DNA of 44,115 nucleotides from Thermodesulfobacteriota bacterium (GTDB taxonomy: Bacteria; Desulfobacterota; Desulfobacteria; Desulfobacterales; UBA11574). The notes under the pieces were generated by a model. It was not told the origin of the DNA. It worked only from the letters and a program-made list of their open reading frames with translations, and ran no database searches. The DNA lies in NCBI GenBank assembly GCA_034658755.1, contig JAYEFV010000147.1, positions 1 through 44,115 on the forward strand, written 5' to 3'. The position numbers and the translations under genes were made by a program. Positions 1-44,115 of the stretch are shown here, one piece after another. Positions within the stretch are counted from its first letter, which is position 1. Each line of letters opens with the position of its first letter.

Positions 1-125
1 GACGGTTTCGTAAAAAGTTCAAATTCAAGGCGTGCAAATTTTGTAATCATGAGGCGTACTTTTCGTACGTTGAATGATTACGAAATGCAGCACAACGCAG
101 AAGTTGGACTTTTTACGAAACCGTC
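1..125. repeat. MITE/REP-like palindromic element, family A (termini GACGGTnTCGTAAAAAGT / ACTTTTTACGAnACCGTC); may extend left of the window
   Basis: 18-nt terminal inverted repeat at 1-18 and 108-125. The whole unit is close to the reverse complement of 27121-27270. ORFs 49-264 and 74-412 inside it are artefacts. Confidence 0.75.
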
Positions 126-630
126 AATTTTCATGGATATGTTTAACAAGATGGCCCAGTTCGGGAAAAATAAGGGCCTTGCAAACCAATTTACAGGCTT
201 TAAGGCTTCCCGGCATGCAAAACACAATGGTTGCTCCAATTACGCCGGCAGTGGCACGGGATAAAAGAGCGGCAGAATCTATCTGTTCAAAACTAAGCTG
301 GGCAAAAAGGGGTCCAAATGCCGTGAGTTCCTTTTTAAAGAATGGACGGACCGCTTCAATGGTAACATCTTTGTTGCTAATGCCGGTGCCGCCGGTTACC
401 AGGATGACCTGAGCACCATAATCGCTTATGGTTTCATGAACCGTTTTGGTTATTGTTCCGGTTTCGTCCGGAACAACCCCATGAAATACAAGATTGTGAC
501 CTTCCTTCTTAACCCGTTTGCTGATCCACTGGCCGCTTTTATCCTCTTTCATTGAACGTGTGCTTGATACGGTAATAATACCCACATTAACCTTCTTCGG
601 AGCGTCTGCCTTGTGTTTCTTTAAACCCAT
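124..630 (-). CDS. moaB: Molybdenum cofactor biosynthesis protein MoaB/MogA family
   Basis: 168-aa ORF with the MoaB/MogA-type signature GAQVILVTGGTGIS. It sits in a Moco gene context. Its TGA stop (124-126) lies inside the family-A repeat terminus. Confidence 0.8.
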   Translation of the reverse strand: MGLKKHKADAPKKVNVGIITVSSTRSMKEDKSGQWISKRVKKEGHNLVFHGVVPDETGTITKTVHETISDYGAQVILVTGGTGISNKDVTIEAVRPFFKKELTAFGPLFAQLSFEQIDSAALLSRATAGVIGATIVFCMPGSLKACKLVCKALIFPELGHLVKHIHEN

Positions 631-698
631 CTTATCTCCATACCGGCATTTTCAAAACCCGTTTTTGATGAACTCTTTAAGAGTCTTGTACGAAACCA

Positions 699-1235
699 TC
701 ATTTTTCCTCGATTACAACCTTATCCTCGCCGTCATGTTCTTTTAATAATACATTTACGGTCTCGGAACGCCTTGTTTCAACAAATTCCCCGACATAATT
801 AGCCTGGATTGGAAGCTCCCTGTGACCCCGATCCACCAGAACGACAAGTTCTATACGACCCGGTCTTCCGAAATCTATCAATGCATCCATGGCGGCCCGT
901 GTTGTCCGCCCGGTAAACAGGACATCATCGACTAGAATAATTTGTTTCCCGTCAACCGAGAAGGATATATTCGTGGCTTTAACAACCGGATTGGGACTAA
1001 TCCGGGTCCAGTCATCCCGATACAGTGTAATGTCCATTTCACCTGTCTGTATTTCAATCTTTTCGATTTCATTAATGCTGGACTGGATACGTTTTGCCAG
1101 ATATACACCGCGGGTTTGAATTCCGATCAGGGTTAAGTTCTCCACACCCTTATGCTCTTCAAGAATCTCACGGGTAATTCTTTGCAGCTTACGATCTATG
1201 TCCGCTTCATCTAAAATGATATTAATTGCACCCAT
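699..1235 (-). CDS. pyrR: Bifunctional pyrimidine regulatory protein / uracil phosphoribosyltransferase PyrR
   Basis: 178-aa ORF with the PRPP-binding loop ILVDDVLFTGRTTRAA. Length and N-terminal region are typical of PyrR. Confidence 0.85.
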   Translation of the reverse strand: MGAINIILDEADIDRKLQRITREILEEHKGVENLTLIGIQTRGVYLAKRIQSSINEIEKIEIQTGEMDITLYRDDWTRISPNPVVKATNISFSVDGKQIILVDDVLFTGRTTRAAMDALIDFGRPGRIELVVLVDRGHRELPIQANYVGEFVETRRSETVNVLLKEHDGEDKVVIEEK

Positions 1236-1521
1236 TTCTTTTCTCCAATATCATAATTAACGTCTGGAAAAATCTACAATAACCCATTTCCCTCGATATT
1301 TTTATCCAATTTTTCCGAAAATCAGGTTTAAATTCCTATATCATGCACAAAGGTAAGATCAAGATTATTATGATATTTCTTTGCAATAGAAATCAAAATC
1401 TTATTGAAACGGCCTTGATTTTGCCCGATATTTTTCCTATTGTAACATAACAAGTACATGAATTTTTACATAAGACTCCGTATGATCATTATTTTATTAA
1501 TTCCGTATTCGCTTTTATAAA

Positions 1522-2133
1522 ATGAAACCTTCCGTTACCGGCGTCATATTGGCAGGTGGACAGAACACACGTTTTTCAGGAACAAACAAGGCGTTGATTC
1601 GTGTGGGTGACAAATGTATCCTTGACCGCATATATGACGTCTTTAGCGATCTTTTTGAGGAAATTATTCTGGTTACCAATGACCCGGTTCAATATCTTGA
1701 GTGGGATTTAAATATCGTGACAGACCTTTTCCCAATCCGAAGCTCGTTGACAGGGATACATACAGGCCTTTTTTATATGACGACCCCGTATGCGTTTTTC
1801 GCGGCTTGCGATATTCCTTTCCTTGAAAAGGGGTTGGTTGAAACTATCCTTAACCATATAGAACCCGGTGTTGACATTGTTATCCCTGAAACTTCAAAGG
1901 GCCTTGAACCGCTTTGTTCAGTATATTCAAAACATTGCCTTAAACCCATAGAACAGCAACTTGTTAAGCAAGAACTTAAAATCCGGCAAGTTTTTCAGAA
2001 GGTTCGCGTTAAAAAACTACCTGAAAATATTTTGCGTGAAAATGATCCGGATCTGGTCTCTTTTTATAATATCAATACCCATGATGATCTGGTCAGGGCT
2101 GAATATATTGCAACTTGTAAAACAGTGGAGTAG
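1522..2133 (+). CDS. mobA: Molybdenum cofactor guanylyltransferase MobA
   Basis: 203-aa ORF with the N-terminal nucleotide-binding loop GVILAGGQNTRF of MobA-like NTP transferases. It is followed 2 nt later by a moaE-like ORF. Confidence 0.8.
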   Translation: MKPSVTGVILAGGQNTRFSGTNKALIRVGDKCILDRIYDVFSDLFEEIILVTNDPVQYLEWDLNIVTDLFPIRSSLTGIHTGLFYMTTPYAFFAACDIPFLEKGLVETILNHIEPGVDIVIPETSKGLEPLCSVYSKHCLKPIEQQLVKQELKIRQVFQKVRVKKLPENILRENDPDLVSFYNINTHDDLVRAEYIATCKTVE

Positions 2134-2135
2134 CC

Positions 2136-2495
2136 ATGGATTTAACCCATATGATCGATACAATTAAAAATCACCCCGCGTATCACCGGGCAGGAATGAT
2201 CCTGTGCCATAACGGGGTGGTGCGCGACACATCACGAGACGGTCGGAAAGTATCGGGTCTGACCCTCTCGGTTGATCATGAAAAACTGTGCCAGGTGCTT
2301 GAAACGTATAAAAGAAAACCCGGGATAGTAGAAATACTCGTTGAAATAGCTGAAAACAGGAACCTGGCCGTGGGCGATGATGTCATGCTGCTGGTTGTTG
2401 CCGGAGACATCCGCGAAAATGTGATCACCGTGCTGAGTGATACACTGAATGCCATCAAAACAACGGTTACCCAAAAAACAGAGTTTTTTGAATAA
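2136..2495 (+). CDS. Short MoaE-like protein (molybdopterin synthase catalytic subunit family)
   Basis: 119-aa ORF. The pattern HNGVVRD...VEILVEIAENRNLAVGDDVMLLVVAGDIRENV resembles MoaE. The assignment is from recall and Moco context only. Confidence 0.55.
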   Translation: MDLTHMIDTIKNHPAYHRAGMILCHNGVVRDTSRDGRKVSGLTLSVDHEKLCQVLETYKRKPGIVEILVEIAENRNLAVGDDVMLLVVAGDIRENVITVLSDTLNAIKTTVTQKTEFFE

Positions 2496-2543
2496 TTCCA
2501 GAATAGTATTAGACTGGATTTACAGGATGGGCAGGATATAAAG

Positions 2544-2771
2544 TTGAGAAAAAACCCTAATAATCCCGTTCATAATGAGTTTGCAGCAGAAATTCTAATC
2601 CCTCGTGATCGAGATCCGGAAATTGCCTCATTTCGGGCAAAGGCAGATGTAATCCATCTGGCGGATGAGCTTAAGATTTCCCCGGGAATTGTCGCCGGGC
2701 GTTTCCAGCGTCTAACTAAAAAATGGAACTATTTCAACGGGTTTAAACGTAAGTTTCAGTGGATCGCATAA
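2544..2771 (+). pseudogene. C-terminal fragment of an ImmA/IrrE-family metallopeptidase
   Basis: The 75-aa ORF has only a TTG start. NEFAAEILIPRD...ISPGIVAGRFQRL matches the tail of ImmA/IrrE proteins, and the HExxH region is absent. Confidence 0.5.
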
Positions 2772-2952
2772 AAACGGTTGGATATTAAGACAATATAGTC
2801 AATTACATCCCGAAGGTTCCCGACTCTTTGATAGACTGCGACCGGAATGACAATTTTATTTGCCAAGTTAATAAAAAAGCGGTTACATTTACTACTGCCA
2901 TTTATACACCAATATTGATGTTGACATTAAATGCAATTTACCATAGAATTTT

Positions 2953-3075
2953 ATGAAGGGTCGTCGAATCGTCATTGTACATGGAATTCGGAACAAAGAT
3001 AAAAAAATTCCCTCGAGACACCGTAAAGTTGCCTTGGAGAGAAAACGTGAATGGCTGGAAAGAAATCAAGTATGA
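2953..3075 (+). pseudogene. C-terminal stub of a RelE/HigB (Gp49-like) toxin
   Basis: The 40-aa ORF MKGRRIVIVHGIRNKDKKIPSRHRKVALERKREWLERNQV matches only the last third of such toxins. An in-frame TAG at 2944-2946 blocks extension. Its TGA overlaps the XRE ATG (ATGA at 3072-3075). Confidence 0.4.
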
Positions 3076-3422
3076 AACGAAAGACCAATTTTGAACGATA
3101 CCTTGAAACGCAGATGAAAGAGGCGGATTTTGTGAAGCGTTACCAAGAGGCCGGTGAAGCCTGGGATGTGGCTTTGCAATTAGCTGCTCTGCGCAAAAAG
3201 GCAGGTTTATCTCAAAAAGAACTGGCCCGAAAGGTGGGAACATCTCAACAGCAGATCAGCCGCCTTGAATCACCATCCTACCAGGGCCATTCCCTGAGCA
3301 TGTTGCGCCGTGTCGCAGAAGTCCTCGGAGCAAAGATCCATGTCGAAATCCGACCAGAAAATCGTTCAAGACAGTCGGCAGTAGCTGAAAAAGAAGTAAC
3401 TTACAGAAACAACAGAAAATAA
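3072..3422 (+). CDS. XRE-family helix-turn-helix protein (HigA-like antitoxin)
   Basis: HTH segment LSQKELARKVGTSQQQISRLES. The ORF track starts at 3051, but ATG 3072 forms an ATGA overlap with the toxin stub. Confidence 0.75.
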   Translation: MKRKTNFERYLETQMKEADFVKRYQEAGEAWDVALQLAALRKKAGLSQKELARKVGTSQQQISRLESPSYQGHSLSMLRRVAEVLGAKIHVEIRPENRSRQSAVAEKEVTYRNNRK

Positions 3423-3761
3423 TGTAAAGAGGAGGGTCTGCTTTTGACTTTTGATATATATTTAAAGGAATCAAAAGCAGACTTGGCCGCTTAATGCCCC
3501 TTTAACTTGCTGAAACAAATTAGAAATTTGTAATTCTAGGGGCGGTTATCCTCGTTGATTATGACATCAACCGACAGATAGAGCTTAAAAGCTACGGCTG
3601 CCGCTTTTTGAGGCTGAATAAGTTCAACCTGCGGCCGGAGCTGGAAGGTGAGACAAAGACGGATGTTTTGGATAGATTTTTAAGAAAGGCGTTTGCAGTT
3701 GAATGACACTGATTGAAATCAATTCTCCAACAATTTGTTGGAGAAATTCCCTGGGAGTAAA

Positions 3762-4125
3762 ATGTTAAAAAGATCCCTGCCACCCAGAGCGAAGTGGTTA
3801 AAATCTATTATCGCTTTTGCGAATGGAGCTGGAGAGGAGTTAATTCTTGGGGTAGATGATAAAAGCAGAGATATAGTAGGAATAGAAAATCTTTTATGAT
3901 AAAAATGCGTTAGAATCAACTGACTGCGGCAGGAGGAAGGGGTTATCAAATGAATGATTCATTAGAAAAGGCAATAAACACTGAGCAGGTAATTTGCAGG
4001 ATTTCAGAGACATCTTCCCGGAGTTGAGACACATGGATATTTCAAATTTGTTAAGAGAACTCAAAGAAGAGGAAAAAATTATGCATGTGGGGTCAAAGAA
4101 GTTCGGACACCGGTGGTTTGTTTAA
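3762..4125 (+). pseudogene. Internally deleted AlbA_2 / ATP-binding protein remnant (paralogue of 23095-24495)
   Basis: 3762-3899 encodes ...LKSIIAFANGAGEELILGVDDKSRDIVGI, which parallels MVAFANASGGKIVIGVTDRGKIIGC of the intact gene and then hits a stop. A C-terminal-like piece ...LLRELKEEEKIMHVGSKKFGHRWFV ends at 4125. Confidence 0.5.
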
Positions 4126-4276
4126 ATTACATTTAAAAAGGGTTTTTTTTTAGATCGCAAAGATTGCAACTTCTTGAAATTCCATATTTAATTGCAATTT
4201 AAAATACATTGAAAAAGAAATTGGGGAAATCGGAGAACAGTATACATATTATCGCCTTTTTTTCTTCGGTAAATAG

Positions 4277-4398
4277 GTATACTGGCCATGGAGTTAGCTG
4301 GAATTATATTAAAGTGGCGCTTCGTTTGCTTACCGGTTCCTCATTGTGATCGTCAGACTTCTATACAATGGGTGCGATATGATAGAAAATAAATAAGG
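4277..4398. repeat. ~123-bp intergenic repeat, copy A (partner 8728-8852)
   Basis: Near-identical to 8728-8852, with only a few mismatches. Weaker similarity extends upstream to ~4141 and ~8631. It ends in the AAGGAG Shine-Dalgarno of the MNT gene. Confidence 0.85.
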
Positions 4399-4408
4399 AG
4401 ATAATGAG

Positions 4409-4756
4409 ATGAAGAGGCTTTCGGAATGGCGCTATGGAACACCGGATGAAAAGAAACTTTTGGCAAGATGCCGCGATATTGTGGTTGCGATAGAACCTGG
4501 CGCGGATGTCATTCTTTACGGTTCTCATGTGAGAGGAGATTCAAGGCCGGATTCCGATTACGACATTTTTGTTTTGGTGGATTGTTCGCTTACCAGGGAA
4601 ATGGAGGACCAGATTAGTTTTGCTCTTTATGATCTGGAGTATGAAGCCGATGTTATCTTAAGCGTGCACGTTTATGAAAAGAGTTTCTTTCAAAGCCCGT
4701 TAGGAAAGGCCATGCCATTATTCAACAATGTGAGAGCAGAAGGGGTTCTCATATGA
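4409..4756 (+). CDS. Nucleotidyltransferase-domain protein (MNT-type antitoxin)
   Basis: Pol-beta NTase motif LYGSHVRGDSRPDSDYDIFVL. It has an ATGA overlap with the downstream HEPN gene. Confidence 0.85.
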   Translation: MKRLSEWRYGTPDEKKLLARCRDIVVAIEPGADVILYGSHVRGDSRPDSDYDIFVLVDCSLTREMEDQISFALYDLEYEADVILSVHVYEKSFFQSPLGKAMPLFNNVRAEGVLI

Positions 4757-5157
4757 ACGATGCTGAGATAACCCTGATACGGTATCGTATAGATCGGTCT
4801 AAAGAGGCATTATCGGCTGCAAAATTACTTTATGAGCAAGGCCATTACAATGACGCGGTGAACCGGCTTTATTATTCTTGCTTCTATGCAGTAATAGCAC
4901 TATTGGCAACCGAAGGGATACATCCGCACAAACATACTGCTGCCCGGGCCTTTCTGAATAAAAACTGGATAAAGACCGGCAGACTTTCTAAAGAAACAGG
5001 GCGGACATACAATTCGCTTTTTGACAGGCGCGAAAAGGGGGACTACGGAGATTATTTTCGATTTAGCAGAGATGATGTTGAGGATGGGATAATAAGTGTC
5101 GCGAAAGCCATTGAAAAAATTTTTCAAGCAATAGAAAAACAACTGTCCGAATCCTGA
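4753..5157 (+). CDS. HEPN-domain protein (toxin partner of MNT)
   Basis: 134-aa all-helical ORF. ...A(x)KLLYEQGHYNDAVNRLYYSCFYAV... is typical of HEPN. It is translationally coupled to the NTase gene. Confidence 0.8.
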   Translation: MNDAEITLIRYRIDRSKEALSAAKLLYEQGHYNDAVNRLYYSCFYAVIALLATEGIHPHKHTAARAFLNKNWIKTGRLSKETGRTYNSLFDRREKGDYGDYFRFSRDDVEDGIISVAKAIEKIFQAIEKQLSES

Positions 5158-5324
5158 ATTAAATTGTCTTACATAAACAGGATTGTATATTATAAAAAGA
5201 AAGGCCCTGCTCATGCAGAGCCCATTCGCCTGCTCATATGGCGGAAGCTTTAGTCATTTATACTTGCTATCGGCAATTTTTTTGAAAAGCCAACTCTTTT
5301 TTATTTTTTTGAAAGGTTCCATAT

Positions 5325-5489
5325 ATGACAATCCCGGATATTATTGAGAATTTCGAGTATCAGCTTTTTGATGTGCTCAATGAGCTTCTGGAAACAAGGA
5401 AACCCGCTGATTTTGCCAGCGGGTTTTTTAATATTGGGGGTTTTGCCCTGATCTTCGAAATTGGGACTTTTTACGAGTTTGTCAAATAG
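5325..5489 (+). pseudogene. N-terminal stub of a PLD-like/helicase-associated defence protein, truncated by a family-A repeat end
   Basis: The 54-aa ORF MTIPDIIENFEYQLFDVLNELLETRKPADFASGFFNIGGF... resembles the N-termini of PLD-domain helicase-related proteins. It runs into GACTTTTTACGAG (5465-5477). Confidence 0.3.
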
Positions 5490-5525
5490 TGACGAATGCA
5501 AGAAACAGGCAAAGAAAAAAATGAT

Positions 5526-6223
5526 ATGCACATAAAGGATTGGCCTGAAGGGGATCGGCCCCGGGAAATTCTTTTGGAGAAAGGCCCGGAGGCTTTGAGT
5601 GATGCCGCGCTTCTTGCTATCCTGCTGAGAACAGGAAGGCAGTGGAAAAATGCCATAGCCCTTGCGAGAAAGATGATAAGCAGGTTTGGCGGGCTCAATG
5701 GGTTGATGATGGCAACACAGGATGACCTGTTGAGTGTCAAGGGGATCGGAAAGGCGAAGATGGCTCAGATACTTGCCGCTATGGAAATTGTAAAACGCCG
5801 GCTACGCCAGCCCCTTGAAAAGATTAACATTATCGAAAATCCCCGTGATCTTTTTGAATATCTAAAGGCATCCATGAGCAATCTTTCCCGTGAGGAATTC
5901 CGGCTTCTTCATCTAAACAGATCAAAACACCTGATTGCGGAAGAGGTTCTGTTCCGTGGAACGGTTGATGAATCAGCGGTTTATGCCCGGGAAGTTGTTG
6001 AATCCGCTTTAAGGAGAAGGGCCTCAGCCCTTATTTTTGTCCATAACCATCCCCCACCGGCCTCGCACAGTTCAGTCCGGAGGATATCGAATTGACGAAA
6101 GCGCTGATAGCCGCTTGCAGAGCCGTTGACATTCCAGTTCTGGATCATGTTATTGTGGGGAATGACGGTTTTTTGAGCATGAAGCAAGAACGACCGGAAA
6201 TTTTTGCAACAGGACAAATTTAG
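5526..6223 (+). pseudogene. radC: RadC-family (JAB/MPN) protein with a frameshift in a C5 run
   Basis: MHIKDWPEGDRPRE...VHNHP is in one frame. [39 protein letters not shown] continues in another frame to TAG 6221-6223. The shift is at the CCCCC run near 6050. Confidence 0.8.
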
Positions 6224-6242
6224 ACAGGATAACAGGATAGAC
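6222..6242. repeat. Left inverted repeat AGACAGGATAACAGGATAGAC bracketing the ORF6N gene
   Basis: Its reverse complement is found at 6877-6898 with one extra T. A related CAGGAT motif lies at 2515-2540. Confidence 0.8.
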
Positions 6243-6254
6243 AAGGTATTTATT

Positions 6255-6842
6255 ATGAATGAAAAAATGATCAAGATTTCTATTGAGCGGATTGAACAGG
6301 CTATTTTTTTAATACGAGGGCAAAAAGTTTTGCTGGATGCTGACCTCGCCCAGTTGTATGGAGTAGAGACAAAAATTCTGAACAAAGCTGTAAAGCGAAA
6401 TTTGGATAGATTTCCAGAGGATTTTATGTTCCAACTTACGGCTGAAGAAGCGAAAAATTTGAGGTTCCAAATTGGAACCTCAAAAAAGCAACGCGGTGGA
6501 CGCCGGTATTTGCCGTATGCCTTTACTGAACAGGGTGTCGCCATGCTTTCCGGCGTATTGAACAGTCCGAGGGCCGTTAAAGTGAATGTTGAAATCATGA
6601 GAGCCTTTGTGCGGCTTCGCCAGTTATTGGCCACCCACACCGATCTTGCACGCAAGATGACTGCCTTAGAGCAAAAATACGATGAGCAGTTCAAAGTTGT
6701 TTTTGACGCGATCCGTGCCTTAATGGCGCCGCCTGAGAAACCACGCAAGAAGATTGGATTTGAAGTAAAGGAGAAGCGTGCTGTCTATGGCCGTCGGGGC
6801 GAAAAACAAAAAAGAAAAACCTCAAAAACAAGCAATAAATGA
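6255..6842 (+). CDS. ORF6N-domain DNA-binding protein (KilA-N/Rha-like)
   Basis: [46 protein letters not shown]...[19 protein letters not shown] is the classic ORF6N signature. The start is set at the MNEKMIK methionine. Confidence 0.8.
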
Positions 6843-6876
6843 TAAGTAGGATTTCTATATTATTTTGCTCTATCAA

Positions 6877-6898
6877 GTCTATCCTGTTAATCCTGTCT
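6877..6898. repeat. Right inverted repeat GTCTATCCTGTTAATCCTGTCT of the ORF6N cassette
   Basis: Reverse complement of 6222-6242 plus 1 nt. It ends 11 nt before the hsdM-fragment ATG. Confidence 0.8.
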
Positions 6899-6909
6899 GA
6901 AAAAAATTT

Positions 6910-7404
6910 ATGAAAAAACTGACACTCGCACAACTTGAACATCACTTATTTGCCGCGGCGGATATCCTGCGGGGAAAGATGGACGCATCGGAATTCAAGG
7001 AATACATTTTCGGCATGCTCTTTCTTAAACGGTGCGCGGATGTCTTTGATGAAGAATATGAAAGGATCATAAATTCAAACCTTGCCAGAGGCAGGACAGA
7101 AGGTCAGGCGATCAAACGGGCTGAAGATCCTGCAAGGTATGCGAAATCCTTTTTTGTCCCCAAAACAGCGCGCTGGGGAAAGATTAAACATGCGCACCGC
7201 AATATAGGCGATGAGCTGAATAAGGCATTGCTTGAACTAGAGTATTACAATCGAAGCCTTGAGGGTGTGCTCGGGCATATTGATTTTAACAGGAAAGCCG
7301 GGAAAACAAAAATTCCTGACCGGAAACTTCGCGATTTGATCGATCATTTCAATAAATATCGCCTGAGAAATGCAGATTTTGAGTTTCCTGATCTTATCGG
7401 TGAT
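6910..7404 (+). pseudogene. hsdM: N-terminal fragment of a type I RM methyltransferase HsdM
   Basis: [38 protein letters not shown] is the HsdM N-terminal domain. The frame runs to ...FPDLIGD and then switches to DUF1016 sequence. No AdoMet or NPPF motifs are present. Confidence 0.7.
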
Positions 7405-7860
7405 ATCCGCAGGCTCATTGAAACTGCCAGGCATAATGTTGCAGTTACGGTTAACGCCAGCTTGACCATTCTTTACTGGCAGATCGGCAGCCGTATCCGC
7501 CAAGATATTTTGAAGGAAAAGCGGGCGGACTACGGTGAGAAAATTATCTCGACACTGTCGATACAATTGGTCAAAGAATTTGGAAATGGTTTTTCCCGTC
7601 CCAATCTTTTTCGAATGGTTCGCTTTGCTGAAGTTTTCCCTGAAGGGAAGATTGTCTCGACACTGTCGAGACAATTGAGTTGGAGCCATTTTGTCGCGAT
7701 CCTACTGTTAAAAGATGATCTTCAATGTGATTTCTACACTGAAATGTGTTGATACATGACCGAACTACCGAAACGCAAATTACTGGAACAAAAACTTTAT
7801 AAAGCAGTTGAAACAGTACGGAAGAGGCTGAAGGCGAAACCTATGCTTTTCATATCATAA
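7405..7860 (+). pseudogene. DUF1016/YhcG-family (PDDEXK nuclease) gene remnant fused in frame to the hsdM stub, with an internal deletion
   Basis: [31 protein letters not shown]...[13 protein letters not shown]...[21 protein letters not shown] is the DUF1016 N-terminal half. There is a stop at 7752, and only a tail ...LPKRKLLEQKLYKAVETVRKRL follows (7756-7860). The nuclease core is missing. Confidence 0.6.
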
Positions 7861-7918
7861 CGAAAATCTTGTATTTTTGAAGCTTTTTCGTTATCATAAT
7901 TCAAGGGAAATAATTAAA

Positions 7919-8050
7919 ATGGGTGAATATGAAAAACACATTCGCATGGCACGAGAAAAGCTGAAAGCTGTAAGAAATGCCTTTAAAAAGGGGCAACATA
8001 CTGTCGTTGGTGATCTTGCTACTAAGGTTGTTGAGCAGCTTGAGGAATAA
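7919..8050 (+). CDS. Small HEPN-like ORF (possibly a truncated remnant)
   Basis: The 43-aa ORF MGEYEKHIRMAREKLKAVRNAFKKGQHTVVGDLATKVVEQLEE resembles only the first helices of HEPN. It overlaps the annotated start of the next ORF. Confidence 0.3.
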   Translation: MGEYEKHIRMAREKLKAVRNAFKKGQHTVVGDLATKVVEQLEE

Positions 8051-8618
8051 AAGCATATACAAAAAGATTGTCAAGCGACTTTCAATTGTCGAGGATTTAA
8101 AAGCAATAATCCTTTACGGTAGTTTTGCAAGGGGAGACTATGGGCCAAGGTCTGATATTGATCTGATGCTAATTACCACTAAAAAAGAAACTATCGAGGA
8201 GTTACAAGACACAATTATTTCTCTTGAACTTGGACGGAGTATCCAGCCGGTTATCAGGACCGAAAAGGAGTTGGCAGAAACGGATACCGGCCTATTGCAA
8301 AACCTCTTTCTTGAGGGAAAGATACTTTTTCTGCGCGAGCCACTTGACATTGATATCTCTGCACTTCTCCATCTCAAGCCATTTCTTGTTTATACTTTTG
8401 ACCTTGGCAATCTTGATCAAAAAGCAAAGGCCAGGTTTAACAGGGCTTTTTACCCCAGAGTGCGTGAGAATTACAATTACCCTGGAGTTCTCACCGAACT
8501 AAATGGAAGAAAAGTTGCCAGTGGTTGTATCATGGTACCTTTTTCTAAAAAGAAACCCGTTGAGAAATTCTTCAAGTCGCAAAAAGTTAAATTCAATTCT
8601 TTGCGGATATGGAAATGA
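7977..8618 (+). CDS. Nucleotidyltransferase-domain protein
   Basis: Motif LYGSFARGDYGPRSDIDLMLI. The true start is probably downstream of 7977, for example TTG near 8039, because the first ~20 aa overlap the small HEPN-like ORF. Confidence 0.7.
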   Translation: MPLKRGNILSLVILLLRLLSSLRNKSIYKKIVKRLSIVEDLKAIILYGSFARGDYGPRSDIDLMLITTKKETIEELQDTIISLELGRSIQPVIRTEKELAETDTGLLQNLFLEGKILFLREPLDIDISALLHLKPFLVYTFDLGNLDQKAKARFNRAFYPRVRENYNYPGVLTELNGRKVASGCIMVPFSKKKPVEKFFKSQKVKFNSLRIWK

Positions 8619-8727
8619 TATTGGTGGAATGGATTTTTTTTCTTCGCAGGCCTGAAGCGAAGACAGCAACATTGCAGAGGTTGAAATGCCGGAGACAATA
8701 ACCTTCAGCCTTTTTCCTTCGGGAAAC

Positions 8728-8852
8728 GGGTATACTGTCCCTGGAGTTAGCTGGAATTATATTAAAGTGGCGTTTCGCTTGCTTACCGGTTCTTCATTGT
8801 GATCGTCAGACTTCTATACAATGGGTGCGATATGATAGAAAATAAATAAAGG
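8728..8852. repeat. ~123-bp intergenic repeat, copy B (partner 4277-4398)
   Basis: See copy A. Similarity stops at ~8852, exactly where copy A continues into the MNT ribosome-binding site. Confidence 0.85.
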
Positions 8853-9076
8853 GTCAAACGTAGACTTGATAATCATATAAAAGGCTGCGACTTGGAGCCA
8901 TGACGATTATGTTTTGAGCCAGAATTGATAAAATACGTATTGCTCGTCAAGCGTAACATTTTCCTTTTGTCTAAGAGATACATTTATCGAGAATAAAAGT
9001 TGGTTTGTGAATGATTCGCCATGCAGAGGTGTGGCAACGGAAAATGTCACTACAGCCTGACGAGCTGGAAAAGAAA

Positions 9077-9165
9077 TAAGACACCTCCCCATCCATAGCA
9101 AACAATGCTATGGACCAGTACGTATTTTACGTAACACAAACACTTTGGATATAGGAGGTGTCTTA
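9077..9165 (+). promoter_or_regulatory. 12-bp perfect inverted repeat that can sequester the transposase SD and start codon
   Basis: TAAGACACCTCC (9077-9088) pairs with GGAGGTGTCTTA (9154-9165). An inner hairpin is CCATAGCA-aacaa-TGCTATGG (9093-9113). Confidence 0.55.
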
Positions 9166-10162
9166 TGAGAGCATACGCTGGAATCGATTTACATTCAAGC
9201 AATATTACATTGGCATTATGGATCAGGATTACAAAAGGCTATTTGGTCGGCGGCAACCAAACAATCTGAACGATGTTTTAAAGGTATTGGAACCATTCAA
9301 GGCTGATCTGGAAGGTGTTATCGTTGAATCCACCTACAACTGGTACTGGCTTGTGGATGGGTTGCAGGAACATGGCTATACGGTCCATCTGGCCAATCCG
9401 TCGGCGATAAAACATACGGATGACAGATGGGACTCTTTTTGGTTGGCGCACATGAAGCACTTAAACATTTTACCTGAAGGTTATATCTACCCAAAAGAAC
9501 AAAGATCTTTACGCGATTTACTGCGAAGAAGACTATTTTTTGTAAGACACAGAACAGCAAATATTTTAAGCCTGCAAAGTACAATTACCAGAAATCTTGG
9601 AATTAAGATTTCGGGTAACAACATCAAAAAGCTTAATATGGATGATGCTAATGAACTATTCGATTCATCGAACCTGGTATTCATGGCCCAAAATAATATC
9701 GCAACAATTAAGCATTTTGGGAAGATAATCAAGGGCATATAAAAAGAAATAAAATCCCAGGTTCAACTTCGCAAAGAGTTTGTAATGCTAACTACCATAC
9801 CTGGAATTGGAATAATCCTGGGTCTTACAATTATGCTTGAGGTAGGAGATATAGGTCGGTTTTCCAAAGTCGGCAATTACTCCTCCTACTGCCGTTGTGT
9901 CAGTAGTAAAAGGCTTTCAAATGGTAAGAAGAAAGGGGAAAACAACAAGAAGAACGGCAATAAGTATTTAGCCTGGGCCTATGTTGAAGCAGCTCACTTT
10001 GCCAAAAGGTACATTCCCAAGGCCCAAAGATTTTATCAGCAAAAAATGGCTAAAGCCAACGGCGCTGTTGCAACCAAGGCCCTTGCCAACAAGTTGGCCC
10101 GTGCTTCCTATTTTATCATGCGAGACCAAGTACCGTTTGATGAAGACATGCTTTTCAAATAA
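9165..10162 (+). pseudogene. IS110-family (DEDD) transposase with an N-terminal frameshift and an in-frame TAA
   Basis: ATG 9165 gives MRAYAGIDLHSSN, then the frame shifts near 9201-9206 to YYIGIMDQDYKRLF...VIVESTYNWYW. TAA at 9740-9742 interrupts ...KGI*KEIKSQV...MLTTIPGIGIILG..., which stays in the same frame. Confidence 0.8.
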
Positions 10163-10190
10163 TCGGTTTGGGTGCGATAGTGAACCGGCA

Positions 10191-10325
10191 AAGGGGTTGG
10201 CTTAAAACCATAAGACTTGATTGGTAACTGCAACGCCCGCCAGCAGCCGGAAAGCGTTTTAACATCCTGATTCGCCTATGCCGTGAGTCCACAAGGGGTT
10301 GGCTAATAACCATAAGATTTGTGAT
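10191..10325. repeat. Two ~32-bp direct repeats AAGGGGTTGGCT(T)AA(A/T)AACCATAAGA(C/T)TTG
   Basis: Copies lie at 10191-10222 and 10293-10325 in the 475-bp non-coding stretch after the transposase. Confidence 0.7.
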
Positions 10326-10707
10326 AAAAACAATTGAACACGGTATGGCACCGAAGATTTTCTGGGGTCCGATTCAGCCGTCGTAGCCATAGGCTACTAT
10401 GGCGAAGTCTGCATGGACCAGGGGCCGTGTTTTAAGTATTGTGCATAAAACACAATTGCCTTGAACCTGATGGGCCTCCGGCTCGTAGAGCCTACGCCTC
10501 GGAGAGTGACTGGTGCGGATCAATATATACTGACTGATAACCAATAAAAATGAAATAACGGGTGCGAGATAGGTGGTAAAACAATACCGTGCTGTGGGGA
10601 ACTAAGAGCCAAGCGAAAAAAAAGAGGTATTTTTTTCATGGGAGAGGTGTTTTTTCTCTTGACTTACCCTTTAATGGGTGACCTCTTACCTTTTATATGC
10701 CTATATT

Positions 10708-10744
10708 GGTTGAAAAATGGTGAAATAAACCACTTTTTTCAACC
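10708..10744. promoter_or_regulatory. Near-perfect 14-bp inverted repeat upstream of the MerR-like gene (candidate operator or leader hairpin)
   Basis: GGTTGAAAAATGGT...ACCACTTTTTTCAACC ends 10 nt before ATG 10755. A possible promoter is TTGACT (10669-10674), an 18-nt spacer, then TTATAT (10693-10698). Confidence 0.3.
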
Positions 10745-10754
10745 AAAGGTAAAA

Positions 10755-11249
10755 ATGAATAAGATTTATCCGACTAATCTAGTTCGAAAATTGACCGGGG
10801 TGACTCTTAACCAGTTAAAATATTGGGTGAGAATTAATCTTGTTTCTCCGGAAAGAGATGGCAAGTTTTCTTTCTATTCTTTTAAGGATATTGTTAAGTT
10901 ACGAGTATTGGTTTCATTGAGAAAGAAAGGATTAAGTCTTCAACAGGTAAGAAAAGGGATAAAAAATTTAACCATGATGTTACCAGATGAAGAGCCAATT
11001 ACTAGGCTGATCATCTATACCGATGGAATGGACATGATTGTTGTTGAAAAAGGGAAATATTTCAACGCAATAACAAGACAACAGTATATCCGATTTGACA
11101 CGGAACAGATTGGTGCTGAGATAATTAAGTTACAAAAAACGAATAGTACTTTTATAAAAGAAAAGGCTAATTTTGAAAATAAAAAAAGTGATACCTCTCC
11201 CATATATTTAAGCTATTGCAGGATGGATGAAAGAAAACAATTGCAATGA
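10755..11249 (+). CDS. MerR-family HTH transcriptional regulator with a ~90-aa C-terminal domain
   Basis: LVRKLTGVTLNQLKYWVRINLVSP...YSFKDIVKLRVLVSLRKKGLSLQQV is MerR-type. The start is set at MNKIYPT, whereas the ORF track begins at 10638. It has an ATGA overlap with the next gene. Confidence 0.7.
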   Translation: MNKIYPTNLVRKLTGVTLNQLKYWVRINLVSPERDGKFSFYSFKDIVKLRVLVSLRKKGLSLQQVRKGIKNLTMMLPDEEPITRLIIYTDGMDMIVVEKGKYFNAITRQQYIRFDTEQIGAEIIKLQKTNSTFIKEKANFENKKSDTSPIYLSYCRMDERKQLQ

Positions 11250-12151
11250 ATGTATTAAACACAGTTCGCAATGAATTAAATCAATTAGGTTATTATCTTA
11301 AGGGGTACCCGAATTTAAAGGATTTTGCAGAAATTCACAGAGGTATTGAGTGGAATATTTCGCTTATAGAAAATAGGAATATATTAATATCGTTTGACCC
11401 AAAGCCTGGATTCAGCAAAGGGCTGGACAAGGTTCCAGGAAAAATAGAGCCTTTCTATGCCAAAGAATTTGTATATCTAAATGTGGATGAACCTTACAGA
11501 ATAAAAAACGTACATTCACTTCCATGGAATAGGACGAAGGTAATTGCAAATAGACACATAATCAGCCGTGGGCCATGGCGGATTGTTGGTTTCCCGGATT
11601 CCAGCGGTTTGGTTTTTCATGAAAACTTTATTGGAATTTGGCCAAAAACGAATATGACAATTGAAGTGCTTTCAGCTCTTATTAACTCACCTTTGATCAA
11701 TGCAGTTCTTTATGTGCATGAAGGTAAGCGTTTTAATCGGATTTCTACACTGAAACAAATTCCTGTTTCATTTCCCGGAGCTATTGATACTGAAAGAATC
11801 ACTCAGCTCGTCAAGTACTATGGCAAACTCCGACCAGGATTTAAAAGAGGTTCCGCTACAACACCAATCATCCAAAAATGTATTCAGACACTTATGGAAA
11901 TCGACAGCTTGATTTTAAAAGCCTACGATCTCCCTCCGAGGCTTGAACGCAAGCTGCTGGAATGTTTTAGAGGGTATGCACGGGCTGTTCCATTTGATTT
12001 TCCTGAATATTACCCTGAAGACTTTAGACCTTGTATTCCTTTACACAAATATCTTGAGATGGATTTAAAGCAAGCCAGTGCGGGAGAACTGCTCAAAAGA
12101 ATCACGCCCTTTGATTCCGAAGATATGCATGATTTTTTTATGGACATTTAG
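11246..12151 (+). CDS. Orphan TaqI/Eco57I-type target-recognition-domain protein (no methyltransferase motifs)
   Basis: LKDFAEIHRGIEWN and ...FIGIWPKTNMTIEVLSALINSPLINAVLYV... match the TaqI-like C-terminal specificity domain. They parallel YALWAILNHFLASLWF in the 961-aa MTase. No motif I or motif IV is present. Confidence 0.55.
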   Translation: MNVLNTVRNELNQLGYYLKGYPNLKDFAEIHRGIEWNISLIENRNILISFDPKPGFSKGLDKVPGKIEPFYAKEFVYLNVDEPYRIKNVHSLPWNRTKVIANRHIISRGPWRIVGFPDSSGLVFHENFIGIWPKTNMTIEVLSALINSPLINAVLYVHEGKRFNRISTLKQIPVSFPGAIDTERITQLVKYYGKLRPGFKRGSATTPIIQKCIQTLMEIDSLILKAYDLPPRLERKLLECFRGYARAVPFDFPEYYPEDFRPCIPLHKYLEMDLKQASAGELLKRITPFDSEDMHDFFMDI

Positions 12152-12233
12152 GCAGGGCAATCCTGATGGACGGATACCTTATAACGAATAAAGAATTAAT
12201 GGCTGTGTTTCAGGTTTCAAAAGGAAAAGCGGG

Positions 12234-12959
12234 ATGCAGAAAAACAAAATTGGCAGAAACCAACCGTGCCCCTGCGGTAGTGGAAAAAAATTTAAAAAAT
12301 GTTGCTATGGTAAAATATCGGTGGATAAGTCTTCAAATATGCTTTTGCCACTTTTAAGCGAAATTAATTATGGATCGCCGCCTTTATTAAACGATTCTTT
12401 TTTTATATCGAATCGGGTGCATGAAATTTCTGCACCACGTTTGCTTTATTCCAATTTATTAAATCCCGAAGTAGAGCAAATTGCATCGAAGTTGACAAGC
12501 CAATTGATAGATCGTGGACAAAAAGAAGCTATTGACATTGAAAAGGCAGAAAATACTGATGAGCTTATTAATTTAATGCGCAAGGGGGTAGATGTTTTAA
12601 ATCATGAAATATTAAAAGAAAAGCTATTGCAAAAAAAAGAAACAACGGTTCCAATTATTCTAAATGAATTGAAGAAACCTCAAAGTTCTCAATTTGTTGA
12701 AATATCAATAATAATATTGTACTTCTCAGAGATAGATTGTTCGAATGAGATTTTAGAAATACTACAAAAAACAAACTTAAATGCGTATACGGTCTCATTG
12801 CTTTGCATTCTTTTAGGATTTTATGGTGTAGAAGAATATGTCGAAATATTATGGAAATATTACCATTATTTTAAAGATCGATATCCTAATGAGACATTTA
12901 GTGATGGCCCATTAATAAGTTTATCAGAGATATGGGAAAGAAAAAAGGAAAGTAGTTAG
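12234..12959 (+). CDS. SEC-C metal-binding-motif protein
   Basis: N-terminal NQPCPCGSGKKFKKCC. The remaining ~210 aa are helical and AT-rich-encoded, with no motif I recognise. Confidence 0.65.
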   Translation: MQKNKIGRNQPCPCGSGKKFKKCCYGKISVDKSSNMLLPLLSEINYGSPPLLNDSFFISNRVHEISAPRLLYSNLLNPEVEQIASKLTSQLIDRGQKEAIDIEKAENTDELINLMRKGVDVLNHEILKEKLLQKKETTVPIILNELKKPQSSQFVEISIIILYFSEIDCSNEILEILQKTNLNAYTVSLLCILLGFYGVEEYVEILWKYYHYFKDRYPNETFSDGPLISLSEIWERKKESS

Positions 12960-13011
12960 AGATGATGGCAGACGTTTACACTTTGGGAATTGATCGGAAA
13001 AGGTGAATCGG

Positions 13012-13146
13012 ATGACACGCAAGAAAAAAACCGGTAAAAAACCGATTGAGCAGCATGATCACAAGGGCAAAAATCGGGGCAATAATCCGCCGGTTGGTCT
13101 GGTGACTCCAGATACCGACAAAAAGATGTTTGGTGTTGTTTCTTGA
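13012..13146 (+). pseudogene. 44-aa N-terminal stub of a second type III-like Mod methyltransferase
   Basis: MTRKKKTGKKPIEQHDHKGKNRGNNPPVGLVTPDTDKK parallels the N-terminus of the intact Mod, MAKKKKSTRVQDYRHDKKRKNNPPIGMVSYEPK. The frame ends inside the hairpin at 13132. Confidence 0.5.
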
Positions 13147-13195
13147 ATTGTAAATATCATCACCTAGTCACTATTCAAGACGCGATACCATTTTT
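13132..13195 (+). terminator. Hairpin plus T-run element (homologue at 24722-24768)
   Basis: The 17-nt arms GGTGTTGTTTCTTGAAT and ATTCAAGACGCGATACC pair with G-U wobbles on the + strand RNA only. TTTTT follows at 13191-13195. Confidence 0.5.
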
Positions 13196-13254
13196 CTACA
13201 ATCAAATCTAAAATACATAGAAAACCATGCTTTTCAAAAAGAGAGGCACATCCC

Positions 13255-16140
13255 ATGCAAGAATTACCAGAAAATAAAACTGGGCATGAAAAGTCGATTA
13301 GTGATTCCATCCGAAATACAATAAGTTCGGCTTTTCAACAGGTTGGGTACTCCAAAAGAATGATTTTGCATGATGTAAGTTTTGTTGGGGAGGGTGGAAA
13401 ACCTCACAAAGCAGATATGGTGGCCTATTCGAGTTCCCTGCGTCAAGATGCAGACACGGCTGTAATATCTGTAAAAGGGTCTGAAAACACGGAAAAAATT
13501 CAATTTGATGCGGATATTTCCCCATTCCGTGCATTGGCGACTCCAATTATCGTACTTGCAGAATACAGAGCTATTCATGGTGTGGCAGAACCCAGAGTGA
13601 GAACCGTAGGTCTGTGTAAAGATGCAGCTACATTTAAAAAGGAAAAAGCAGAAAGCAATATTATTCCCCTTTCCAGATTTGAAGAATACCTTAGAAATAA
13701 TCAACAATTTTTCACGCCACGTCGTTTAGAGGAGGCAAAGTTGGTTCCCGTTCCCGAACAACTCACGTTGTTTGATATAGCTCCGCACCTCAATAAGCAA
13801 GCATTGCAAATCGCTGAGAAAGAACTTGTTGATCGATTTGAAAAAGGTGTCAGGGAAGTTATAAAATTCACAAGTGACGAATATAAGCAACGAGTTATAA
13901 ATGCAGCTATTTCAGTACTTGGTGCCCGAATCCTTCGCGACAGATTGAAGAAAAATTGGCCACTCCCTTCCGGCGCAATAGAATTCTTATCTTTTGCTAA
14001 GAAATTTTTACCTGGCTATTTTGATATATCCAAAAAAATTGCTGGAATGCTCGACCCTCTGCTTAATCGATTACCCTCTGCTTTTGATTTTTCCCAGGTA
14101 AGTCTGGATATGGTTGGAAAATTTTATGCTTCAGCTTTTGTTACAAAAGAACTCCGGGACAAATGGGGGATTCACTACACTAAATCTTTGTTAGCAAGAA
14201 CACTTTTGAGGCGGATGCCTATTGAAGAGCTTCCCCCTGACAAGCGTATTCTTGCGGATCCTACTTGTGGTTCAGGAAGCCTTTTAACAGCAGGCTACGA
14301 ACGACTCGCGAATGCTACTTATCTTAGAATCCCTCAGAATGAAAGGCATCAGCGACTTGTTGGCACCATTTTCGGCAATGACAGAGATCAATTTGCCGCC
14401 GAAATAACGCGCATGACTTTGATGCTGTTTCATCCGCCCCACAAGAATAATTGGAAAGTAACTCATTTTGACGCAGAAAAGGATAGCTTTGGACGTAGAT
14501 GGACAAAGGAAATTGAAGTGACACCAACTATCATCGTAGCAAATCCGCCCTTTGGAGGAAAAGGTGGAGGTGCATCTACCACAGTCAAACCAAGAACAAG
14601 ACACCAACCTGATAGATCTGCTTTAATATTAAATCACTGTTTGAATATTCTTCCTGAAAACGGTTTGTTAGGTATTATTCTTACCGAAACAGTATTAGAT
14701 CAGCAGTTATTGAAAACAACCAGACATCGGGTTTTAAAGGAATGCCAAATCATAGAACAGTGGGATATTCCGGTGGGATGGTTTGATAATGTAAATCGTC
14801 CTGCCATGGCGTGGATCTTACGCAAGACCGCTCCATCGTCCAAAACGGTTTATATCCGTTCTCTTTCTGATGTACCATCCTTAGGAAGGGAGGCGAAATT
14901 ACATGGGACTATCCAAATTGATTTTGCCAATCCGCCTGAACACCTTGTTCCAACAGTTTTTGATGATATTTTGTCTAAAATGGAAATGAGTCCAAATTGC
15001 ATCAAGGATTATTACAGTGTGATGAATGGACTTCAACCGCTAAAAGGAAAGGTTACGACGGAAAAATCTGAGAAGGCTCATTCATGGAGCGGCAATGCTA
15101 TAGGTACTGATCCCTATACAGATTGCAGTAATGGTAATAAAGGCTGGTTGGAATTAATTAATGAAAATTTTGACGAAAGGAGCCAAAGGTTAGATTTGCG
15201 AAAACATCTGGATCAAAATGCACCTATGGTCATGCTTAGGGCAAATCGAAAAGCTCCCTGGAAATATAAATGGAGCTCAATGGCACTGATCAATATACCA
15301 GATAATTCCCGAAAAGTAGTGGCACCCTCAGCAAGTTATCATGTGACATTTTCTAAAAGCAATAATGATATTGATAAAACGAATAATGTCTATGCATTAT
15401 GGGCTATTTTGAACCATTTTCTTGCCAGCCTATGGTTTCATGAACGCCAGAGGGTTCAGACAATTCCTACCAAAAATTACAGGGATTTCCCATTGCCGAA
15501 AGTTTGGAACATAAAGAATATCAAGTTATTAGCTTCAACCGCAAAAGAACTCATTGACACAAAAAGAACAATCTATTCAAAACCGATACTTGACCCTCAA
15601 GATAGTCCAAAAATCAAGGAAATGGTGAAGAAAATTGATGATATTATCTATCAGATGTATGAAATCAAACAAGGAGAAAGACGACGGATCGAAGCCTTGT
15701 TTGGCGAAGAACAGCGTCCTTTACTTGTAGACATTGAGCAAACAAAAAAAGCTGCCCCAAAATCAAATATTGGTTCCGGTATCATTTATGACGAACCGGA
15801 ATGGGAAACCACTTGCGAAACCTTAGAACTCCACTTTGAAAAAAACCGTATAAGGCTCACTATTGACGGATTGACAGATTGTTCTGAAGATCTCGGATCT
15901 GCCGAAGATGGGATCTGGCTGAAAATAATTCCTGCCATGCCGGGATGGCTGTTGGAGAATGGGGCTGTGGGCTGGGTTGACATTACTACGGATAGCGCCA
16001 AAAAATTAAAACGATCCCCTGAAAAATACGTCCTTGGATTTCGCCTTCACAAGAACGCCTACAAGACACAAGATGAGATTGACAAATGTTTGCTCCTTGC
16101 CTCTAATGCGGAAATGAAAAAGGCGGAGGCAAATGGGTAA
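13255..16140 (+). CDS. Type IIG/IIL-like gamma-class N6-adenine DNA methyltransferase with N-terminal nuclease-like domain, TaqI-type TRD and an unassigned C-terminal domain
   Basis: Motif I is ILADPTCGSGSLL (~14255-14280) and motif IV is IVANPPFGG (14542-14553). The TRD reads ...VYALWAILNHFLASLWF. The product is 961 aa. An AGAGAGG SD precedes the ATG. Confidence 0.85.
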   Translation: MQELPENKTGHEKSISDSIRNTISSAFQQVGYSKRMILHDVSFVGEGGKPHKADMVAYSSSLRQDADTAVISVKGSENTEKIQFDADISPFRALATPIIVLAEYRAIHGVAEPRVRTVGLCKDAATFKKEKAESNIIPLSRFEEYLRNNQQFFTPRRLEEAKLVPVPEQLTLFDIAPHLNKQALQIAEKELVDRFEKGVREVIKFTSDEYKQRVINAAISVLGARILRDRLKKNWPLPSGAIEFLSFAKKFLPGYFDISKKIAGMLDPLLNRLPSAFDFSQVSLDMVGKFYASAFVTKELRDKWGIHYTKSLLARTLLRRMPIEELPPDKRILADPTCGSGSLLTAGYERLANATYLRIPQNERHQRLVGTIFGNDRDQFAAEITRMTLMLFHPPHKNNWKVTHFDAEKDSFGRRWTKEIEVTPTIIVANPPFGGKGGGASTTVKPRTRHQPDRSALILNHCLNILPENGLLGIILTETVLDQQLLKTTRHRVLKECQIIEQWDIPVGWFDNVNRPAMAWILRKTAPSSKTVYIRSLSDVPSLGREAKLHGTIQIDFANPPEHLVPTVFDDILSKMEMSPNCIKDYYSVMNGLQPLKGKVTTEKSEKAHSWSGNAIGTDPYTDCSNGNKGWLELINENFDERSQRLDLRKHLDQNAPMVMLRANRKAPWKYKWSSMALINIPDNSRKVVAPSASYHVTFSKSNNDIDKTNNVYALWAILNHFLASLWFHERQRVQTIPTKNYRDFPLPKVWNIKNIKLLASTAKELIDTKRTIYSKPILDPQDSPKIKEMVKKIDDIIYQMYEIKQGERRRIEALFGEEQRPLLVDIEQTKKAAPKSNIGSGIIYDEPEWETTCETLELHFEKNRIRLTIDGLTDCSEDLGSAEDGIWLKIIPAMPGWLLENGAVGWVDITTDSAKKLKRSPEKYVLGFRLHKNAYKTQDEIDKCLLLASNAEMKKAEANG

Positions 16141-16951
16141 GATACAATATGATTATGAAGTCATATTTATCGATGTAGGTCAGGGAGATGCCACACTTAT
16201 ACATCAATTATCAAATATGCATTCTGTTTTAGTTGATGCAGGAATTGCAAAGCCGGTCTTAACCGCCCTTAGGCAGAGCGCTCAACTTAAAGCAATTTTC
16301 ATTACCCATTGGGATAAAGATCATATCGGCGGTATGTCAGCCGTTATTAACTGGTTATCGAATAAATATCAGAAAGCCGTCGATGTTTTCATAAATCTTC
16401 AAGATACGTCCACTAAGATTGCAAAAATATTAAGCAGAACACTTGATGAAGCATGTGAGAATGGAACAGTTGAGTTAAAACATGCATGTAACGATTCAAA
16501 GAATCCGATTGAAATAATCAATGGAAGTTTTTTGATATTATGGCCTCCTTATAGAAAAGTTATAAGGTATCCTGATAACAGAAATTTTGGTTCTTTAATT
16601 CTTCGCTTTGATGTTGGAGATTTCAGCTTAGTTCTCGGCGGTGATGCTGGTGGAGATGTTTGGCCTCTTGTTGACCAGACAGTACTTAAAGCAGATGTTT
16701 TCAGGTATCCCCATCATGGCGGAGAGCTTTTCACAGGCAAAAACAGTTGGTCGGCAGAGGATCTTATATCGAAAGTGAATCCAGACTGGATAGTGGTATC
16801 CGTGGGTGTAAACAATCCCCACGGCCATCCTTCTGAAGAATTTATTAATGCTCAATCACGGCATCCGAATATACAGGTTCTTTACACAACCGAAGGAAAT
16901 ATCAATTTGCAAATAAAAAGCGCCGTTGGAAATATAAGAGTGAGGCAATAA
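16133..16951 (+). CDS. Stand-alone ComEC/Rec2-type metallo-beta-lactamase-fold hydrolase
   Basis: Motifs are FIDVGQGDATLI, ITHWDKDHIGG (16306-16332), GGDAGGD and YPHHGG. It overlaps the upstream gene by 8 nt, and its stop directly abuts the mod ATG. Confidence 0.85.
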   Translation: MGKIQYDYEVIFIDVGQGDATLIHQLSNMHSVLVDAGIAKPVLTALRQSAQLKAIFITHWDKDHIGGMSAVINWLSNKYQKAVDVFINLQDTSTKIAKILSRTLDEACENGTVELKHACNDSKNPIEIINGSFLILWPPYRKVIRYPDNRNFGSLILRFDVGDFSLVLGGDAGGDVWPLVDQTVLKADVFRYPHHGGELFTGKNSWSAEDLISKVNPDWIVVSVGVNNPHGHPSEEFINAQSRHPNIQVLYTTEGNINLQIKSAVGNIRVRQ

Positions 16952-19660
16952 ATGGCAAAGAAAAAGAAAAGCACACGAGTCCAGGACTATCGCCATGACA
17001 AAAAACGGAAAAACAATCCCCCCATCGGGATGGTGAGTTATGAGCCAAAAATCTCTGAGCCTAAAATAAAACGCTATGGCTATGATCCGCATCTTTCGCC
17101 TCAACTGATCTGGGCTGGCAAGCCCGGGCTCAAAACGATTGAGGTTGAAGACCGGTCAGGTATAGAAGTGGACTCTGTTTCTCTCCATGTACACGAACGG
17201 GTCAGTGCGCAGGCCATTATTAAGTCTGTTCAGCGAGAAGATAAACAGATGAAACTCTTTGCAGATCCTCAATTGCCTCTCCATAAGGCGGTTCAGTTTT
17301 ATTTGCACGACGTTGACTGGGCAAATCGTTTGATTCTTGGGGACTCTCTTTTGGTGGCAAATTCCCTGATCGAACGTGAGATGATGGCCGGCAAGGTACA
17401 GATGATCTACATGGACCCGCCTTACGGGGTGAAATATGCCAGCAATTTTCAGGCCAGGATTGACCGGCGGGATGTAAAAGACAGCGACGAACATCTCACC
17501 CGGGAGCCCGAAATGATCAAGGCCTACCGGGACACCTGGAAACTGGGGATTCATTCCTACCTCACTTATATGCGTGATCGTTTGAGGGTATGCAGGGATC
17601 TGCTTGTAGAATCCGGATCAATATTTGTGCAGATTAATGATGAGAATCTGCACTTGGTCAGGACTATTATGGATGAGGTATTCGGGGGTTCCAATTTTAT
17701 ATCTCTCATAACATTTACTAAAACTACTGGCTTTGCTTCTGAACTTTTAGATTCGATTGCAGATTATATCCTATGGTACAGCAAAGATAAAAAACAGGTG
17801 AAGTTTCGACAGCTTTTCCAACCGAAAACAATGGGCCTGGAGGGAGCAAAGCACTATGATTTTATTGAATTACCGGATGGAACTCGCAGAAGACTTATTT
17901 TAGAGGAAAAAATTGATCTCACCTTGCTACCATCTGAAGTCAAATTCTTTTCCTCTGACCAATTAACATCGCAGGGTGAAACGCCAAGTGGTTCAGTTCC
18001 GGTTAAGTATGAAGACCGTATTTTTAATTGCCCTACTGGGCTTCATTGGAAAACAACACCAGAGGGAATTAGGAGACTTGGTGAGCAAAGAAGGTTATTG
18101 GTGCAAGGCAACATGCCTCGATACGCGAGATTCCTCGATGATTTTCCTGTTATCCCTATTAATAATGTTTGGGGAATGTTTCAACTCGCAGAAAAAACTT
18201 ACGTAGTTCAAACAGCACCTGGTGCAGTTCAACGCTGCATTCTCATGACTACCGATCCGGGCGATCTGGTTTTTGATCCAACTTGCGGGTCTGGTACGAC
18301 AGGCTTTGTGGCCGAGCAATGGGGCCGGCGCTGGATTACATGTGATACCAGTCGGGTTGCACTGGCTCTGGCGCGACAAAGGCTTCTCACCGCCACTTTT
18401 CCCTATTATAAGATTGATGATGAAGTCAACGGACAAAATCCCGGTTACGGTTTTAACTATAAAACAGTTCCGCATATTACATTAAAATCCATTGCACAAA
18501 ATACACGCATTGATCCTCTGGCTGAAAAATACAATCCTCTTATTACTGATGCTCTAAAGCAATTTAATCAATCTGCAAACACCTCTTTTAAGGAGTGGGA
18601 GGTACCATTCGAACCTGATAAAAAGTGGTCAAAGAAAGCCAGGGAACATTTCAAAGAATTCCGCATGTTAAAGCAAAAAAAGCAGGCGGCAATTGATAAA
18701 ATAATTGCAGAGGATGCGCCACAGGAAATTCTTTATGATCAGCCTGAAATTGACCGAAAAATTGTCAGGGTTTCAGGTCCTTTCACTGTTGAAGCCATTC
18801 CTCCGCCCATATATGAAGTTGAATCGCCGATTGGTGGCGAACCTGAATCTATTGAAAGAGATGATGCCATCGAAGCCCGTCCTGGTGTTGAAAACCATAT
18901 CCCCACCCTTATCAATCTATTGCAAAAGGATGGGGTCACTTTCCCTGACAATAAAAAACTGACATTTGATGTCCTGACAACTCGAACAGGTGGGGTACTG
19001 CATGCAGAAGGGGAGGCAGAAGGCAAAAAAATTGCTATTTCATTCGGGCCGCTTCACGGTCCTGTCTCTTTAATGCAGGTGGAAGATGGATTGAGAGAAG
19101 CCTACATGGGAGGCTATGACGAAATCATCTTTTGCGGTTTTGCCTTTGATCCTGAAGCGCAGGCAGCAATAAATGCCAACGTTCATCCTAAAGTCAAAGC
19201 CCATGCCTCTCATATCCGGCCGGACGTTATCTTAAAGGATGCCGAAGGCGGTGATTTGTTAAAAACCACGGCTTCAAGTCAGCTATTTACCGTATTTGGC
19301 GAGCCGGATATAGACCTTGTTAAAAATAAGGGCGAGTTTACAATAAAGCTCCTTGGCGTGGATGTATATGATCCCATCTCCGGTGTTGTACACTCTGAAA
19401 ATGTGGGACGGGTGGCAGCATGGTTCGTGGACACCGACTATAACAAACGAACTTTTTGTATTGTCCAGGCGTTCTTTCCAAATAAAAGCGCCTGGAAAAA
19501 GTTAGAGCGGGCTTTGAAAGGTAAGCTTGATGAGGATCGTTTTGAAATGCTTACAGGTCATGTCTCTTTGCCGTTTCGTCCCGGAAATCATAAAAGGGCT
19601 GCTGTAAAAGTTCTTGATCAGCGCGGTAATGAAGTCATGAAGGTGGTGGATCTTGAATAA
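16952..19660 (+). CDS. mod: Type III-like restriction-modification methyltransferase (beta-class Mod)
   Basis: Motif IV MIYMDPPYG (17414-17425) lies upstream of motif I FDPTCGSGTTGFVAEQWGRRWITCD (18275-18301). The product is 902 aa. Confidence 0.9.
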   Translation: MAKKKKSTRVQDYRHDKKRKNNPPIGMVSYEPKISEPKIKRYGYDPHLSPQLIWAGKPGLKTIEVEDRSGIEVDSVSLHVHERVSAQAIIKSVQREDKQMKLFADPQLPLHKAVQFYLHDVDWANRLILGDSLLVANSLIEREMMAGKVQMIYMDPPYGVKYASNFQARIDRRDVKDSDEHLTREPEMIKAYRDTWKLGIHSYLTYMRDRLRVCRDLLVESGSIFVQINDENLHLVRTIMDEVFGGSNFISLITFTKTTGFASELLDSIADYILWYSKDKKQVKFRQLFQPKTMGLEGAKHYDFIELPDGTRRRLILEEKIDLTLLPSEVKFFSSDQLTSQGETPSGSVPVKYEDRIFNCPTGLHWKTTPEGIRRLGEQRRLLVQGNMPRYARFLDDFPVIPINNVWGMFQLAEKTYVVQTAPGAVQRCILMTTDPGDLVFDPTCGSGTTGFVAEQWGRRWITCDTSRVALALARQRLLTATFPYYKIDDEVNGQNPGYGFNYKTVPHITLKSIAQNTRIDPLAEKYNPLITDALKQFNQSANTSFKEWEVPFEPDKKWSKKAREHFKEFRMLKQKKQAAIDKIIAEDAPQEILYDQPEIDRKIVRVSGPFTVEAIPPPIYEVESPIGGEPESIERDDAIEARPGVENHIPTLINLLQKDGVTFPDNKKLTFDVLTTRTGGVLHAEGEAEGKKIAISFGPLHGPVSLMQVEDGLREAYMGGYDEIIFCGFAFDPEAQAAINANVHPKVKAHASHIRPDVILKDAEGGDLLKTTASSQLFTVFGEPDIDLVKNKGEFTIKLLGVDVYDPISGVVHSENVGRVAAWFVDTDYNKRTFCIVQAFFPNKSAWKKLERALKGKLDEDRFEMLTGHVSLPFRPGNHKRAAVKVLDQRGNEVMKVVDLE

Positions 19661-22580
19661 TCAGAATGATTTTAAAGGCTCCAGACACCTTGCCGTAGAT
19701 GAGCCCATCATCAACTCTCCATTTGAAGAGCCGAAACAATATTGGGTTTATGACGCTTTTACCGGCCAGCCTGCAAAAGTCCCGGGCCGCAGGCCTGCCC
19801 ATTACTATTTCCGCAGTCGAAGGCGGGCCGATGCCGCCCAAATCAGTCTTTTTGCTGATGAAGAAATGGTTGAACTCGAATCGGTCAACAAAATTCGTAA
19901 CCGGGTTAAAAAATGGCGGGAAGGCGGATATAAAAATGTTGGCCACATTACCAGACAGCTTCTCAGACACTGGACCTATCCTGATCGTGAAAAAAAACTT
20001 TTTTTCTGTCAGCTTGAAGCAGCAGAGACCATCATCTGGCTGAACGAAATCCACAAGTCCGGCAGACACGGCCTAAAGATTCCTTATGATGAGCCTCTGG
20101 AAGAAGGCTTTCAGGACTTAAGGCGCCAGTGTCTTAAAATGGCTACGGGAAGCGGTAAGACCGTGGTTATGGCAATGATTATTGCATGGAGCGTCCTGAA
20201 CAAAGTCCACAACAGGCAGGCCAGATGGTGCTCTGATACGGTATTGTTGGTTTGTCCGAACCTTACCATCAAAGAGCGTTTGGGAGGTACACCAAAGGGA
20301 CAAAACGGCAGCACTGAACCTGAGAGGGCGCTTGTTGCCGGTGCCAAGGGCAATTATTATGATAAATTTGACCTTGTTCCCAGTTCCTTGAAAGAATATC
20401 TGGGACAGGCAAAACTCCTGATCACCAACTGGCATCAGTTTGCAGAGATAGATGATCGCAGGAAACGGAGCATTATCCAGCGTGGTGTGGAGAGCCCCTC
20501 GGCTTTTTGCAACCGTGTTTTGCGGGAACTGGGTAGCGCCAGGAATATTCTGGTCTTAAATGACGAAGCCCACCATGCCTACCGCCCGGCGCCTGTTGAT
20601 GAAAATAATAGAAAAAAAACAAAACTTACGGCCGAAGAAAAAAAGACCAGGGAAAAAGCCACAGTTTGGATTAGTGCTCTGGATAAAATCAACAAAGCAA
20701 GAGAGATCAATCTTGTCGTAGATCTTTCGGCTACACCTTTCTATATCCAGGGGAGCGGTTACCCTGAAGGCAGTCCATTTCCCTGGATTGTATCTGACTT
20801 TGGCCTTGTTGATTCCATCGAATGCGGCATTGTAAAGATACCGCAGGTTCCGGTTGATAGTAATTCAGGCCGGCCTATTCCAGAGTATTTTGCTCTATGG
20901 AAATGGATAAATGACAGGTTGCCTGCCAGAGAGAGGGCTACGGGCAGGCGTAAACCCAAGCCAGAGGCAATACTCCGTGAAGCTGATGGAGCTTTAAAGC
21001 AATTGGCCGGGCAATGGAAAGCAAAGTATGAAGAATTCAAGAGTATAAACCATCCTGTACCGCCCACGATGATTATTGTTTGCGACAATACGAATATTGC
21101 AGAGCTGCTACATGAATATGTCAGTGGTGAACGCTGGGAGAAGTATCAGGATGAAAAAGGAAAGAAAAGAAAGAGGAAAGTTTACGGAACAGGCGGAGTG
21201 CTTCCCGAGTTACTTTCAAACAATGAGAGGCTTGAAAATACAATCCGTATCGATAGCAAACTTCTAAATGAAGCAGAAGAACGGGATGACGGGCAGACCA
21301 AAGAGGATGCCGCTGAATCCTTGCGCAAAAAAATAAGCACTGTGGGAAAGGTTGGTGAGCCAGGTCAGGATATTCGTTGCATAGTTTCCGTCTCCATGCT
21401 TACCGAAGGCTGGGATGCACAGAATGTGACACAAATTTTAGGCCTTCGGGCCTTCCTTTCTCAACTATTGTGTGAACAGGTTATAGGTAGAGGCCTGAGA
21501 CGAACACAGTACGATGATTTTGCTGTTCCTGAATATGTTGATGTTTATGGAATTCCCTTTGAAGTTATCCCGGTAAAGAAAAAACCGGTTGGTCCAGCCC
21601 CTCCACCAACAAAAACGACCCTTATCCAGTCTCTTTCAGAAAGGGAGCATTTGAAGATTGAGTTTCCGAGGGTTGAAGGATTCGTTTATCAAATAAAAAG
21701 CAAAATCAGGGCTGATGTAGGAAATATTGAACCATTGAGTATTGATCCAAATATCGAGCCCACCGAAACGGTTGTGCGGGCGAGGGTCGGTTATCAAGTA
21801 GGCTCACCAGGATTAGTCGGTCCCGGTGAAAAAGTTACTCAAACTCGTGAGGCGTTTTATGAGAGTATTCGTCCCCAGCAAATTCATTATGAAATTTCAA
21901 GAAGAATAACTGCATCGCTATTGAATCAAGATGATTTTAAAATGCAGGCCAGACAAATGCTTTTTCCGCAGGTGTTACAAATTGTCAGACAGTATGCAAA
22001 GCCTTTATCTGAAGGGGGGCGTATTGAATATAATGCTATTGATTCTCGTGAGATAGGCCTTGAACGTTATGTGCAGATTATCGTTGAACGACTGTGTACA
22101 GCCATTCGACCGGATGAAGGAAGTGGTGAATCGCCACTGCTACCTCGTTTAGAACGATTCCGGCCCCGAGGGTCCACTCAGGAAGTTCTTTTCAGGACTT
22201 CGCGCCAGGCAAAACAAACAATCAAGAGCCATGTTTCCCATGTGGTTCTTGACACCAAAACATGGGAACGTTCAGTTGCTTTCCATTTGGAACAGAGTGA
22301 ACTGGTGGAATCATATGTTCGCAATGATCATCTGGATTTTACAATTGATTACGAATTCAATGGTTCTCAGCATTCTTATATGCCCGATTTTTTGGTCAGG
22401 CTGAAAAATGGAACAAACCTTATACTCGAAGTAAAAGGATTTGAAGACGAGCAGGCACGTGCGAAGCATGAAGCTGCAAAAAGGTGGTGTGACGCGGTCT
22501 CCGACTGGGGAGAGATGGAAAAATGGAAATTTGATGTATGCAGAGATCCTAAAAAGCTTAAAGGTCTACTGGGAAAATAG
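19653..22580 (+). CDS. res: Type III-like restriction enzyme Res subunit (SF2 helicase plus C-terminal PD-(D/E)xK nuclease)
   Basis: It has Walker A MATGSGKT (20139-20162), a DEAH box LNDEAHHAY (20562-20576) and helicase motif SMLTEGWDA. The C-terminal YMPDFLV...LILEVKG lies at 22383-22436. A TTG start is preceded by AAGGTGG. Confidence 0.9.
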   Translation: MNNQNDFKGSRHLAVDEPIINSPFEEPKQYWVYDAFTGQPAKVPGRRPAHYYFRSRRRADAAQISLFADEEMVELESVNKIRNRVKKWREGGYKNVGHITRQLLRHWTYPDREKKLFFCQLEAAETIIWLNEIHKSGRHGLKIPYDEPLEEGFQDLRRQCLKMATGSGKTVVMAMIIAWSVLNKVHNRQARWCSDTVLLVCPNLTIKERLGGTPKGQNGSTEPERALVAGAKGNYYDKFDLVPSSLKEYLGQAKLLITNWHQFAEIDDRRKRSIIQRGVESPSAFCNRVLRELGSARNILVLNDEAHHAYRPAPVDENNRKKTKLTAEEKKTREKATVWISALDKINKAREINLVVDLSATPFYIQGSGYPEGSPFPWIVSDFGLVDSIECGIVKIPQVPVDSNSGRPIPEYFALWKWINDRLPARERATGRRKPKPEAILREADGALKQLAGQWKAKYEEFKSINHPVPPTMIIVCDNTNIAELLHEYVSGERWEKYQDEKGKKRKRKVYGTGGVLPELLSNNERLENTIRIDSKLLNEAEERDDGQTKEDAAESLRKKISTVGKVGEPGQDIRCIVSVSMLTEGWDAQNVTQILGLRAFLSQLLCEQVIGRGLRRTQYDDFAVPEYVDVYGIPFEVIPVKKKPVGPAPPPTKTTLIQSLSEREHLKIEFPRVEGFVYQIKSKIRADVGNIEPLSIDPNIEPTETVVRARVGYQVGSPGLVGPGEKVTQTREAFYESIRPQQIHYEISRRITASLLNQDDFKMQARQMLFPQVLQIVRQYAKPLSEGGRIEYNAIDSREIGLERYVQIIVERLCTAIRPDEGSGESPLLPRLERFRPRGSTQEVLFRTSRQAKQTIKSHVSHVVLDTKTWERSVAFHLEQSELVESYVRNDHLDFTIDYEFNGSQHSYMPDFLVRLKNGTNLILEVKGFEDEQARAKHEAAKRWCDAVSDWGEMEKWKFDVCRDPKKLKGLLGK

Positions 22581-22796
22581 GGGATATCCGTGAAATATTA
22601 ATATGTTGGAATGAAATGGGACGTAGGTTCTGAAGCATTTACTCAGATTGGCAGGTAAATTAATTTTAAATAAGGAGAATATAAGATAAACACTTTCCAA
22701 ATTGCGTTACGGCACAGGGACTTGCGGGACCTTATGATCATTTAATATATAACGTCCATAAATAAGTAAATAACTATCTTTTAAGCATGGGAAGGG

Positions 22797-22929
22797 TTGC
22801 GGTACATTAGTTTATAAGTTGACGTGGTAATTGAACTGAAGAAGGTAGTTGACCCCGATTAAATAAAAACAAAGTCAATTTAACTGGGCAGGCTATGTTG
22901 AATAATTGTAAGGATAAAGGGCGTAAAGG
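22797..22929. repeat. 133-bp direct repeat, copy 1 (partner 24523-24655)
   Basis: It differs from copy 2 at 3 positions. It contains the hairpin core CCCCG(A/G)TTAAAT...ATTTAACTGGGCAGG, and a partial inverted copy lies at ~38297-38345. Confidence 0.9.
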
Positions 22930-23094
22930 TCGGCACTTTTCACAACAAAAGGGAAAAAATTAGGAAGAATTCCCGTGTTGGCATATTTATCAAGCAGTAT
23001 ATGGGCATCGCCGGCACAGACACTGGTCAAGACAGTTAGTGGATATTCCTCTTGGGTATAGTTGTGAATATTTGCAAATGTTGAAGGAACAGTG

Positions 23095-24495
23095 ATGAAG
23101 AAAAAGGAATTAAAGGAACTTATTGAACAAGGCGAGGGTTATTTTGTCGAATTTAAAGAACAGATCGGGGTGGGTCTCGATAAAGAGATGGTTGCTTTTG
23201 CAAATGCCTCTGGAGGAAAGATTGTCATAGGGGTGACGGATAGAGGTAAAATTATCGGATGCACAACCGACAATACAGTACGATCTAAAATTCAGGATAT
23301 TGCCAATAACTGTGATCCCCGGATTTTGATACATATCGAAACAGTGCGGTACGAAGGCGTAAAACTGCTTGTTGTTTCAGTAGATGAAAGTTTCGATAAG
23401 CCTGTGCGTTGCTCAAAGGGTTTCTTTTTAAGAGAGGGGCCTAATTCTCAGAAATTGACAAGAAATGAAATATTAGCGCTTGCTGCTGGTGCCGGGAAAT
23501 TCAAATTTGATATGCAGCCATGCAGAAGTTTCAATTATCCTGAAGATTTTGAAGACACAAAATGGCGCCATTTTTTAGATACAACAGGAATTGCTCCTCC
23601 TGAAAACAGTGAAGATTTACTGACAAATTTAGGTTTTGCAGAAGATAAAGCAGGATTTCGGATTACAAATGCCGGAGCGCTTTTTTTCGGCAGGGATATT
23701 GAATCTCATATTCGTCACAACTTTATTACCTGTGTGCTTTTTAAAGGTACTACCAAAACAAAGATACTTGATCGGAAGGATTTTAAGGTTGATCTACTTT
23801 CTAACTATGAAAATGCATTTCGCTTTTTACAGCAGCATCTCAAATTTGAGTACTTAATTGAAGATGGAGGGCCTCGAAAAGAAATTCCGGAAATTCCCCT
23901 AGAAGTTTTACGGGAGGGGCTTGTAAATGCAATTGTCCATCGAGATTATTATGAGGAAGGCGCTGGCATCCTTGTTGAAATCTACGACAACCGTGTGGAA
24001 ATAATCAATCCCGGCCGCCTTCTTTTTGACAAAAGTAAGTTTGGAAAGCTGAGTGTAGCGCGAAATCCTATAATATTCGATGCGTTTTATCGACTTGGGA
24101 TCACCGAGAAAATCGGCTCCGGTATTAATAGAATGCGTGAAGCTATGACTGAAAGGGGTATTAAAATTGCGTTTGATACAGAGGACTTTTTTATTGTAAC
24201 CTTAACAAGGCCGGAAACTACACAAAAAGAAGTTATCCCCCAAGTTACCCCCCAAGTTACCCCCCAAGCTTTGAGTGATGTTGAATTGAGGATATTAGGA
24301 TTTTGCCATGAAGAGAGATCAGCTTCAGAGATCATAAATTTCACAGGAATGAATCCGGATTATATCCGGAAAGATATCATTCCCAAATTGATTGAAAAGG
24401 ACTTTTTGGTTTTAACAATACCGAATAAACCGAGAAGCCCTCACCAAAAGTATATCCTCACAGAAGCGGGAATGAAACATGTCAAAACAATGTAG
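23095..24495 (+). CDS. AlbA_2 (Schlafen-like) DNA-binding domain / HATPase_c_4 ATP-binding protein with C-terminal wHTH
   Basis: The N-terminal region GEGYFVEFKEQ...MVAFANASGGKIVIGV is AlbA_2. The central region LREGLVNAIVHRDYYEEGAGILVEIYDNRVEIINPG is HATPase-like. Confidence 0.8.
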   Translation: MKKKELKELIEQGEGYFVEFKEQIGVGLDKEMVAFANASGGKIVIGVTDRGKIIGCTTDNTVRSKIQDIANNCDPRILIHIETVRYEGVKLLVVSVDESFDKPVRCSKGFFLREGPNSQKLTRNEILALAAGAGKFKFDMQPCRSFNYPEDFEDTKWRHFLDTTGIAPPENSEDLLTNLGFAEDKAGFRITNAGALFFGRDIESHIRHNFITCVLFKGTTKTKILDRKDFKVDLLSNYENAFRFLQQHLKFEYLIEDGGPRKEIPEIPLEVLREGLVNAIVHRDYYEEGAGILVEIYDNRVEIINPGRLLFDKSKFGKLSVARNPIIFDAFYRLGITEKIGSGINRMREAMTERGIKIAFDTEDFFIVTLTRPETTQKEVIPQVTPQVTPQALSDVELRILGFCHEERSASEIINFTGMNPDYIRKDIIPKLIEKDFLVLTIPNKPRSPHQKYILTEAGMKHVKTM

Positions 24496-24522
24496 AATCA
24501 GAGCAAGAAAACTTGGGCGGAC

Positions 24523-24655
24523 TTGCGGTACATTAGTTTATAAGTTGACGTGGTAATTGAACTGAAGAACGTAGTTGACCCCGGTTAAATAAAAACAAAG
24601 TCAATTTAACTGGGCAGGCTATGTTGAATAATTGTAAGGATAAAGGACGTAAAGG
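24523..24655. repeat. 133-bp direct repeat, copy 2
   Basis: See 22797-22929. It starts 28 nt after the AlbA_2 gene stop. Confidence 0.9.
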
Positions 24656-24721
24656 AATTAAAGAATAAATAATCATTTTGTTTATGGAGAGACAGTAAGT
24701 GGTGAGCACTTCTGTGTGTTT

Positions 24722-24768
24722 GGTGTCGCATCTTGAATTGTGAATATTATTCAAGACGACACCATTTT
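24722..24768 (+). terminator. Hairpin plus T-run element, homologue of 13132-13195
   Basis: GGTGTCG(CA)TCTTGAAT-tgtgaatatt-ATTCAAGACGACACC is followed by ATTTTCT. It shares flanking TGTTTGGTGT with the first copy. Confidence 0.55.
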
Positions 24769-24868
24769 CTGAGGTCACAAGCTGCTCTCCGAACAACTGG
24801 AGAATATCTACACCCTCATTGGGCAAATACCGGCGCAATAACATAAGCTGGAAGGGAAACGAATCAAA

Positions 24869-25648
24869 ATGCCCATGTCACAAAACGAATTAGAGGATCT
24901 GAAATATGCGAAAGAACTTTTAGAAAACCCGGGGCTGGCTGCAAGAATCACTGATGCGTTGGGAACAGCTATTGATAAAGGGTTTGAGCTTCTGCCCGCC
25001 AAATGGTCAGAGATGGTTCAGCAGACCACAAAAGAATCATTGCGCAAGGCACTGGAATTTGCGGTCATAACCATGGATGATCGGCCAAGGGTATCTTCTT
25101 GGAGTTTTTTGCACAAAATGCTGGCTGCAACTTCCGGTGCAATAGGTGGCGCCTTTGGTCTTCCAGCTCTTACGGTGGAGTTGCCCGTCTCAACAATCAT
25201 CATACTCCGTTCCATTGCCGATATCGCGCGGAGCGAAGGTGAAAAGATCAAAACGCTCGAATCAAAATTGGCTTGCCTGGAAGTTTTTGCCCTTGGAGGG
25301 AAATTGCCCGGAGACGATGCAACAGAAACCGGATATTTTGTGGTGCGGGCTGCTTTTGCCCGCGAGGTTTCCGAGGTCGCCAAATACATAGCGAAAAAAG
25401 GGTTGGCCGAGGATGGTGCTCCGGCGATTGCAAGGTTCATTACCAAAATTGCATCCCGTTTTGGAGTAAACGTTTCAGAGAAAATTGCAGCACAGGCTGT
25501 GCCTATAATTGGAGCAGCTGGAGGTGCATTGATAAACACGATTTTTATCGATCATTTCCAGGACATGGCACGTGGTCATTTTATCGTACGCAGGATTGAG
25601 AGGGTCTACGGGACTGACGAGGTTAAACGTCAATACGAACAACTATGA
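24869..25648 (+). CDS. EcsC-family protein
   Basis: 259-aa ORF. The N-terminal LENPGLAARITDALGTAIDKGFELLP and the glycine/alanine-rich helices are typical of EcsC. Confidence 0.7.
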   Translation: MPMSQNELEDLKYAKELLENPGLAARITDALGTAIDKGFELLPAKWSEMVQQTTKESLRKALEFAVITMDDRPRVSSWSFLHKMLAATSGAIGGAFGLPALTVELPVSTIIILRSIADIARSEGEKIKTLESKLACLEVFALGGKLPGDDATETGYFVVRAAFAREVSEVAKYIAKKGLAEDGAPAIARFITKIASRFGVNVSEKIAAQAVPIIGAAGGALINTIFIDHFQDMARGHFIVRRIERVYGTDEVKRQYEQL

Positions 25649-25690
25649 TTAGTAAGAGGGGCATCCTGGAAACCATATGTGGTATTTAAT

Positions 25691-26107
25691 ATGAAAAAGC
25701 GACGTAAAAACGTTAGGTTAAAAAAATCACTCCCTAAACAGGATCACTATTTAATACGCATAAAACAGGGTGAACGATTGTATAAATTCTATTATTTTCG
25801 TCCCATGGCCGGGCTTCATTATCATTTTGAATATCGAATTTTGACAAAGGAAAAGATCAATGGAATGTTAGAAATGGTAAGCTATAATTTCAAAATCGAA
25901 AATGGTGTCCCACAAAAAAGCTCTATTATGAAAGTTCCCAAAATTTCAAAAGAACAATTGGAAGAAATTGTTCAAAATGTTATGAGAAAAACCAATACCG
26001 GCCCCAATGAGTTTGAGGAATTGGATCTTTCCGGGTTTTCAACAATAGATGAACAAATTGAATTTCTAAAACGTCGGGATAGGGTAGATACAATGTATAT
26101 TATGTAG
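25691..26107 (+). CDS. Hypothetical protein
   Basis: 138-aa ORF from ATG 25691; the ORF track uses GTG 25679. I recognise no motif. Confidence 0.45.
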   Translation: MKKRRKNVRLKKSLPKQDHYLIRIKQGERLYKFYYFRPMAGLHYHFEYRILTKEKINGMLEMVSYNFKIENGVPQKSSIMKVPKISKEQLEEIVQNVMRKTNTGPNEFEELDLSGFSTIDEQIEFLKRRDRVDTMYIM

Positions 26108-26154
26108 ATAACAAAGAAAATTCATTATTAAATCGACAGGAAATGGAGTGAGTT

Positions 26155-26637
26155 ATGGAAGAATTCACCCACATCGACAAAGAGGGACGTGTTCGGATGG
26201 TGGATGTCTCAGGTAAAAAACCGACTCTGCGTGTTGCCATCGCCCAGGGGGTTGTTTCCATGAGTCAGGAACCATTTGAGAAAATACTCAATCAGACTGC
26301 AAAAAAAGGGAATGTTCTCGAGACGGCAAGAATCGCCGGTATCATGGCCGCAAAAAAGACTTCAGATCTTATTCCCATGTGCCACCCGCTAAATATAAAC
26401 CATATTGCCATCGATTTTTTCCCGAATAAAGTGAAAAATTCAATCAGAATCCAAGCCGCTGTTCGCGCTATCGATCAGACCGGTGTCGAAATGGAAGCTT
26501 TGACAGCAGTTTCTGTAGCCGGGCTGACCCTATATGATATGTGCAAGTCTTATGATCGTACCATGACTATTTCTGATATATGCCTTCTTGAAAAATCAGG
26601 AGGAAAAAGCGGTTTATTTATGAGAAATGGGGGTTAG
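26155..26637 (+). CDS. moaC: Cyclic pyranopterin monophosphate synthase MoaC
   Basis: THIDKEGRVRMVDVSGKKPTLRVA...IPMCHPL...GVEMEALTAVSVAGLTLYDMCK is a canonical MoaC sequence. Confidence 0.9.
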   Translation: MEEFTHIDKEGRVRMVDVSGKKPTLRVAIAQGVVSMSQEPFEKILNQTAKKGNVLETARIAGIMAAKKTSDLIPMCHPLNINHIAIDFFPNKVKNSIRIQAAVRAIDQTGVEMEALTAVSVAGLTLYDMCKSYDRTMTISDICLLEKSGGKSGLFMRNGG

Positions 26638-26641
26638 GCGC

Positions 26642-26804
26642 TTAGTTGTAAATTTTGTGCATTTTGTGGCAAAAAAAGTTTGATCACACCACGAAGACCA
26701 CGAAGAGCACAAAGGTTATATATTTTATTCTTCTTTTTCTTCGTGGTCTTCGTGGTGAAAATAAAACCGATCTTTTTTGGTGCCGGCTTGTCCGGGTTAG
26801 GGTT
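26642..26804. repeat. Family-F repeat (CTTCGTGGTCTTCGTGGTG hairpin element), copy 1
   Basis: It is the reverse complement of 39526-39695 at high identity. It has an internal long inverted repeat at 26687-26757 and begins 5 nt after the moaC stop. Confidence 0.85.
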
Positions 26805-26832
26805 TAGCGACCAATAATCGGAGAGGTGAGTG

Positions 26833-27117
26833 ATGTCAAAATATACTATCGCCGGTCTGGTTTCGTGGCTCTTCAGTGGATTGATACTACTTTTTCAAGC
26901 CATATCCTCATTAATGGGCACGGAAGAAAAAATGGCTTCCAAAACCTTAACTCTTGTCAGTGTTATTGGCCAGGGATATTTTAACTGGATAAATAGCCTT
27001 TCATGGGTCAGCGTTCAAAAAGCAATGAGTTATATTGTTACCATGCCTTTATTTGTCTTGTTGTTTTGTATTGGCATTTTATGCTTTTTACTGCATATGT
27101 TTACATCTAAATTATAA
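26833..27117 (+). CDS. Small membrane protein (hypothetical)
   Basis: 94 aa with two or three hydrophobic helices (IAGLVSWLFSGLILLF, MPLFVLLFCIGILCFLL). Confidence 0.5.
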   Translation: MSKYTIAGLVSWLFSGLILLFQAISSLMGTEEKMASKTLTLVSVIGQGYFNWINSLSWVSVQKAMSYIVTMPLFVLLFCIGILCFLLHMFTSKL

Positions 27118-27120
27118 ATT

Positions 27121-27270
27121 ATGGCTTCGTAAAAAGTCCAACTTCTGCGTTGCGCTGCATTCCTCGTAACTGCGACGTACTATAAGTACGTCTCATTCCT
27201 CGGAATTTGCGCGCCTTGAATTTGGAGCTTTTTACTTTGCCATCAAAATCCGACTTTTTACGAGACCGTC
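27121..27270. repeat. Family-A MITE/REP-like element
   Basis: Termini are ...GGCTTCGTAAAAAGTCC and CGACTTTTTACGAGACCGTC. It is an inverted copy of 1-125, ends 4 nt before the mltA ATG, and has a possible ATAAAT flank duplication. Confidence 0.8.
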
Positions 27271-27274
27271 ATAA

Positions 27275-28504
27275 ATGAACCCTTGGGTTAATAAAAGATA
27301 CAATTCAATTATTGTCTTAGCAGTGTTATTTTCCCTCCTTTTGGCAGGATGCGCCCTCTTTAAAAAAGAACCGCCCAGGGTCAGGGAAACCGGGCTCATA
27401 AGGATAGCTCCGTCAGACTATCCTGAATTTTCTGATGATATGGACTATGACGGTTTGGAGCATGGCATTCTGCAAAGCATGTTGTATCTCAATAAAGTTC
27501 CGGCCGACAGAAAGTTCAGGTTTGACGAAAACGTCTTTGATGCCGCCCACATGATAAGATCTATGGAGCACTTTCTGGATTTTATTCAAACCAAACCGTC
27601 AATACAGGATCTGAAAAAATATATTCATTCAAACTACCTGGTTTTCAGGTCTGTGGGCAGGAGCAACCCGGGACAGGTTTTTTTTACAGGATATTACGAG
27701 CCTTCTTTAGAAGGAAGCCTGGAAAAAACTACTGAGTACCGGTTCCCAATTTATACCCGCCCCGGCGATCTTACTACTATTAATCTTTCCTTGTTTCTAC
27801 CGAAACTTAAGGGGAAAAAAATCATTGGCAGATACACCGGCCAAACCGTTGTGCCCTACTATGACCGGAACGACATAGAATATAAGGGGGCGCTTGAGGG
27901 TAAAACCAAAGAGATTGCCTGGCTTAAAGACCGAATTGACCTGTTTTTTTTGCAAATCCAGGGTTCCGGGAAAATTTATCTTAATAACGACGATATCCTT
28001 CACGTTCATTATCATGCTACAAACGGCCGACCTTATCAGAGCATAGGCAAGCTGCTTATCAACACCGGCAAAATACCTCGCGAGGAGATGTCTATGCAAA
28101 AGATTCGTGCTTATTTGCACGACCATCCTGAAGAGGTTGAAACCATTTTGAATTATAATCCAAGTTATGTGTTTTTTAAAATTGAAGAAGACGGCCCCAT
28201 CGGCTACCTGGAGGTCAAATTGACGCCGGGCCGATCCATTGCGTTGGACAGGCGTCTATTCCCTCGGGCCGGACTGGCCTTTATCAAAACCCATAAGCCC
28301 TTAATAAATGGTAGCGGGAAAATTTACAAATGGTCGGCTTTTTCTCGATTTGTACTGAATCAAGATACCGGAGGGGCGATCAAGGGGCCCGGCCGGGCTG
28401 ATCTGTTCTGGGGGAATGGAACATATGCGGAAATAGCCGCCGGTCATATGCAGCACCACGGCACACTCTATTTTCTTGTTCTAAAACCGGATGCACTCGA
28501 ATAG
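27275..28504 (+). CDS. mltA: Membrane-bound lytic murein transglycosylase A (lipoprotein)
   Basis: It has the lipobox LLLAGC. MltA-type segments include FFTGYYEP, DLFFLQIQGSG and DTGGAIKGPGRADLFWG. Confidence 0.85.
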   Translation: MNPWVNKRYNSIIVLAVLFSLLLAGCALFKKEPPRVRETGLIRIAPSDYPEFSDDMDYDGLEHGILQSMLYLNKVPADRKFRFDENVFDAAHMIRSMEHFLDFIQTKPSIQDLKKYIHSNYLVFRSVGRSNPGQVFFTGYYEPSLEGSLEKTTEYRFPIYTRPGDLTTINLSLFLPKLKGKKIIGRYTGQTVVPYYDRNDIEYKGALEGKTKEIAWLKDRIDLFFLQIQGSGKIYLNNDDILHVHYHATNGRPYQSIGKLLINTGKIPREEMSMQKIRAYLHDHPEEVETILNYNPSYVFFKIEEDGPIGYLEVKLTPGRSIALDRRLFPRAGLAFIKTHKPLINGSGKIYKWSAFSRFVLNQDTGGAIKGPGRADLFWGNGTYAEIAAGHMQHHGTLYFLVLKPDALE

Positions 28505-28515
28505 TTTTTATTATT

Positions 28516-28542
28516 TTAGTTGTGAATTTTATGCATTTTATG
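28516..28542. repeat. Partial family-F repeat end
   Basis: TTAGTTGTGAATTTTATGCATTTTATG compares with TTAGTTGTAAATTTTGTGCATTTTGTG at 26642. It sits directly after the mltA stop. Confidence 0.5.
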
Positions 28543-28835
28543 TATAAATTTCATCACTTAAAAAAGTGTAAAGTGATCTAAAATGCCTAAAGTTGAGGAA
28601 AGCGCTTTCAGCGCAAATATCAGTTTTTATTTAAATTGACAGCGCCAAAGGCACATACATTAATCCGCCAAAAATCGGTGGCGGGTTAACTTTAGCTCAC
28701 TTTAGTTCACTTCAAATTTTAGTCACTTTCCAGGTTTATCCGGGTGAGTTATTCTTGACTCTTTTTTATAAAACCATTACTTATTGGCACCTTATCAGTT
28801 TTGGCTAAATTTTTTTCACTTTGCAGGAGTTAGAT

Positions 28836-29174
28836 ATGTTTGGCATCGGCATGCCGGAAATGGTATTGATCCTGGCAATCGCACTGATTGTTATTGGACC
28901 CAAAAAACTTCCGGATCTCGCGAAATCTCTGGGACGGGCCTTTGCCGAGTTTAAGCGGGCAACATCCGAATTAAAAGAAACTTTGGGAATCGATGATCAA
29001 TTAAATGAGGTTAAATCAACCTTTGATCATGTGGGCAAAGAGGTTAAGGAGGCTATGGATGTAAAGGTCGATGCAAGACCCGGAGATCAAAACGTTTCTA
29101 CGGATTTTGATAAAGAAAAAAATGAAAAACAAGTCAGAAATAAAGATTCGGAAAGTCCATTAAGTGATGGATGA
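28836..29174 (+). CDS. Twin-arginine translocase TatA/TatB-family protein
   Basis: [40 protein letters not shown]. An AGGAG SD lies 6 nt upstream, and the ORF-track TTG 28821 is rejected. Confidence 0.85.
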
Positions 29175-29910
29175 ACAAGAAAAAATCCCTTTTACCGAAC
29201 ACTTAGAAGAGCTCAGAAAACGTTTAATTATCTGTTTCACAGCCGTGGGTATTGGTTTTGTTTTGTCGTACGGCTTTAAAGAAAAACTGTTTCAAATTTT
29301 AACTCGTCCACTGATACGCGTCATGCAAACCGGCGATAAGCTTATCTTCACCGGTCTTCCCGAAGCTTTCTTTACTTACTTAAAAGTGGCATTTCTTTCC
29401 GGCATCATTCTGGCTACTCCTGTAATCTTTTATCAGTTCTGGATGTTTGTTGCTCCCGGACTCTATAATAAAGAAAAACGGTTTATGGCCCCCATTGTTT
29501 TTCTATCCACTTTTTTCTTTGTTGGCGGCGCATTTTTCGGATATTTTATTGTATTTCCATACGGTTTTAAGTTTTTTTTAGGATTTGCCTCTGAAATAAT
29601 ACGGCCGCTTCCCTCCATGCGGGAGTATTTGGGTTTTGCCTCAAAATTATTACTTGCTTTTGGACTTGTTTTTGAACTTCCTTTGATTATTACCTTTCTT
29701 GCCAAACTTGGAATGGTTTCCGTAAGCTTTTTAAAAAAAAACAGAAAGTATGCGCTTCTTTTATTCTTTGTAGGTGCAGCTATATTAACGCCTCCGGATG
29801 TTGTGACGCAAATCATGATGGCTTTACCCTTGATAGTACTTTACGAAATAAGTATTATCGGCGCCAGAATTTTCGGAAAGAAGAACTTTGAAGATGACGA
29901 TAATAAATAG
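29167..29910 (+). CDS. tatC: Twin-arginine translocase subunit TatC
   Basis: [10 protein letters not shown], six predicted TM helices and ...[12 protein letters not shown]... are TatC signatures. Confidence 0.9.
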
Positions 29911-30049
29911 AAAAATAAAATGCTTACATTTCAATCCGAGAAAAGGGAATGTTTTTTAAAGATCTCTTTTTATCGTTGACAGATCTGGATCTGCTTGATA
30001 GGTAGTTTTGCGTCTATTAAATAATTTAAAAAATTAAAGGAGGTAAAAG

Positions 30050-30550
30050 GTGTTTATGAATAAAAGGTATCTTGTGACATTGTCAGTCGCTGTAATAGCT
30101 ACTCTGTTAGTTGTGGCCGGCATTTATGCCGGAACCGAGGTAAAAGATGAGATTATAATGGAAAACAAAGCCTATGCTAAGCATACCAAGAGCATACAAA
30201 CTTTTACCCATTTAAAGCACTCCAAGGAATACGCGGAGCAAAATCCTGATCTTTACAAAGGCGGCTGCGGAGAGTGTCACCACGATAAAGACAATAAACC
30301 GCTGACCAATCTGAAAGAAGGTGACGATGTACAGAACTGCATCGAGTGCCATAAAAAACCCGGATATATGACAGGAAAGGAAGCAAAGGGGCTGTCAAAG
30401 GAACAAAAACGCGAATACCACGCCAATGCCATTCATGACAATTGCAAAGGCTGCCACAAGAAATTCAACAAAAGCAAGAATTTAAAATCAAAAGATGAGG
30501 GTGCTGCGCCTACAACGTGTAAAAAGTGCCATCCCCAGGAGAAGAAATAA
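30050..30550 (+). CDS. Tetrahaem c-type cytochrome (cytochrome c3 family-like) with signal peptide
   Basis: Four CxxCH sites are present: CGECH, CIECH, CKGCH and CKKCH. It has an N-terminal hydrophobic signal. The start is either GTG 30050 or ATG 30056, after AGGAGG. Confidence 0.8.
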   Translation: MFMNKRYLVTLSVAVIATLLVVAGIYAGTEVKDEIIMENKAYAKHTKSIQTFTHLKHSKEYAEQNPDLYKGGCGECHHDKDNKPLTNLKEGDDVQNCIECHKKPGYMTGKEAKGLSKEQKREYHANAIHDNCKGCHKKFNKSKNLKSKDEGAAPTTCKKCHPQEKK

Positions 30551-30570
30551 CCATTCAGCTTAAAAATTAA

Positions 30571-30609
30571 AAGGGCGTGCATTCTTTTTTAGAGTGCACG
30601 CCCTTTTTT
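30571..30609. terminator. Bidirectional intrinsic terminator between the convergent cytochrome and dsrN genes
   Basis: AAGGGCGTGCATTC-tttttta-GAGTGCACGCCCTT is flanked by A-runs and T-runs on both sides. Confidence 0.75.
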
Positions 30610-32047
30610 ATAAAATCGCACCAGCGATTTTATTTTTGTAAGAAACAGCATTACGAACCATGGATTTGGCCCAGGAAGGCGTGCCCAGAGCATGTATGTG
30701 GGTATAGGTTGCCAGAACGTTTTTATAACAGACGCCGTCACGATTATTAATAAAACCGGTGCCTCTTTTCATGTTAAAGGCCAGATCTTTGTCCGTGCCC
30801 CGCCATTTTAAAACCCGCGAATAGTGAAACTCATGCCCCTTAAGTTGGGTGCCGACTTTAAAATACGGATTGGGTTGCTCAACCGCAACAATTGTGTATC
30901 CGTGTCCCTGAGGTTTTTTTGAAAATCCAAATACAACCGGCAGGATCCCGGCCATGGGAAATGACTTTTCATCCAGAACCAGTTCTTCTCCCAAATACAT
31001 CAGGCCGCCGCATTCAGCGTATATCGGAAGGCCGTCTTGTGCCAAAGACTTTAATTGTTCTCTGAATTTTATGTTTTGGGCCAGTTGTCGGGCATGGGTT
31101 TCAGGAAATCCGCCGCCGATGTAAAGAGCGTCTACAGGTGGGATAGTGTCGCTGGTAAGTGGACTTATAAATATGGTTTCTGCACCGGCCGCTTCAAGTG
31201 CTTCGATATTTTCAGGATAGTAGAACTGAAAGGCCGAGTCCTTGATGATACCGATTCTTGGCCGGAGCTGCTGGTCGGATTCAAGCAAAGATCCGGTTTC
31301 AGGGGGGATGTTTTCTCGAAGTTCTGCTGGAATAGGGAGTGCGCCGGCATCACCGGCAACTGCGACCAGCGCTTCAAGATCAAGATAGCGTCCGGCTATT
31401 TGAGATGCGGCTTGGATGGAATCCTTTGCCCAGCCGTGTTCCGGTGTGGGTAAGAGTCCCATGTGCCGCTCAGGAAAATTTTGCCAGTCCAGTTTTGGAA
31501 CCGCACCTAATACGGGAATATCACAGTAGTGTTCAATATTTTTTCGGAGGATTTTTTCATGCCTGGGTCCGGCAACACGATTTAAAATAACACCTTTAAT
31601 ATCCGTATCAGGATCGAATTTTACACATCCAAGAACGGCAGCAGCCATGGTTCGGGTTGATTTTGTACAATCGATGCAAAGAATCACCGGCGTTTGCAGC
31701 AGTTTCGCCAGCTCTGCGGTACTGGTACTTCCTTGGATATCTATTCCATCGTAAAGACCCCGGTTTCCCTCTATAACTGCGATATCGCCTTTTATGGAAT
31801 GTAAGAAAAAGGATTGGAGGATATGCTCTTTTTTGGTCAGGAAGGTGTCAAGATTATAGCAGGGCCGGCCGGCCGCAAGGGCGAGCCAGCCCGCATCAAT
31901 ATAATCAGGGCCTTTTTTAAAGGGTGTTATCTGTCTGCCGAACGATTTCCATGCAGCAGTGATTCCGATCGACAGTATGGTCTTACCCGATCCTCCCCGC
32001 AGGGCTGAAATTAAAATTCTGGGAAAATCCATATATTCCTGCTGCAA
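30608..32047 (-). CDS. dsrN: Cobyrinic acid a,c-diamide synthase family protein (DsrN-type sirohaem amidase)
   Basis: The N-terminal P-loop is SALRGGSGKT and the C-terminal GATase carries CGGLMYL. The position immediately downstream of dsrABD supports the call. Confidence 0.8.
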   Translation of the reverse strand: MQQEYMDFPRILISALRGGSGKTILSIGITAAWKSFGRQITPFKKGPDYIDAGWLALAAGRPCYNLDTFLTKKEHILQSFFLHSIKGDIAVIEGNRGLYDGIDIQGSTSTAELAKLLQTPVILCIDCTKSTRTMAAAVLGCVKFDPDTDIKGVILNRVAGPRHEKILRKNIEHYCDIPVLGAVPKLDWQNFPERHMGLLPTPEHGWAKDSIQAASQIAGRYLDLEALVAVAGDAGALPIPAELRENIPPETGSLLESDQQLRPRIGIIKDSAFQFYYPENIEALEAAGAETIFISPLTSDTIPPVDALYIGGGFPETHARQLAQNIKFREQLKSLAQDGLPIYAECGGLMYLGEELVLDEKSFPMAGILPVVFGFSKKPQGHGYTIVAVEQPNPYFKVGTQLKGHEFHYSRVLKWRGTDKDLAFNMKRGTGFINNRDGVCYKNVLATYTHIHALGTPSWAKSMVRNAVSYKNKIAGAIL

Positions 32048-32108
32048 AGGAGGTTCTTAAATTACAATAGGTTTCGGATCGGTCTTTTTTAATACAGAAA
32101 AATCTGTT

Positions 32109-32345
32109 TTAATCTTCATGCTCGCTATGCGCTTGCTTGCCTGCACCTTTAAGCCCATATAATGAAGTGCTCCCGCTGGACCAGTATTCCAGGACTTCAT
32201 CTGTTATCATTTTATTAATAAACTTTTTGGCAGGCCTGGGCTTTTCACCCAGTATTTTACAAAGGTCGTTAAAATAGAACTTGGTTTTGCCTTTTTTCTT
32301 TTTCAGCGCTGTTACGATTTTTTCAGTTGCTTCCGCTTGATCCAT
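32109..32345 (-). CDS. dsrD: Dissimilatory sulfite reductase protein DsrD
   Basis: 78 aa, with KKKKGKTKFYFNDL...LEYWSSGSTSLYGLKG typical of DsrD. It follows dsrB. Confidence 0.85.
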   Translation of the reverse strand: MDQAEATEKIVTALKKKKGKTKFYFNDLCKILGEKPRPAKKFINKMITDEVLEYWSSGSTSLYGLKGAGKQAHSEHED

Positions 32346-32410
32346 GATTTAGCCTCGTCTCTTTTAGTGCAGGGGACACGCGATGTGCCCCCTGCGGGTT
32401 TTTATTGGAT

Positions 32411-33559
32411 TTAGAACTTAAAGTTCGTTGTCTGACGCCAGGTAAAATAAGCCGGATCACGGAAATCATCAATAAGATGATGGGTGAACTCGAGTTCACA
32501 TTTTTCAAAGAATCTTTCCCACCCGATCCTTTCAGCCCATTCGCCCAGACGTTCATACTTGTTGGCGTCTTTTGCATAGGCCTCTACCATTCTCTTGATA
32601 GTATCCGTCATCGTGGGCCAGCGAGGCGTTTCGTTTGGGATAAAGGCAACGACAACCTTGGAGAACTTGGGAGCGCTGATCCGGTTGGACACTTTTCCCC
32701 CTGCCATGAGCACGATACCGTCGCCCACATCATCTGCCAGCGGCATTGAGGGGCACATGGTGTAGCAGTTACCGCAGAACATACACCTGGGCTCATTTAC
32801 GGCAACACTTTTTACCTCTTTTCCATCTGCCAGTGTAACCTTGGCCGGTTTAATGGCCGCGGTCGGGCAGGCAGCAATTGCCAGGGGAATTTCGCACATT
32901 TTGTCCATATATTCATGGTCCAGCATGGGCGGCTTGCGGTGATAGCCCAGAATGGCGATATCCGAACAATGGACCGCGCCGCACATGTTCAGACAGCAGG
33001 CCATGGAGACCCGGAGCTGGGCTGGCAGCCGCATATTGATAAAATCATCAAAAAGCACATCCAGGGTAGCTTTAACCGTACCGGATGCGTCTGTTGCCGG
33101 TGTGTGACAGTGAATCCATCCCTGGGTATGAATGATGTTGGTAACTCCGGCGCCGGTGCCTCCGACGGGAAACTTGTAACATCCACCGGCCTGCTTGCGG
33201 CTCAAAAGATCTTGCTTCAAAGGTTCTACTTTTTCCTTGCTGTCCACCATGAATTCAATGTTATTACGTGTAGTGAATCTGAGATATCCGTCGCAATGTT
33301 TGTCCGCGATTTCGCAAATTTCACGAATATGGGATACACTCATAAGACGGCACCCACCGGCTCTTACGGTGTAAACTTCGTCGCCGGTTTCGGAAACATG
33401 AACCAGAACACCGGGTTCCAGAATTTCATGGTACAGCCATTTACCCTTGTTCTTTGCGATTACCGGAGGGTAAAATTCGTCAAATTTTCTTGGGCCGATG
33501 TCGGTAATCCTGTTTTCCATCGGTTTGTTAGGATTGTAACCTGATGATATAAATGCCAT
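32411..33559 (-). CDS. dsrB: Dissimilatory sulfite reductase beta subunit
   Basis: [23 protein letters not shown]..., sirohaem/FeS cysteines and the ferredoxin insert [12 protein letters not shown]. The start is set at the second ATG, 9 nt after GGGGG. Confidence 0.95.
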
Positions 33560-33571
33560 AGTCATTACCCC

Positions 33572-34888
33572 CTATCTTTGATGGAATTTTCTGAATTCGT
33601 TAATATCACGATCAAATCCGCCTTCAACTTCGTCTTCTTTCCAGAAGATGTACGGGTTGGTACGGGGTTCCTGGACCATTCGCGGATCCGGTTTAAAACC
33701 CGTCACTTCAAGCAGTTTCTGGAAGCCCTGGCGCTTCATGAGCTCGCCAAGTCTTTCACGGTTTTTTCCTTCTTCCATCCACCAGTCCCAGATGGGCTCG
33801 ATGACGGTCTCTTTGATTTCATCGTAAGGTTCTTCCACCTTAATAAACGGAACCAAAAGCGATCCCATTTGTGCGCCGTCAAGGATCGGGGCCTTTGCTC
33901 CGGCAAGGATTGAACAGCCCCGGTCATTACCGATTCTCAATGCTCTGGGCATGACGTTGATGCAGTGCATACATCTTGTACACTCAGGGGTGTTTATCTC
34001 CAGTTTACCATCCTCATACCTCATGCAGCCGGTGGGACAAAGATCGATCACTTCTTTCTGGATGTCAAACGGTCCCCAGTCACGTCCGGCATGGGCGCCG
34101 CCGTTGGGAGGAATTTCACCGCCCACATAGGCATTAACCGCCTCCTGATCTATTTTAATATCATCACGCCAGGTGCCGACAAACGACAGGTCCGCCCGTG
34201 CGATTGATGCAACGCAGCAATTGGGGCACCCATCGAATTTAAATTTAAACTTATAAGGAAATGCCGGCCGATGAAGCTCGTCCTGATACTCAACGGTAAG
34301 ATCATGGCAGATTGCCTGGGTATCGAAGCAAGACCATTCACAGCGAGCCTGGCCGATGCAGTCGGAAGGTGTTCTCAGGTTTGACCCGGAACCGCCCAGA
34401 TCCTGATTCAGGTTATGTCCCAATTCCCAGAAGGTCTCTTCAAGCTGAGGGGTTGTGGTGCCCAGGAAAATAATATCTCCTGTTGAACCATGCATGTTGG
34501 TAAGGCCGCTTCCGCGTCGCTCCCAGAGATCGCAAATCTCTTCAAGGTATTTGGTGGTATAGAATTTGCCGGCAGGCTGGGACACACGCATGGTGTGAAA
34601 ATGGGCAACTCCCGGAAACATCTCGGGCTGGTCGCAATACCTGCCGATGACACCGCCTCCGTAACCAAATACCCCGACGATGCCGCCATGTTTCCAGTGG
34701 GTCCGGCCGTGCTTGAAGGAAAGTTCAAGCACGCCCAAAAGATCGTCACAACAATCCTGGGGAATCTGGTATTCAATGTTTCTTTCATTCTTTTCCCTTG
34801 ATTCAGCTTCTCGCTTAATGTCGGTCACAAAACTCGGCCACGGACCGGTCTCAAGCTGATCCAACAAAGGGGTTTCATGTTTTGCCAT
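33572..34888 (-). CDS. dsrA: Dissimilatory sulfite reductase alpha subunit
   Basis: MAKHETPLLDQLETGPWPSFV... and the cysteine clusters CEWSCFDTQA, CPNCCVAS and CTRCMHCINVMP. A GGAGGA SD lies upstream of ATG 34888. Confidence 0.95.
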   Translation of the reverse strand: MAKHETPLLDQLETGPWPSFVTDIKREAESREKNERNIEYQIPQDCCDDLLGVLELSFKHGRTHWKHGGIVGVFGYGGGVIGRYCDQPEMFPGVAHFHTMRVSQPAGKFYTTKYLEEICDLWERRGSGLTNMHGSTGDIIFLGTTTPQLEETFWELGHNLNQDLGGSGSNLRTPSDCIGQARCEWSCFDTQAICHDLTVEYQDELHRPAFPYKFKFKFDGCPNCCVASIARADLSFVGTWRDDIKIDQEAVNAYVGGEIPPNGGAHAGRDWGPFDIQKEVIDLCPTGCMRYEDGKLEINTPECTRCMHCINVMPRALRIGNDRGCSILAGAKAPILDGAQMGSLLVPFIKVEEPYDEIKETVIEPIWDWWMEEGKNRERLGELMKRQGFQKLLEVTGFKPDPRMVQEPRTNPYIFWKEDEVEGGFDRDINEFRKFHQR

Positions 34889-35156
34889 ATTCATTCCTCC
34901 ATTCATCTTTAGATTTAACTATCCTTTCGATTAAAATAAAACCCTCTCCTATTGGAGTTTTATCGTTCACCTCCTCTCACAAAATGATTCAATTTTTTTC
35001 TTTACGTTTTTATGAGTTAAGCATTTAAATAACAAAGGCCATCTTCCAAAAAAAAGTTATATAAAATTAATCTTTTACCTTGTCAATAAAAAAGCATGGT
35101 TTTACCCTGCTAAATAGTTTTTATTATTTGAATCAGCTTTAACACTTAATCCGAAT

Positions 35157-35215
35157 GGTTCCGTAAAAAGTCAACCAAAAATAAAGCAGCACAACATATT
35201 GTACTTTATTACGGA
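35157..35215. repeat. Short family-A-like element
   Basis: CCGTAAAAAGTC ... ACTTTATTACGG form imperfect inverted termini. Confidence 0.45.
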
Positions 35216-35254
35216 TTACTGCGTTTATATGTTGTAGCAGTAATTCAAAGTTTA

Positions 35255-35402
35255 GACGGTCTCGTAAAAAGTCGTCACTCCGGTAGATCCCGGATCAAGT
35301 CCGGGAGGAGTCCAGATGGTCTGCAACCGCTTGAAAAGACTGGATTCCGGCTTTCGCCGGAATAACGGAAAACGGTATTTTGGGACTTTTTACGAAGTCG
35401 TC
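35255..35402. repeat. Family-A MITE/REP-like element with GGCTTTCGCCGG core
   Basis: Termini are GACGGTCTCGTAAAAAGTC (35255-) and GACTTTTTACGAAGTCGTC (-35402). The internal ATTCCGGCTTTCGCCGGAAT hairpin is shared with 37240-37370. It contains the stop codon of the 399-aa ORF. Confidence 0.8.
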
Positions 35403-36589
35403 TTAATTGCATCGAATAAAATTTTTACATGCCTTTTTAAATTCTTTTTAATGACCGGGATTTCCGGAGATTGGGGGTTATATGCATCGACCATGGCTTG
35501 TGACAAACCAAACAAATCTGATTGACTGCAAGATAGAAGATGATTTCGGAAACAATCGATTAAAGGACCTGGAATCGAGACAATGGTCGATTTTAAGGCC
35601 AGGCCCTCGAAAAAACCTTTAAGGATCCCATCAACCGAAGTATCATCTGACCACACTATTTCTCCGACACCGTCCAGACGGTCAATGCGCATTCTGATTG
35701 CAAGATTTAGAAAAAACACCAGCAATGCTTCCAGTATCAGTTCCATATCCGGGTCTTTATTAATCCCGTTATTTTCAAACATGGGGCTATACTGTCTCAC
35801 GGTGATGAGTTTTAAATCGATCCTGTTATTTTGACATTTTAAAACAAAATCTCCGGCCGCATGATGCCAAAAAAGTATCTGATCAAATGTCTCGACATTG
35901 TAGTAACAGGTAAGAATCTTGGCGGCTTGTCGGTAAAGGTTTATCGCTTGATCGGTGGTAAGGAAATAGTTGCCGTGCTCATGATCCCAGACAACAATTT
36001 TGTGTTTTTCATCTTCCGGATCAAGGAAAATGTGGAATTCGTTATATCCTTTGAACCATTCTCCTATAAACGTTCCGATTTCATCATCTGCAATAGACAC
36101 ACGACCCTGGCCGTAAACTTTGGGCAGAAATGAAAACGGAAAATCTTCATTTAGCTGTTTTAAAAGACCATATTCTCTTTGAATACAACGTTTGCCGGAA
36201 TCGGAGATGGCGACATTCAATACAAACGAAATTGCTGTCCCGTGTAACACGGTTTCAATTCGGGCCGGATGATAGAATTCACCGTGTTTTTCGAGAAAGA
36301 TTCTTATTTCTTCGATTTCTTGGGATGTTACCTCTCGATGTATATGTTGCGAAACAGCACGAGTAATGATTTCATATCTGTTCTGTTCCAGAACATTGCG
36401 AACTGCGGTAAAATAATCTCCATGGCTCACACAAATCCCGGAATCATTGGGTTGCTGCTGTCTGTTCATGGAAAGGAGGGCAGTCCATATCTGGCTGTTT
36501 TTTTGGGCAGGATTTTTTTTGTGTGACAAAAAATACTTGAATTGCGGCGTGTTGGGCATGGTTTGGGTTCTGGAGATCAAAAATACCAC
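35390..36589 (-). CDS. Hypothetical protein, possibly a kinase/phosphotransferase-like fold
   Basis: 399-aa ORF from a GTG start; an alternative ATG lies at 36559. ...WHHAAGDFVLKCQNN...MRIDRLDG... vaguely recalls APH/protein-kinase catalytic and DxD loops. It sits 3 nt after the TPR gene stop. Confidence 0.5.
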   Translation of the reverse strand: MVFLISRTQTMPNTPQFKYFLSHKKNPAQKNSQIWTALLSMNRQQQPNDSGICVSHGDYFTAVRNVLEQNRYEIITRAVSQHIHREVTSQEIEEIRIFLEKHGEFYHPARIETVLHGTAISFVLNVAISDSGKRCIQREYGLLKQLNEDFPFSFLPKVYGQGRVSIADDEIGTFIGEWFKGYNEFHIFLDPEDEKHKIVVWDHEHGNYFLTTDQAINLYRQAAKILTCYYNVETFDQILFWHHAAGDFVLKCQNNRIDLKLITVRQYSPMFENNGINKDPDMELILEALLVFFLNLAIRMRIDRLDGVGEIVWSDDTSVDGILKGFFEGLALKSTIVSIPGPLIDCFRNHLLSCSQSDLFGLSQAMVDAYNPQSPEIPVIKKNLKRHVKILFDAIKTTS

Positions 36590-36592
36590 ATC

Positions 36593-37225
36593 TTATCCGA
36601 ATTCTTTTCGAAAGGCTTGGATCTCTTTTAATAGTTCAGGGGCTACTTCATAACCGAGTTCAACCGCTTTATCCACATGTTTTATTGCCAGATCATATTT
36701 CTCCTTTTCGAGATAGACAATGGCCAGATTGTTGTGGGCGATTGCAAAGGCCGGCTCCAGTTCCAAAGCCTTGAGGTTGGTTTCGATACTTTCATCAATC
36801 AATCCTTTCATTAAGTAAGCATTTGCCAGTGTGGCATACGCCTGCAAGAAGTTGGGATTCCATCGTATGGCCTTTTGCAGCGACCGGATGGCGTCGTCAA
36901 TTTCACCTTTTTGCAGATGCACAAATCCGATGTTGCCGTGGCCTTCGGAAAATCCTGCCCGAACCTTAATGGCCTGCTGGTTGTATGCCATACAGCCGTC
37001 AAGATCATCGCGTTGCAGGCAGAGTCCTCCGAGTTGTACATATGCTTCAGCCAGGTTCGGGCTGCAATGGATGGTTGCAATCAGCTCTTTTTCAGCTTCG
37101 TCGTATTTTTGCAGCCCCAGGAGAGCGACGGCAAGATTATAACGGGATACTCCGCAATCCGGATTTCCGGCGATGGCAACCCGCTGGCGAGCGATATATT
37201 CTTCAACGTTGTTTGCTTTTGTCAT
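36593..37225 (-). CDS. Tetratricopeptide-repeat protein
   Basis: 210 aa with five or six TPR units (...AEAYVQLGGLCLQRDDLDGCMAYNQQAIKV..., ...AIAHNNLAIVYLEKEKYDLAIKHVDKAVEL...). Confidence 0.85.
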   Translation of the reverse strand: MTKANNVEEYIARQRVAIAGNPDCGVSRYNLAVALLGLQKYDEAEKELIATIHCSPNLAEAYVQLGGLCLQRDDLDGCMAYNQQAIKVRAGFSEGHGNIGFVHLQKGEIDDAIRSLQKAIRWNPNFLQAYATLANAYLMKGLIDESIETNLKALELEPAFAIAHNNLAIVYLEKEKYDLAIKHVDKAVELGYEVAPELLKEIQAFRKEFG

Positions 37226-37239
37226 GATTTATCCTTTAA

Positions 37240-37370
37240 CAGTCTCGTAAAAAGTCAAAAAACATCATTTTTTGTCATTCCGGCGAAAGCCGGAATCCAG
37301 TGTTTTCAAAAAGTTATGACTGACCTGGACCCCGGCTTTCGCCGGGGTGACGACTTTTTACGAGGCCGTA
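37240..37370. mobile_element. Family-A MITE with a 9-bp target-site duplication
   Basis: The TIRs are CTCGTAAAAAGTC and GACTTTTTACGAG. It is flanked by identical ATCCTTTAA at 37231-37239 and 37371-37379. It has no coding capacity. Confidence 0.75.
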
Positions 37371-37625
37371 ATCCTTTAAACAGGTTCTATTTTTTATGTT
37401 ACACCGGCTGATGAAAACCGCTCGATAATTATAAGATTTAAAACAATTCAGTTGTGGGGTTAGTATGTCAGCAATTTTGGGTTGTCAAGAAAAAAACAGG
37501 TGGAAACCGGTCACAAGACTATTGACAGGTCATAACCATTATAATATAAAGACCGATCTTAATTGTGTGTTTAAAAAAAGAGGACTTTTTATTAATATTT
37601 AAAAATTTATCAACAGGAGGTACTC

Positions 37626-37958
37626 ATGGCAGATTTTTATATTAATGTTTTTTTGGATGACGAGAAAACCAAAAAGATTGAAGATGCGGGTTTGGCCGAC
37701 CAGATTACTGAAATAGAGGGTAAAAAGGCAATCCAGGTGGATATGACCAAAAAGGAAAAAAAGAAACTCGTTAAAGGCTTTACGGATTTAACCTTCGATG
37801 ATACAAATGCATGTGTTCTTCCGGAAGACGGCGAGAAGATTTTGCTGGATGTTCTCTCGCAAACGCAGACGATTGACTGTATGAAGGTGGCAATTATAAA
37901 ACTTTATAATCCGCTTGCCGGACGGAGTATATCCGGAAGAGGCTCATCGGGCCGATAG
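37626..37958 (+). CDS. Hypothetical protein
   Basis: 110-aa ORF with a strong SD (CAGGAGG, 6 nt spacer). I recognise no motif. Confidence 0.5.
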   Translation: MADFYINVFLDDEKTKKIEDAGLADQITEIEGKKAIQVDMTKKEKKKLVKGFTDLTFDDTNACVLPEDGEKILLDVLSQTQTIDCMKVAIIKLYNPLAGRSISGRGSSGR

Positions 37959-37985
37959 TATTACCCTGGCATAACGCACTATAAT

Positions 37986-38072
37986 CGAGACCCTTGAAAG
38001 CATTCTATTTTGTTACCGGTATTCGAATTTGAGGAAAAATCCGTTCAAAACAGATGTTTTTCAAGGGTCTCG
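37986..38072. repeat. 87-bp element with perfect 14-bp terminal inverted repeats CGAGACCCTTGAAA / TTTCAAGGGTCTCG
   Basis: The arms lie at 37986-37999 and 38059-38072. Confidence 0.8.
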
Positions 38073-38277
38073 TACACATCACATTTTTAATTCCTTCTTT
38101 GGTTTCCCGTTGTAACATCGACCTTGAGCCTCACCATCCTTTTTTGAAAAATTTCGGGTTGGCTTATTAAGCTGTTTCCAAAGATCGCCTAGTTTTCCCT
38201 TGACATAACCTCTCACTTTATTTAATTTTTCTAAATAAATCAGTATGAATTATACGATGTTTTTAATGGCAACAACA

Positions 38278-38459
38278 CGAGACCTTTGAAAAATGTTCAC
38301 TTTTGCCTGCCCAGTTAAATCCGTATTTAATATTTAACCGGGGTTCAAGGCCAAGGAAGGCGAAAATTTTAACCACAGGAATACATTGAGTATTTTGAGG
38401 ATTAAAATTTGAGCCTGACGCTGGAATTGGGCAAAAGGGGGCGTTTTACAAAGGTCTCG
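38278..38459. repeat. 182-bp element with inverted termini CGAGACCTTTGAAAA / TTTTACAAAGGTCTCG enclosing a partial copy of the 133-bp repeat
   Basis: The arms lie at 38278-38292 and 38444-38459. Internal 38297-38345 is the reverse complement of the ...CCCCGGTTAAAT...ATTTAACTGGGCAGGC core. Confidence 0.7.
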
Positions 38460-38487
38460 CAACACTTTCTGCTAAAAGGGGGGTCTT

Positions 38488-39522
38488 ATGCTCGCAGGAT
38501 GTTTTACGGCAATTGTTACACCATTTAAAAATGATACCGTCGACTATGAAGGTCTTGGAAAGCTGTCGGAATTCCAGATAAAAAACGGAATAACCGGGAT
38601 ATTGGCTGTAGGGACTACAGGGGAGAGTCCTGTTTTGAGCTGGGATGAACATAATCGGGTTATTGAGATGGTTGCGGAAAAGTCAAAGGATAAATGTATC
38701 TGCATTGCAGGTGCAGGGAGTAACAACACAAAAGAGTCGCTGGAAGGAACAAAGCATGCGGTTGCTGTAGGTGCTGATGCGGTTTTGCTGGTAGATCCTT
38801 ACTATAACGGGCCCAGTTCCCTTGAAATACGCCGGGAATACATCGCCCCTGTTGCCGAAGCGGCTCCTGATATTGAGATTATTCCTTATGTGATCCCCGG
38901 CAGAACCGGTGCGCAGCTTTTGCCCGAGGATCTTGCCATCCTTAACCAGACGTATAAAAATGTTAATACGGTTAAAGAGGCCACGGCTAATCTTGAAAAT
39001 ATGCGCAGCACAAGAAAATGCTGCGGCCCTGATTTTACCATACTTTCCGGCGATGATGGGATGACTTTTGAAATGATGCTCAATCCTGAGATCAAGGCGT
39101 CCGGCGTTATTTCGGTTACGTCAAATGTTGCTCCCGGTCCCATCACTAAAATGGTTCGACTGCTCGAACAGGGTGAATCGCAAGACGCCCAAAAGCTATT
39201 GACGGCGCTCGAACCCCTTTTTGGCCTGGTTACGGTTAAGACCATGGAAAAGACACCCTATGGAGAGGTAGGATGCCGGGCCAGAAACCCGCTGGGCTTC
39301 AAAACGTTGATGTCGATTCTGGGAATGCCCTCCGGCGGGTGCAGACAACCTCTTGGAAAAATGACGCGAAACGGACTTGAAACGGTTCTTTCGGCCGCGC
39401 GCAAAGTACAGGCCGACAATCCTGAAATATTAGAACCGGTCGCCGAATTTTTCAATGTCGATATTGAACAGCGTTTGAACAATCCTTCGAGTTGGGACGG
39501 CCTTTTTTACGAGGAATATTGA
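38488..39522 (+). CDS. dapA: Dihydrodipicolinate synthase family protein (DapA-like, long form)
   Basis: FTAIVTPFKND...GILAVGTTGESPVLS...VNTVKEATAN carries the Schiff-base Lys context. At 344 aa it is ~50 aa longer than the usual DapA. Confidence 0.7.
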   Translation: MLAGCFTAIVTPFKNDTVDYEGLGKLSEFQIKNGITGILAVGTTGESPVLSWDEHNRVIEMVAEKSKDKCICIAGAGSNNTKESLEGTKHAVAVGADAVLLVDPYYNGPSSLEIRREYIAPVAEAAPDIEIIPYVIPGRTGAQLLPEDLAILNQTYKNVNTVKEATANLENMRSTRKCCGPDFTILSGDDGMTFEMMLNPEIKASGVISVTSNVAPGPITKMVRLLEQGESQDAQKLLTALEPLFGLVTVKTMEKTPYGEVGCRARNPLGFKTLMSILGMPSGGCRQPLGKMTRNGLETVLSAARKVQADNPEILEPVAEFFNVDIEQRLNNPSSWDGLFYEEY

Positions 39523-39525
39523 TGG

Positions 39526-39695
39526 AACCTAACCCGTACAAGCCGGAACCAAAAAAGATCGGTTTTATTTTTACCACGAAGATCACGAAGAAAAAGAAGA
39601 ATAAAATATATAACCTTCGTGATCTTCGTGTACTTCGTGGTGTGATCAAACTTTTTTTGCCACAAAATGCACAAAATTCAACTTTAATGAACTAA
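39526..39695. repeat. Family-F repeat, copy 2 (inverted relative to 26642-26804)
   Basis: High identity to the reverse complement of copy 1. It starts 4 nt after the dapA-like stop. Confidence 0.85.
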
Positions 39696-39751
39696 TTTAA
39701 TTTCGGATACCGGCTGTTTGACGTGTCGGTTTCCGGCATCAAGATTTTTCT

Positions 39752-40132
39752 TCAATCAGTCGCACTTTCCTTGGGCTTAAAACTTCCTTCTTTATAAAGA
39801 ACGTCTTTAAACCATTTAAGACCAAATTCCAGCAGAGCTATCTCATCTTCCCTGAGCTTTTCAACGGTTGCAGGGTCGATATTATACCGATTCAAAAATG
39901 AGCTTTCAAAAACAAACTGTTTGAACTTATCGATATTGTAACTGACTAAAAAAAACATCTTCTTACTCTCTTCAATAAGCTTGAGATTCGGGGGAAAAGA
40001 TCTTTTCCTAACAACAAGATCGGTCCAGCCGGCATTAATTTCATCATGGATATCAACGCCCTGATCTTTCCGCCATTCACGGACAGTCCATTTCTTTTTT
40101 TCTTCAAAGCCCAGGCAGTGCGGTTCATGCAC
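39752..40132 (-). CDS. Hypothetical protein
   Basis: 126-aa ORF with no recognisable motif. Confidence 0.45.
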   Translation of the reverse strand: MHEPHCLGFEEKKKWTVREWRKDQGVDIHDEINAGWTDLVVRKRSFPPNLKLIEESKKMFFLVSYNIDKFKQFVFESSFLNRYNIDPATVEKLREDEIALLEFGLKWFKDVLYKEGSFKPKESATD

Positions 40133-40262
40133 AAAAAAATAGAGGCTTTTGTTCAGCGAAACACTCGTGACAAAAACTTTGGTCTTGATTTCAATTGTAA
40201 AGATGCTATAGATTTTGAGACAAATTTTATTGGTAAAATATTATTAATCTTGGAGGTTTTTA

Positions 40263-40706
40263 ATGGACAAACTGACCGGTTTTGAATTTAAACCCGGACG
40301 TCGCTTTATAGGGCGTCTTCCTCATGGTAAAGATTTGATTACATCTATCGAAGATTTTTGTAAAGCGTCGTCAATTCAGATGGCTACATTTTCTGTTATC
40401 GGTGCAGTATCTTTTGCGACTCTGGGGGCATATGATCAAAAACAACAGGTTTATGCAACATTCACACAAGAAGAACCTCTTGAAATAGTAGCCTGCACCG
40501 GCAATGTTTCATTGCTGGATGAAAACCCGGTCGTACATGCCCATATTGTTCTGGGAGATGTAGAGGGAAAAACCATAGGCGGACACCTTTTCCCGGAAAC
40601 CATACTTTTTGCCGGAGAAATTGATCTTCAGGAATTAACCGGCAAACCCCTAAGGAGGGCTTACGACGATACAACAGGACTTATGCTGTGGAAACTATCG
40701 GACTGA
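40263..40706 (+). CDS. PPC (DUF296) domain protein
   Basis: GRLPHGKDLITSIEDFCKASSIQMATFSVIGAV...HAHIVLGDVEGKTIGGHL is the typical PPC/DUF296 pattern. Confidence 0.7.
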   Translation: MDKLTGFEFKPGRRFIGRLPHGKDLITSIEDFCKASSIQMATFSVIGAVSFATLGAYDQKQQVYATFTQEEPLEIVACTGNVSLLDENPVVHAHIVLGDVEGKTIGGHLFPETILFAGEIDLQELTGKPLRRAYDDTTGLMLWKLSD

Positions 40707-40733
40707 AATTTTAAAATCTTCGAGGAGGCTGAA

Positions 40734-41795
40734 ATGCGACTGACTGTTAAAAAAGCTAATCAATTAAAAACAAAACCTGATGATTCCAAACTCGGCTTCG
40801 GCAGTATTTTTACGGATCACATGTTTAACATGGATTACAATCCGCAAGATGGGTGGCATAATCCACGTATAGAGCCTTACGCATCCATGGATATGGATCC
40901 GGCAACCATGGTGCTTCATTATGGTCAAGGCGTTTTCGAAGGGCTCAAGGCTTTCAGGACGGATTCAGGAGATATTCAGCTTTTCCGACCCAGTGATAAT
41001 TTTAAACGGTTGAACAACTCTTCGCGTCTCCTCTGCATCCCGGAGATTGACGAGGTTTTTGCCCTGGATGCCCTTAAGCAGTTGCTGGTCATTGAAAAAG
41101 ACTGGGTGCCGTCTACTCCGGGAACCTCTCTTTACATACGCCCCACCATAATAGCCACGGATCCCTTTTTAGGTGTTCGCGCTTCCTATACCTACCGTTA
41201 TTTTATTATTCTTTCTCCGGTGGGCGCTTATTATGCCGAAGGCTTTAATCCTGTCAAGATATGGGTAACCCGCAACCATGTCCGGGCGGTACGGGGCGGA
41301 GTGGGTGAAGCCAAAACGCCGGGCAATTATGCAGCAAGTCTATATGCCGGCGAACAGGCTCATCAACACGGTTATACTCAGGTATTGTGGCTTGACGGGA
41401 TTGAGCAGAAATACATTGAAGAAGTTGGAGCCATGAATATATTTTTTGTTATAAACGGCGAACTGATCACGCCCATGTTAACCGGAAGCATCCTTCCCGG
41501 CATTACCAGAAACAGTATAATTGCCATTGCAAAAAAATGGGATATCAAAGTTACAGAACGCAAAATCAGCATAGATGAAGTGTTGGATGTCCATAAATCA
41601 GGAAAACTCGAAGAAATTTTCGGATCCGGAACCGCGGCGGTTATTTCCCCTGTCGGAGAAATCAAATACGGCGACACCGTAATAACCGTGGGTAACGGAA
41701 CCGTCGGTCCCATGGCCAACAAGTTCTACAAAACGATTTCAGATATTCAATACGGCAATATTAAAGATTTATCAGGATGGATAGAAAGGTTATAA
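40734..41795 (+). CDS. ilvE: Branched-chain amino acid aminotransferase
   Basis: 353 aa, with FEGLKAFR, YIRP, GVGEAKTPGNYAAS, EVGAMNIFFV and LPGITR motifs of class IV aminotransferases. Confidence 0.9.
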   Translation: MRLTVKKANQLKTKPDDSKLGFGSIFTDHMFNMDYNPQDGWHNPRIEPYASMDMDPATMVLHYGQGVFEGLKAFRTDSGDIQLFRPSDNFKRLNNSSRLLCIPEIDEVFALDALKQLLVIEKDWVPSTPGTSLYIRPTIIATDPFLGVRASYTYRYFIILSPVGAYYAEGFNPVKIWVTRNHVRAVRGGVGEAKTPGNYAASLYAGEQAHQHGYTQVLWLDGIEQKYIEEVGAMNIFFVINGELITPMLTGSILPGITRNSIIAIAKKWDIKVTERKISIDEVLDVHKSGKLEEIFGSGTAAVISPVGEIKYGDTVITVGNGTVGPMANKFYKTISDIQYGNIKDLSGWIERL

Positions 41796-41807
41796 GCAAA
41801 ATAGCAT

Positions 41808-43205
41808 ATGCCGGAAAATCCAGATAAAACAAAATATCTTCCATCCTTTGTTTCAAAGATGGAACGTGCGCAACTCCACCCTCTGGTTATTGATACGTTT
41901 ACGTATTACTATAAAAAGGTCCTTTCCGGAGCAACCGGCCTTATCTCTGATAAAGACATAAAACCCGTTGCTCCGGATGAAATTGAAGATGCAACCCGTA
42001 TTAAAGAATATACCGAATCCGGGCGAAAAGCATTACGCCATGCGGTTATAATCAAGCTGAACGGCGGTCTTGGTACCAGCATGGGCCTTACCAAAGCCAA
42101 ATCTCTTTTAAAGGTAAAAAACAAAAAAACATTTCTTGCAATAATAGTAAAGCAGGCGGAAAGGTGCCGGGTAAAGCTGGCCCTTATGAACAGTTTCAGC
42201 ACACATGAAGACACAATTGACGCCCTCTCAATGATCAAGCCGTCAGATTCCCCACTTTTATTTATTCAGAATAAGTTCCCAAAAATCCTTCAGGAAGATC
42301 TTGCCCCTGCGACCTGGCCCCAGAATCCGGACCTGGAATGGAATCCCCCGGGACACGGTGATATATACTCAGCAATTTATACATCCGGCGTGTTACAATG
42401 CCTTCTGAACACAGGTATAGAGTATGCCTTTATTTCCAACTCGGATAACCTGGGCGCTAACATGGATGAATCGCTCCTGGGGTATTTTTCTGAGAACAGA
42501 CTCCCTTTTATGATGGAAGTGGTTCCGAGAACACCGTCAGACGTAAAAGGGGGACATATTGCCAGACATATAAACGGCCGTCTGATTTTGCGTGAGTCTG
42601 CCCAGTGCCCGCAAGATGAAATGGATGCGTTCAAAGATATAAAACGTTACCGGTTTTTCAACACAAATAATATATGGATAAATCTTAAAGCTCTTGAAGA
42701 GCTTATTAAAAAACATAATACCATAGACCTTCCGATAATCAAAAACCAGAAAACGCTTGATCCGAGAAATGAAAACACTCCAAAAGTATTTCAGGTCGAA
42801 ACAGCCATGGGAGCCGCCATATCTCTTTTTGAAGGTGCTGCTGCAATACGGGTTCCCACATCCCGTTTTTTTCCTGTAAAAAAATGTAACGATCTTCTGG
42901 CCATAAGATCCGACCGCTTTGTTTTTTCAAAAAAAGACAATCTGATTTTAAATCCCGGGATAGGGTCACGGACCATAACCATAGCCCTTGATCCGAAATA
43001 TTACGGCAAGATAGATCTTTTTGATGAAAGATTTGCTGAAGGAATTCCATCCCTGATCGATTGTGACTCTCTTACTATTGAGGGTGATGTACGTTTTGAA
43101 AAAAACGTGGCCATAAAGGGGAAAGTTGTAATAAAAAACAGCGGCAAATCACAGATGGTTATCAAAAAAGGATCAGTAATAGATAAAAATGTGAACTCAA
43201 GTTAA
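41808..43205 (+). CDS. UTP--glucose-1-phosphate uridylyltransferase (UDPGP family)
   Basis: KLNGGLGTSMGL, NPPGHGD and NSDNLGA are typical of the eukaryote-like UDPGP family. The product is 465 aa. Confidence 0.85.
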   Translation: MPENPDKTKYLPSFVSKMERAQLHPLVIDTFTYYYKKVLSGATGLISDKDIKPVAPDEIEDATRIKEYTESGRKALRHAVIIKLNGGLGTSMGLTKAKSLLKVKNKKTFLAIIVKQAERCRVKLALMNSFSTHEDTIDALSMIKPSDSPLLFIQNKFPKILQEDLAPATWPQNPDLEWNPPGHGDIYSAIYTSGVLQCLLNTGIEYAFISNSDNLGANMDESLLGYFSENRLPFMMEVVPRTPSDVKGGHIARHINGRLILRESAQCPQDEMDAFKDIKRYRFFNTNNIWINLKALEELIKKHNTIDLPIIKNQKTLDPRNENTPKVFQVETAMGAAISLFEGAAAIRVPTSRFFPVKKCNDLLAIRSDRFVFSKKDNLILNPGIGSRTITIALDPKYYGKIDLFDERFAEGIPSLIDCDSLTIEGDVRFEKNVAIKGKVVIKNSGKSQMVIKKGSVIDKNVNSS

Positions 43206-43244
43206 TTCCCAAAATATTTTTATTTATAGGCGCTAACTGAGCGG

Positions 43245-43847
43245 CTATCCCTTTTTTAAAATAGAATAATATTTCATAACTTTTTCTACAAAATTTTCCG
43301 TCTCCTTAAAGGGAGGAATTCGTTTATAACGATCAACCGTATTGGGCCCGGCATTATAGGCGGCCAATGCCATCGGCAGTTTCCCGTCAAAGCGTCTGAT
43401 GAGCTGTTTTAAATAACGCGTACCTCCCATTATATTTTCCAACGGATCAAAGGGATCTTTTATATTCAGAGCCCTGATATTTTCAGGCATAATTTGCATA
43501 AGACCTTTTGCACCGGCACTTGAAATCGCTCGGGGATTAAAATCCGACTCGATTTTAATCAGCGCTTTGAGCAATGAAAATGAAACCCCATGCTTTTTAG
43601 ATGCTTCTGTTATCAGGTCATCATACCGGTCGGTGACGCCTGAATTCAAAGACATGGGCGGCTTTTCCCTGATATAGATTTTATAATTGGATGACGTGGG
43701 CACGTTGGTAAAATGAAGCACCCCTTGGCTGTCGATATAGACATATATATCAGCATAAACAGGGGCAGCAACTGTAAATGCGACGAAAGCCGAACAAAAG
43801 ATTACTATAAAAAGTTTAATAATATAACGGGTCATAATTTGATACAA
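43245..43847 (-). CDS. Lytic transglycosylase (SLT domain) with DUF4124-like N-terminus
   Basis: It has a signal/TM segment and YVYIDSQGVLHFTNVP. The catalytic region is IESDFNPRAISSAGAKGLMQIMP...AYNAGP. Confidence 0.85.
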   Translation of the reverse strand: MYQIMTRYIIKLFIVIFCSAFVAFTVAAPVYADIYVYIDSQGVLHFTNVPTSSNYKIYIREKPPMSLNSGVTDRYDDLITEASKKHGVSFSLLKALIKIESDFNPRAISSAGAKGLMQIMPENIRALNIKDPFDPLENIMGGTRYLKQLIRRFDGKLPMALAAYNAGPNTVDRYKRIPPFKETENFVEKVMKYYSILKKG

Positions 43848-43871
43848 AATATACAGCCCAATACCCGGTGG

Positions 43872-44115
43872 ATGTGGCTTTGCTCACGAGTTTTTATCAT
43901 ATTATTATTTTTTGGGCTCGCTTCATGCGGGAATGATATAAGCAAAAATACCCGGGATTCGCTAGCCGATTCTGTTATTTCCTCTATAGATAGCATGGAA
44001 AAATTAAATAAAATCATCGAAACATCAGGAGATCGTCTCCTGATATTTGATTTTTACGCCGACTGGTGTCCTCCCTGTAAAGAGCTTGAAACCGTCCTTG
44101 AGAAAATCGCTAAAG
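43872..44115 (+). CDS. Thioredoxin-family lipoprotein (3-prime partial, runs off the window)
   Basis: It is not in the ORF track. ATG 43872 gives MWLCSRVFIILLFFGLASCG (lipobox LASC) ...LLIFDFYADWCPPCKELETVLEKIAK, which carries a WCPPC redox motif. Confidence 0.7.
   Translation, partial: MWLCSRVFIILLFFGLASCGNDISKNTRDSLADSVISSIDSMEKLNKIIETSGDRLLIFDFYADWCPPCKELETVLEKIAK

Follow-up and report, generated by a model that had tools for sequence, protein, structure and literature searches.

In-frame deletion of a methyltransferase gene left its target-recognition domain behind a MerR-family regulator

In the window analyzed here, i.e., the whole 44,115-nucleotide stretch of DNA, a 301-residue protein is encoded directly behind a MerR-family regulator. 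DNA alignments show that its gene arose, by an internal deletion that kept the frame, from the gene of an ~850-residue, MmeI/DrdV-like gamma-class N6-adenine methyltransferase. Taken as a whole, the explanation that we consider likely is that of a deletion derivative kept by selection and probably serving a non-enzymatic role. What looked like an oddity, an orphan target-recognition domain (TRD) under a regulator, can now be traced to a datable event in which the catalytic half of a defence methyltransferase was cut out precisely and in frame. Several lineages show the same result, and in each of them the TRD was kept and a neighboring PIN nuclease gene was lost. All features described below lie on the forward strand.

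Results

The 301-residue protein is a predicted TaqI-type target-recognition domain

The open reading frame at 11246-12151 has no Pfam, NCBIfam or PADLOC match of its own in direct domain searches, and neither single-sequence nor profile searches of the PDB returned anything significant. The protein was identified solely through its family context and by fold comparison. A set of 664 representative homologues, mostly of 830-870 residues, match it at their residues ~550-845. Full-length relatives carry the motifs LEPCAGHG and NPPF, and the window protein aligns only to residues ~556-849 of these relatives, downstream of both. It contains no AdoMet or NPPF motif, and Pfam finds no N6_Mtase or Eco57I match in it. 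The DNA for the AdoMet-binding motif I and the catalytic motif IV (NPPF/Y), the marks of an active gamma-class N6-adenine methyltransferase, has been deleted, and the product is unable to methylate DNA. Many representatives of ~300-340 residues also occur among the listed homologues; these are either true short forms or contig-edge calls.

The Pfam model TaqI_C (PF12950) does not match the window protein at E <= 0.01. Within the family, it matches 13 of 57 aligned TRD regions (best E 1.6e-7), and three distant homologues carry a precomputed PF12950 annotation. Foldseek searches with the AlphaFold model of the protein (pLDDT 90.6, pTM 0.87) retrieved M.BseCI (1.3e-8), CamA (7e-8), PglX (2e-7), M.TaqI (7e-5) and MmeI (3e-4), and the model folds like the half of M.TaqI, CamA and M.BseCI that recognizes DNA. 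Long helices (residues 182-227) follow the TRD in the model, and the C-terminal tail of the TRD proteins is highly conserved and predicted to be extended. The family matches and the predicted fold support the assignment to TaqI-type TRDs, and agree with an earlier note, made from the letters alone, in which the gene was read as a TaqI/Eco57I-type specificity domain without catalytic motifs.

The catalytic half was removed by a 1,620-bp in-frame loss

Codons 1-16 of the ancestral ~850-residue methyltransferase, including its native start, are retained at 11246-11293 (MNVLNTVRNELNQLGY), and the residues that they encode are the same as at the N-terminal end of the full-length protein from locus L016. 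The deletion joint, GGTTAT/TATCTT (Y16/Y17), lies at 11293-11294, and 11294-12151 encodes the TaqI-type TRD, the helices and the conserved tail, corresponding to ancestral residues ~557-846. At the DNA level, window positions 10679-11294 align with L016 317-931 (91%), and 11321-12180 with L016 2578-3437 (76%); the same two-block match is obtained against a second full-length locus, L012. This leaves a net loss of 1,620 bp (540 codons), which keeps the frame. With codons 17-556, the gene lost its N-terminal nuclease-like domain and helical linker as well as the entire catalytic methyltransferase domain, AdoMet site and NPPF motif included. At the 3' end, a premature TAG at 12149-12151, specific to the window (GAG in relatives), lies 5 codons ahead of the ancestral TGA at 12164-12166.

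Nearly all homologues of the protein are the C-terminal third of full-length methyltransferases, and the scar left here is clear, precisely the outcome that the earlier note had named as speaking against a free-standing TRD. We therefore rule out a stand-alone TRD as the original design. Of the alternatives raised at the time, a methyltransferase remnant is borne out, but not as a 5' truncation: the deletion is internal and in frame, and the native start and first 16 codons are still in place.

The parent operon couples a methyltransferase to a PIN nuclease

The canonical operon encodes a MerR-family regulator, the ~850-residue methyltransferase and a VapC-like PIN protein. It was found at about 136 full-length loci from many phyla, and also on annotated Rhizobiaceae plasmids. 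This MerR-MTase-PIN cassette is a widespread operon without a name. It is patchily distributed among relatives; INPHARED holds no phage that carries it and IMG/VR a single contig, and the DefensePredictor paper describes no matching MTase-PIN system. A model of the full-length parent (pLDDT 87.8) aligns with MmeI and DrdV over about 800-960 columns.

In the window, MerR is intact; of the methyltransferase gene, 16 codons and the TRD are left, and of the PIN gene about 9 codons (12166-12192). The ATG of this PIN remnant overlaps the ancestral methyltransferase stop (TGATG), and the remnant reads MDGYL.ITN where full-length loci have MDGYLFDTN; the remainder is deleted. In the genome from which the window derives, there is neither another full-length copy nor any homologue of PIN.

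An HTH regulator followed by a methyltransferase is also the arrangement of mad1-mad2 in MADS (10.1101/2023.03.30.534895), and PADLOC reports a weak match of the MerR protein to mad1 (1.4e-4) and weak methyltransferase matches to mad2. However, NCBIfam MADS2 gives 34 bits for the 961-residue methyltransferase encoded farther downstream (MT961) and 27 bits for the parent, against a cut-off of 720. In addition, mad6-8 are mandatory in the MADS detection model (10.1101/2023.03.30.534895), and mad3-8 are not among the genes of the operon described here. With scores so far under the cut-off, membership of MADS is ruled out; the likeness is generic domain similarity only.

The regulator, its promoter and its operator belong to the ancestral operon

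The upstream gene (10755-11249) encodes a 164-residue protein with the N-terminal winged helix-turn-helix that characterizes the MerR family (Pfam MerR_1, residues 10-67, E 1.2e-11, 45 bits against a cut-off of 21.6), followed by a C-terminal part of which ~65 residues are conserved in relatives (tblastn, query 1 to 128-148). It is, as first described, a MerR-type gene with an extra domain. Homology to all related operons begins at 10679, within the -35 box of the promoter, with IS110-related sequence upstream of it. The promoter (10678-10707) consists of a -35 box GTGACC, which is TTGACC in all relatives, an 18-nt spacer and a -10 box TATATT. Downstream of the -10 box lies an operator-like inverted repeat (10708-10744) with arms GGTTGAAAAA (10708-10717) and TTTTTCAACC (10735-10744), ending 10 nt ahead of the merR ATG. 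Across 19 related loci, promoter and operator are conserved, the arms of the repeat being nearly invariant and its spacer variable. Because these elements occupy 10678-10744, the ATG at 10638 is a spurious start for MerR.

In the classical MerR layout, the operator is found between the -35 and -10 boxes, the spacer is 19-20 bp long, and transcription is activated by DNA distortion. The promoter described here does not match this layout: its spacer has 18 nt, and the conserved inverted repeat is 3' of the -10 box in 19/19 loci. Such an arrangement suggests repression rather than MerR-style activation.

The idea that the remnant had gained a new upstream gene did not hold up, as MerR is the partner of the full-length gene as well. 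Judging from this conservation, the regulator, promoter and operator are all ancestral to the full-length operon and were not newly acquired. The overlap of the MerR TGA with the ATG of the 301-residue gene (ATGA at 11246-11249) is present as reported. However, a run of adenines at 11181-11187 is A7 in the window and A6 in the two closest relatives, in which the MerR stop lies 35 nt ahead of the TRD start. The last ~19 residues of the window's MerR are a tail found there alone, made by the A7 run. We therefore rule out translational coupling as a conserved feature; the overlap is a window-specific A-run indel.

TRD-only genes recur, and their frames are retained

TRD-only genes behind MerR show three junction types, i.e., the window type, short_B and short_C; those of the window type and short_C were mapped at the DNA level, and both are in frame with the native start kept. 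From these junctions, such genes appear to have arisen at least three times. In an AU test, window-type and short_B forms remain compatible with a single clade (p = 0.14), so their independence is argued from their differing junction anatomy. On the same grounds we set aside a single origin of all short forms, although the tree does not reject it.

The TRD frame is open in 12/12 short loci. The PIN gene, by contrast, is intact in 0/12 of them and in 127/136 full-length loci (Fisher test, p = 2e-12 by locus and 5e-6 when 5 independent breakpoints are counted); it was broken by at least five different events, a few bases from an intact TRD. The short_B members share one 5' junction and differ in their PIN breakpoints, which implies that TRD-only gene and PIN coexisted for some time. 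Values of dN/dS are 0.15-0.22 for the short forms, compared with 0.12-0.19 for the full-length forms, in all three sub-regions.

These data have to be weighed against the possibility that the gene is a dead remnant, that is, a recent non-functional leftover whose open frame and low dN/dS reflect youth and overwriting by functional full-length alleles. The locus does carry deletion scars, namely the PIN stub and, in the sister population, a mod-res deletion. The window copy has several blemishes: the premature TAG, which costs 5 residues, a P175S change at a nearly invariant position, the frameshifted MerR tail and the GTGACC -35 box. Of these, the TAG and the frameshift would fit decay, as would the rarity of short forms, which make up about 9% of the closest metagenome loci and 1/80 species-representative genomes. 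The TRD genes are also mosaic. In sliding-window identity, the window is nearer to full-length L012 than to its sister L001 over about residues 150-245; part of the low dN/dS may therefore come from functional full-length alleles by recombination.

Because of this mosaicism, we do not take naive dN/dS as proof of selection, and instead rely on a clonal-frame count and on the contrast in integrity between TRD and PIN. The count, limited to the part in which the window and L001 are mutual nearest relatives, gave 12 synonymous and 8 non-synonymous changes, where neutrality would predict 80% non-synonymous (p = 1e-4). Nor does the window show a surplus of deviations at conserved positions: it has 2, and full-length members have 0-4. 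Moreover, short_B members are separated by dS of 0.5-1.0, yet omega between them is about 0.15-0.2. Together with the 12 intact TRDs beside uniformly broken PIN genes and the in-frame, start-retaining junctions, these results make a dead remnant unlikely. The origin of such genes is recurrent, their frames stay intact while PIN is always broken, and their constraint equals that of full-length TRDs. Thus, we infer with good support that the TRD-only remnant is kept by selection and is not decaying, which strengthens the initial suspicion that the gene is more than junk.

The neighboring genes are independent of the remnant

The gene that now sits where PIN used to be (12234-12959) encodes a 241-residue protein whose SEC-C motif is confirmed (E 2.2e-9). 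Its family is widespread, with members of ~245-257 residues, and also occurs in an unrelated defence-island context. The SEC-C gene is outside the ancestral operon and is an independent neighbor. The merR-TRD-SEC-C triplet, for which conservation had been considered, is found only in one close sister population (L001 = L097-L101 = L109/L110 = G009), and a SEC-C homologue occurs elsewhere; it is ruled out as a conserved unit. The stretch is indeed AT-richer than its surroundings, with GC of 0.369 and 0.338 over 11-13 kb as compared with about 0.40-0.42 in the flanks.

Farther downstream, 13255-16951 encodes the MmeI-like MT961 (961 residues) and a ComEC-type MBL protein, which form an independent module. 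MT961 and the product of the deleted gene are distant paralogues (22-27% identity). The reported likeness of the 301-residue protein to the TRD segment of MT961 is weak, although it falls in the expected region, residues 663-817 (BLASTP E 0.004, 25% identity).

The earlier note had also raised the possibility that the remnant is a trans-acting or alternative specificity subunit. On this proposal, it would pair with the neighboring large MmeI-like methyltransferase (961 residues here, 1,085 in short_B) and alter or add target specificity, as HsdS or the BcgI S subunit do. A large gamma-class methyltransferase gene does follow the TRD-only gene in two lineages, and the helices behind the TRD recall half-HsdS proteins, in which a TRD is followed by long helices. 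Against this, where a stand-alone specificity subunit calls for a partner without a TRD and for constant co-occurrence, the 961- and 1,085-residue enzymes have TRDs of their own. Elsewhere, MT961-MBL modules (75% and 49% identity) stand without any MerR or TRD gene nearby, and other short_B and short_C loci have different neighbors, e.g., the 3' end of hsdM. Finally, the two TRDs are only 25% identical, so that recombinational TRD swapping is not possible. The proposal is weakened accordingly, and we regard it as very improbable.

Discussion

Deletion of codons 17-556 joined the native start and 16 residues to the TRD and C-terminal tail, and a second deletion took PIN after about 9 codons. 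The TRD-only product would still be made from the MerR-controlled promoter, using the start site of the parent gene. Through its intact TRD, it would still recognize the DNA target of the parent enzyme, and its conserved tail would still bind a partner. It would also act jointly with MerR, and could do so by sitting on DNA as a regulator or as a blocker. Most likely, then, the remnant has a non-catalytic role, controlled by MerR, in binding DNA or a partner.

One specific version of such a role is that the TRD and tail restrain the PIN protein, and were kept after its loss as an antidote against the PINs of incoming MerR-MTase-PIN cassettes. In the full-length operon the methyltransferase stop overlaps the PIN start (TGATG) and the pair is nearly inseparable (127/136), the short_B breakpoints speak for a period in which TRD-only gene and PIN coexisted, and the conserved tail, with its predicted extended conformation, resembles many partner-binding segments. 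The cassette's patchy occurrence among relatives and its presence on plasmids also fit this version. On the other hand, it is nearly absent from phage collections, and the window's own genome has no PIN homologue. At the sole locus with a TRD-only gene and PIN but no MerR, L004, the C-terminal end of the PIN protein looks degenerate, and this locus was therefore not counted as evidence for TRD-PIN sufficiency. An orphan antidote thus seems improbable to us.

More broadly, we tentatively propose that the MerR-MTase-PIN cassette repeatedly gives rise, by in-frame excision, to a free TRD of its MmeI-like methyltransferase, and that this TRD is then kept with MerR as a self-contained pair of genes. 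The pair would encode a DNA reader that is sequence-specific but catalytically dead, and such a reader could regulate, block sites or act as an antidote to incoming cassettes. If true, this would be a previously unrecognized route from defence enzymes to non-enzymatic DNA-binding factors. Recurrence makes two questions testable, namely whether a TRD by itself can be of use to selection, and how the widespread cassette works. On the second, the coupled loss points to a mutual dependence of PIN and the catalytic half that the TRD does not share. For annotation, it is a warning that ~300-residue "hypothetical proteins" behind MerR in defence islands can be methyltransferase derivatives.

Several known systems invite comparison. 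The parent has the same order of N-terminal domain, helical linker, gamma-class methyltransferase and TRD as MmeI and DrdV, single-chain restriction-modification enzymes of type IIL/IIG. It differs from them in that the (nearly) invariant columns of its N-terminal domain contain no obvious (D/E)xK triad, a weak inference, and in having a PIN nuclease encoded downstream by a separate, translationally coupled gene; in the window copy, only the TRD is left. With type I HsdS, truncated half-HsdS and BcgI subunit B, recognition is the task of a dedicated subunit, and the partner enzyme has no TRD. The window likewise encodes a TRD with helices on a polypeptide of its own, next to the gene for a methyltransferase, but its protein is a deletion product, and the adjoining enzymes have TRDs and occur without it. 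The parent operon may follow the logic of PrrC-EcoprrI and VapBC, in which a latent RNase is restrained by a DNA-modification enzyme or antitoxin. It has a VapC-like PIN gene tightly coupled to a DNA methyltransferase gene under a small putative autoregulator; in the window PIN is gone, and only the possible antidote half would remain. Lastly, the C-terminal DNA-recognition halves of M.TaqI, M.BseCI and CamA share the predicted fold of the window protein, which differs from these enzymes in being without any catalytic domain and in having an extra conserved C-terminal tail of ~60 residues.

Gene content and identity of the 301-aa protein

The region comprises, all on the forward strand, IS110-type transposase fragments (9158-10162), a MerR-family gene of 164 aa (10755-11249; Pfam MerR_1, E 1.2e-11, residues 10-67), a 301-aa ORF encoding a target-recognition domain (TRD; 11246-12151), a 241-aa SEC-C-motif protein (12234-12959), a 961-aa N6_Mtase/Eco57I-type enzyme (MT961; 13255-16140), a ComEC-type MBL protein next to it, and then a type III mod-res pair. 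The GC content is 0.369 and 0.338 across 11-13 kb, versus ~0.40-0.42 in the flanks. The MerR gene, the 301-aa ORF, the ATGA in which they overlap (11246-11249), the SEC-C gene and the AT-rich stretch were all correctly described in an earlier note; the likeness to MT961 that it also reported is weak, and lies at residues 663-817 of that enzyme (E 0.004).

Searched by itself against Pfam, NCBIfam, PADLOC and PDB sequences, the 301-aa protein gave no match. Its predicted model (pLDDT 90.6, pTM 0.87) is similar in structure comparison to M.BseCI, CamA, PglX/BrxX, M.TaqI and MmeI, and Pfam TaqI_C is matched by 13 of 57 TRD regions of the family; the TaqI-type assignment proposed earlier is thus upheld. 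The catalytic elements are all missing. The protein retains an intact TRD fold, as modeled, along with the helices that follow it and a strongly conserved tail of ~60 residues.

Origin by in-frame deletion

When 1.84 billion representative proteins were scanned in full, 664 homologues were found. The typical homologue has 830-870 aa, of which the 301-aa protein matches residues ~550-845, and in the longer homologues motif I (LEPCAGHG) and NPPF are located upstream of the matching region; proteins of ~300-340 aa are numerous among the homologue representatives. The window protein begins with the same 16 residues (MNVLNTVRNELNQLGY) as the full-length methyltransferase (MTase) of locus L016, and the TRD follows from residue 17. 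At the DNA level, 10679-11294 is 91% identical to L016 317-931 and 86% identical to 5785-6399 of a second full-length locus, L012, while 11321-12180 is 76% identical to L016 2578-3437 and 11314-12180 is 80% identical to L012 8039-8905. The net loss is 1,620 bp, i.e., 540 codons, in frame, with the joint GGTTAT/TATCTT. That is, the catalytic half is absent because the corresponding DNA has been deleted.

In the full-length operon, the ATG of a gene for a VapC-like nuclease (PIN) overlaps the MTase stop (TGATG). Homology to this operon does not end at the stop of the TRD gene but continues into the opening codons of the PIN gene, of which the window keeps a remnant, MDGYL.ITN (12166-12192), with divergence thereafter. 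The window ORF is 5 codons short at its end, through a change of GAG to TAG.

Promoter and operator

The layout common to 19 related loci (listed as L002, L003, L009-L029 and L096) is TTGACC, 18 nt, TAtATT, GGTTGAAAAA, ~15 variable nt, TTTTTCAACC, ~10 nt and ATG, and MerR and its operator are, on this comparison, ancestral. Because the operator lies downstream of the -10 and the spacer is 18 nt, the arrangement suggests autorepression rather than classic MerR activation. The -35 reads GTGACC in the window alone, since homology with all relatives starts at 10679, where the IS110-related sequence ends. The 301-aa product would be translated from the parent's start codon behind this conserved promoter and operator.

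Throughout the clade, the promoter and inverted repeat (10678-10744 in the window) precede every MerR gene, with almost invariant arms and a free spacer. The ATGA overlap was rejected as a conserved coupling: it is specific to the window, where it arises from an A-run difference (A7 versus A6 at 11181-11187), and MerR stops 35 nt upstream both in the sister locus L001 and in the same-genus genome G009.

Recurrence of TRD-only genes and loss of PIN

The survey covered 80 species-representative genomes and 80 metagenome contigs, and almost all homologues in it are full-length. Three kinds of TRD-only gene were distinguished by their junctions. In the window type, residue 16 is joined to YLKGYP. 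Members of short_B (L002, L009, L010, L019, L129, L131, L135, L137) start with MAKHV(R/G)NG, within the pre-TRD linker. In short_C (L159, P0045, P0047), ~9 N-terminal residues are joined to RNPPLWEIW; here L159 533-1103 aligns with L029 5243-5814, and L159 1108-2009 with L025 1265-2166. Two of the junctions were mapped on DNA, those of the window type and short_C; both are in frame and retain the native start. The case for independent origins of the window type and short_B is made by the junctions and not by the tree, in which a single clade for the two is not rejected (AU test, p = 0.14).

The TRD frame is open in 12 of 12 short loci. An intact PIN gene is found in none of them, versus 127 of the 136 assessable full-length loci, where it directly follows the MTase gene (Fisher p = 2e-12 by locus, 5e-6 by event). 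PIN was broken by at least 5 different events, which left 9, ~14 or 43 codons, a gene lacking its 5' part, or nothing. The tight coupling of their losses shows an apparent dependence of the catalytic half and PIN on each other, and the persistence of the TRD without both shows that it apparently depends on neither.

A less probable alternative is that the 301-aa protein is an orphan antidote to PIN. In its favor, the short_B loci share one 5' junction while their PIN breakpoints differ, which shows, as judged from these breakpoints, that a TRD-only gene and PIN coexisted for a time. The role that we propose is that of a non-catalytic DNA-recognition or partner-binding protein, which would have been kept together with MerR.

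Two further arrangements were seen. In the short_B loci L131 (1378-1950) and L137 (2497-3070), PIN is truncated to 43 codons, to which an apparent type I hsdM C-terminal end is joined in frame, as read from the translation. On a 510-kb contig (L004 8001-9496), a TRD-only gene of 329 aa and a PIN gene overlap, and MerR and the MTase part are both absent; this may be a decaying copy, because the conserved LVT.D segment is missing from its PIN, whose C-terminus is unrelated.

Probable selection on the remnant

The dN/dS is 0.15-0.22 among short forms and 0.12-0.19 among full-length pairs, alike in TRD core, helices and tail, and there is no excess of deviations at highly conserved positions. Identity between the window and L001 is 95-100% at aa 17-135 and 257-301; it falls to 78-83% at aa 150-245, a stretch in which full-length L012 is closer to the window than L001 is. 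Short_B tails are likewise recombinant. By these patterns the TRD genes are mosaics, and the low dN/dS could therefore be partly imported from full-length alleles. Of the single changes in the clonal frame alone, 12 are synonymous and 8 non-synonymous, against a neutral expectation of 80% non-synonymous (p = 1e-4). A dead fragment is disfavored by this count, by the constraint, by the recurrence and by the integrity of the TRD relative to PIN.

Neighboring genes

Conservation of a merR-TRD-SEC-C triplet did not hold up: the order merR-TRD-SEC-C-MT961-MBL was found again solely in one sister population, whose homology covers exactly 10679-22580, with different flanks. The family of the SEC-C protein has a wide distribution, with one homologue next to unrelated genes. 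A role of the 301-aa protein as specificity subunit of MT961 is likewise not supported; neither MerR nor a TRD gene lies close to the MT961-MBL modules that are 75% and 49% identical to that of the window.

The SEC-C gene has a dS of 0.05 to L001 1400-2125, versus 0.17-0.40 in its neighbors, with dN/dS ~0.5, which suggests that this segment was recently exchanged or has a different history. The four-gene order MTase-MBL-mod-res recurs outside the window, since L105 and L106 carry the 75%-identical copy of the MT961-MBL module, its MTase being MT955, with a type III-like mod-res pair behind it; upstream lie an HTH_3/Peptidase_M78 gene and an uncharacterized protein of 146-164 aa. Relative to 17152-22441, the sister population (L001/L097) has lost most of mod and res through an internal deletion that leaves ORFs of 108 and 56 aa, a further deletion scar in the same island.

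The parent cassette and its relation to known enzymes

In the Desulfobacterota-centered clade nearest the window, a MerR gene 67-94% identical to that of the window precedes the full-length gene. The window's own genome (96.9% complete) yielded neither a second full-length copy nor a PIN homologue; among 60 relatives, the full-length gene is present in 2 and the short gene in 1. The cassette is widespread (664 representative clusters; e.g., L012 6351-8888), in phyla that include Desulfobacterota, Planctomycetota, Chloroflexota and Pseudomonadota (Alpha- and Betaproteobacteria).

The MerR-MTase-PIN cassette falls outside the system models of PADLOC and NCBIfam, and neither resource gives it a name. 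Rhizobiaceae plasmid copies are annotated in RefSeq merely as "N-6 DNA methylase" and "PIN domain-containing protein", and of two such copies examined, one adjoins a Shedu gene. No (D/E)xK triad is obvious among the invariant or nearly invariant columns of the parent's N-terminal domain. For a full-length member modeled with AlphaFold (pLDDT 87.8), structural alignments span ~600 columns to CamA and M.BseCI and ~800-960 columns to MmeI and DrdV; the parent is therefore, as modeled, an MmeI-like single-chain enzyme.

Follow-up and report, generated by a model that had tools for sequence, protein, structure and literature searches.

Four genes that follow one another on the plus strand without intergenic space, encoding two DNA methyltransferases of different classes, an MBL-fold hydrolase and a helicase-nuclease, raise the question of whether so tight an arrangement constitutes a single defence system or several systems placed side by side. 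We examined this question in a 44,115-nt stretch of DNA from a Thermodesulfobacteriota bacterium (contig JAYEFV010000147.1, assembly GCA_034658755.1; the whole stretch is called the window below), for which a preliminary description had proposed one expression unit and, tentatively, a composite system with shared effectors. [quoted passage not shown]

Module A comprises gene 1 (13255..16140, 961 aa) and gene 2 (16133..16951, 272 aa), and module B comprises gene 3 (16952..19660, 902 aa) and gene 4 (19653..22580, 975 aa), all on the plus strand. The stop codon of gene 1 overlaps the start of gene 2 at ATGGGTAA (16133-16140), an 8-nt overlap also found in most related loci, while genes 2 and 3 abut at TAAATG (16949-16954) and genes 3 and 4 overlap at TTGAATAA (19653-19660), with AAGGTGGTGG just before. 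The coordinates, overlaps and abutment reported earlier for these open reading frames were all confirmed, every motif quoted for genes 1, 3 and 4 was located in the translations, and the domain assignments (a gamma-class methyltransferase with a target-recognition domain, or TRD, a ComEC-type MBL protein, a beta-class Mod and a helicase-nuclease Res) were borne out by profile matches. Full-length homologues are numerous for all four genes, which are therefore real genes and not chance open reading frames. The defence island holding both modules sits between moaE and moaC, and overlapping, tight junctions within such an island do not alone point to a single system.

The second half of the locus proved readily classifiable. 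Gene 3 matches PF01555 (N6_N4_Mtase) and the PADLOC profile MTase_III PDLC03632 (618.7 bits, E 4.6e-186), and presents DPPY (residue ~155) upstream of FDPTCGSGTT (residue ~440), the motif order of the beta class. A variable TRD (~nt 17718-18198) lies between the two motifs; relatives at 78% identity align everywhere else. Gene 4 matches ResIII and Tn7_TnsA-like_N, contains the motifs MATGSGKT (Walker A), NDEAHH and PDF...LEVKG, and aligns through residues 15-973 to positions 1-966 of the 970 in NCBIfam profile NF046055, scoring 974.3 bits against a cut-off of 800. By these matches it is a predicted Res of the BPTD_3080 family, combining an SF2 helicase with a PD-(D/E)xK (TnsA-like) nuclease at the C terminus. 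As in type III systems, the beta-class Mod carries its TRD between the motifs, and mod lies immediately 5' of a helicase-nuclease res. The PADLOC REase_III models match gene 4 over short stretches only (16-46 bits), and NF012027, the profile of canonical type III Res proteins (EcoP1I/EcoP15I), scores only 17.2 bits against a cut-off of 564, so that the BPTD_3080 family is type III-like and not EcoP15I-type. Canonical type III enzymes are further characterized by ATP-dependent cleavage requiring two unmethylated sites in inverse orientation, and by hemimethylation of an asymmetric site.

Stand-alone mod-res relatives, all without genes 1 and 2, were found in L163/L164 (Mod 78%, Res 88% identity) and L165 (77% and 87%), and in these loci too the partner next to Res is a PDLC03632-type Mod. 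The BPTD_3080 relatives (77-88% identity) are like genes 3 and 4 in gene order, 8-nt mod/res overlap and domain organization, and genes 3 and 4 differ from them only in the Mod TRD and in being fused behind another system. On this sequence evidence, genes 3 and 4 are an ordinary pair of a catalogued type III-like RM family (NF046055, PADLOC MTase_III), and the suggestion that the architecture falls outside all named families fails for this half of the locus.

Homology of L163-L165 to the window starts at 16941/16963, that is, at the start of Mod. Because it begins only 11 nt 5' of the Mod ATG, Mod here lacks a separate upstream region, and given the TAAATG fusion of module B behind module A, one promoter probably serves all four genes in this window. 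The earlier notion of one expression unit is thus plausible as far as transcription goes, and does not extend to one functional composite system. Under that composite reading, two methyltransferase/recognition modules would draw on one helicase-nuclease and one MBL hydrolase in common, as might be expected from the zero intergenic space at each junction, the missing upstream region of Mod, and the conservation of the junction between the gene 2 stop and the Mod start across the clade that has it. Locus comparison makes this very unlikely. Apart from the window, only L162 (95% identical DNA) shows the four-gene order, with degraded derivatives in one narrow Desulfobacterota clade whose members share a single gene 2-stop/Mod-start junction; it is absent from all other gene 1-gene 2 loci and from the closest mod-res loci examined.

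Within the fusion clade, mod-res has been deleted or truncated in at least four ways, and gene 2 has been broken twice. In L079/L080, an in-frame deletion with 8-nt microhomology has placed the final ~47 codons of Res directly after Mod codon 67 and left genes 1 and 2 intact, and Mod is truncated at codons ~65 (L082/L084), ~111 (L086/L009) and ~128 (L081) in other members. Conversely, L162 retains mod-res with a stop at codon 182 of gene 2, which could be an assembly error, and the 3' end of gene 2 is missing from L001/L078. Either pair occurs alone in many genomes, each already has its own methyltransferase and its own nuclease, and one half can be lost while the other stays intact; since the pairs are found apart and are lost independently within the clade, a composite system sharing effectors is not supported. 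The comparison of loci shows that the two systems came together once, by a fusion within a defence island that set module B directly behind module A in one Desulfobacterota lineage, and that the arrangement is not a recurrent architecture, an outcome that the preliminary description itself had named as refuting its proposal. The two modules are very likely co-expressed, and their co-expression would be an accident of island compaction rather than a functional dependency, with some scope for lineage-specific interplay.

Inspection of the flanks revealed a Mod N-terminus remnant and a bracketing direct repeat, both absent from the preliminary description. The remnant (13013..13147, plus strand, 44 codons, translation MTRKKKTGKKPIEQHDHKGKNRGNNPPVGLVTPDTDKK...) stems from another Mod gene of broadly the same family and breaks off after ~codon 38; over residues 1-31 of Mod homologues it shows 43-55% identity, and it is conserved in L002/L079/L080. 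The left copy of the imperfect direct repeat (13127..13194) starts where the homology of the remnant ends and ends where the conserved block of genes 1 and 2 begins. With its counterpart on the right (24717..24768), 34 nt align ungapped at 85% and ~20 nt more past an indel, and the two copies bracket an 11.6-kb block that contains genes 1-4 and a Schlafen/AlbA_2 ATPase gene. Further upstream, a gene for a MerR-family regulator (10638..11249, plus strand, PF13411) has counterparts directly upstream of the gene 1 homologue in L001/L078, L169 and a Pseudanabaena plasmid, and is absent from most other loci; its product is possibly a facultative regulator of module A.

Genes 1 and 2, by comparison, recur together far beyond this clade. 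A methyltransferase gene followed at once by an MBL gene was found at ~33 independent loci, at identities down to 22-27%: the MBL gene lies 3' of gene 1 in every locus with room, a set of no fewer than 27 independent loci with identities of 36-88%, and in six more at 22-30% (P0102, P0110, P0108, P0105, P0104 and Pseudanabaena pPg_01). The gene-neighbourhood check put forward in the preliminary description, co-occurrence of genes 1 and 2 with mod/res in unrelated genomes, yielded no full mod/res pair at any of the ~33 loci. Stop and start of the two genes usually overlap, and the divergence of gene 1 is closely correlated with that of gene 2 (r = 0.92, n = 26). All of the ~36 independent loci examined have an MBL, PIN or RES gene directly 3' of the gene 1 homologue; most of the loci used for comparison in this analysis are short metagenome contigs. 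Three of the ~36 carry the variants, in which the MBL gene is replaced, in a tight operon on Rhizobiaceae plasmids, by a PIN gene (Sinorhizobium, Agrobacterium) or by a RES-domain gene (Rhizobium sp. Q54).

Judged by this conservation, genes 1 and 2 are an autonomous two-gene module of a widespread family, of which gene 1, with full-length matches from at least 150 clusters at 50% identity, is the conserved core. Culturable hosts of the family include Desulfosarcina alkanivorans PL12, Pseudanabaena galeata CCNP1313, Agrobacterium tumefaciens A74a, Sinorhizobium chiapasense and Rhizobium sp. Q54, and the family, being both large and present in such hosts, is directly testable. Searches of PADLOC 2.0, NCBIfam 20 and Pfam returned only generic, sub-threshold matches for genes 1 and 2, and REBASE or the current DefenseFinder may already list the module; no description of the pair was found in the literature searched. 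What is known in this locus is the family of genes 3 and 4, and what may be new is the gene 1-gene 2 pair, for which the three catalogues compared contain no dedicated model.

Gene 1 matches the Pfam N6_Mtase/Eco57I families, and its AF2 model (pLDDT 85, pTM 0.84) retrieves M.BseCI, CamA, BpuSI, BrxX, MmeI and DrdV in Foldseek (E 1e-15 to 1e-19). The gamma-class methyltransferase domain (14167..14859, aa ~305-535) has motif I (ADPTCGSGS) before motif IV (NPPF), and the GxG of motif I and the NPPF/W of motif IV are kept in all family members examined, the PIN- and RES-linked ones included. It is followed by a TRD (14872..15654, aa ~540-800), assigned through structural matches to TRD-bearing methyltransferases, whose hypervariable core (aa 601-650, nt 15055-15204) is only 54-56% identical to relatives that are 83-88% identical overall. 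Gene 1 is accordingly a predicted SAM-dependent N6-adenine DNA methyltransferase with its own TRD and a type IIG/IIL/PglX-like architecture. Its C-terminal beta-rich domain (15787..16098, aa ~845-948), with an 'MPGW' motif, is a feature of every MBL-linked member, even at 22-27% identity, and is missing from the three PIN/RES-linked members, whose profile match stops at position 814. From this distribution, scored in 12 aligned members, we propose that it may be a docking domain for the MBL partner.

The N-terminal domain of gene 1 (13303..13659, aa 17-135) bears on whether the protein could cut DNA by itself. In the AF2 model it adopts an alpha-beta-beta-beta-alpha-beta topology as in PD-(D/E)xK nucleases, and the fold and architecture of the whole protein match BpuSI, MmeI and DrdV over 800-976 aligned columns, as would be the case for a conventional single-chain type IIG/IIL enzyme cutting by its N-terminal domain, with the MBL protein an unrelated or accessory neighbour. 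A conserved D...(D/E)xK triad was sought in this domain across relatives and none was found: already among close family members the strand-3 lysine (VISVK) gives way to Q or is missing, and in distant members the region shows no conservation and cannot be aligned. The loss of the triad suggests that gene 1 does not cut. Considering also that the MBL gene adjoins gene 1 down to 22-27% identity, usually overlapping it and co-diverging with it, we regard a self-sufficient type IIG/IIL enzyme beside an incidental MBL gene as extremely improbable.

The cutting activity would then be supplied by gene 2. Its product matches Lactamase_B and the ComEC C-terminal region (TIGR00361 positions 441-659, 69 bits against a cut-off of 190), and its AF2 model (pLDDT 94) has as top PDB fold match the ComEC beta-lactamase-like domain 9ic4 (E 4e-18, TM 0.76), with a profile comparison to 9ic4_A giving 1.8e-45. 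The metal-binding motifs DVGQGDA, HxDxDH, D171, HH194-195 and H232 are conserved, and residues D14, G16, G18, D19, H59, D63, H64, D171, H194, H195 and H232 are common to ComEC domains. No membrane segment, OB domain or hydrophobic N-terminus was found in the 272 residues, and the nearest outgroup is a split ComEC. Gene 2 is thus predicted from sequence and model to be a cytoplasmic ComEC-type two-metal MBL-fold nuclease. The MBL domain of ComEC is a Mn-dependent nuclease (PMC8579336) with endonuclease and 5'-3' exonuclease activities that a DNA-binding domain in cis stimulates (PMC12455585). Two other identities for gene 2 were considered and rejected. A competence ComEC/Rec2 protein would share the two-metal MBL site, but gene 2 has no Competence/DUF4131 channel or OB fold and its neighbour is a methyltransferase. 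The 6A-MBL anti-phage protein, from a ubiquitin-related system (PMC13276650) with a ubiquitin-like E1/E2 ('6A') context, was dismissed at 30.6 bits against the NF058524 cut-off of 220.

Taken together, these features suggest a mechanism for module A in which the hypervariable TRD of gene 1 would recognize a specific DNA sequence and the methyltransferase domain, through motifs I and IV, would methylate an adenine at that site, marking self DNA. The nuclease-like N-terminal domain, its triad lost, would not cut; cleavage would fall to gene 2, a putative cytoplasmic ComEC-type two-metal MBL nuclease without a DNA-binding domain of its own, which the C-terminal domain of gene 1 may recruit and so direct to unmodified foreign DNA. 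The replacement of the MBL by PIN or RES in related systems suggests that gene 1 acts as a sensor or specificity subunit with an exchangeable effector. Gene 1-type proteins might, more tentatively, represent a new and widespread defence class of nuclease-less, type IIG-like sequence/methylation sensors with interchangeable effectors, mostly a ComEC-type MBL DNase and otherwise a PIN RNase or a RES NADase.

The same exchange of partners raises an alternative, in which module A is an abortive-infection or guard system and not a restriction system. Gene 1, on sensing foreign or unmethylated DNA or as the target of phage anti-restriction proteins, would set free an otherwise dormant toxic effector (MBL nuclease, PIN RNase or RES NADase) and thereby arrest or kill the cell, in analogy to PrrC, which the EcoprrI type I enzyme keeps in check. 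PIN and RES proteins are not DNA restriction nucleases, and their presence in a tight operon with gene 1 agrees with such logic more readily than with classical restriction; in PADLOC, moreover, gene 2 and longer MBL partners have their nearest relatives among the effectors of Lamassu (LmuA), DRT (RTasMBL) and Avs1, and HTH regulators lie upstream in many loci. Yet the PIN and RES variants account for just three of the ~36 independent loci, the whole family keeps the catalytic methyltransferase motifs beside a hypervariable TRD, a pattern to be expected if methylation defines self, and a ComEC-type DNase brought to DNA by a DNA-binding partner restricts without cell death (PMC12455585). We therefore consider a guard function rather unlikely for module A and favour methyltransferase-guided restriction by the MBL nuclease.

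Restriction endonucleases have been assigned to five folds, PD-(D/E)xK, HNH, GIY-YIG, PLD and half-pipe, with no MBL-fold subunit among these (PMC2441816). Should gene 2 prove to be the subunit that cuts in a methyltransferase-guided system, a new fold would be added to the restriction endonucleases, and the ComEC nuclease domain would have a second use in biology. The PIN and RES versions would be RM/abortive-infection hybrids if the sensor reading is true, and the exchange of MBL for PIN or RES beside one methyltransferase scaffold suggests that abortive-infection effectors can be coupled to self/non-self marking of the RM type. Links between RM and abortive infection have been much discussed, with few concrete examples.

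Module A was also compared with several known systems. Gene 1 resembles type IIG/IIL enzymes (BpuSI 3S1S, MmeI 5HR4, DrdV 7LO5) in combining a nuclease-like domain, a helical connector, a gamma-class methyltransferase and a TaqI/MmeI-type TRD in one chain, and differs from them in lacking the catalytic triad, in its extra C-terminal domain and in the separate MBL nuclease gene alongside. The methyltransferase-TRD fusion of that class is thus present, whereas a competent nuclease domain and action as a lone protein are not; Pfam MmeI_Mtase scores 19 bits against a threshold of 27. A further structural match of gene 1 is to PglX/BrxX of BREX (9EWZ, 8C45), likewise a large gamma-class methyltransferase with a TRD, which provides recognition and self-marking within a defence system of several proteins. 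Assignment to BREX PglX was rejected at 22 bits (NF033451) and 18 bits (NF033452) against cut-offs of 400 and 500, and no PglZ, BrxC, BrxL or BrxA/B was found near gene 1.

The top PADLOC match of gene 1 is mad2 of MADS (63 bits) and the MerR regulator of the window weakly matches mad1 (19.7 bits), a likeness that consists of a small HTH regulator and an N6 methyltransferase. Gene 1 was rejected as MAD2 at 34 bits against the NF047738 cut-off of 720, with mad3-mad8 absent and the neighbouring genes unrelated; to our knowledge, MADS has no MBL partner. For gene 2, the ComEC/Rec2 nuclease domain is the top match in both sequence and structure and shares the fold and all metal-binding motifs, but gene 2 is a free-standing protein without channel, OB fold, signal or membrane segment, and is paired with a DNA methyltransferase. 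Its best PADLOC matches, and those of longer MBL partners, are small MBL hydrolases that act as executors beside a sensor (a Lamassu LmuA variant, the DRT RT-associated MBL and AVAST Avs1a), all low and partial at 33-57 bits; the sensor in module A would be a methyltransferase, as against an SMC-like ATPase, a reverse transcriptase and a STAND NTPase in Lamassu, DRT and Avs, respectively. A conceptual analogy, with no sequence relationship to module A, is offered by the PrrC anticodon nuclease, a toxic effector whose gene is embedded in that of the EcoprrI type I RM enzyme and which that enzyme controls. This arrangement could explain the PIN and RES variants, and module A differs from it in that its effector is mostly a predicted DNase and its RM-like protein does not bring its own nuclease subunit.

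The four plus-strand open reading frames of the block lie where the preliminary description placed them, and comprise gene 1 (13255-16140, a methyltransferase with a target-recognition domain, TRD), gene 2 (16133-16951, a metallo-beta-lactamase (MBL) protein), gene 3 (16952-19660, Mod) and gene 4 (19653-22580, Res). Their three junctions read as described, with ATGGGTAA between genes 1 and 2, TAAATG between genes 2 and 3, and TTGAATAA, preceded by AAGGTGGTGG, between genes 3 and 4. All the motifs quoted for the four proteins were found, and domain searches bear out the assignments made from them, matching gene 1 to N6_Mtase/Eco57I-type gamma-class methyltransferases, gene 3 to N6_N4_Mtase and gene 4 to ResIII plus a TnsA-like nuclease, while the best named match of gene 2 is the C-terminal part of ComEC. 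The anatomy is real; the composite defence system proposed from it is not supported, each pair standing alone elsewhere. We infer that in this lineage the four genes are transcribed from a single promoter. A promoter and terminator consensus scan of 12200-23200 gave counts no higher than those in shuffled sequence, an Rfam scan of 12900-25000 returned no match, and none came from plasmids or phages when 12900-22700 was searched by megablast.

A gene 1 alignment scanned against GTDB species genomes and JGI metagenomes identified 42 loci with true homologues, hosted by bins of Desulfobacterota, Leptospiraceae, Spirochaetota and other groups; one of the loci (L010) is from the complete Desulfosarcina alkanivorans PL12 genome. 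In every locus long enough, tblastn and profile searches placed an MBL gene directly 3' of the gene 1 homologue, most often, among related loci, with the same 8-nt overlap. Across 26 loci, the identity of gene 1 to its window counterpart is correlated with that of gene 2 (Pearson r = 0.92), and homologues of 22-30% identity keep the adjoining downstream MBL gene (P0102, P0110, P0108, P0105, P0104 and a Pseudanabaena galeata plasmid gene). The flanks of the pair vary by locus, encompassing housekeeping genes, transposases, toxin-antitoxin-like regulators, LexA/S24, HTH-M78 or another type IIG gene, as would be expected of a mobile cassette. Outside a single fusion sub-clade, no full mod-res pair was found in the loci examined, those of 22-30% identity included. 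These comparisons indicate that genes 1-2 form an autonomous pair, a module independent of mod-res.

The gene 1 family is large: when 1.84 billion representative proteins were searched exhaustively with a profile, 670 clusters matched at E <= 1e-30, and at least 150 clusters matched over the full length (E <= 1e-83). No family member was found by scanning IMG/VR with the gene 1 profile, which gave generic methyltransferase-domain matches only, or by tblastn against phage genomes. A tblastn search for further plasmid examples with the methyltransferase of L169, a distant homologue, gave no match, and one with the L169 MBL protein returned true ComEC genes and, on a Pseudanabaena sp. ABRG5-3 plasmid (L222, 3572-5525), one partner-type MBL gene split by an IS982 transposase. 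In another locus (L014, 5908-9894), the gene 1 homologue is immediately preceded by a 1328-aa type IIG gene of the Eco57I/MmeI type, which contains a match to an IS200-like Y1 transposase (aa 648-739).

The preliminary description could not place the architecture in a named family, but genes 3-4 belong to one: gene 4 matches NCBIfam NF046055 ('BPTD_3080 family restriction endonuclease') end to end with 974 bits (cut-off 800 bits). With the PADLOC MTase_III model PDLC03632, gene 3 reaches 619 bits (E 4.6e-186), and a protein search for the Mod family returned more than 8000 hits. The likely mode of working of the pair is type III-like; gene 4, however, reaches only 17 bits with the model for canonical type III Res, and we therefore file genes 3-4 as a putative type III-like restriction-modification (RM) system of the BPTD_3080 family, an already-known family for which our literature search found no description. 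The nearest stand-alone mod-res pairs (L163/L164, Mod 78% and Res 88%; L165, 77% and 87%) share the same 8-nt overlap and lack genes 1-2. Their DNA homology to the window begins at 16941/16963, at the Mod start codon, and is broken only at 17718-18198, between motif IV and motif I, the site of a Mod TRD. Upstream of mod-res, L163/L164 carry genes for an HTH protein, an unknown protein and an SPL-type (spore photoproduct lyase-like) radical-SAM protein; just 473 bp precede Mod in L165. The SPL-type gene lies directly upstream of mod-res in L163 (6806-7957), and genes of this type recur beside homologues of genes 1-2 (L011 13623-14717, L012 13945-15042, L009 7287-8441).

Co-occurrence of genes 1-2 with mod-res, which the preliminary description had put forward as a check, is confined to one sub-clade: Mod sequence follows gene 2 only where gene 1 is 74-88% identical to that of the window, and all members share an identical stop-ATG junction between gene 2 and Mod. 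Within this sub-clade, L162 shares 95% identity with window 15727-21172 in the same gene order, and its gene 2 has a stop at codon 182. L079/L080 (and L002) keep the gene order of the window from MerR up to and including gene 2; beyond it, an in-frame deletion with 8-nt microhomology has fused Mod codon 67 with the final ~47 Res codons (the joint, marked by a slash, reads '...IEVED/EQARAKHEAAKRW...'), genes 1 and 2 being intact despite the loss. In other members Mod homology ends at window 17145 (L082/L084), 17284 (L086/L009) or 17336 (L081), with unrelated DNA beyond, and in L001/L078 gene 2 lacks its 3' end. The conserved junction together with these disparate states indicates that the two modules were joined once and that each was later lost without the other; four proteins that depend on one another as a single machine predict the reverse. 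Past the Mod breakpoint, L082 (~4900-5023) and L084 (~14100-14292) carry an ORF opening with a '...KYFDVLVGYFRSS...' motif, which may be reminiscent of the PLD-type nuclease N-termini found in helicase-related defence proteins. In two further loci (L005 8784-9920, L092 5921-6376) the MBL gene is followed by a different beta-class N6_N4 methyltransferase, smaller in size and sharing 28-30% identity with Mod aa 118-283; it is a second instance of a beta-class methyltransferase adjoining genes 1-2, though one from another family.

Upstream of gene 1, a 44-codon ORF (13013-13147, MTRKKKTGKKPIEQHDHKGKNRGNNPPVGLVTPDTDKK...), also present in L002/L079/L080, resembles the N-terminus of a Mod protein. 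We considered whether genes 1-2 had inserted into mod, leaving this stub as the displaced Mod N-terminus, and rejected this because the N-terminus of gene 3 is complete and common to the stand-alone relatives, which share gene 3 from 11 nt before the ATG. At only ~45% similarity, the remnant therefore derives from another Mod, and would imply an earlier mod-res system at this position, since displaced. No further Mod remnant was found elsewhere in the window. The left copy of an imperfect direct repeat (13127-13194 and 24717-24768; 34 nt at 85%, plus ~20 nt past an indel) begins exactly at the break of the remnant, at 13127. This repeat brackets an 11.6-kb block comprising genes 1-4 and a Schlafen/AlbA_2 gene with a HATPase_c_4 ATPase domain (23092-24495), and may mark the ends of an insertion; no integrase was found within the block, nor the remainder of the Mod after the right repeat copy. 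The Schlafen gene is itself flanked by a 147-nt direct repeat (22783-22929 and 24509-24655, 94-98% identical) without an Rfam match, which may be a dispersed REP/MITE-like element; a 52-nt piece of it lies after gene 2 in L004 (5041-5092).

The block belongs to a variable island (~4.4-25.7 kb) flanked by molybdopterin genes, with mobA and moaE (1522-2495) on one side and moaC (26155-26637) on the other, and thus appears to be part of a defence island inserted within a molybdenum-cofactor gene cluster. The island includes two overlapping genes, for a nucleotidyltransferase (MNT) and a HEPN protein (4409-5157), which make up a typical HEPN-MNT toxin-antitoxin module, and a 280-aa HsdM N-terminus/DUF1016 fusion ORF (6910-7752; PADLOC MTase_I 238 bits, DUF1016/PDC-S02 N-terminal part) that looks like what is left of a decayed type I RM system, fused with a fragment of another defence gene. 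An IS110 transposase in two ORFs (9158-9742, DEDD_Tnp_IS110; 9785-10162, Transposase_20) is probably a decayed insertion sequence, and genes for RadC and an ORF6N protein are also present. Genes for a MerR regulator, a 301-aa protein and a SEC-C protein occupy 10638-12959. In the window and L079/L080 the 301-aa gene, the SEC-C-motif gene and the Mod remnant lie between MerR and gene 1; in L001/L078 MerR is joined straight to the gene 1 block (L001 9381-9963; window 11263 to 13211). In L169 and Pseudanabaena pPg_01, too, a MerR gene immediately precedes a distant homologue of gene 1. The window MerR weakly matches PADLOC mad1. MerR as an obligatory third gene of the module was rejected, being found in just about 5 independent contexts.

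The AlphaFold2 model of gene 1, built from 43 homologues, is confident (pLDDT 85, pTM 0.84) and matches M.BseCI, CamA, BpuSI, MmeI, DrdV and BREX PglX/BrxX in Foldseek at E 1e-15 to 1e-19. It shares with M.BseCI and CamA the fold of TRD-bearing gamma methyltransferases, a fold also matched by BREX PglX/BrxX, and its alignments with the IIG/IIL enzymes BpuSI, MmeI and DrdV reach about 950-976 columns. An alpha-beta-beta-beta-alpha-beta unit at residues 17-135 resembles the N-terminal nuclease domain of IIG/IIL enzymes but lacks the D...(D/E)xK residues. Strand 3 reads VISVK, its lysine is replaced by Q in the 36-39% identity clade, and the region is unalignable in distant members; the nuclease triad is missing. 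Motifs I (GxG) and IV (NPPF/W) are kept in every aligned member, the most distant included. Within the close family, identity is lowest at aa 601-650, in the TRD (54-56% against relatives 83-88% identical overall); the TRD is thus hypervariable, a pattern of diversification typical of RM specificity domains.

The predicted model of gene 2 is very confident (pLDDT 94), and a family profile, from an alignment that contains ComEC-like outgroup sequences, matches ComEC structures at 1e-27 to 1e-45. All metal-binding motifs are kept (DVGQGDA, T-H-x-D-x-D-H-I-G-G, D171, H194-H195, H232), so that the ComEC-type active site is intact. The nearest outgroup in a protein search is a split ComEC adjoining a Competence-domain gene; unlike such ComEC-like proteins, gene 2 lacks a hydrophobic N-terminus. 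[quoted passage not shown] Since this free cytoplasmic ComEC-type copy always lies beside a DNA-recognising methyltransferase, gene 2 is most simply read as its putative nuclease subunit.

Searching annotated plasmids with tblastn revealed partners other than MBL proteins. The methyltransferase is followed by a PIN protein on Sinorhizobium chiapasense pSchITTGS70c and on Agrobacterium tumefaciens pAtA74a_a, where a Shedu gene adjoins, and, on Rhizobium sp. Q54 plasmid 8, where a BseRI-type enzyme adjoins, by a RES-domain protein whose gene overlaps that of the methyltransferase by 4 nt. The partner gene varies within the family. The Sinorhizobium and Rhizobium methyltransferases match gene 1 profile positions ~15 to 814 (N-terminal domain, methyltransferase and TRD). 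All three PIN/RES-linked methyltransferases lack the C-terminal 'MPGW' domain that is present in every MBL-linked member, including the Pseudanabaena protein and those of 22-27% identity, and we therefore infer that this domain (window aa ~845-948) may be the MBL docking site. Under this proposal, gene 1 would methylate its own site, marking self, gene 2 would bind the C-terminal domain of gene 1 and cut unmethylated target DNA, and upstream HTH proteins would act as controllers (MerR in the window, L001, L169 and Pseudanabaena; other regulators elsewhere). The PIN and RES variants suggest the main alternative, an abortive-infection or guard logic for the module, to which we assign a low probability relative to self-marking by methylation and cleavage by gene 2.

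By sequence criteria, genes 3-4 add a further member to an RM family already known, and the noteworthy part of the block is genes 1-2: the pair and its distant versions gave generic or sub-threshold matches only in PADLOC 2.0, NCBIfam release 20 and Pfam. A literature search found no description of a methyltransferase-MBL system, an MBL-fold restriction enzyme or an N6_Mtase + Lactamase_B Pfam pair. Two named candidates were set aside: Ambrosia (methyltransferase, HNH and two-component system) has an architecture unrelated to genes 1-2, and '6A-MBL', a weak NCBIfam match of gene 2, belongs to an irrelevant, ubiquitin-related system. Genes 1-2 apparently represent a widespread, uncatalogued, methyltransferase-guided family with a ComEC-type MBL nuclease or a PIN/RES toxin as effector. 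Among known systems, PADLOC matches gene 1 best to the MADS protein mad2 (63 bits, methyltransferase domain only), with 34 bits on the MAD2 equivalog against a cut-off of 720, and the closest PADLOC relatives of gene 2 and the other MBL partners are the effectors of Lamassu, DRT and Avs1, which would fit an effector role.

Follow-up and report, generated by a model that had tools for sequence, protein, structure and literature searches.

How does a gene whose product resembles the DNase domain of ComEC, a competence protein, come to lie between two DNA methyltransferase genes, and what might that product do there? The question was raised by a preliminary description of a 44,115-nucleotide stretch of a Thermodesulfobacteriota contig (JAYEFV010000147.1; the window), which read a 272-aa ORF as a ComEC-type metallo-beta-lactamase-fold protein (MBL) and suggested that it might substitute for the nuclease of the upstream methyltransferase (MT1). 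Our analysis suggests that MT1 and MBL constitute an undescribed two-gene restriction-modification-like (R-M-like) module for defence, whose nuclease would have a fold that is not known among restriction enzymes. The features on which the argument depends are as follows.

13255..16140, + strand: MT1, type IIG/IIL-like N6-adenine DNA methyltransferase, 961 aa (Pfam N6_Mtase, Eco57I)
13303..13653, + strand: N-terminal PD-(D/E)xK-like domain of MT1, aa 17-133, alpha-beta-beta-beta-alpha-beta in the model, with an apparently degenerate active site
14080..14859, + strand: methyltransferase core of MT1, aa 276-535, from Pfam and PADLOC alignments; the most conserved stretch of the family
14935..15654, + strand: variable block of MT1, aa 561-800, putative target-recognition region, from divergence from the relative L008
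16125..16129, + strand: GGAGG ribosome-binding site of the MBL gene, inside the 3' end of MT1, read from the sequence
16133..16951, + strand: MBL, stand-alone ComEC-type metallo-beta-lactamase-fold protein, 272 aa, ATG start; predicted DNase effector
16952..19660, + strand: type III-like Mod methyltransferase, 902 aa, separable module (Pfam N6_N4_Mtase; PADLOC MTase_III PDLC03632, 618.7 bits)
19653..22580, + strand: BPTD_3080-family restriction endonuclease (Res), 975 aa, separable module (NCBIfam NF046055, 974.3 bits against a cut-off of 800)

The MBL reading frame is far beyond chance, given about 85 full-length homologues at 40-95% identity, dN/dS values of 0.14-0.38 and a Pfam Lactamase_B match (PF00753) of 29.4 bits, above the gathering cut-off of 22.7. 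All four motifs that had drawn attention to it were located in the translation, FIDVGQGDATLI at aa 12-23, ITHWDKDHIGG at aa 57-67, GGDAGGD at aa 169-175 and YPHHGG at aa 192-197. The reported fusion of its start and stop codons to methyltransferase genes is equally real: the ATG at 16133 lies within the last codons of MT1, whose TAA occupies 16138-16140, giving an 8-nt overlap, and the MBL stop codon (TAA, 16949-16951) is followed directly by the Mod ATG at 16952. The picture of a gene embedded between two methyltransferase genes is correct within the window, but conservation of the neighbourhood is confined to the upstream gene. D19, H59, D63, H64, D171, H194 and H195 do not vary across 34 family sequences, H232 is nearly invariant, and position 61 carries either D or H. 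The family is rare: a search of 1.84 billion representatives gave about 13 clusters scoring over 200 bits. The AF2 model is compact (pLDDT 94, no segment below 50), and MBL-fold proteins dominate the best 50 of its 266 PDB matches at E<=0.001. Because the sequence shows no hydrophobic segment at its N terminus, the protein is presumably cytoplasmic and not extracytoplasmic.

The assignment to the ComEC type was borne out by profile, PDB sequence and fold. The top NCBIfam match is ComEC_Rec2 (TIGR00361, E 2e-19, C-terminal part only), which at 69.2 bits does not reach the curated cut-off of 190 and aligns at profile positions 441-659 alone; the best PDB sequence match is the ComEC beta-lactamase-like domain 9ic4 (E 4.8e-21), with full-length ComEC also matched; and 9ic4 is again the top Foldseek match of the model (E 2.3e-17, TM 0.76). 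The structural comparison thus points to ComEC and not to a hydrolase of the glyoxalase II kind, which in the PDB sequence search matched the generic N-terminal motif alone. The length of 272 aa and the confinement of the TIGR00361 alignment to 441-659 indicate, as had been proposed, a protein lacking the ComEC channel and OB domain; Pfam returned Lactamase_B alone, with the competence membrane channel (PF03772) and the N-terminal OB/DUF4131 region absent. A genuine split ComEC does occur at one locus (L132), where a Competence gene adjoins the MBL gene, unlike the window locus. The HxDxDH motif of MBL is the form found in ComEC, H598-x-D600-x-D602-H603 (PMC12455585). Mutation of ComEC H598, D600, D602, H603, D700 or H725 abolishes or reduces nuclease activity (PMC12455585); these residues correspond to H59, D/H61, D63, H64, D171 and H194 of MBL, so that all mutagenesis-defined ComEC metal ligands are retained across the 34 members (position 61 being D or H). 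The substrate-contact serine S728 of ComEC is G or A in the MBL family. Since the ComEC beta-lactamase-like domain prefers ssDNA (PMC12455585), double-strand restriction by MBL is not guaranteed.

The earlier view of the upstream protein as type IIG-like is well founded. Foldseek with the MT1 model (AF2, pLDDT 83) placed BpuSI first, over the full length (958 columns), followed by CamA, M.BseCI, BrxX/PglX, DrdV and MmeI, and the matches to BpuSI, DrdV and MmeI identify a single chain composed of nuclease-like, linker, methyltransferase and recognition parts. The gamma-class N6-adenine methyltransferase motif I (DPxCGSG; D335-P-T-C-G-S-G341) is invariant, as are N430, P432 and F433 of motif IV (NPPF/Y; NPPF in MT1). 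As for the supposed degeneracy of the nuclease module, the domain has PD-(D/E)xK topology and its candidate catalytic motif, D53...S72-x-K74, varies among relatives (D53 to K, A or N; K74 to Q, Y or F), but the window copy itself keeps D53, S72 and K74 (D...SxK). As some PD-(D/E)xK enzymes function with SxK, MT1 may retain residual nuclease activity here. Searched on their own against Pfam, the N- and C-terminal regions of MT1 gave nothing significant. In comparison with L008, the closest relative, identity is only 55-72% over aa 561-800, against 90-100% over aa 281-560 and 801-961. From the analogy to type IIG/IIL enzymes we infer that aa 561-800 form the target-recognition domain, and the mosaic, hyperdivergent block in this C-terminal part looks like specificity diversification; the mosaic is apparent only in pairwise comparisons of close relatives, and in a conservation profile built from 33 MT1 sequences no recognition domain stands out as sharply hypervariable.

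The genes for MT1 and MBL are adjacent, mostly with the 8-nt overlap, in all of the approximately 30 related loci that hold upstream DNA, and adjacency extends to MT1 homologues of only 27% identity and to two of three second-tier MBL proteins. MT1 alone is the obligate conserved partner of MBL. The suggestion that MBL is tied to MT1 as a possible substitute for its degenerate nuclease gains from the gene order, the MBL gene following MT1 in every relative examined. The two proteins have diverged together (identity matrices, r = 0.80; Mantel test, 0 of 2000 permutations), and dN/dS is 0.10-0.38 in both, including between loci without Mod/Res. Loci holding the pair only (L005, L100, L107, L126 in the Desulfosarcina alkanivorans genome, L127, L130, L131, L153 and L154) include deep-branching and many shallow relatives, with purifying selection on both genes; L154 carries a Trypco1 gene, and no protease was seen there. 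Further afield, the four-gene region had no Megablast match in E. coli genomes or plasmids; a profile search of genome contigs with the family alignment was dominated by ordinary ComEC genes, and the 80 loci listed, all at about 26-33% identity, were uninformative on the gene context of the family; tblastn of MBL against plasmids gave only homologues at about 30% identity, in fusions with S-layer or lamin-tail proteins; and IMG/VR yielded no close relatives.

The family is carried on the chromosomes of slow-growing sediment bacteria, and the location of the module differs among relatives. In the window the surrounding island, itself flanked by molybdenum-cofactor genes, also carries toxin-antitoxin and IS genes and R-M remnants, and in relatives its neighbours are toxin-antitoxin pairs, IS elements, type III R-M genes, AbiEii and Schlafen/AlbA_2 ATPases, which are typical of defence islands. 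Promoter and terminator scans of the 12.8-23.2 kb region gave nothing above shuffled expectation.

Mod and Res are a separable type III-like system outside the MBL core. Res combines a ResIII helicase with a C-terminal TnsA-like PD-(D/E)xK nuclease (Pfam ResIII, Tn7_TnsA-like_N), and the window Mod is 41-45% identical to Mods encoded beside BPTD_3080 Res genes on plasmids without MT1 or MBL; the isolated Mod termini gave nothing significant in Pfam. All four window genes, in the order MT1-MBL-Mod-Res, are stop/start coupled. Relatives lack Mod/Res, keep only remnants of it or have another type III pair in its place: at L129, L106, L096/L097 and L110, MBL is followed, with overlaps, by a second type III pair that is bona fide and unrelated, and N-terminal remnants of the window-type Mod lie 3' of MBL in at least five other lineages, which suggests an ancestral four-gene state for the clade with >=60% identity. 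Short ORFs 3' of MBL in relatives are highly conserved. They were considered as a conserved third gene and rejected, because stand-alone BPTD_3080-type Mods share the same N-terminus and because of the Mod-Res deletion junction in L008. The repeated fusion of MT1-MBL to type III modules or their remnants could mean that the pair is not fully autonomous.

We lean, somewhat beyond an even chance, towards a model in which MT1-MBL is an autonomous two-gene R-M-like module, whereby MT1 both marks and reads DNA and MBL is the nuclease. The two proteins would be produced by translational coupling. MT1, of type IIG/IIL type, would have kept N6-adenine methylation and DNA recognition and lost a conserved PD-(D/E)xK active site, and the separately encoded MBL would supply DNA cutting and degradation, its activity probably metal-dependent (Mn2+ in ComEC) and endonucleolytic plus 5'-3' exonucleolytic. 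As MBL has no DNA-binding domain of its own, MT1 would direct or license it at unmethylated target sites, which would imply an MT1-MBL complex and discrimination by methylation, and MT1 methylation would protect the host. In the window, a complete type III-like Mod/Res system is joined to the pair in one operon. A bolder extension, which we offer tentatively and rate a little short of even, is that MT1-MBL founds a class of R-M systems with a ComEC-type, MBL-fold restriction subunit, in which a type IIG/IIL enzyme lost PD-(D/E)xK activity, the dead domain became a docking or regulatory platform and cleavage was outsourced to a processive 5'-3' DNase; the pair would have repeatedly joined type III R-M in one operon as a layered defence.

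The coupling of all four window genes, the overlapping unrelated type III pairs and the Mod remnants with the ancestral state that they suggest would also fit a four-gene composite, MT1-MBL-Mod-Res, in which MBL is an accessory that works only when the type III-like helicase-nuclease is present, for instance to degrade the DNA ends that Res makes or to serve as a second effector. We regard this as unlikely, since the pair persists alone and under purifying selection in deep-branching and many shallow relatives, BPTD_3080 Mod/Res systems occur without MT1 and MBL, and Res has its own PD-(D/E)xK nuclease. It is more doubtful still that MBL acts on another phosphodiester or ester substrate, be it RNA, a cyclic-nucleotide signal (the substrate type of Apyc1) or a phosphorylcholine ester (that of Pce). 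Pce is indeed the second fold match (TM 0.70), the fold matches include RNase J and RNase Z, and relatives give weak Pfam Anti-Pycsar_Apyc1 matches; however, ComEC is clearly best at every level, and Pce is also the nearest structural neighbour reported for the DNase domain of ComEC (PMC12455585). The PDB Apyc1 match (E 1e-4) covers the N-terminal motif only, and the Apyc1-like phage MBL proteins of about 231 aa fit poorly by fold (TM 0.37-0.39); on these grounds, and with no close IMG/VR relatives, membership among the Apyc1 anti-Pycsar phosphodiesterases was rejected. The invariant partner of MBL is moreover a DNA methyltransferase, and HamM, a related protein from a defence system, cleaves DNA but not RNA (PMC12799240).

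Just as improbable, in our judgement, is a role for MT1-MBL outside defence, either as a selfish addiction module or as an epigenetic or DNA-processing pair, such as methylation-dependent regulation combined with a repair or turnover nuclease. R-M-like pairs can act as addiction modules, and both the chromosomal setting in slow-growing sediment bacteria and the 33-member conservation profile, which lacks a sharply hypervariable domain, would suit such a role; yet the neighbours are of defence-island types, genomic positions differ among relatives, MT1 is mosaic between close relatives, and close relatives were found neither in IMG/VR nor on plasmids.

Because its architecture is strictly two-gene, the model of MT1-MBL as a defence module is directly testable. 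Restriction endonucleases are known to use PD-(D/E)xK, HNH, GIY-YIG, PLD or half-pipe folds, and an MBL-fold restriction subunit, if confirmed, would be a new catalytic solution among restriction enzymes; the outcome could also differ, a nick followed by 5'-3' degradation replacing a clean double-strand cut. The mosaic recognition region of MT1 suggests a specificity that can be programmed, as with MmeI-type enzymes, and the repeated acquisition and loss of type III modules next to MT1-MBL is a natural experiment on defence-system stacking.

Each part of the locus has a known counterpart. The window Mod and Res are members of the BPTD_3080-family type III-like R-M systems (974 bits for Res, 618 for Mod); MT1 and MBL are missing from the canonical loci, which lie on plasmids of Thermus and Picosynechococcus, and fusion with MT1-MBL in one operon is specific to the window lineage. 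With BREX PglX/BrxX and MADS MAD2, which are among its fold and HMM matches, MT1 shares the character of a large Eco57I-type methyltransferase with a non-catalytic N-terminal region, these proteins being the self-marking or recognition component of multi-protein defence. Assignment to BREX or MADS was rejected, because MT1 scores far below the equivalog cut-offs (22 against 400 bits and 34 against 720 bits) and the window operon has no partner domains of PglZ, BrxC, BrxL or other MADS genes (MAD3-8); to our knowledge, BREX has no dedicated nuclease. Like the type IIG/IIL enzymes BpuSI, MmeI and DrdV, MT1 has the whole layout of N-terminal nuclease-like domain, helical linker, gamma-class N6-adenine methyltransferase and C-terminal recognition region, and the proposed logic is the same, one polypeptide reading and methylating the site and triggering cleavage. 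It differs from them in that the PD-(D/E)xK catalytic residues are not conserved and the nuclease would come in trans, as a separate protein of MBL fold. No restriction enzyme whose catalytic domain has the MBL fold is known to us, and a literature search for a methyltransferase-MBL pairing as a system found no description.

MBL itself shares fold and size with the ComEC/Rec2 beta-lactamase-like domain (Moorella glycerini BLACT, 9ic4; 272 against 266 aa; PMC12455585, PMC8579336), together with the HxDxDH variant, the downstream Asp, the HH(G) motif and the want of a DNA-binding domain of its own. Unlike ComEC, to which it is just 23% identical, it stands alone without OB fold and membrane channel and is encoded beside a DNA methyltransferase, not competence genes. 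Experiments have shown that ComEC-like MBL proteins act as DNase effectors in other systems of defence (PMC12799240), and the nucleases of Hachiman, Avs1/Avs2, Lamassu and DRT (HamM and relatives; PMC12799240) are, like MBL, encoded by a separate gene and have the DNase-effector role that we predict for it; the best PADLOC matches of MBL are LmuA (PDLC03854), RTasMBL and Avs1a. Membership in the protease-activated HamM/Avs1a/Lamassu/DRT group was nevertheless rejected: neither the window operon nor the related loci whose gene tables were examined have a protease domain, and the model, at 272 aa like a bare ComEC domain, has no disordered active-site-blocking insertion of the proenzyme kind. 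The partner of MBL is instead a methyltransferase, encoded upstream. If our proposal is correct, the ComEC nuclease domain would have entered immunity by a second route, licensed by a methyltransferase in MT1-MBL and by a protease in Hachiman, Avs, Lamassu and DRT.

The gene for the stand-alone metallo-beta-lactamase-fold protein (MBL protein) is the second member of a tightly packed four-gene operon, in which it follows MT1, a type IIG/IIL-like N6-adenine methyltransferase, and precedes a type III-like Mod/Res pair:

13255-16140, + strand: MT1, Pfam N6_Mtase/Eco57I, 961 aa
16125-16129, + strand: GGAGG before the MBL gene, read from the sequence
16133-16951, + strand: MBL protein, 272 aa, with all four motifs quoted in the preliminary description
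16952-19660, + strand: Mod, N6_N4 methyltransferase, 902 aa
19653-22580, + strand: Res, ResIII helicase with a C-terminal TnsA-like nuclease, 975 aa

The preliminary description had placed the four motifs in an ORF joined at both its start and its stop to methyltransferase genes, and this arrangement holds: all four are found in the translation, the ATG of the MBL gene overlaps the end of the MT1 gene by 8 nt, and its TAA is followed immediately by the ATG of the Mod gene, the stop of which overlaps the start of the Res gene.

Profile, PDB sequence and fold comparisons agree on the identity of the MBL protein. Its Pfam Lactamase_B score exceeds the cut-off, and its top NCBIfam match is ComEC_Rec2 (E 2e-19, aa 8-252), an alignment that covers only the C-terminal model positions 441-659 and scores far under the family cut-off. 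A profile built from 34 family members, compared with all PDB sequences, placed the ComEC beta-lactamase-like domain 9ic4 first (E 4.8e-21) and four full-length ComEC structures next, and matched glyoxalase II, RNase Z, RNase J and Apyc1 through the generic N-terminal motif alone. The AlphaFold model (pLDDT 94, pTM 0.93, no disordered segments) also had 9ic4 as its best Foldseek match (E 2.3e-17, TM 0.76), ahead of Pce, tRNase Z and RNase J; Pce and RNase J were likewise reported as structural neighbours of the ComEC domain itself (PMC12455585). The assignment to a ComEC-type domain, for which a fold comparison with ComEC and RNase J had been proposed, is thus confirmed, and the protein is homologous to a single domain of ComEC without being a ComEC itself. 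Among viral proteins in BFVD, the unnamed F8UBN2 (354 aa) and B6CXF5 (940 aa) matched the model at nearly the level of ComEC (TM 0.70-0.71, E about 1e-14).

The ComEC domain, which has no DNA-binding domain of its own, needs Mn2+, works both as an endonuclease and as a 5'-3' exonuclease, and prefers ssDNA; within and beyond its motif H598-x-D600-x-D602-H603, activity is nearly abolished by H598A, D602A, H603A and D700A and is about 5-fold lower with D600A, and H725 is a putative DNA-binding residue (PMC12455585). The catalytic residues are intact in the MBL protein, where H598, D600, D602, H603, D700 and H725 correspond to H59, D61, D63, H64, D171 and H194; among relatives 40-95% identical, position 61 is D or H and the other five are invariant. 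Because the N-terminus (MGKIQYDYEV...), as read from the sequence, has no hydrophobic segment, the MBL protein is presumably cytoplasmic, in contrast to the domain of ComEC.

MT1 is a type IIG/IIL-type protein, and across its family the nuclease domain has degenerated. The top Foldseek match of its AlphaFold model (pLDDT 83) is the type IIG enzyme BpuSI over the full length, followed by CamA, M.BseCI (methyltransferase and recognition domain), BrxX/PglX, DrdV and MmeI. Across the family, no variation occurs in motif I (DPTCGSG) or at N430, P432 and F433 in motif IV (NPPF). In the model, residues 17-133 adopt the alpha-beta-beta-beta-alpha-beta topology of a PD-(D/E)xK core, in which strand 2 carries D53 and strand 3 carries S72-x-K74. 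MT1 of the window retains D53, S72 and K74 and may have residual nuclease activity; relatives carry K, A or N in place of D53 and Q, Y or F in place of K74, bearing out the earlier suspicion of a degenerate nuclease module, and the residues of this domain that are invariant (Y58, R63, D65, A69 and V70) form no nuclease motif. MT1 is mosaic against L008, the closest relative of the window: identity is 90-100% outside two blocks, the methyltransferase core and C-terminal end included, and drops to 55-72% within them, at aa 561-800 (14935-15654) and aa 201-280 (13855-14094). Between the same two loci, dS is far lower for the MBL gene (0.17) than for MT1 (0.40). This pattern suggests that a putative target-recognition region was either exchanged by recombination or diversified.

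The pairing of the two genes is obligatory, co-diverging and under selection. In all of the approximately 30 loci from metagenomes and genomes that contain upstream sequence, among them 12 non-identical full pairs, the MBL gene immediately follows a gene for an MT1 homologue of 919-980 aa, usually overlapping it by 8 nt. The pair is present in the complete genome of Desulfosarcina alkanivorans (L126, MT1 49% identical) and in the L127 branch (36% identity), and the MBL gene directly follows MT1 homologues only 27% identical in L130 and L131. The identity matrices of MT1 and the MBL protein are correlated (r = 0.80; Mantel 0/2000), and dN/dS is 0.10-0.38 for both genes, without internal stops, in comparisons that include loci lacking Mod/Res. 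Among the relatives examined, the nearest without the pairing, 34% identical, is a true split ComEC. The core MBL family is rare: of 1.84 billion representatives, it accounts for about 13 clusters that score above 200 bits and for 41 with E<=1e-30. The wider methyltransferase-MBL arrangement reaches into the next similarity tier: of three such MBL proteins from an exhaustive search of the representatives, two (L153 and L154) are preceded by an N6_Mtase/Eco57I/MmeI-type gene of 892-909 aa. For the third (364 aa), a 731-aa protein lacking Pfam domains takes the place of the methyltransferase (pair at L156 2802-6095). At L154, a gene for a trypsin-co-occurring domain (Trypco1; 6063-6401) follows the distant pair; together with the L156 partner, it hints at partner swapping.

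In the window, an entire 44,115-bp contig of a Thermodesulfobacteriota MAG, the module lies within an island of about 23 kb (roughly 3-25.7 kb) that interrupts a molybdenum-cofactor biosynthesis cluster and also carries an HTH gene, an MNT/HEPN pair, RadC, an ORF6N/Rha gene and EcsC:

124-2495: MoCF, MobA-like and MoaE, flank on one side
6910-7752, + strand: 280-aa ORF joining HsdM N-terminal and DUF1016 N-terminal domains (HsdM_N-DUF1016_N)
9158-9742 and 9785-10162, + strand: split IS110 transposase (DEDD_Tnp_IS110 and Transposase_20)
10638-12959, + strand: MerR-type regulator, 301-aa ORF without Pfam hit and SEC-C-motif protein, upstream of MT1
23092-24495, + strand: Schlafen/AlbA_2 + HATPase_c_4 (+ Fic-like_C) ATPase, just downstream of the operon
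26155-26637: MoaC, flank on the other side

The 280-aa ORF resembles a type I restriction-modification gene that has either decayed to a remnant or been rearranged, and the IS110 copy is probably disrupted by a frameshift or stop, or decaying. The trio upstream of MT1 is kept in L008, MerR alone occurs in L103, and loci further away in similarity lack all three; MerR gives a weak match to the MADS mad1 model (E 2e-4). Distant Schlafen/AlbA_2 homologues (about 26% identity) also occur downstream of the module at L094 1182-1985 and L106 7220-8326, and PADLOC weakly links the fold of this protein to pAgo-associated proteins.

What follows the MBL gene is variable. Res scores 974 bits against a cut-off of 800 for the curated BPTD_3080 restriction-endonuclease family, and Mod 618 bits on the PADLOC type III Mod model; Thermus and Picosynechococcus plasmids carry a BPTD_3080-type Mod/Res pair without MT1 or MBL, and only the window, among the relatives examined, has the window-type pair after the MBL gene. 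In L129, L106, L096/L097 and L110, the position is occupied by a different bona fide type III pair with overlapping genes (PDLC03644, 578 bits; PDLC03653, 585 bits). At least five lineages carry remnants of the N-terminus of the window-type Mod there, in the form of short ORFs corresponding to its aa 1-29, 1-67 or 2-114, and in L005, L100, L107, L126, L127 and L130 the MBL gene is followed by unrelated genes or IS elements. In L008, whose MBL protein is 95% identical, a 5.3-kb deletion removed most of Mod and Res and left a 108-aa ORF (10820-11146) in which Mod aa 1-67 are fused in frame to the C-terminal ~41 aa of Res (window counterparts 16952-17152 and 22441-22580); L009-L011, L092 and L093 share this state. 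Since this position varies between type III pairs, remnants and unrelated genes, MT1-MBL is the old, stable core, which type III modules have joined at least twice and left repeatedly. With a GC of 0.45 against 0.37-0.42, the Mod-Res region is slightly GC-richer, which points weakly to a separate origin. Mod remnants directly after the MBL gene in L105 (1159-1374), L109 (4486-4701), L112 (10817-11032) and L001 (10807-11208) are 76-78% conserved at the amino acid level, against 62-65% for the adjoining MBL gene, and the same breakpoint, at about residue 67, occurs in two unrelated lineages; the pattern could reflect a hot spot of deletion or a small protein that has been kept.

We lean, by a modest degree, towards a restriction-modification-like mechanism in which MT1 reads and marks DNA and the MBL protein cuts it. 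MT1 would bind its target sequence and methylate the adenine in host DNA; where foreign DNA is unmethylated, the MBL protein bound to MT1 would nick or cut it and then degrade it in the 5'-3' direction. Translational coupling would hold the two proteins at matched levels, and the MBL protein could plausibly dock on the degenerate PD-(D/E)xK domain of MT1. Nuclease activity, the complex, self/non-self discrimination and a role in defence are all predictions of this model. That the pair cooperates in the window with the attached type III system is rather unlikely; the abutting genes would suit it, and the pair persists in loci where that system is deleted or replaced. Less likely still is action on non-DNA substrates, given a closest match to a DNase domain, and we give equally little weight to a non-defence role.

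Close relatives of the module were not found in IMG/VR, PLSDB plasmids or E. coli, and no model in PADLOC 2.0, NCBIfam 20 or Pfam captures the pair; a full-text literature search of limited coverage returned no description of it, so that an earlier one is possible. We rate MT1-MBL as a candidate restriction-modification-like system of type IIG ancestry, for which the ComEC-type MBL protein would serve as nuclease in trans. In the Hachiman, Avs, Lamassu and DRT systems, where ComEC-like MBL proteins have been proven to act as DNase effectors, they are proenzymes whose blocking insertions are removed by a fused trypsin-like protease (PMC12799240). In contrast, the MBL protein of the window has neither insertions nor a protease neighbour, and its control must therefore differ from that of the protease-activated proteins.
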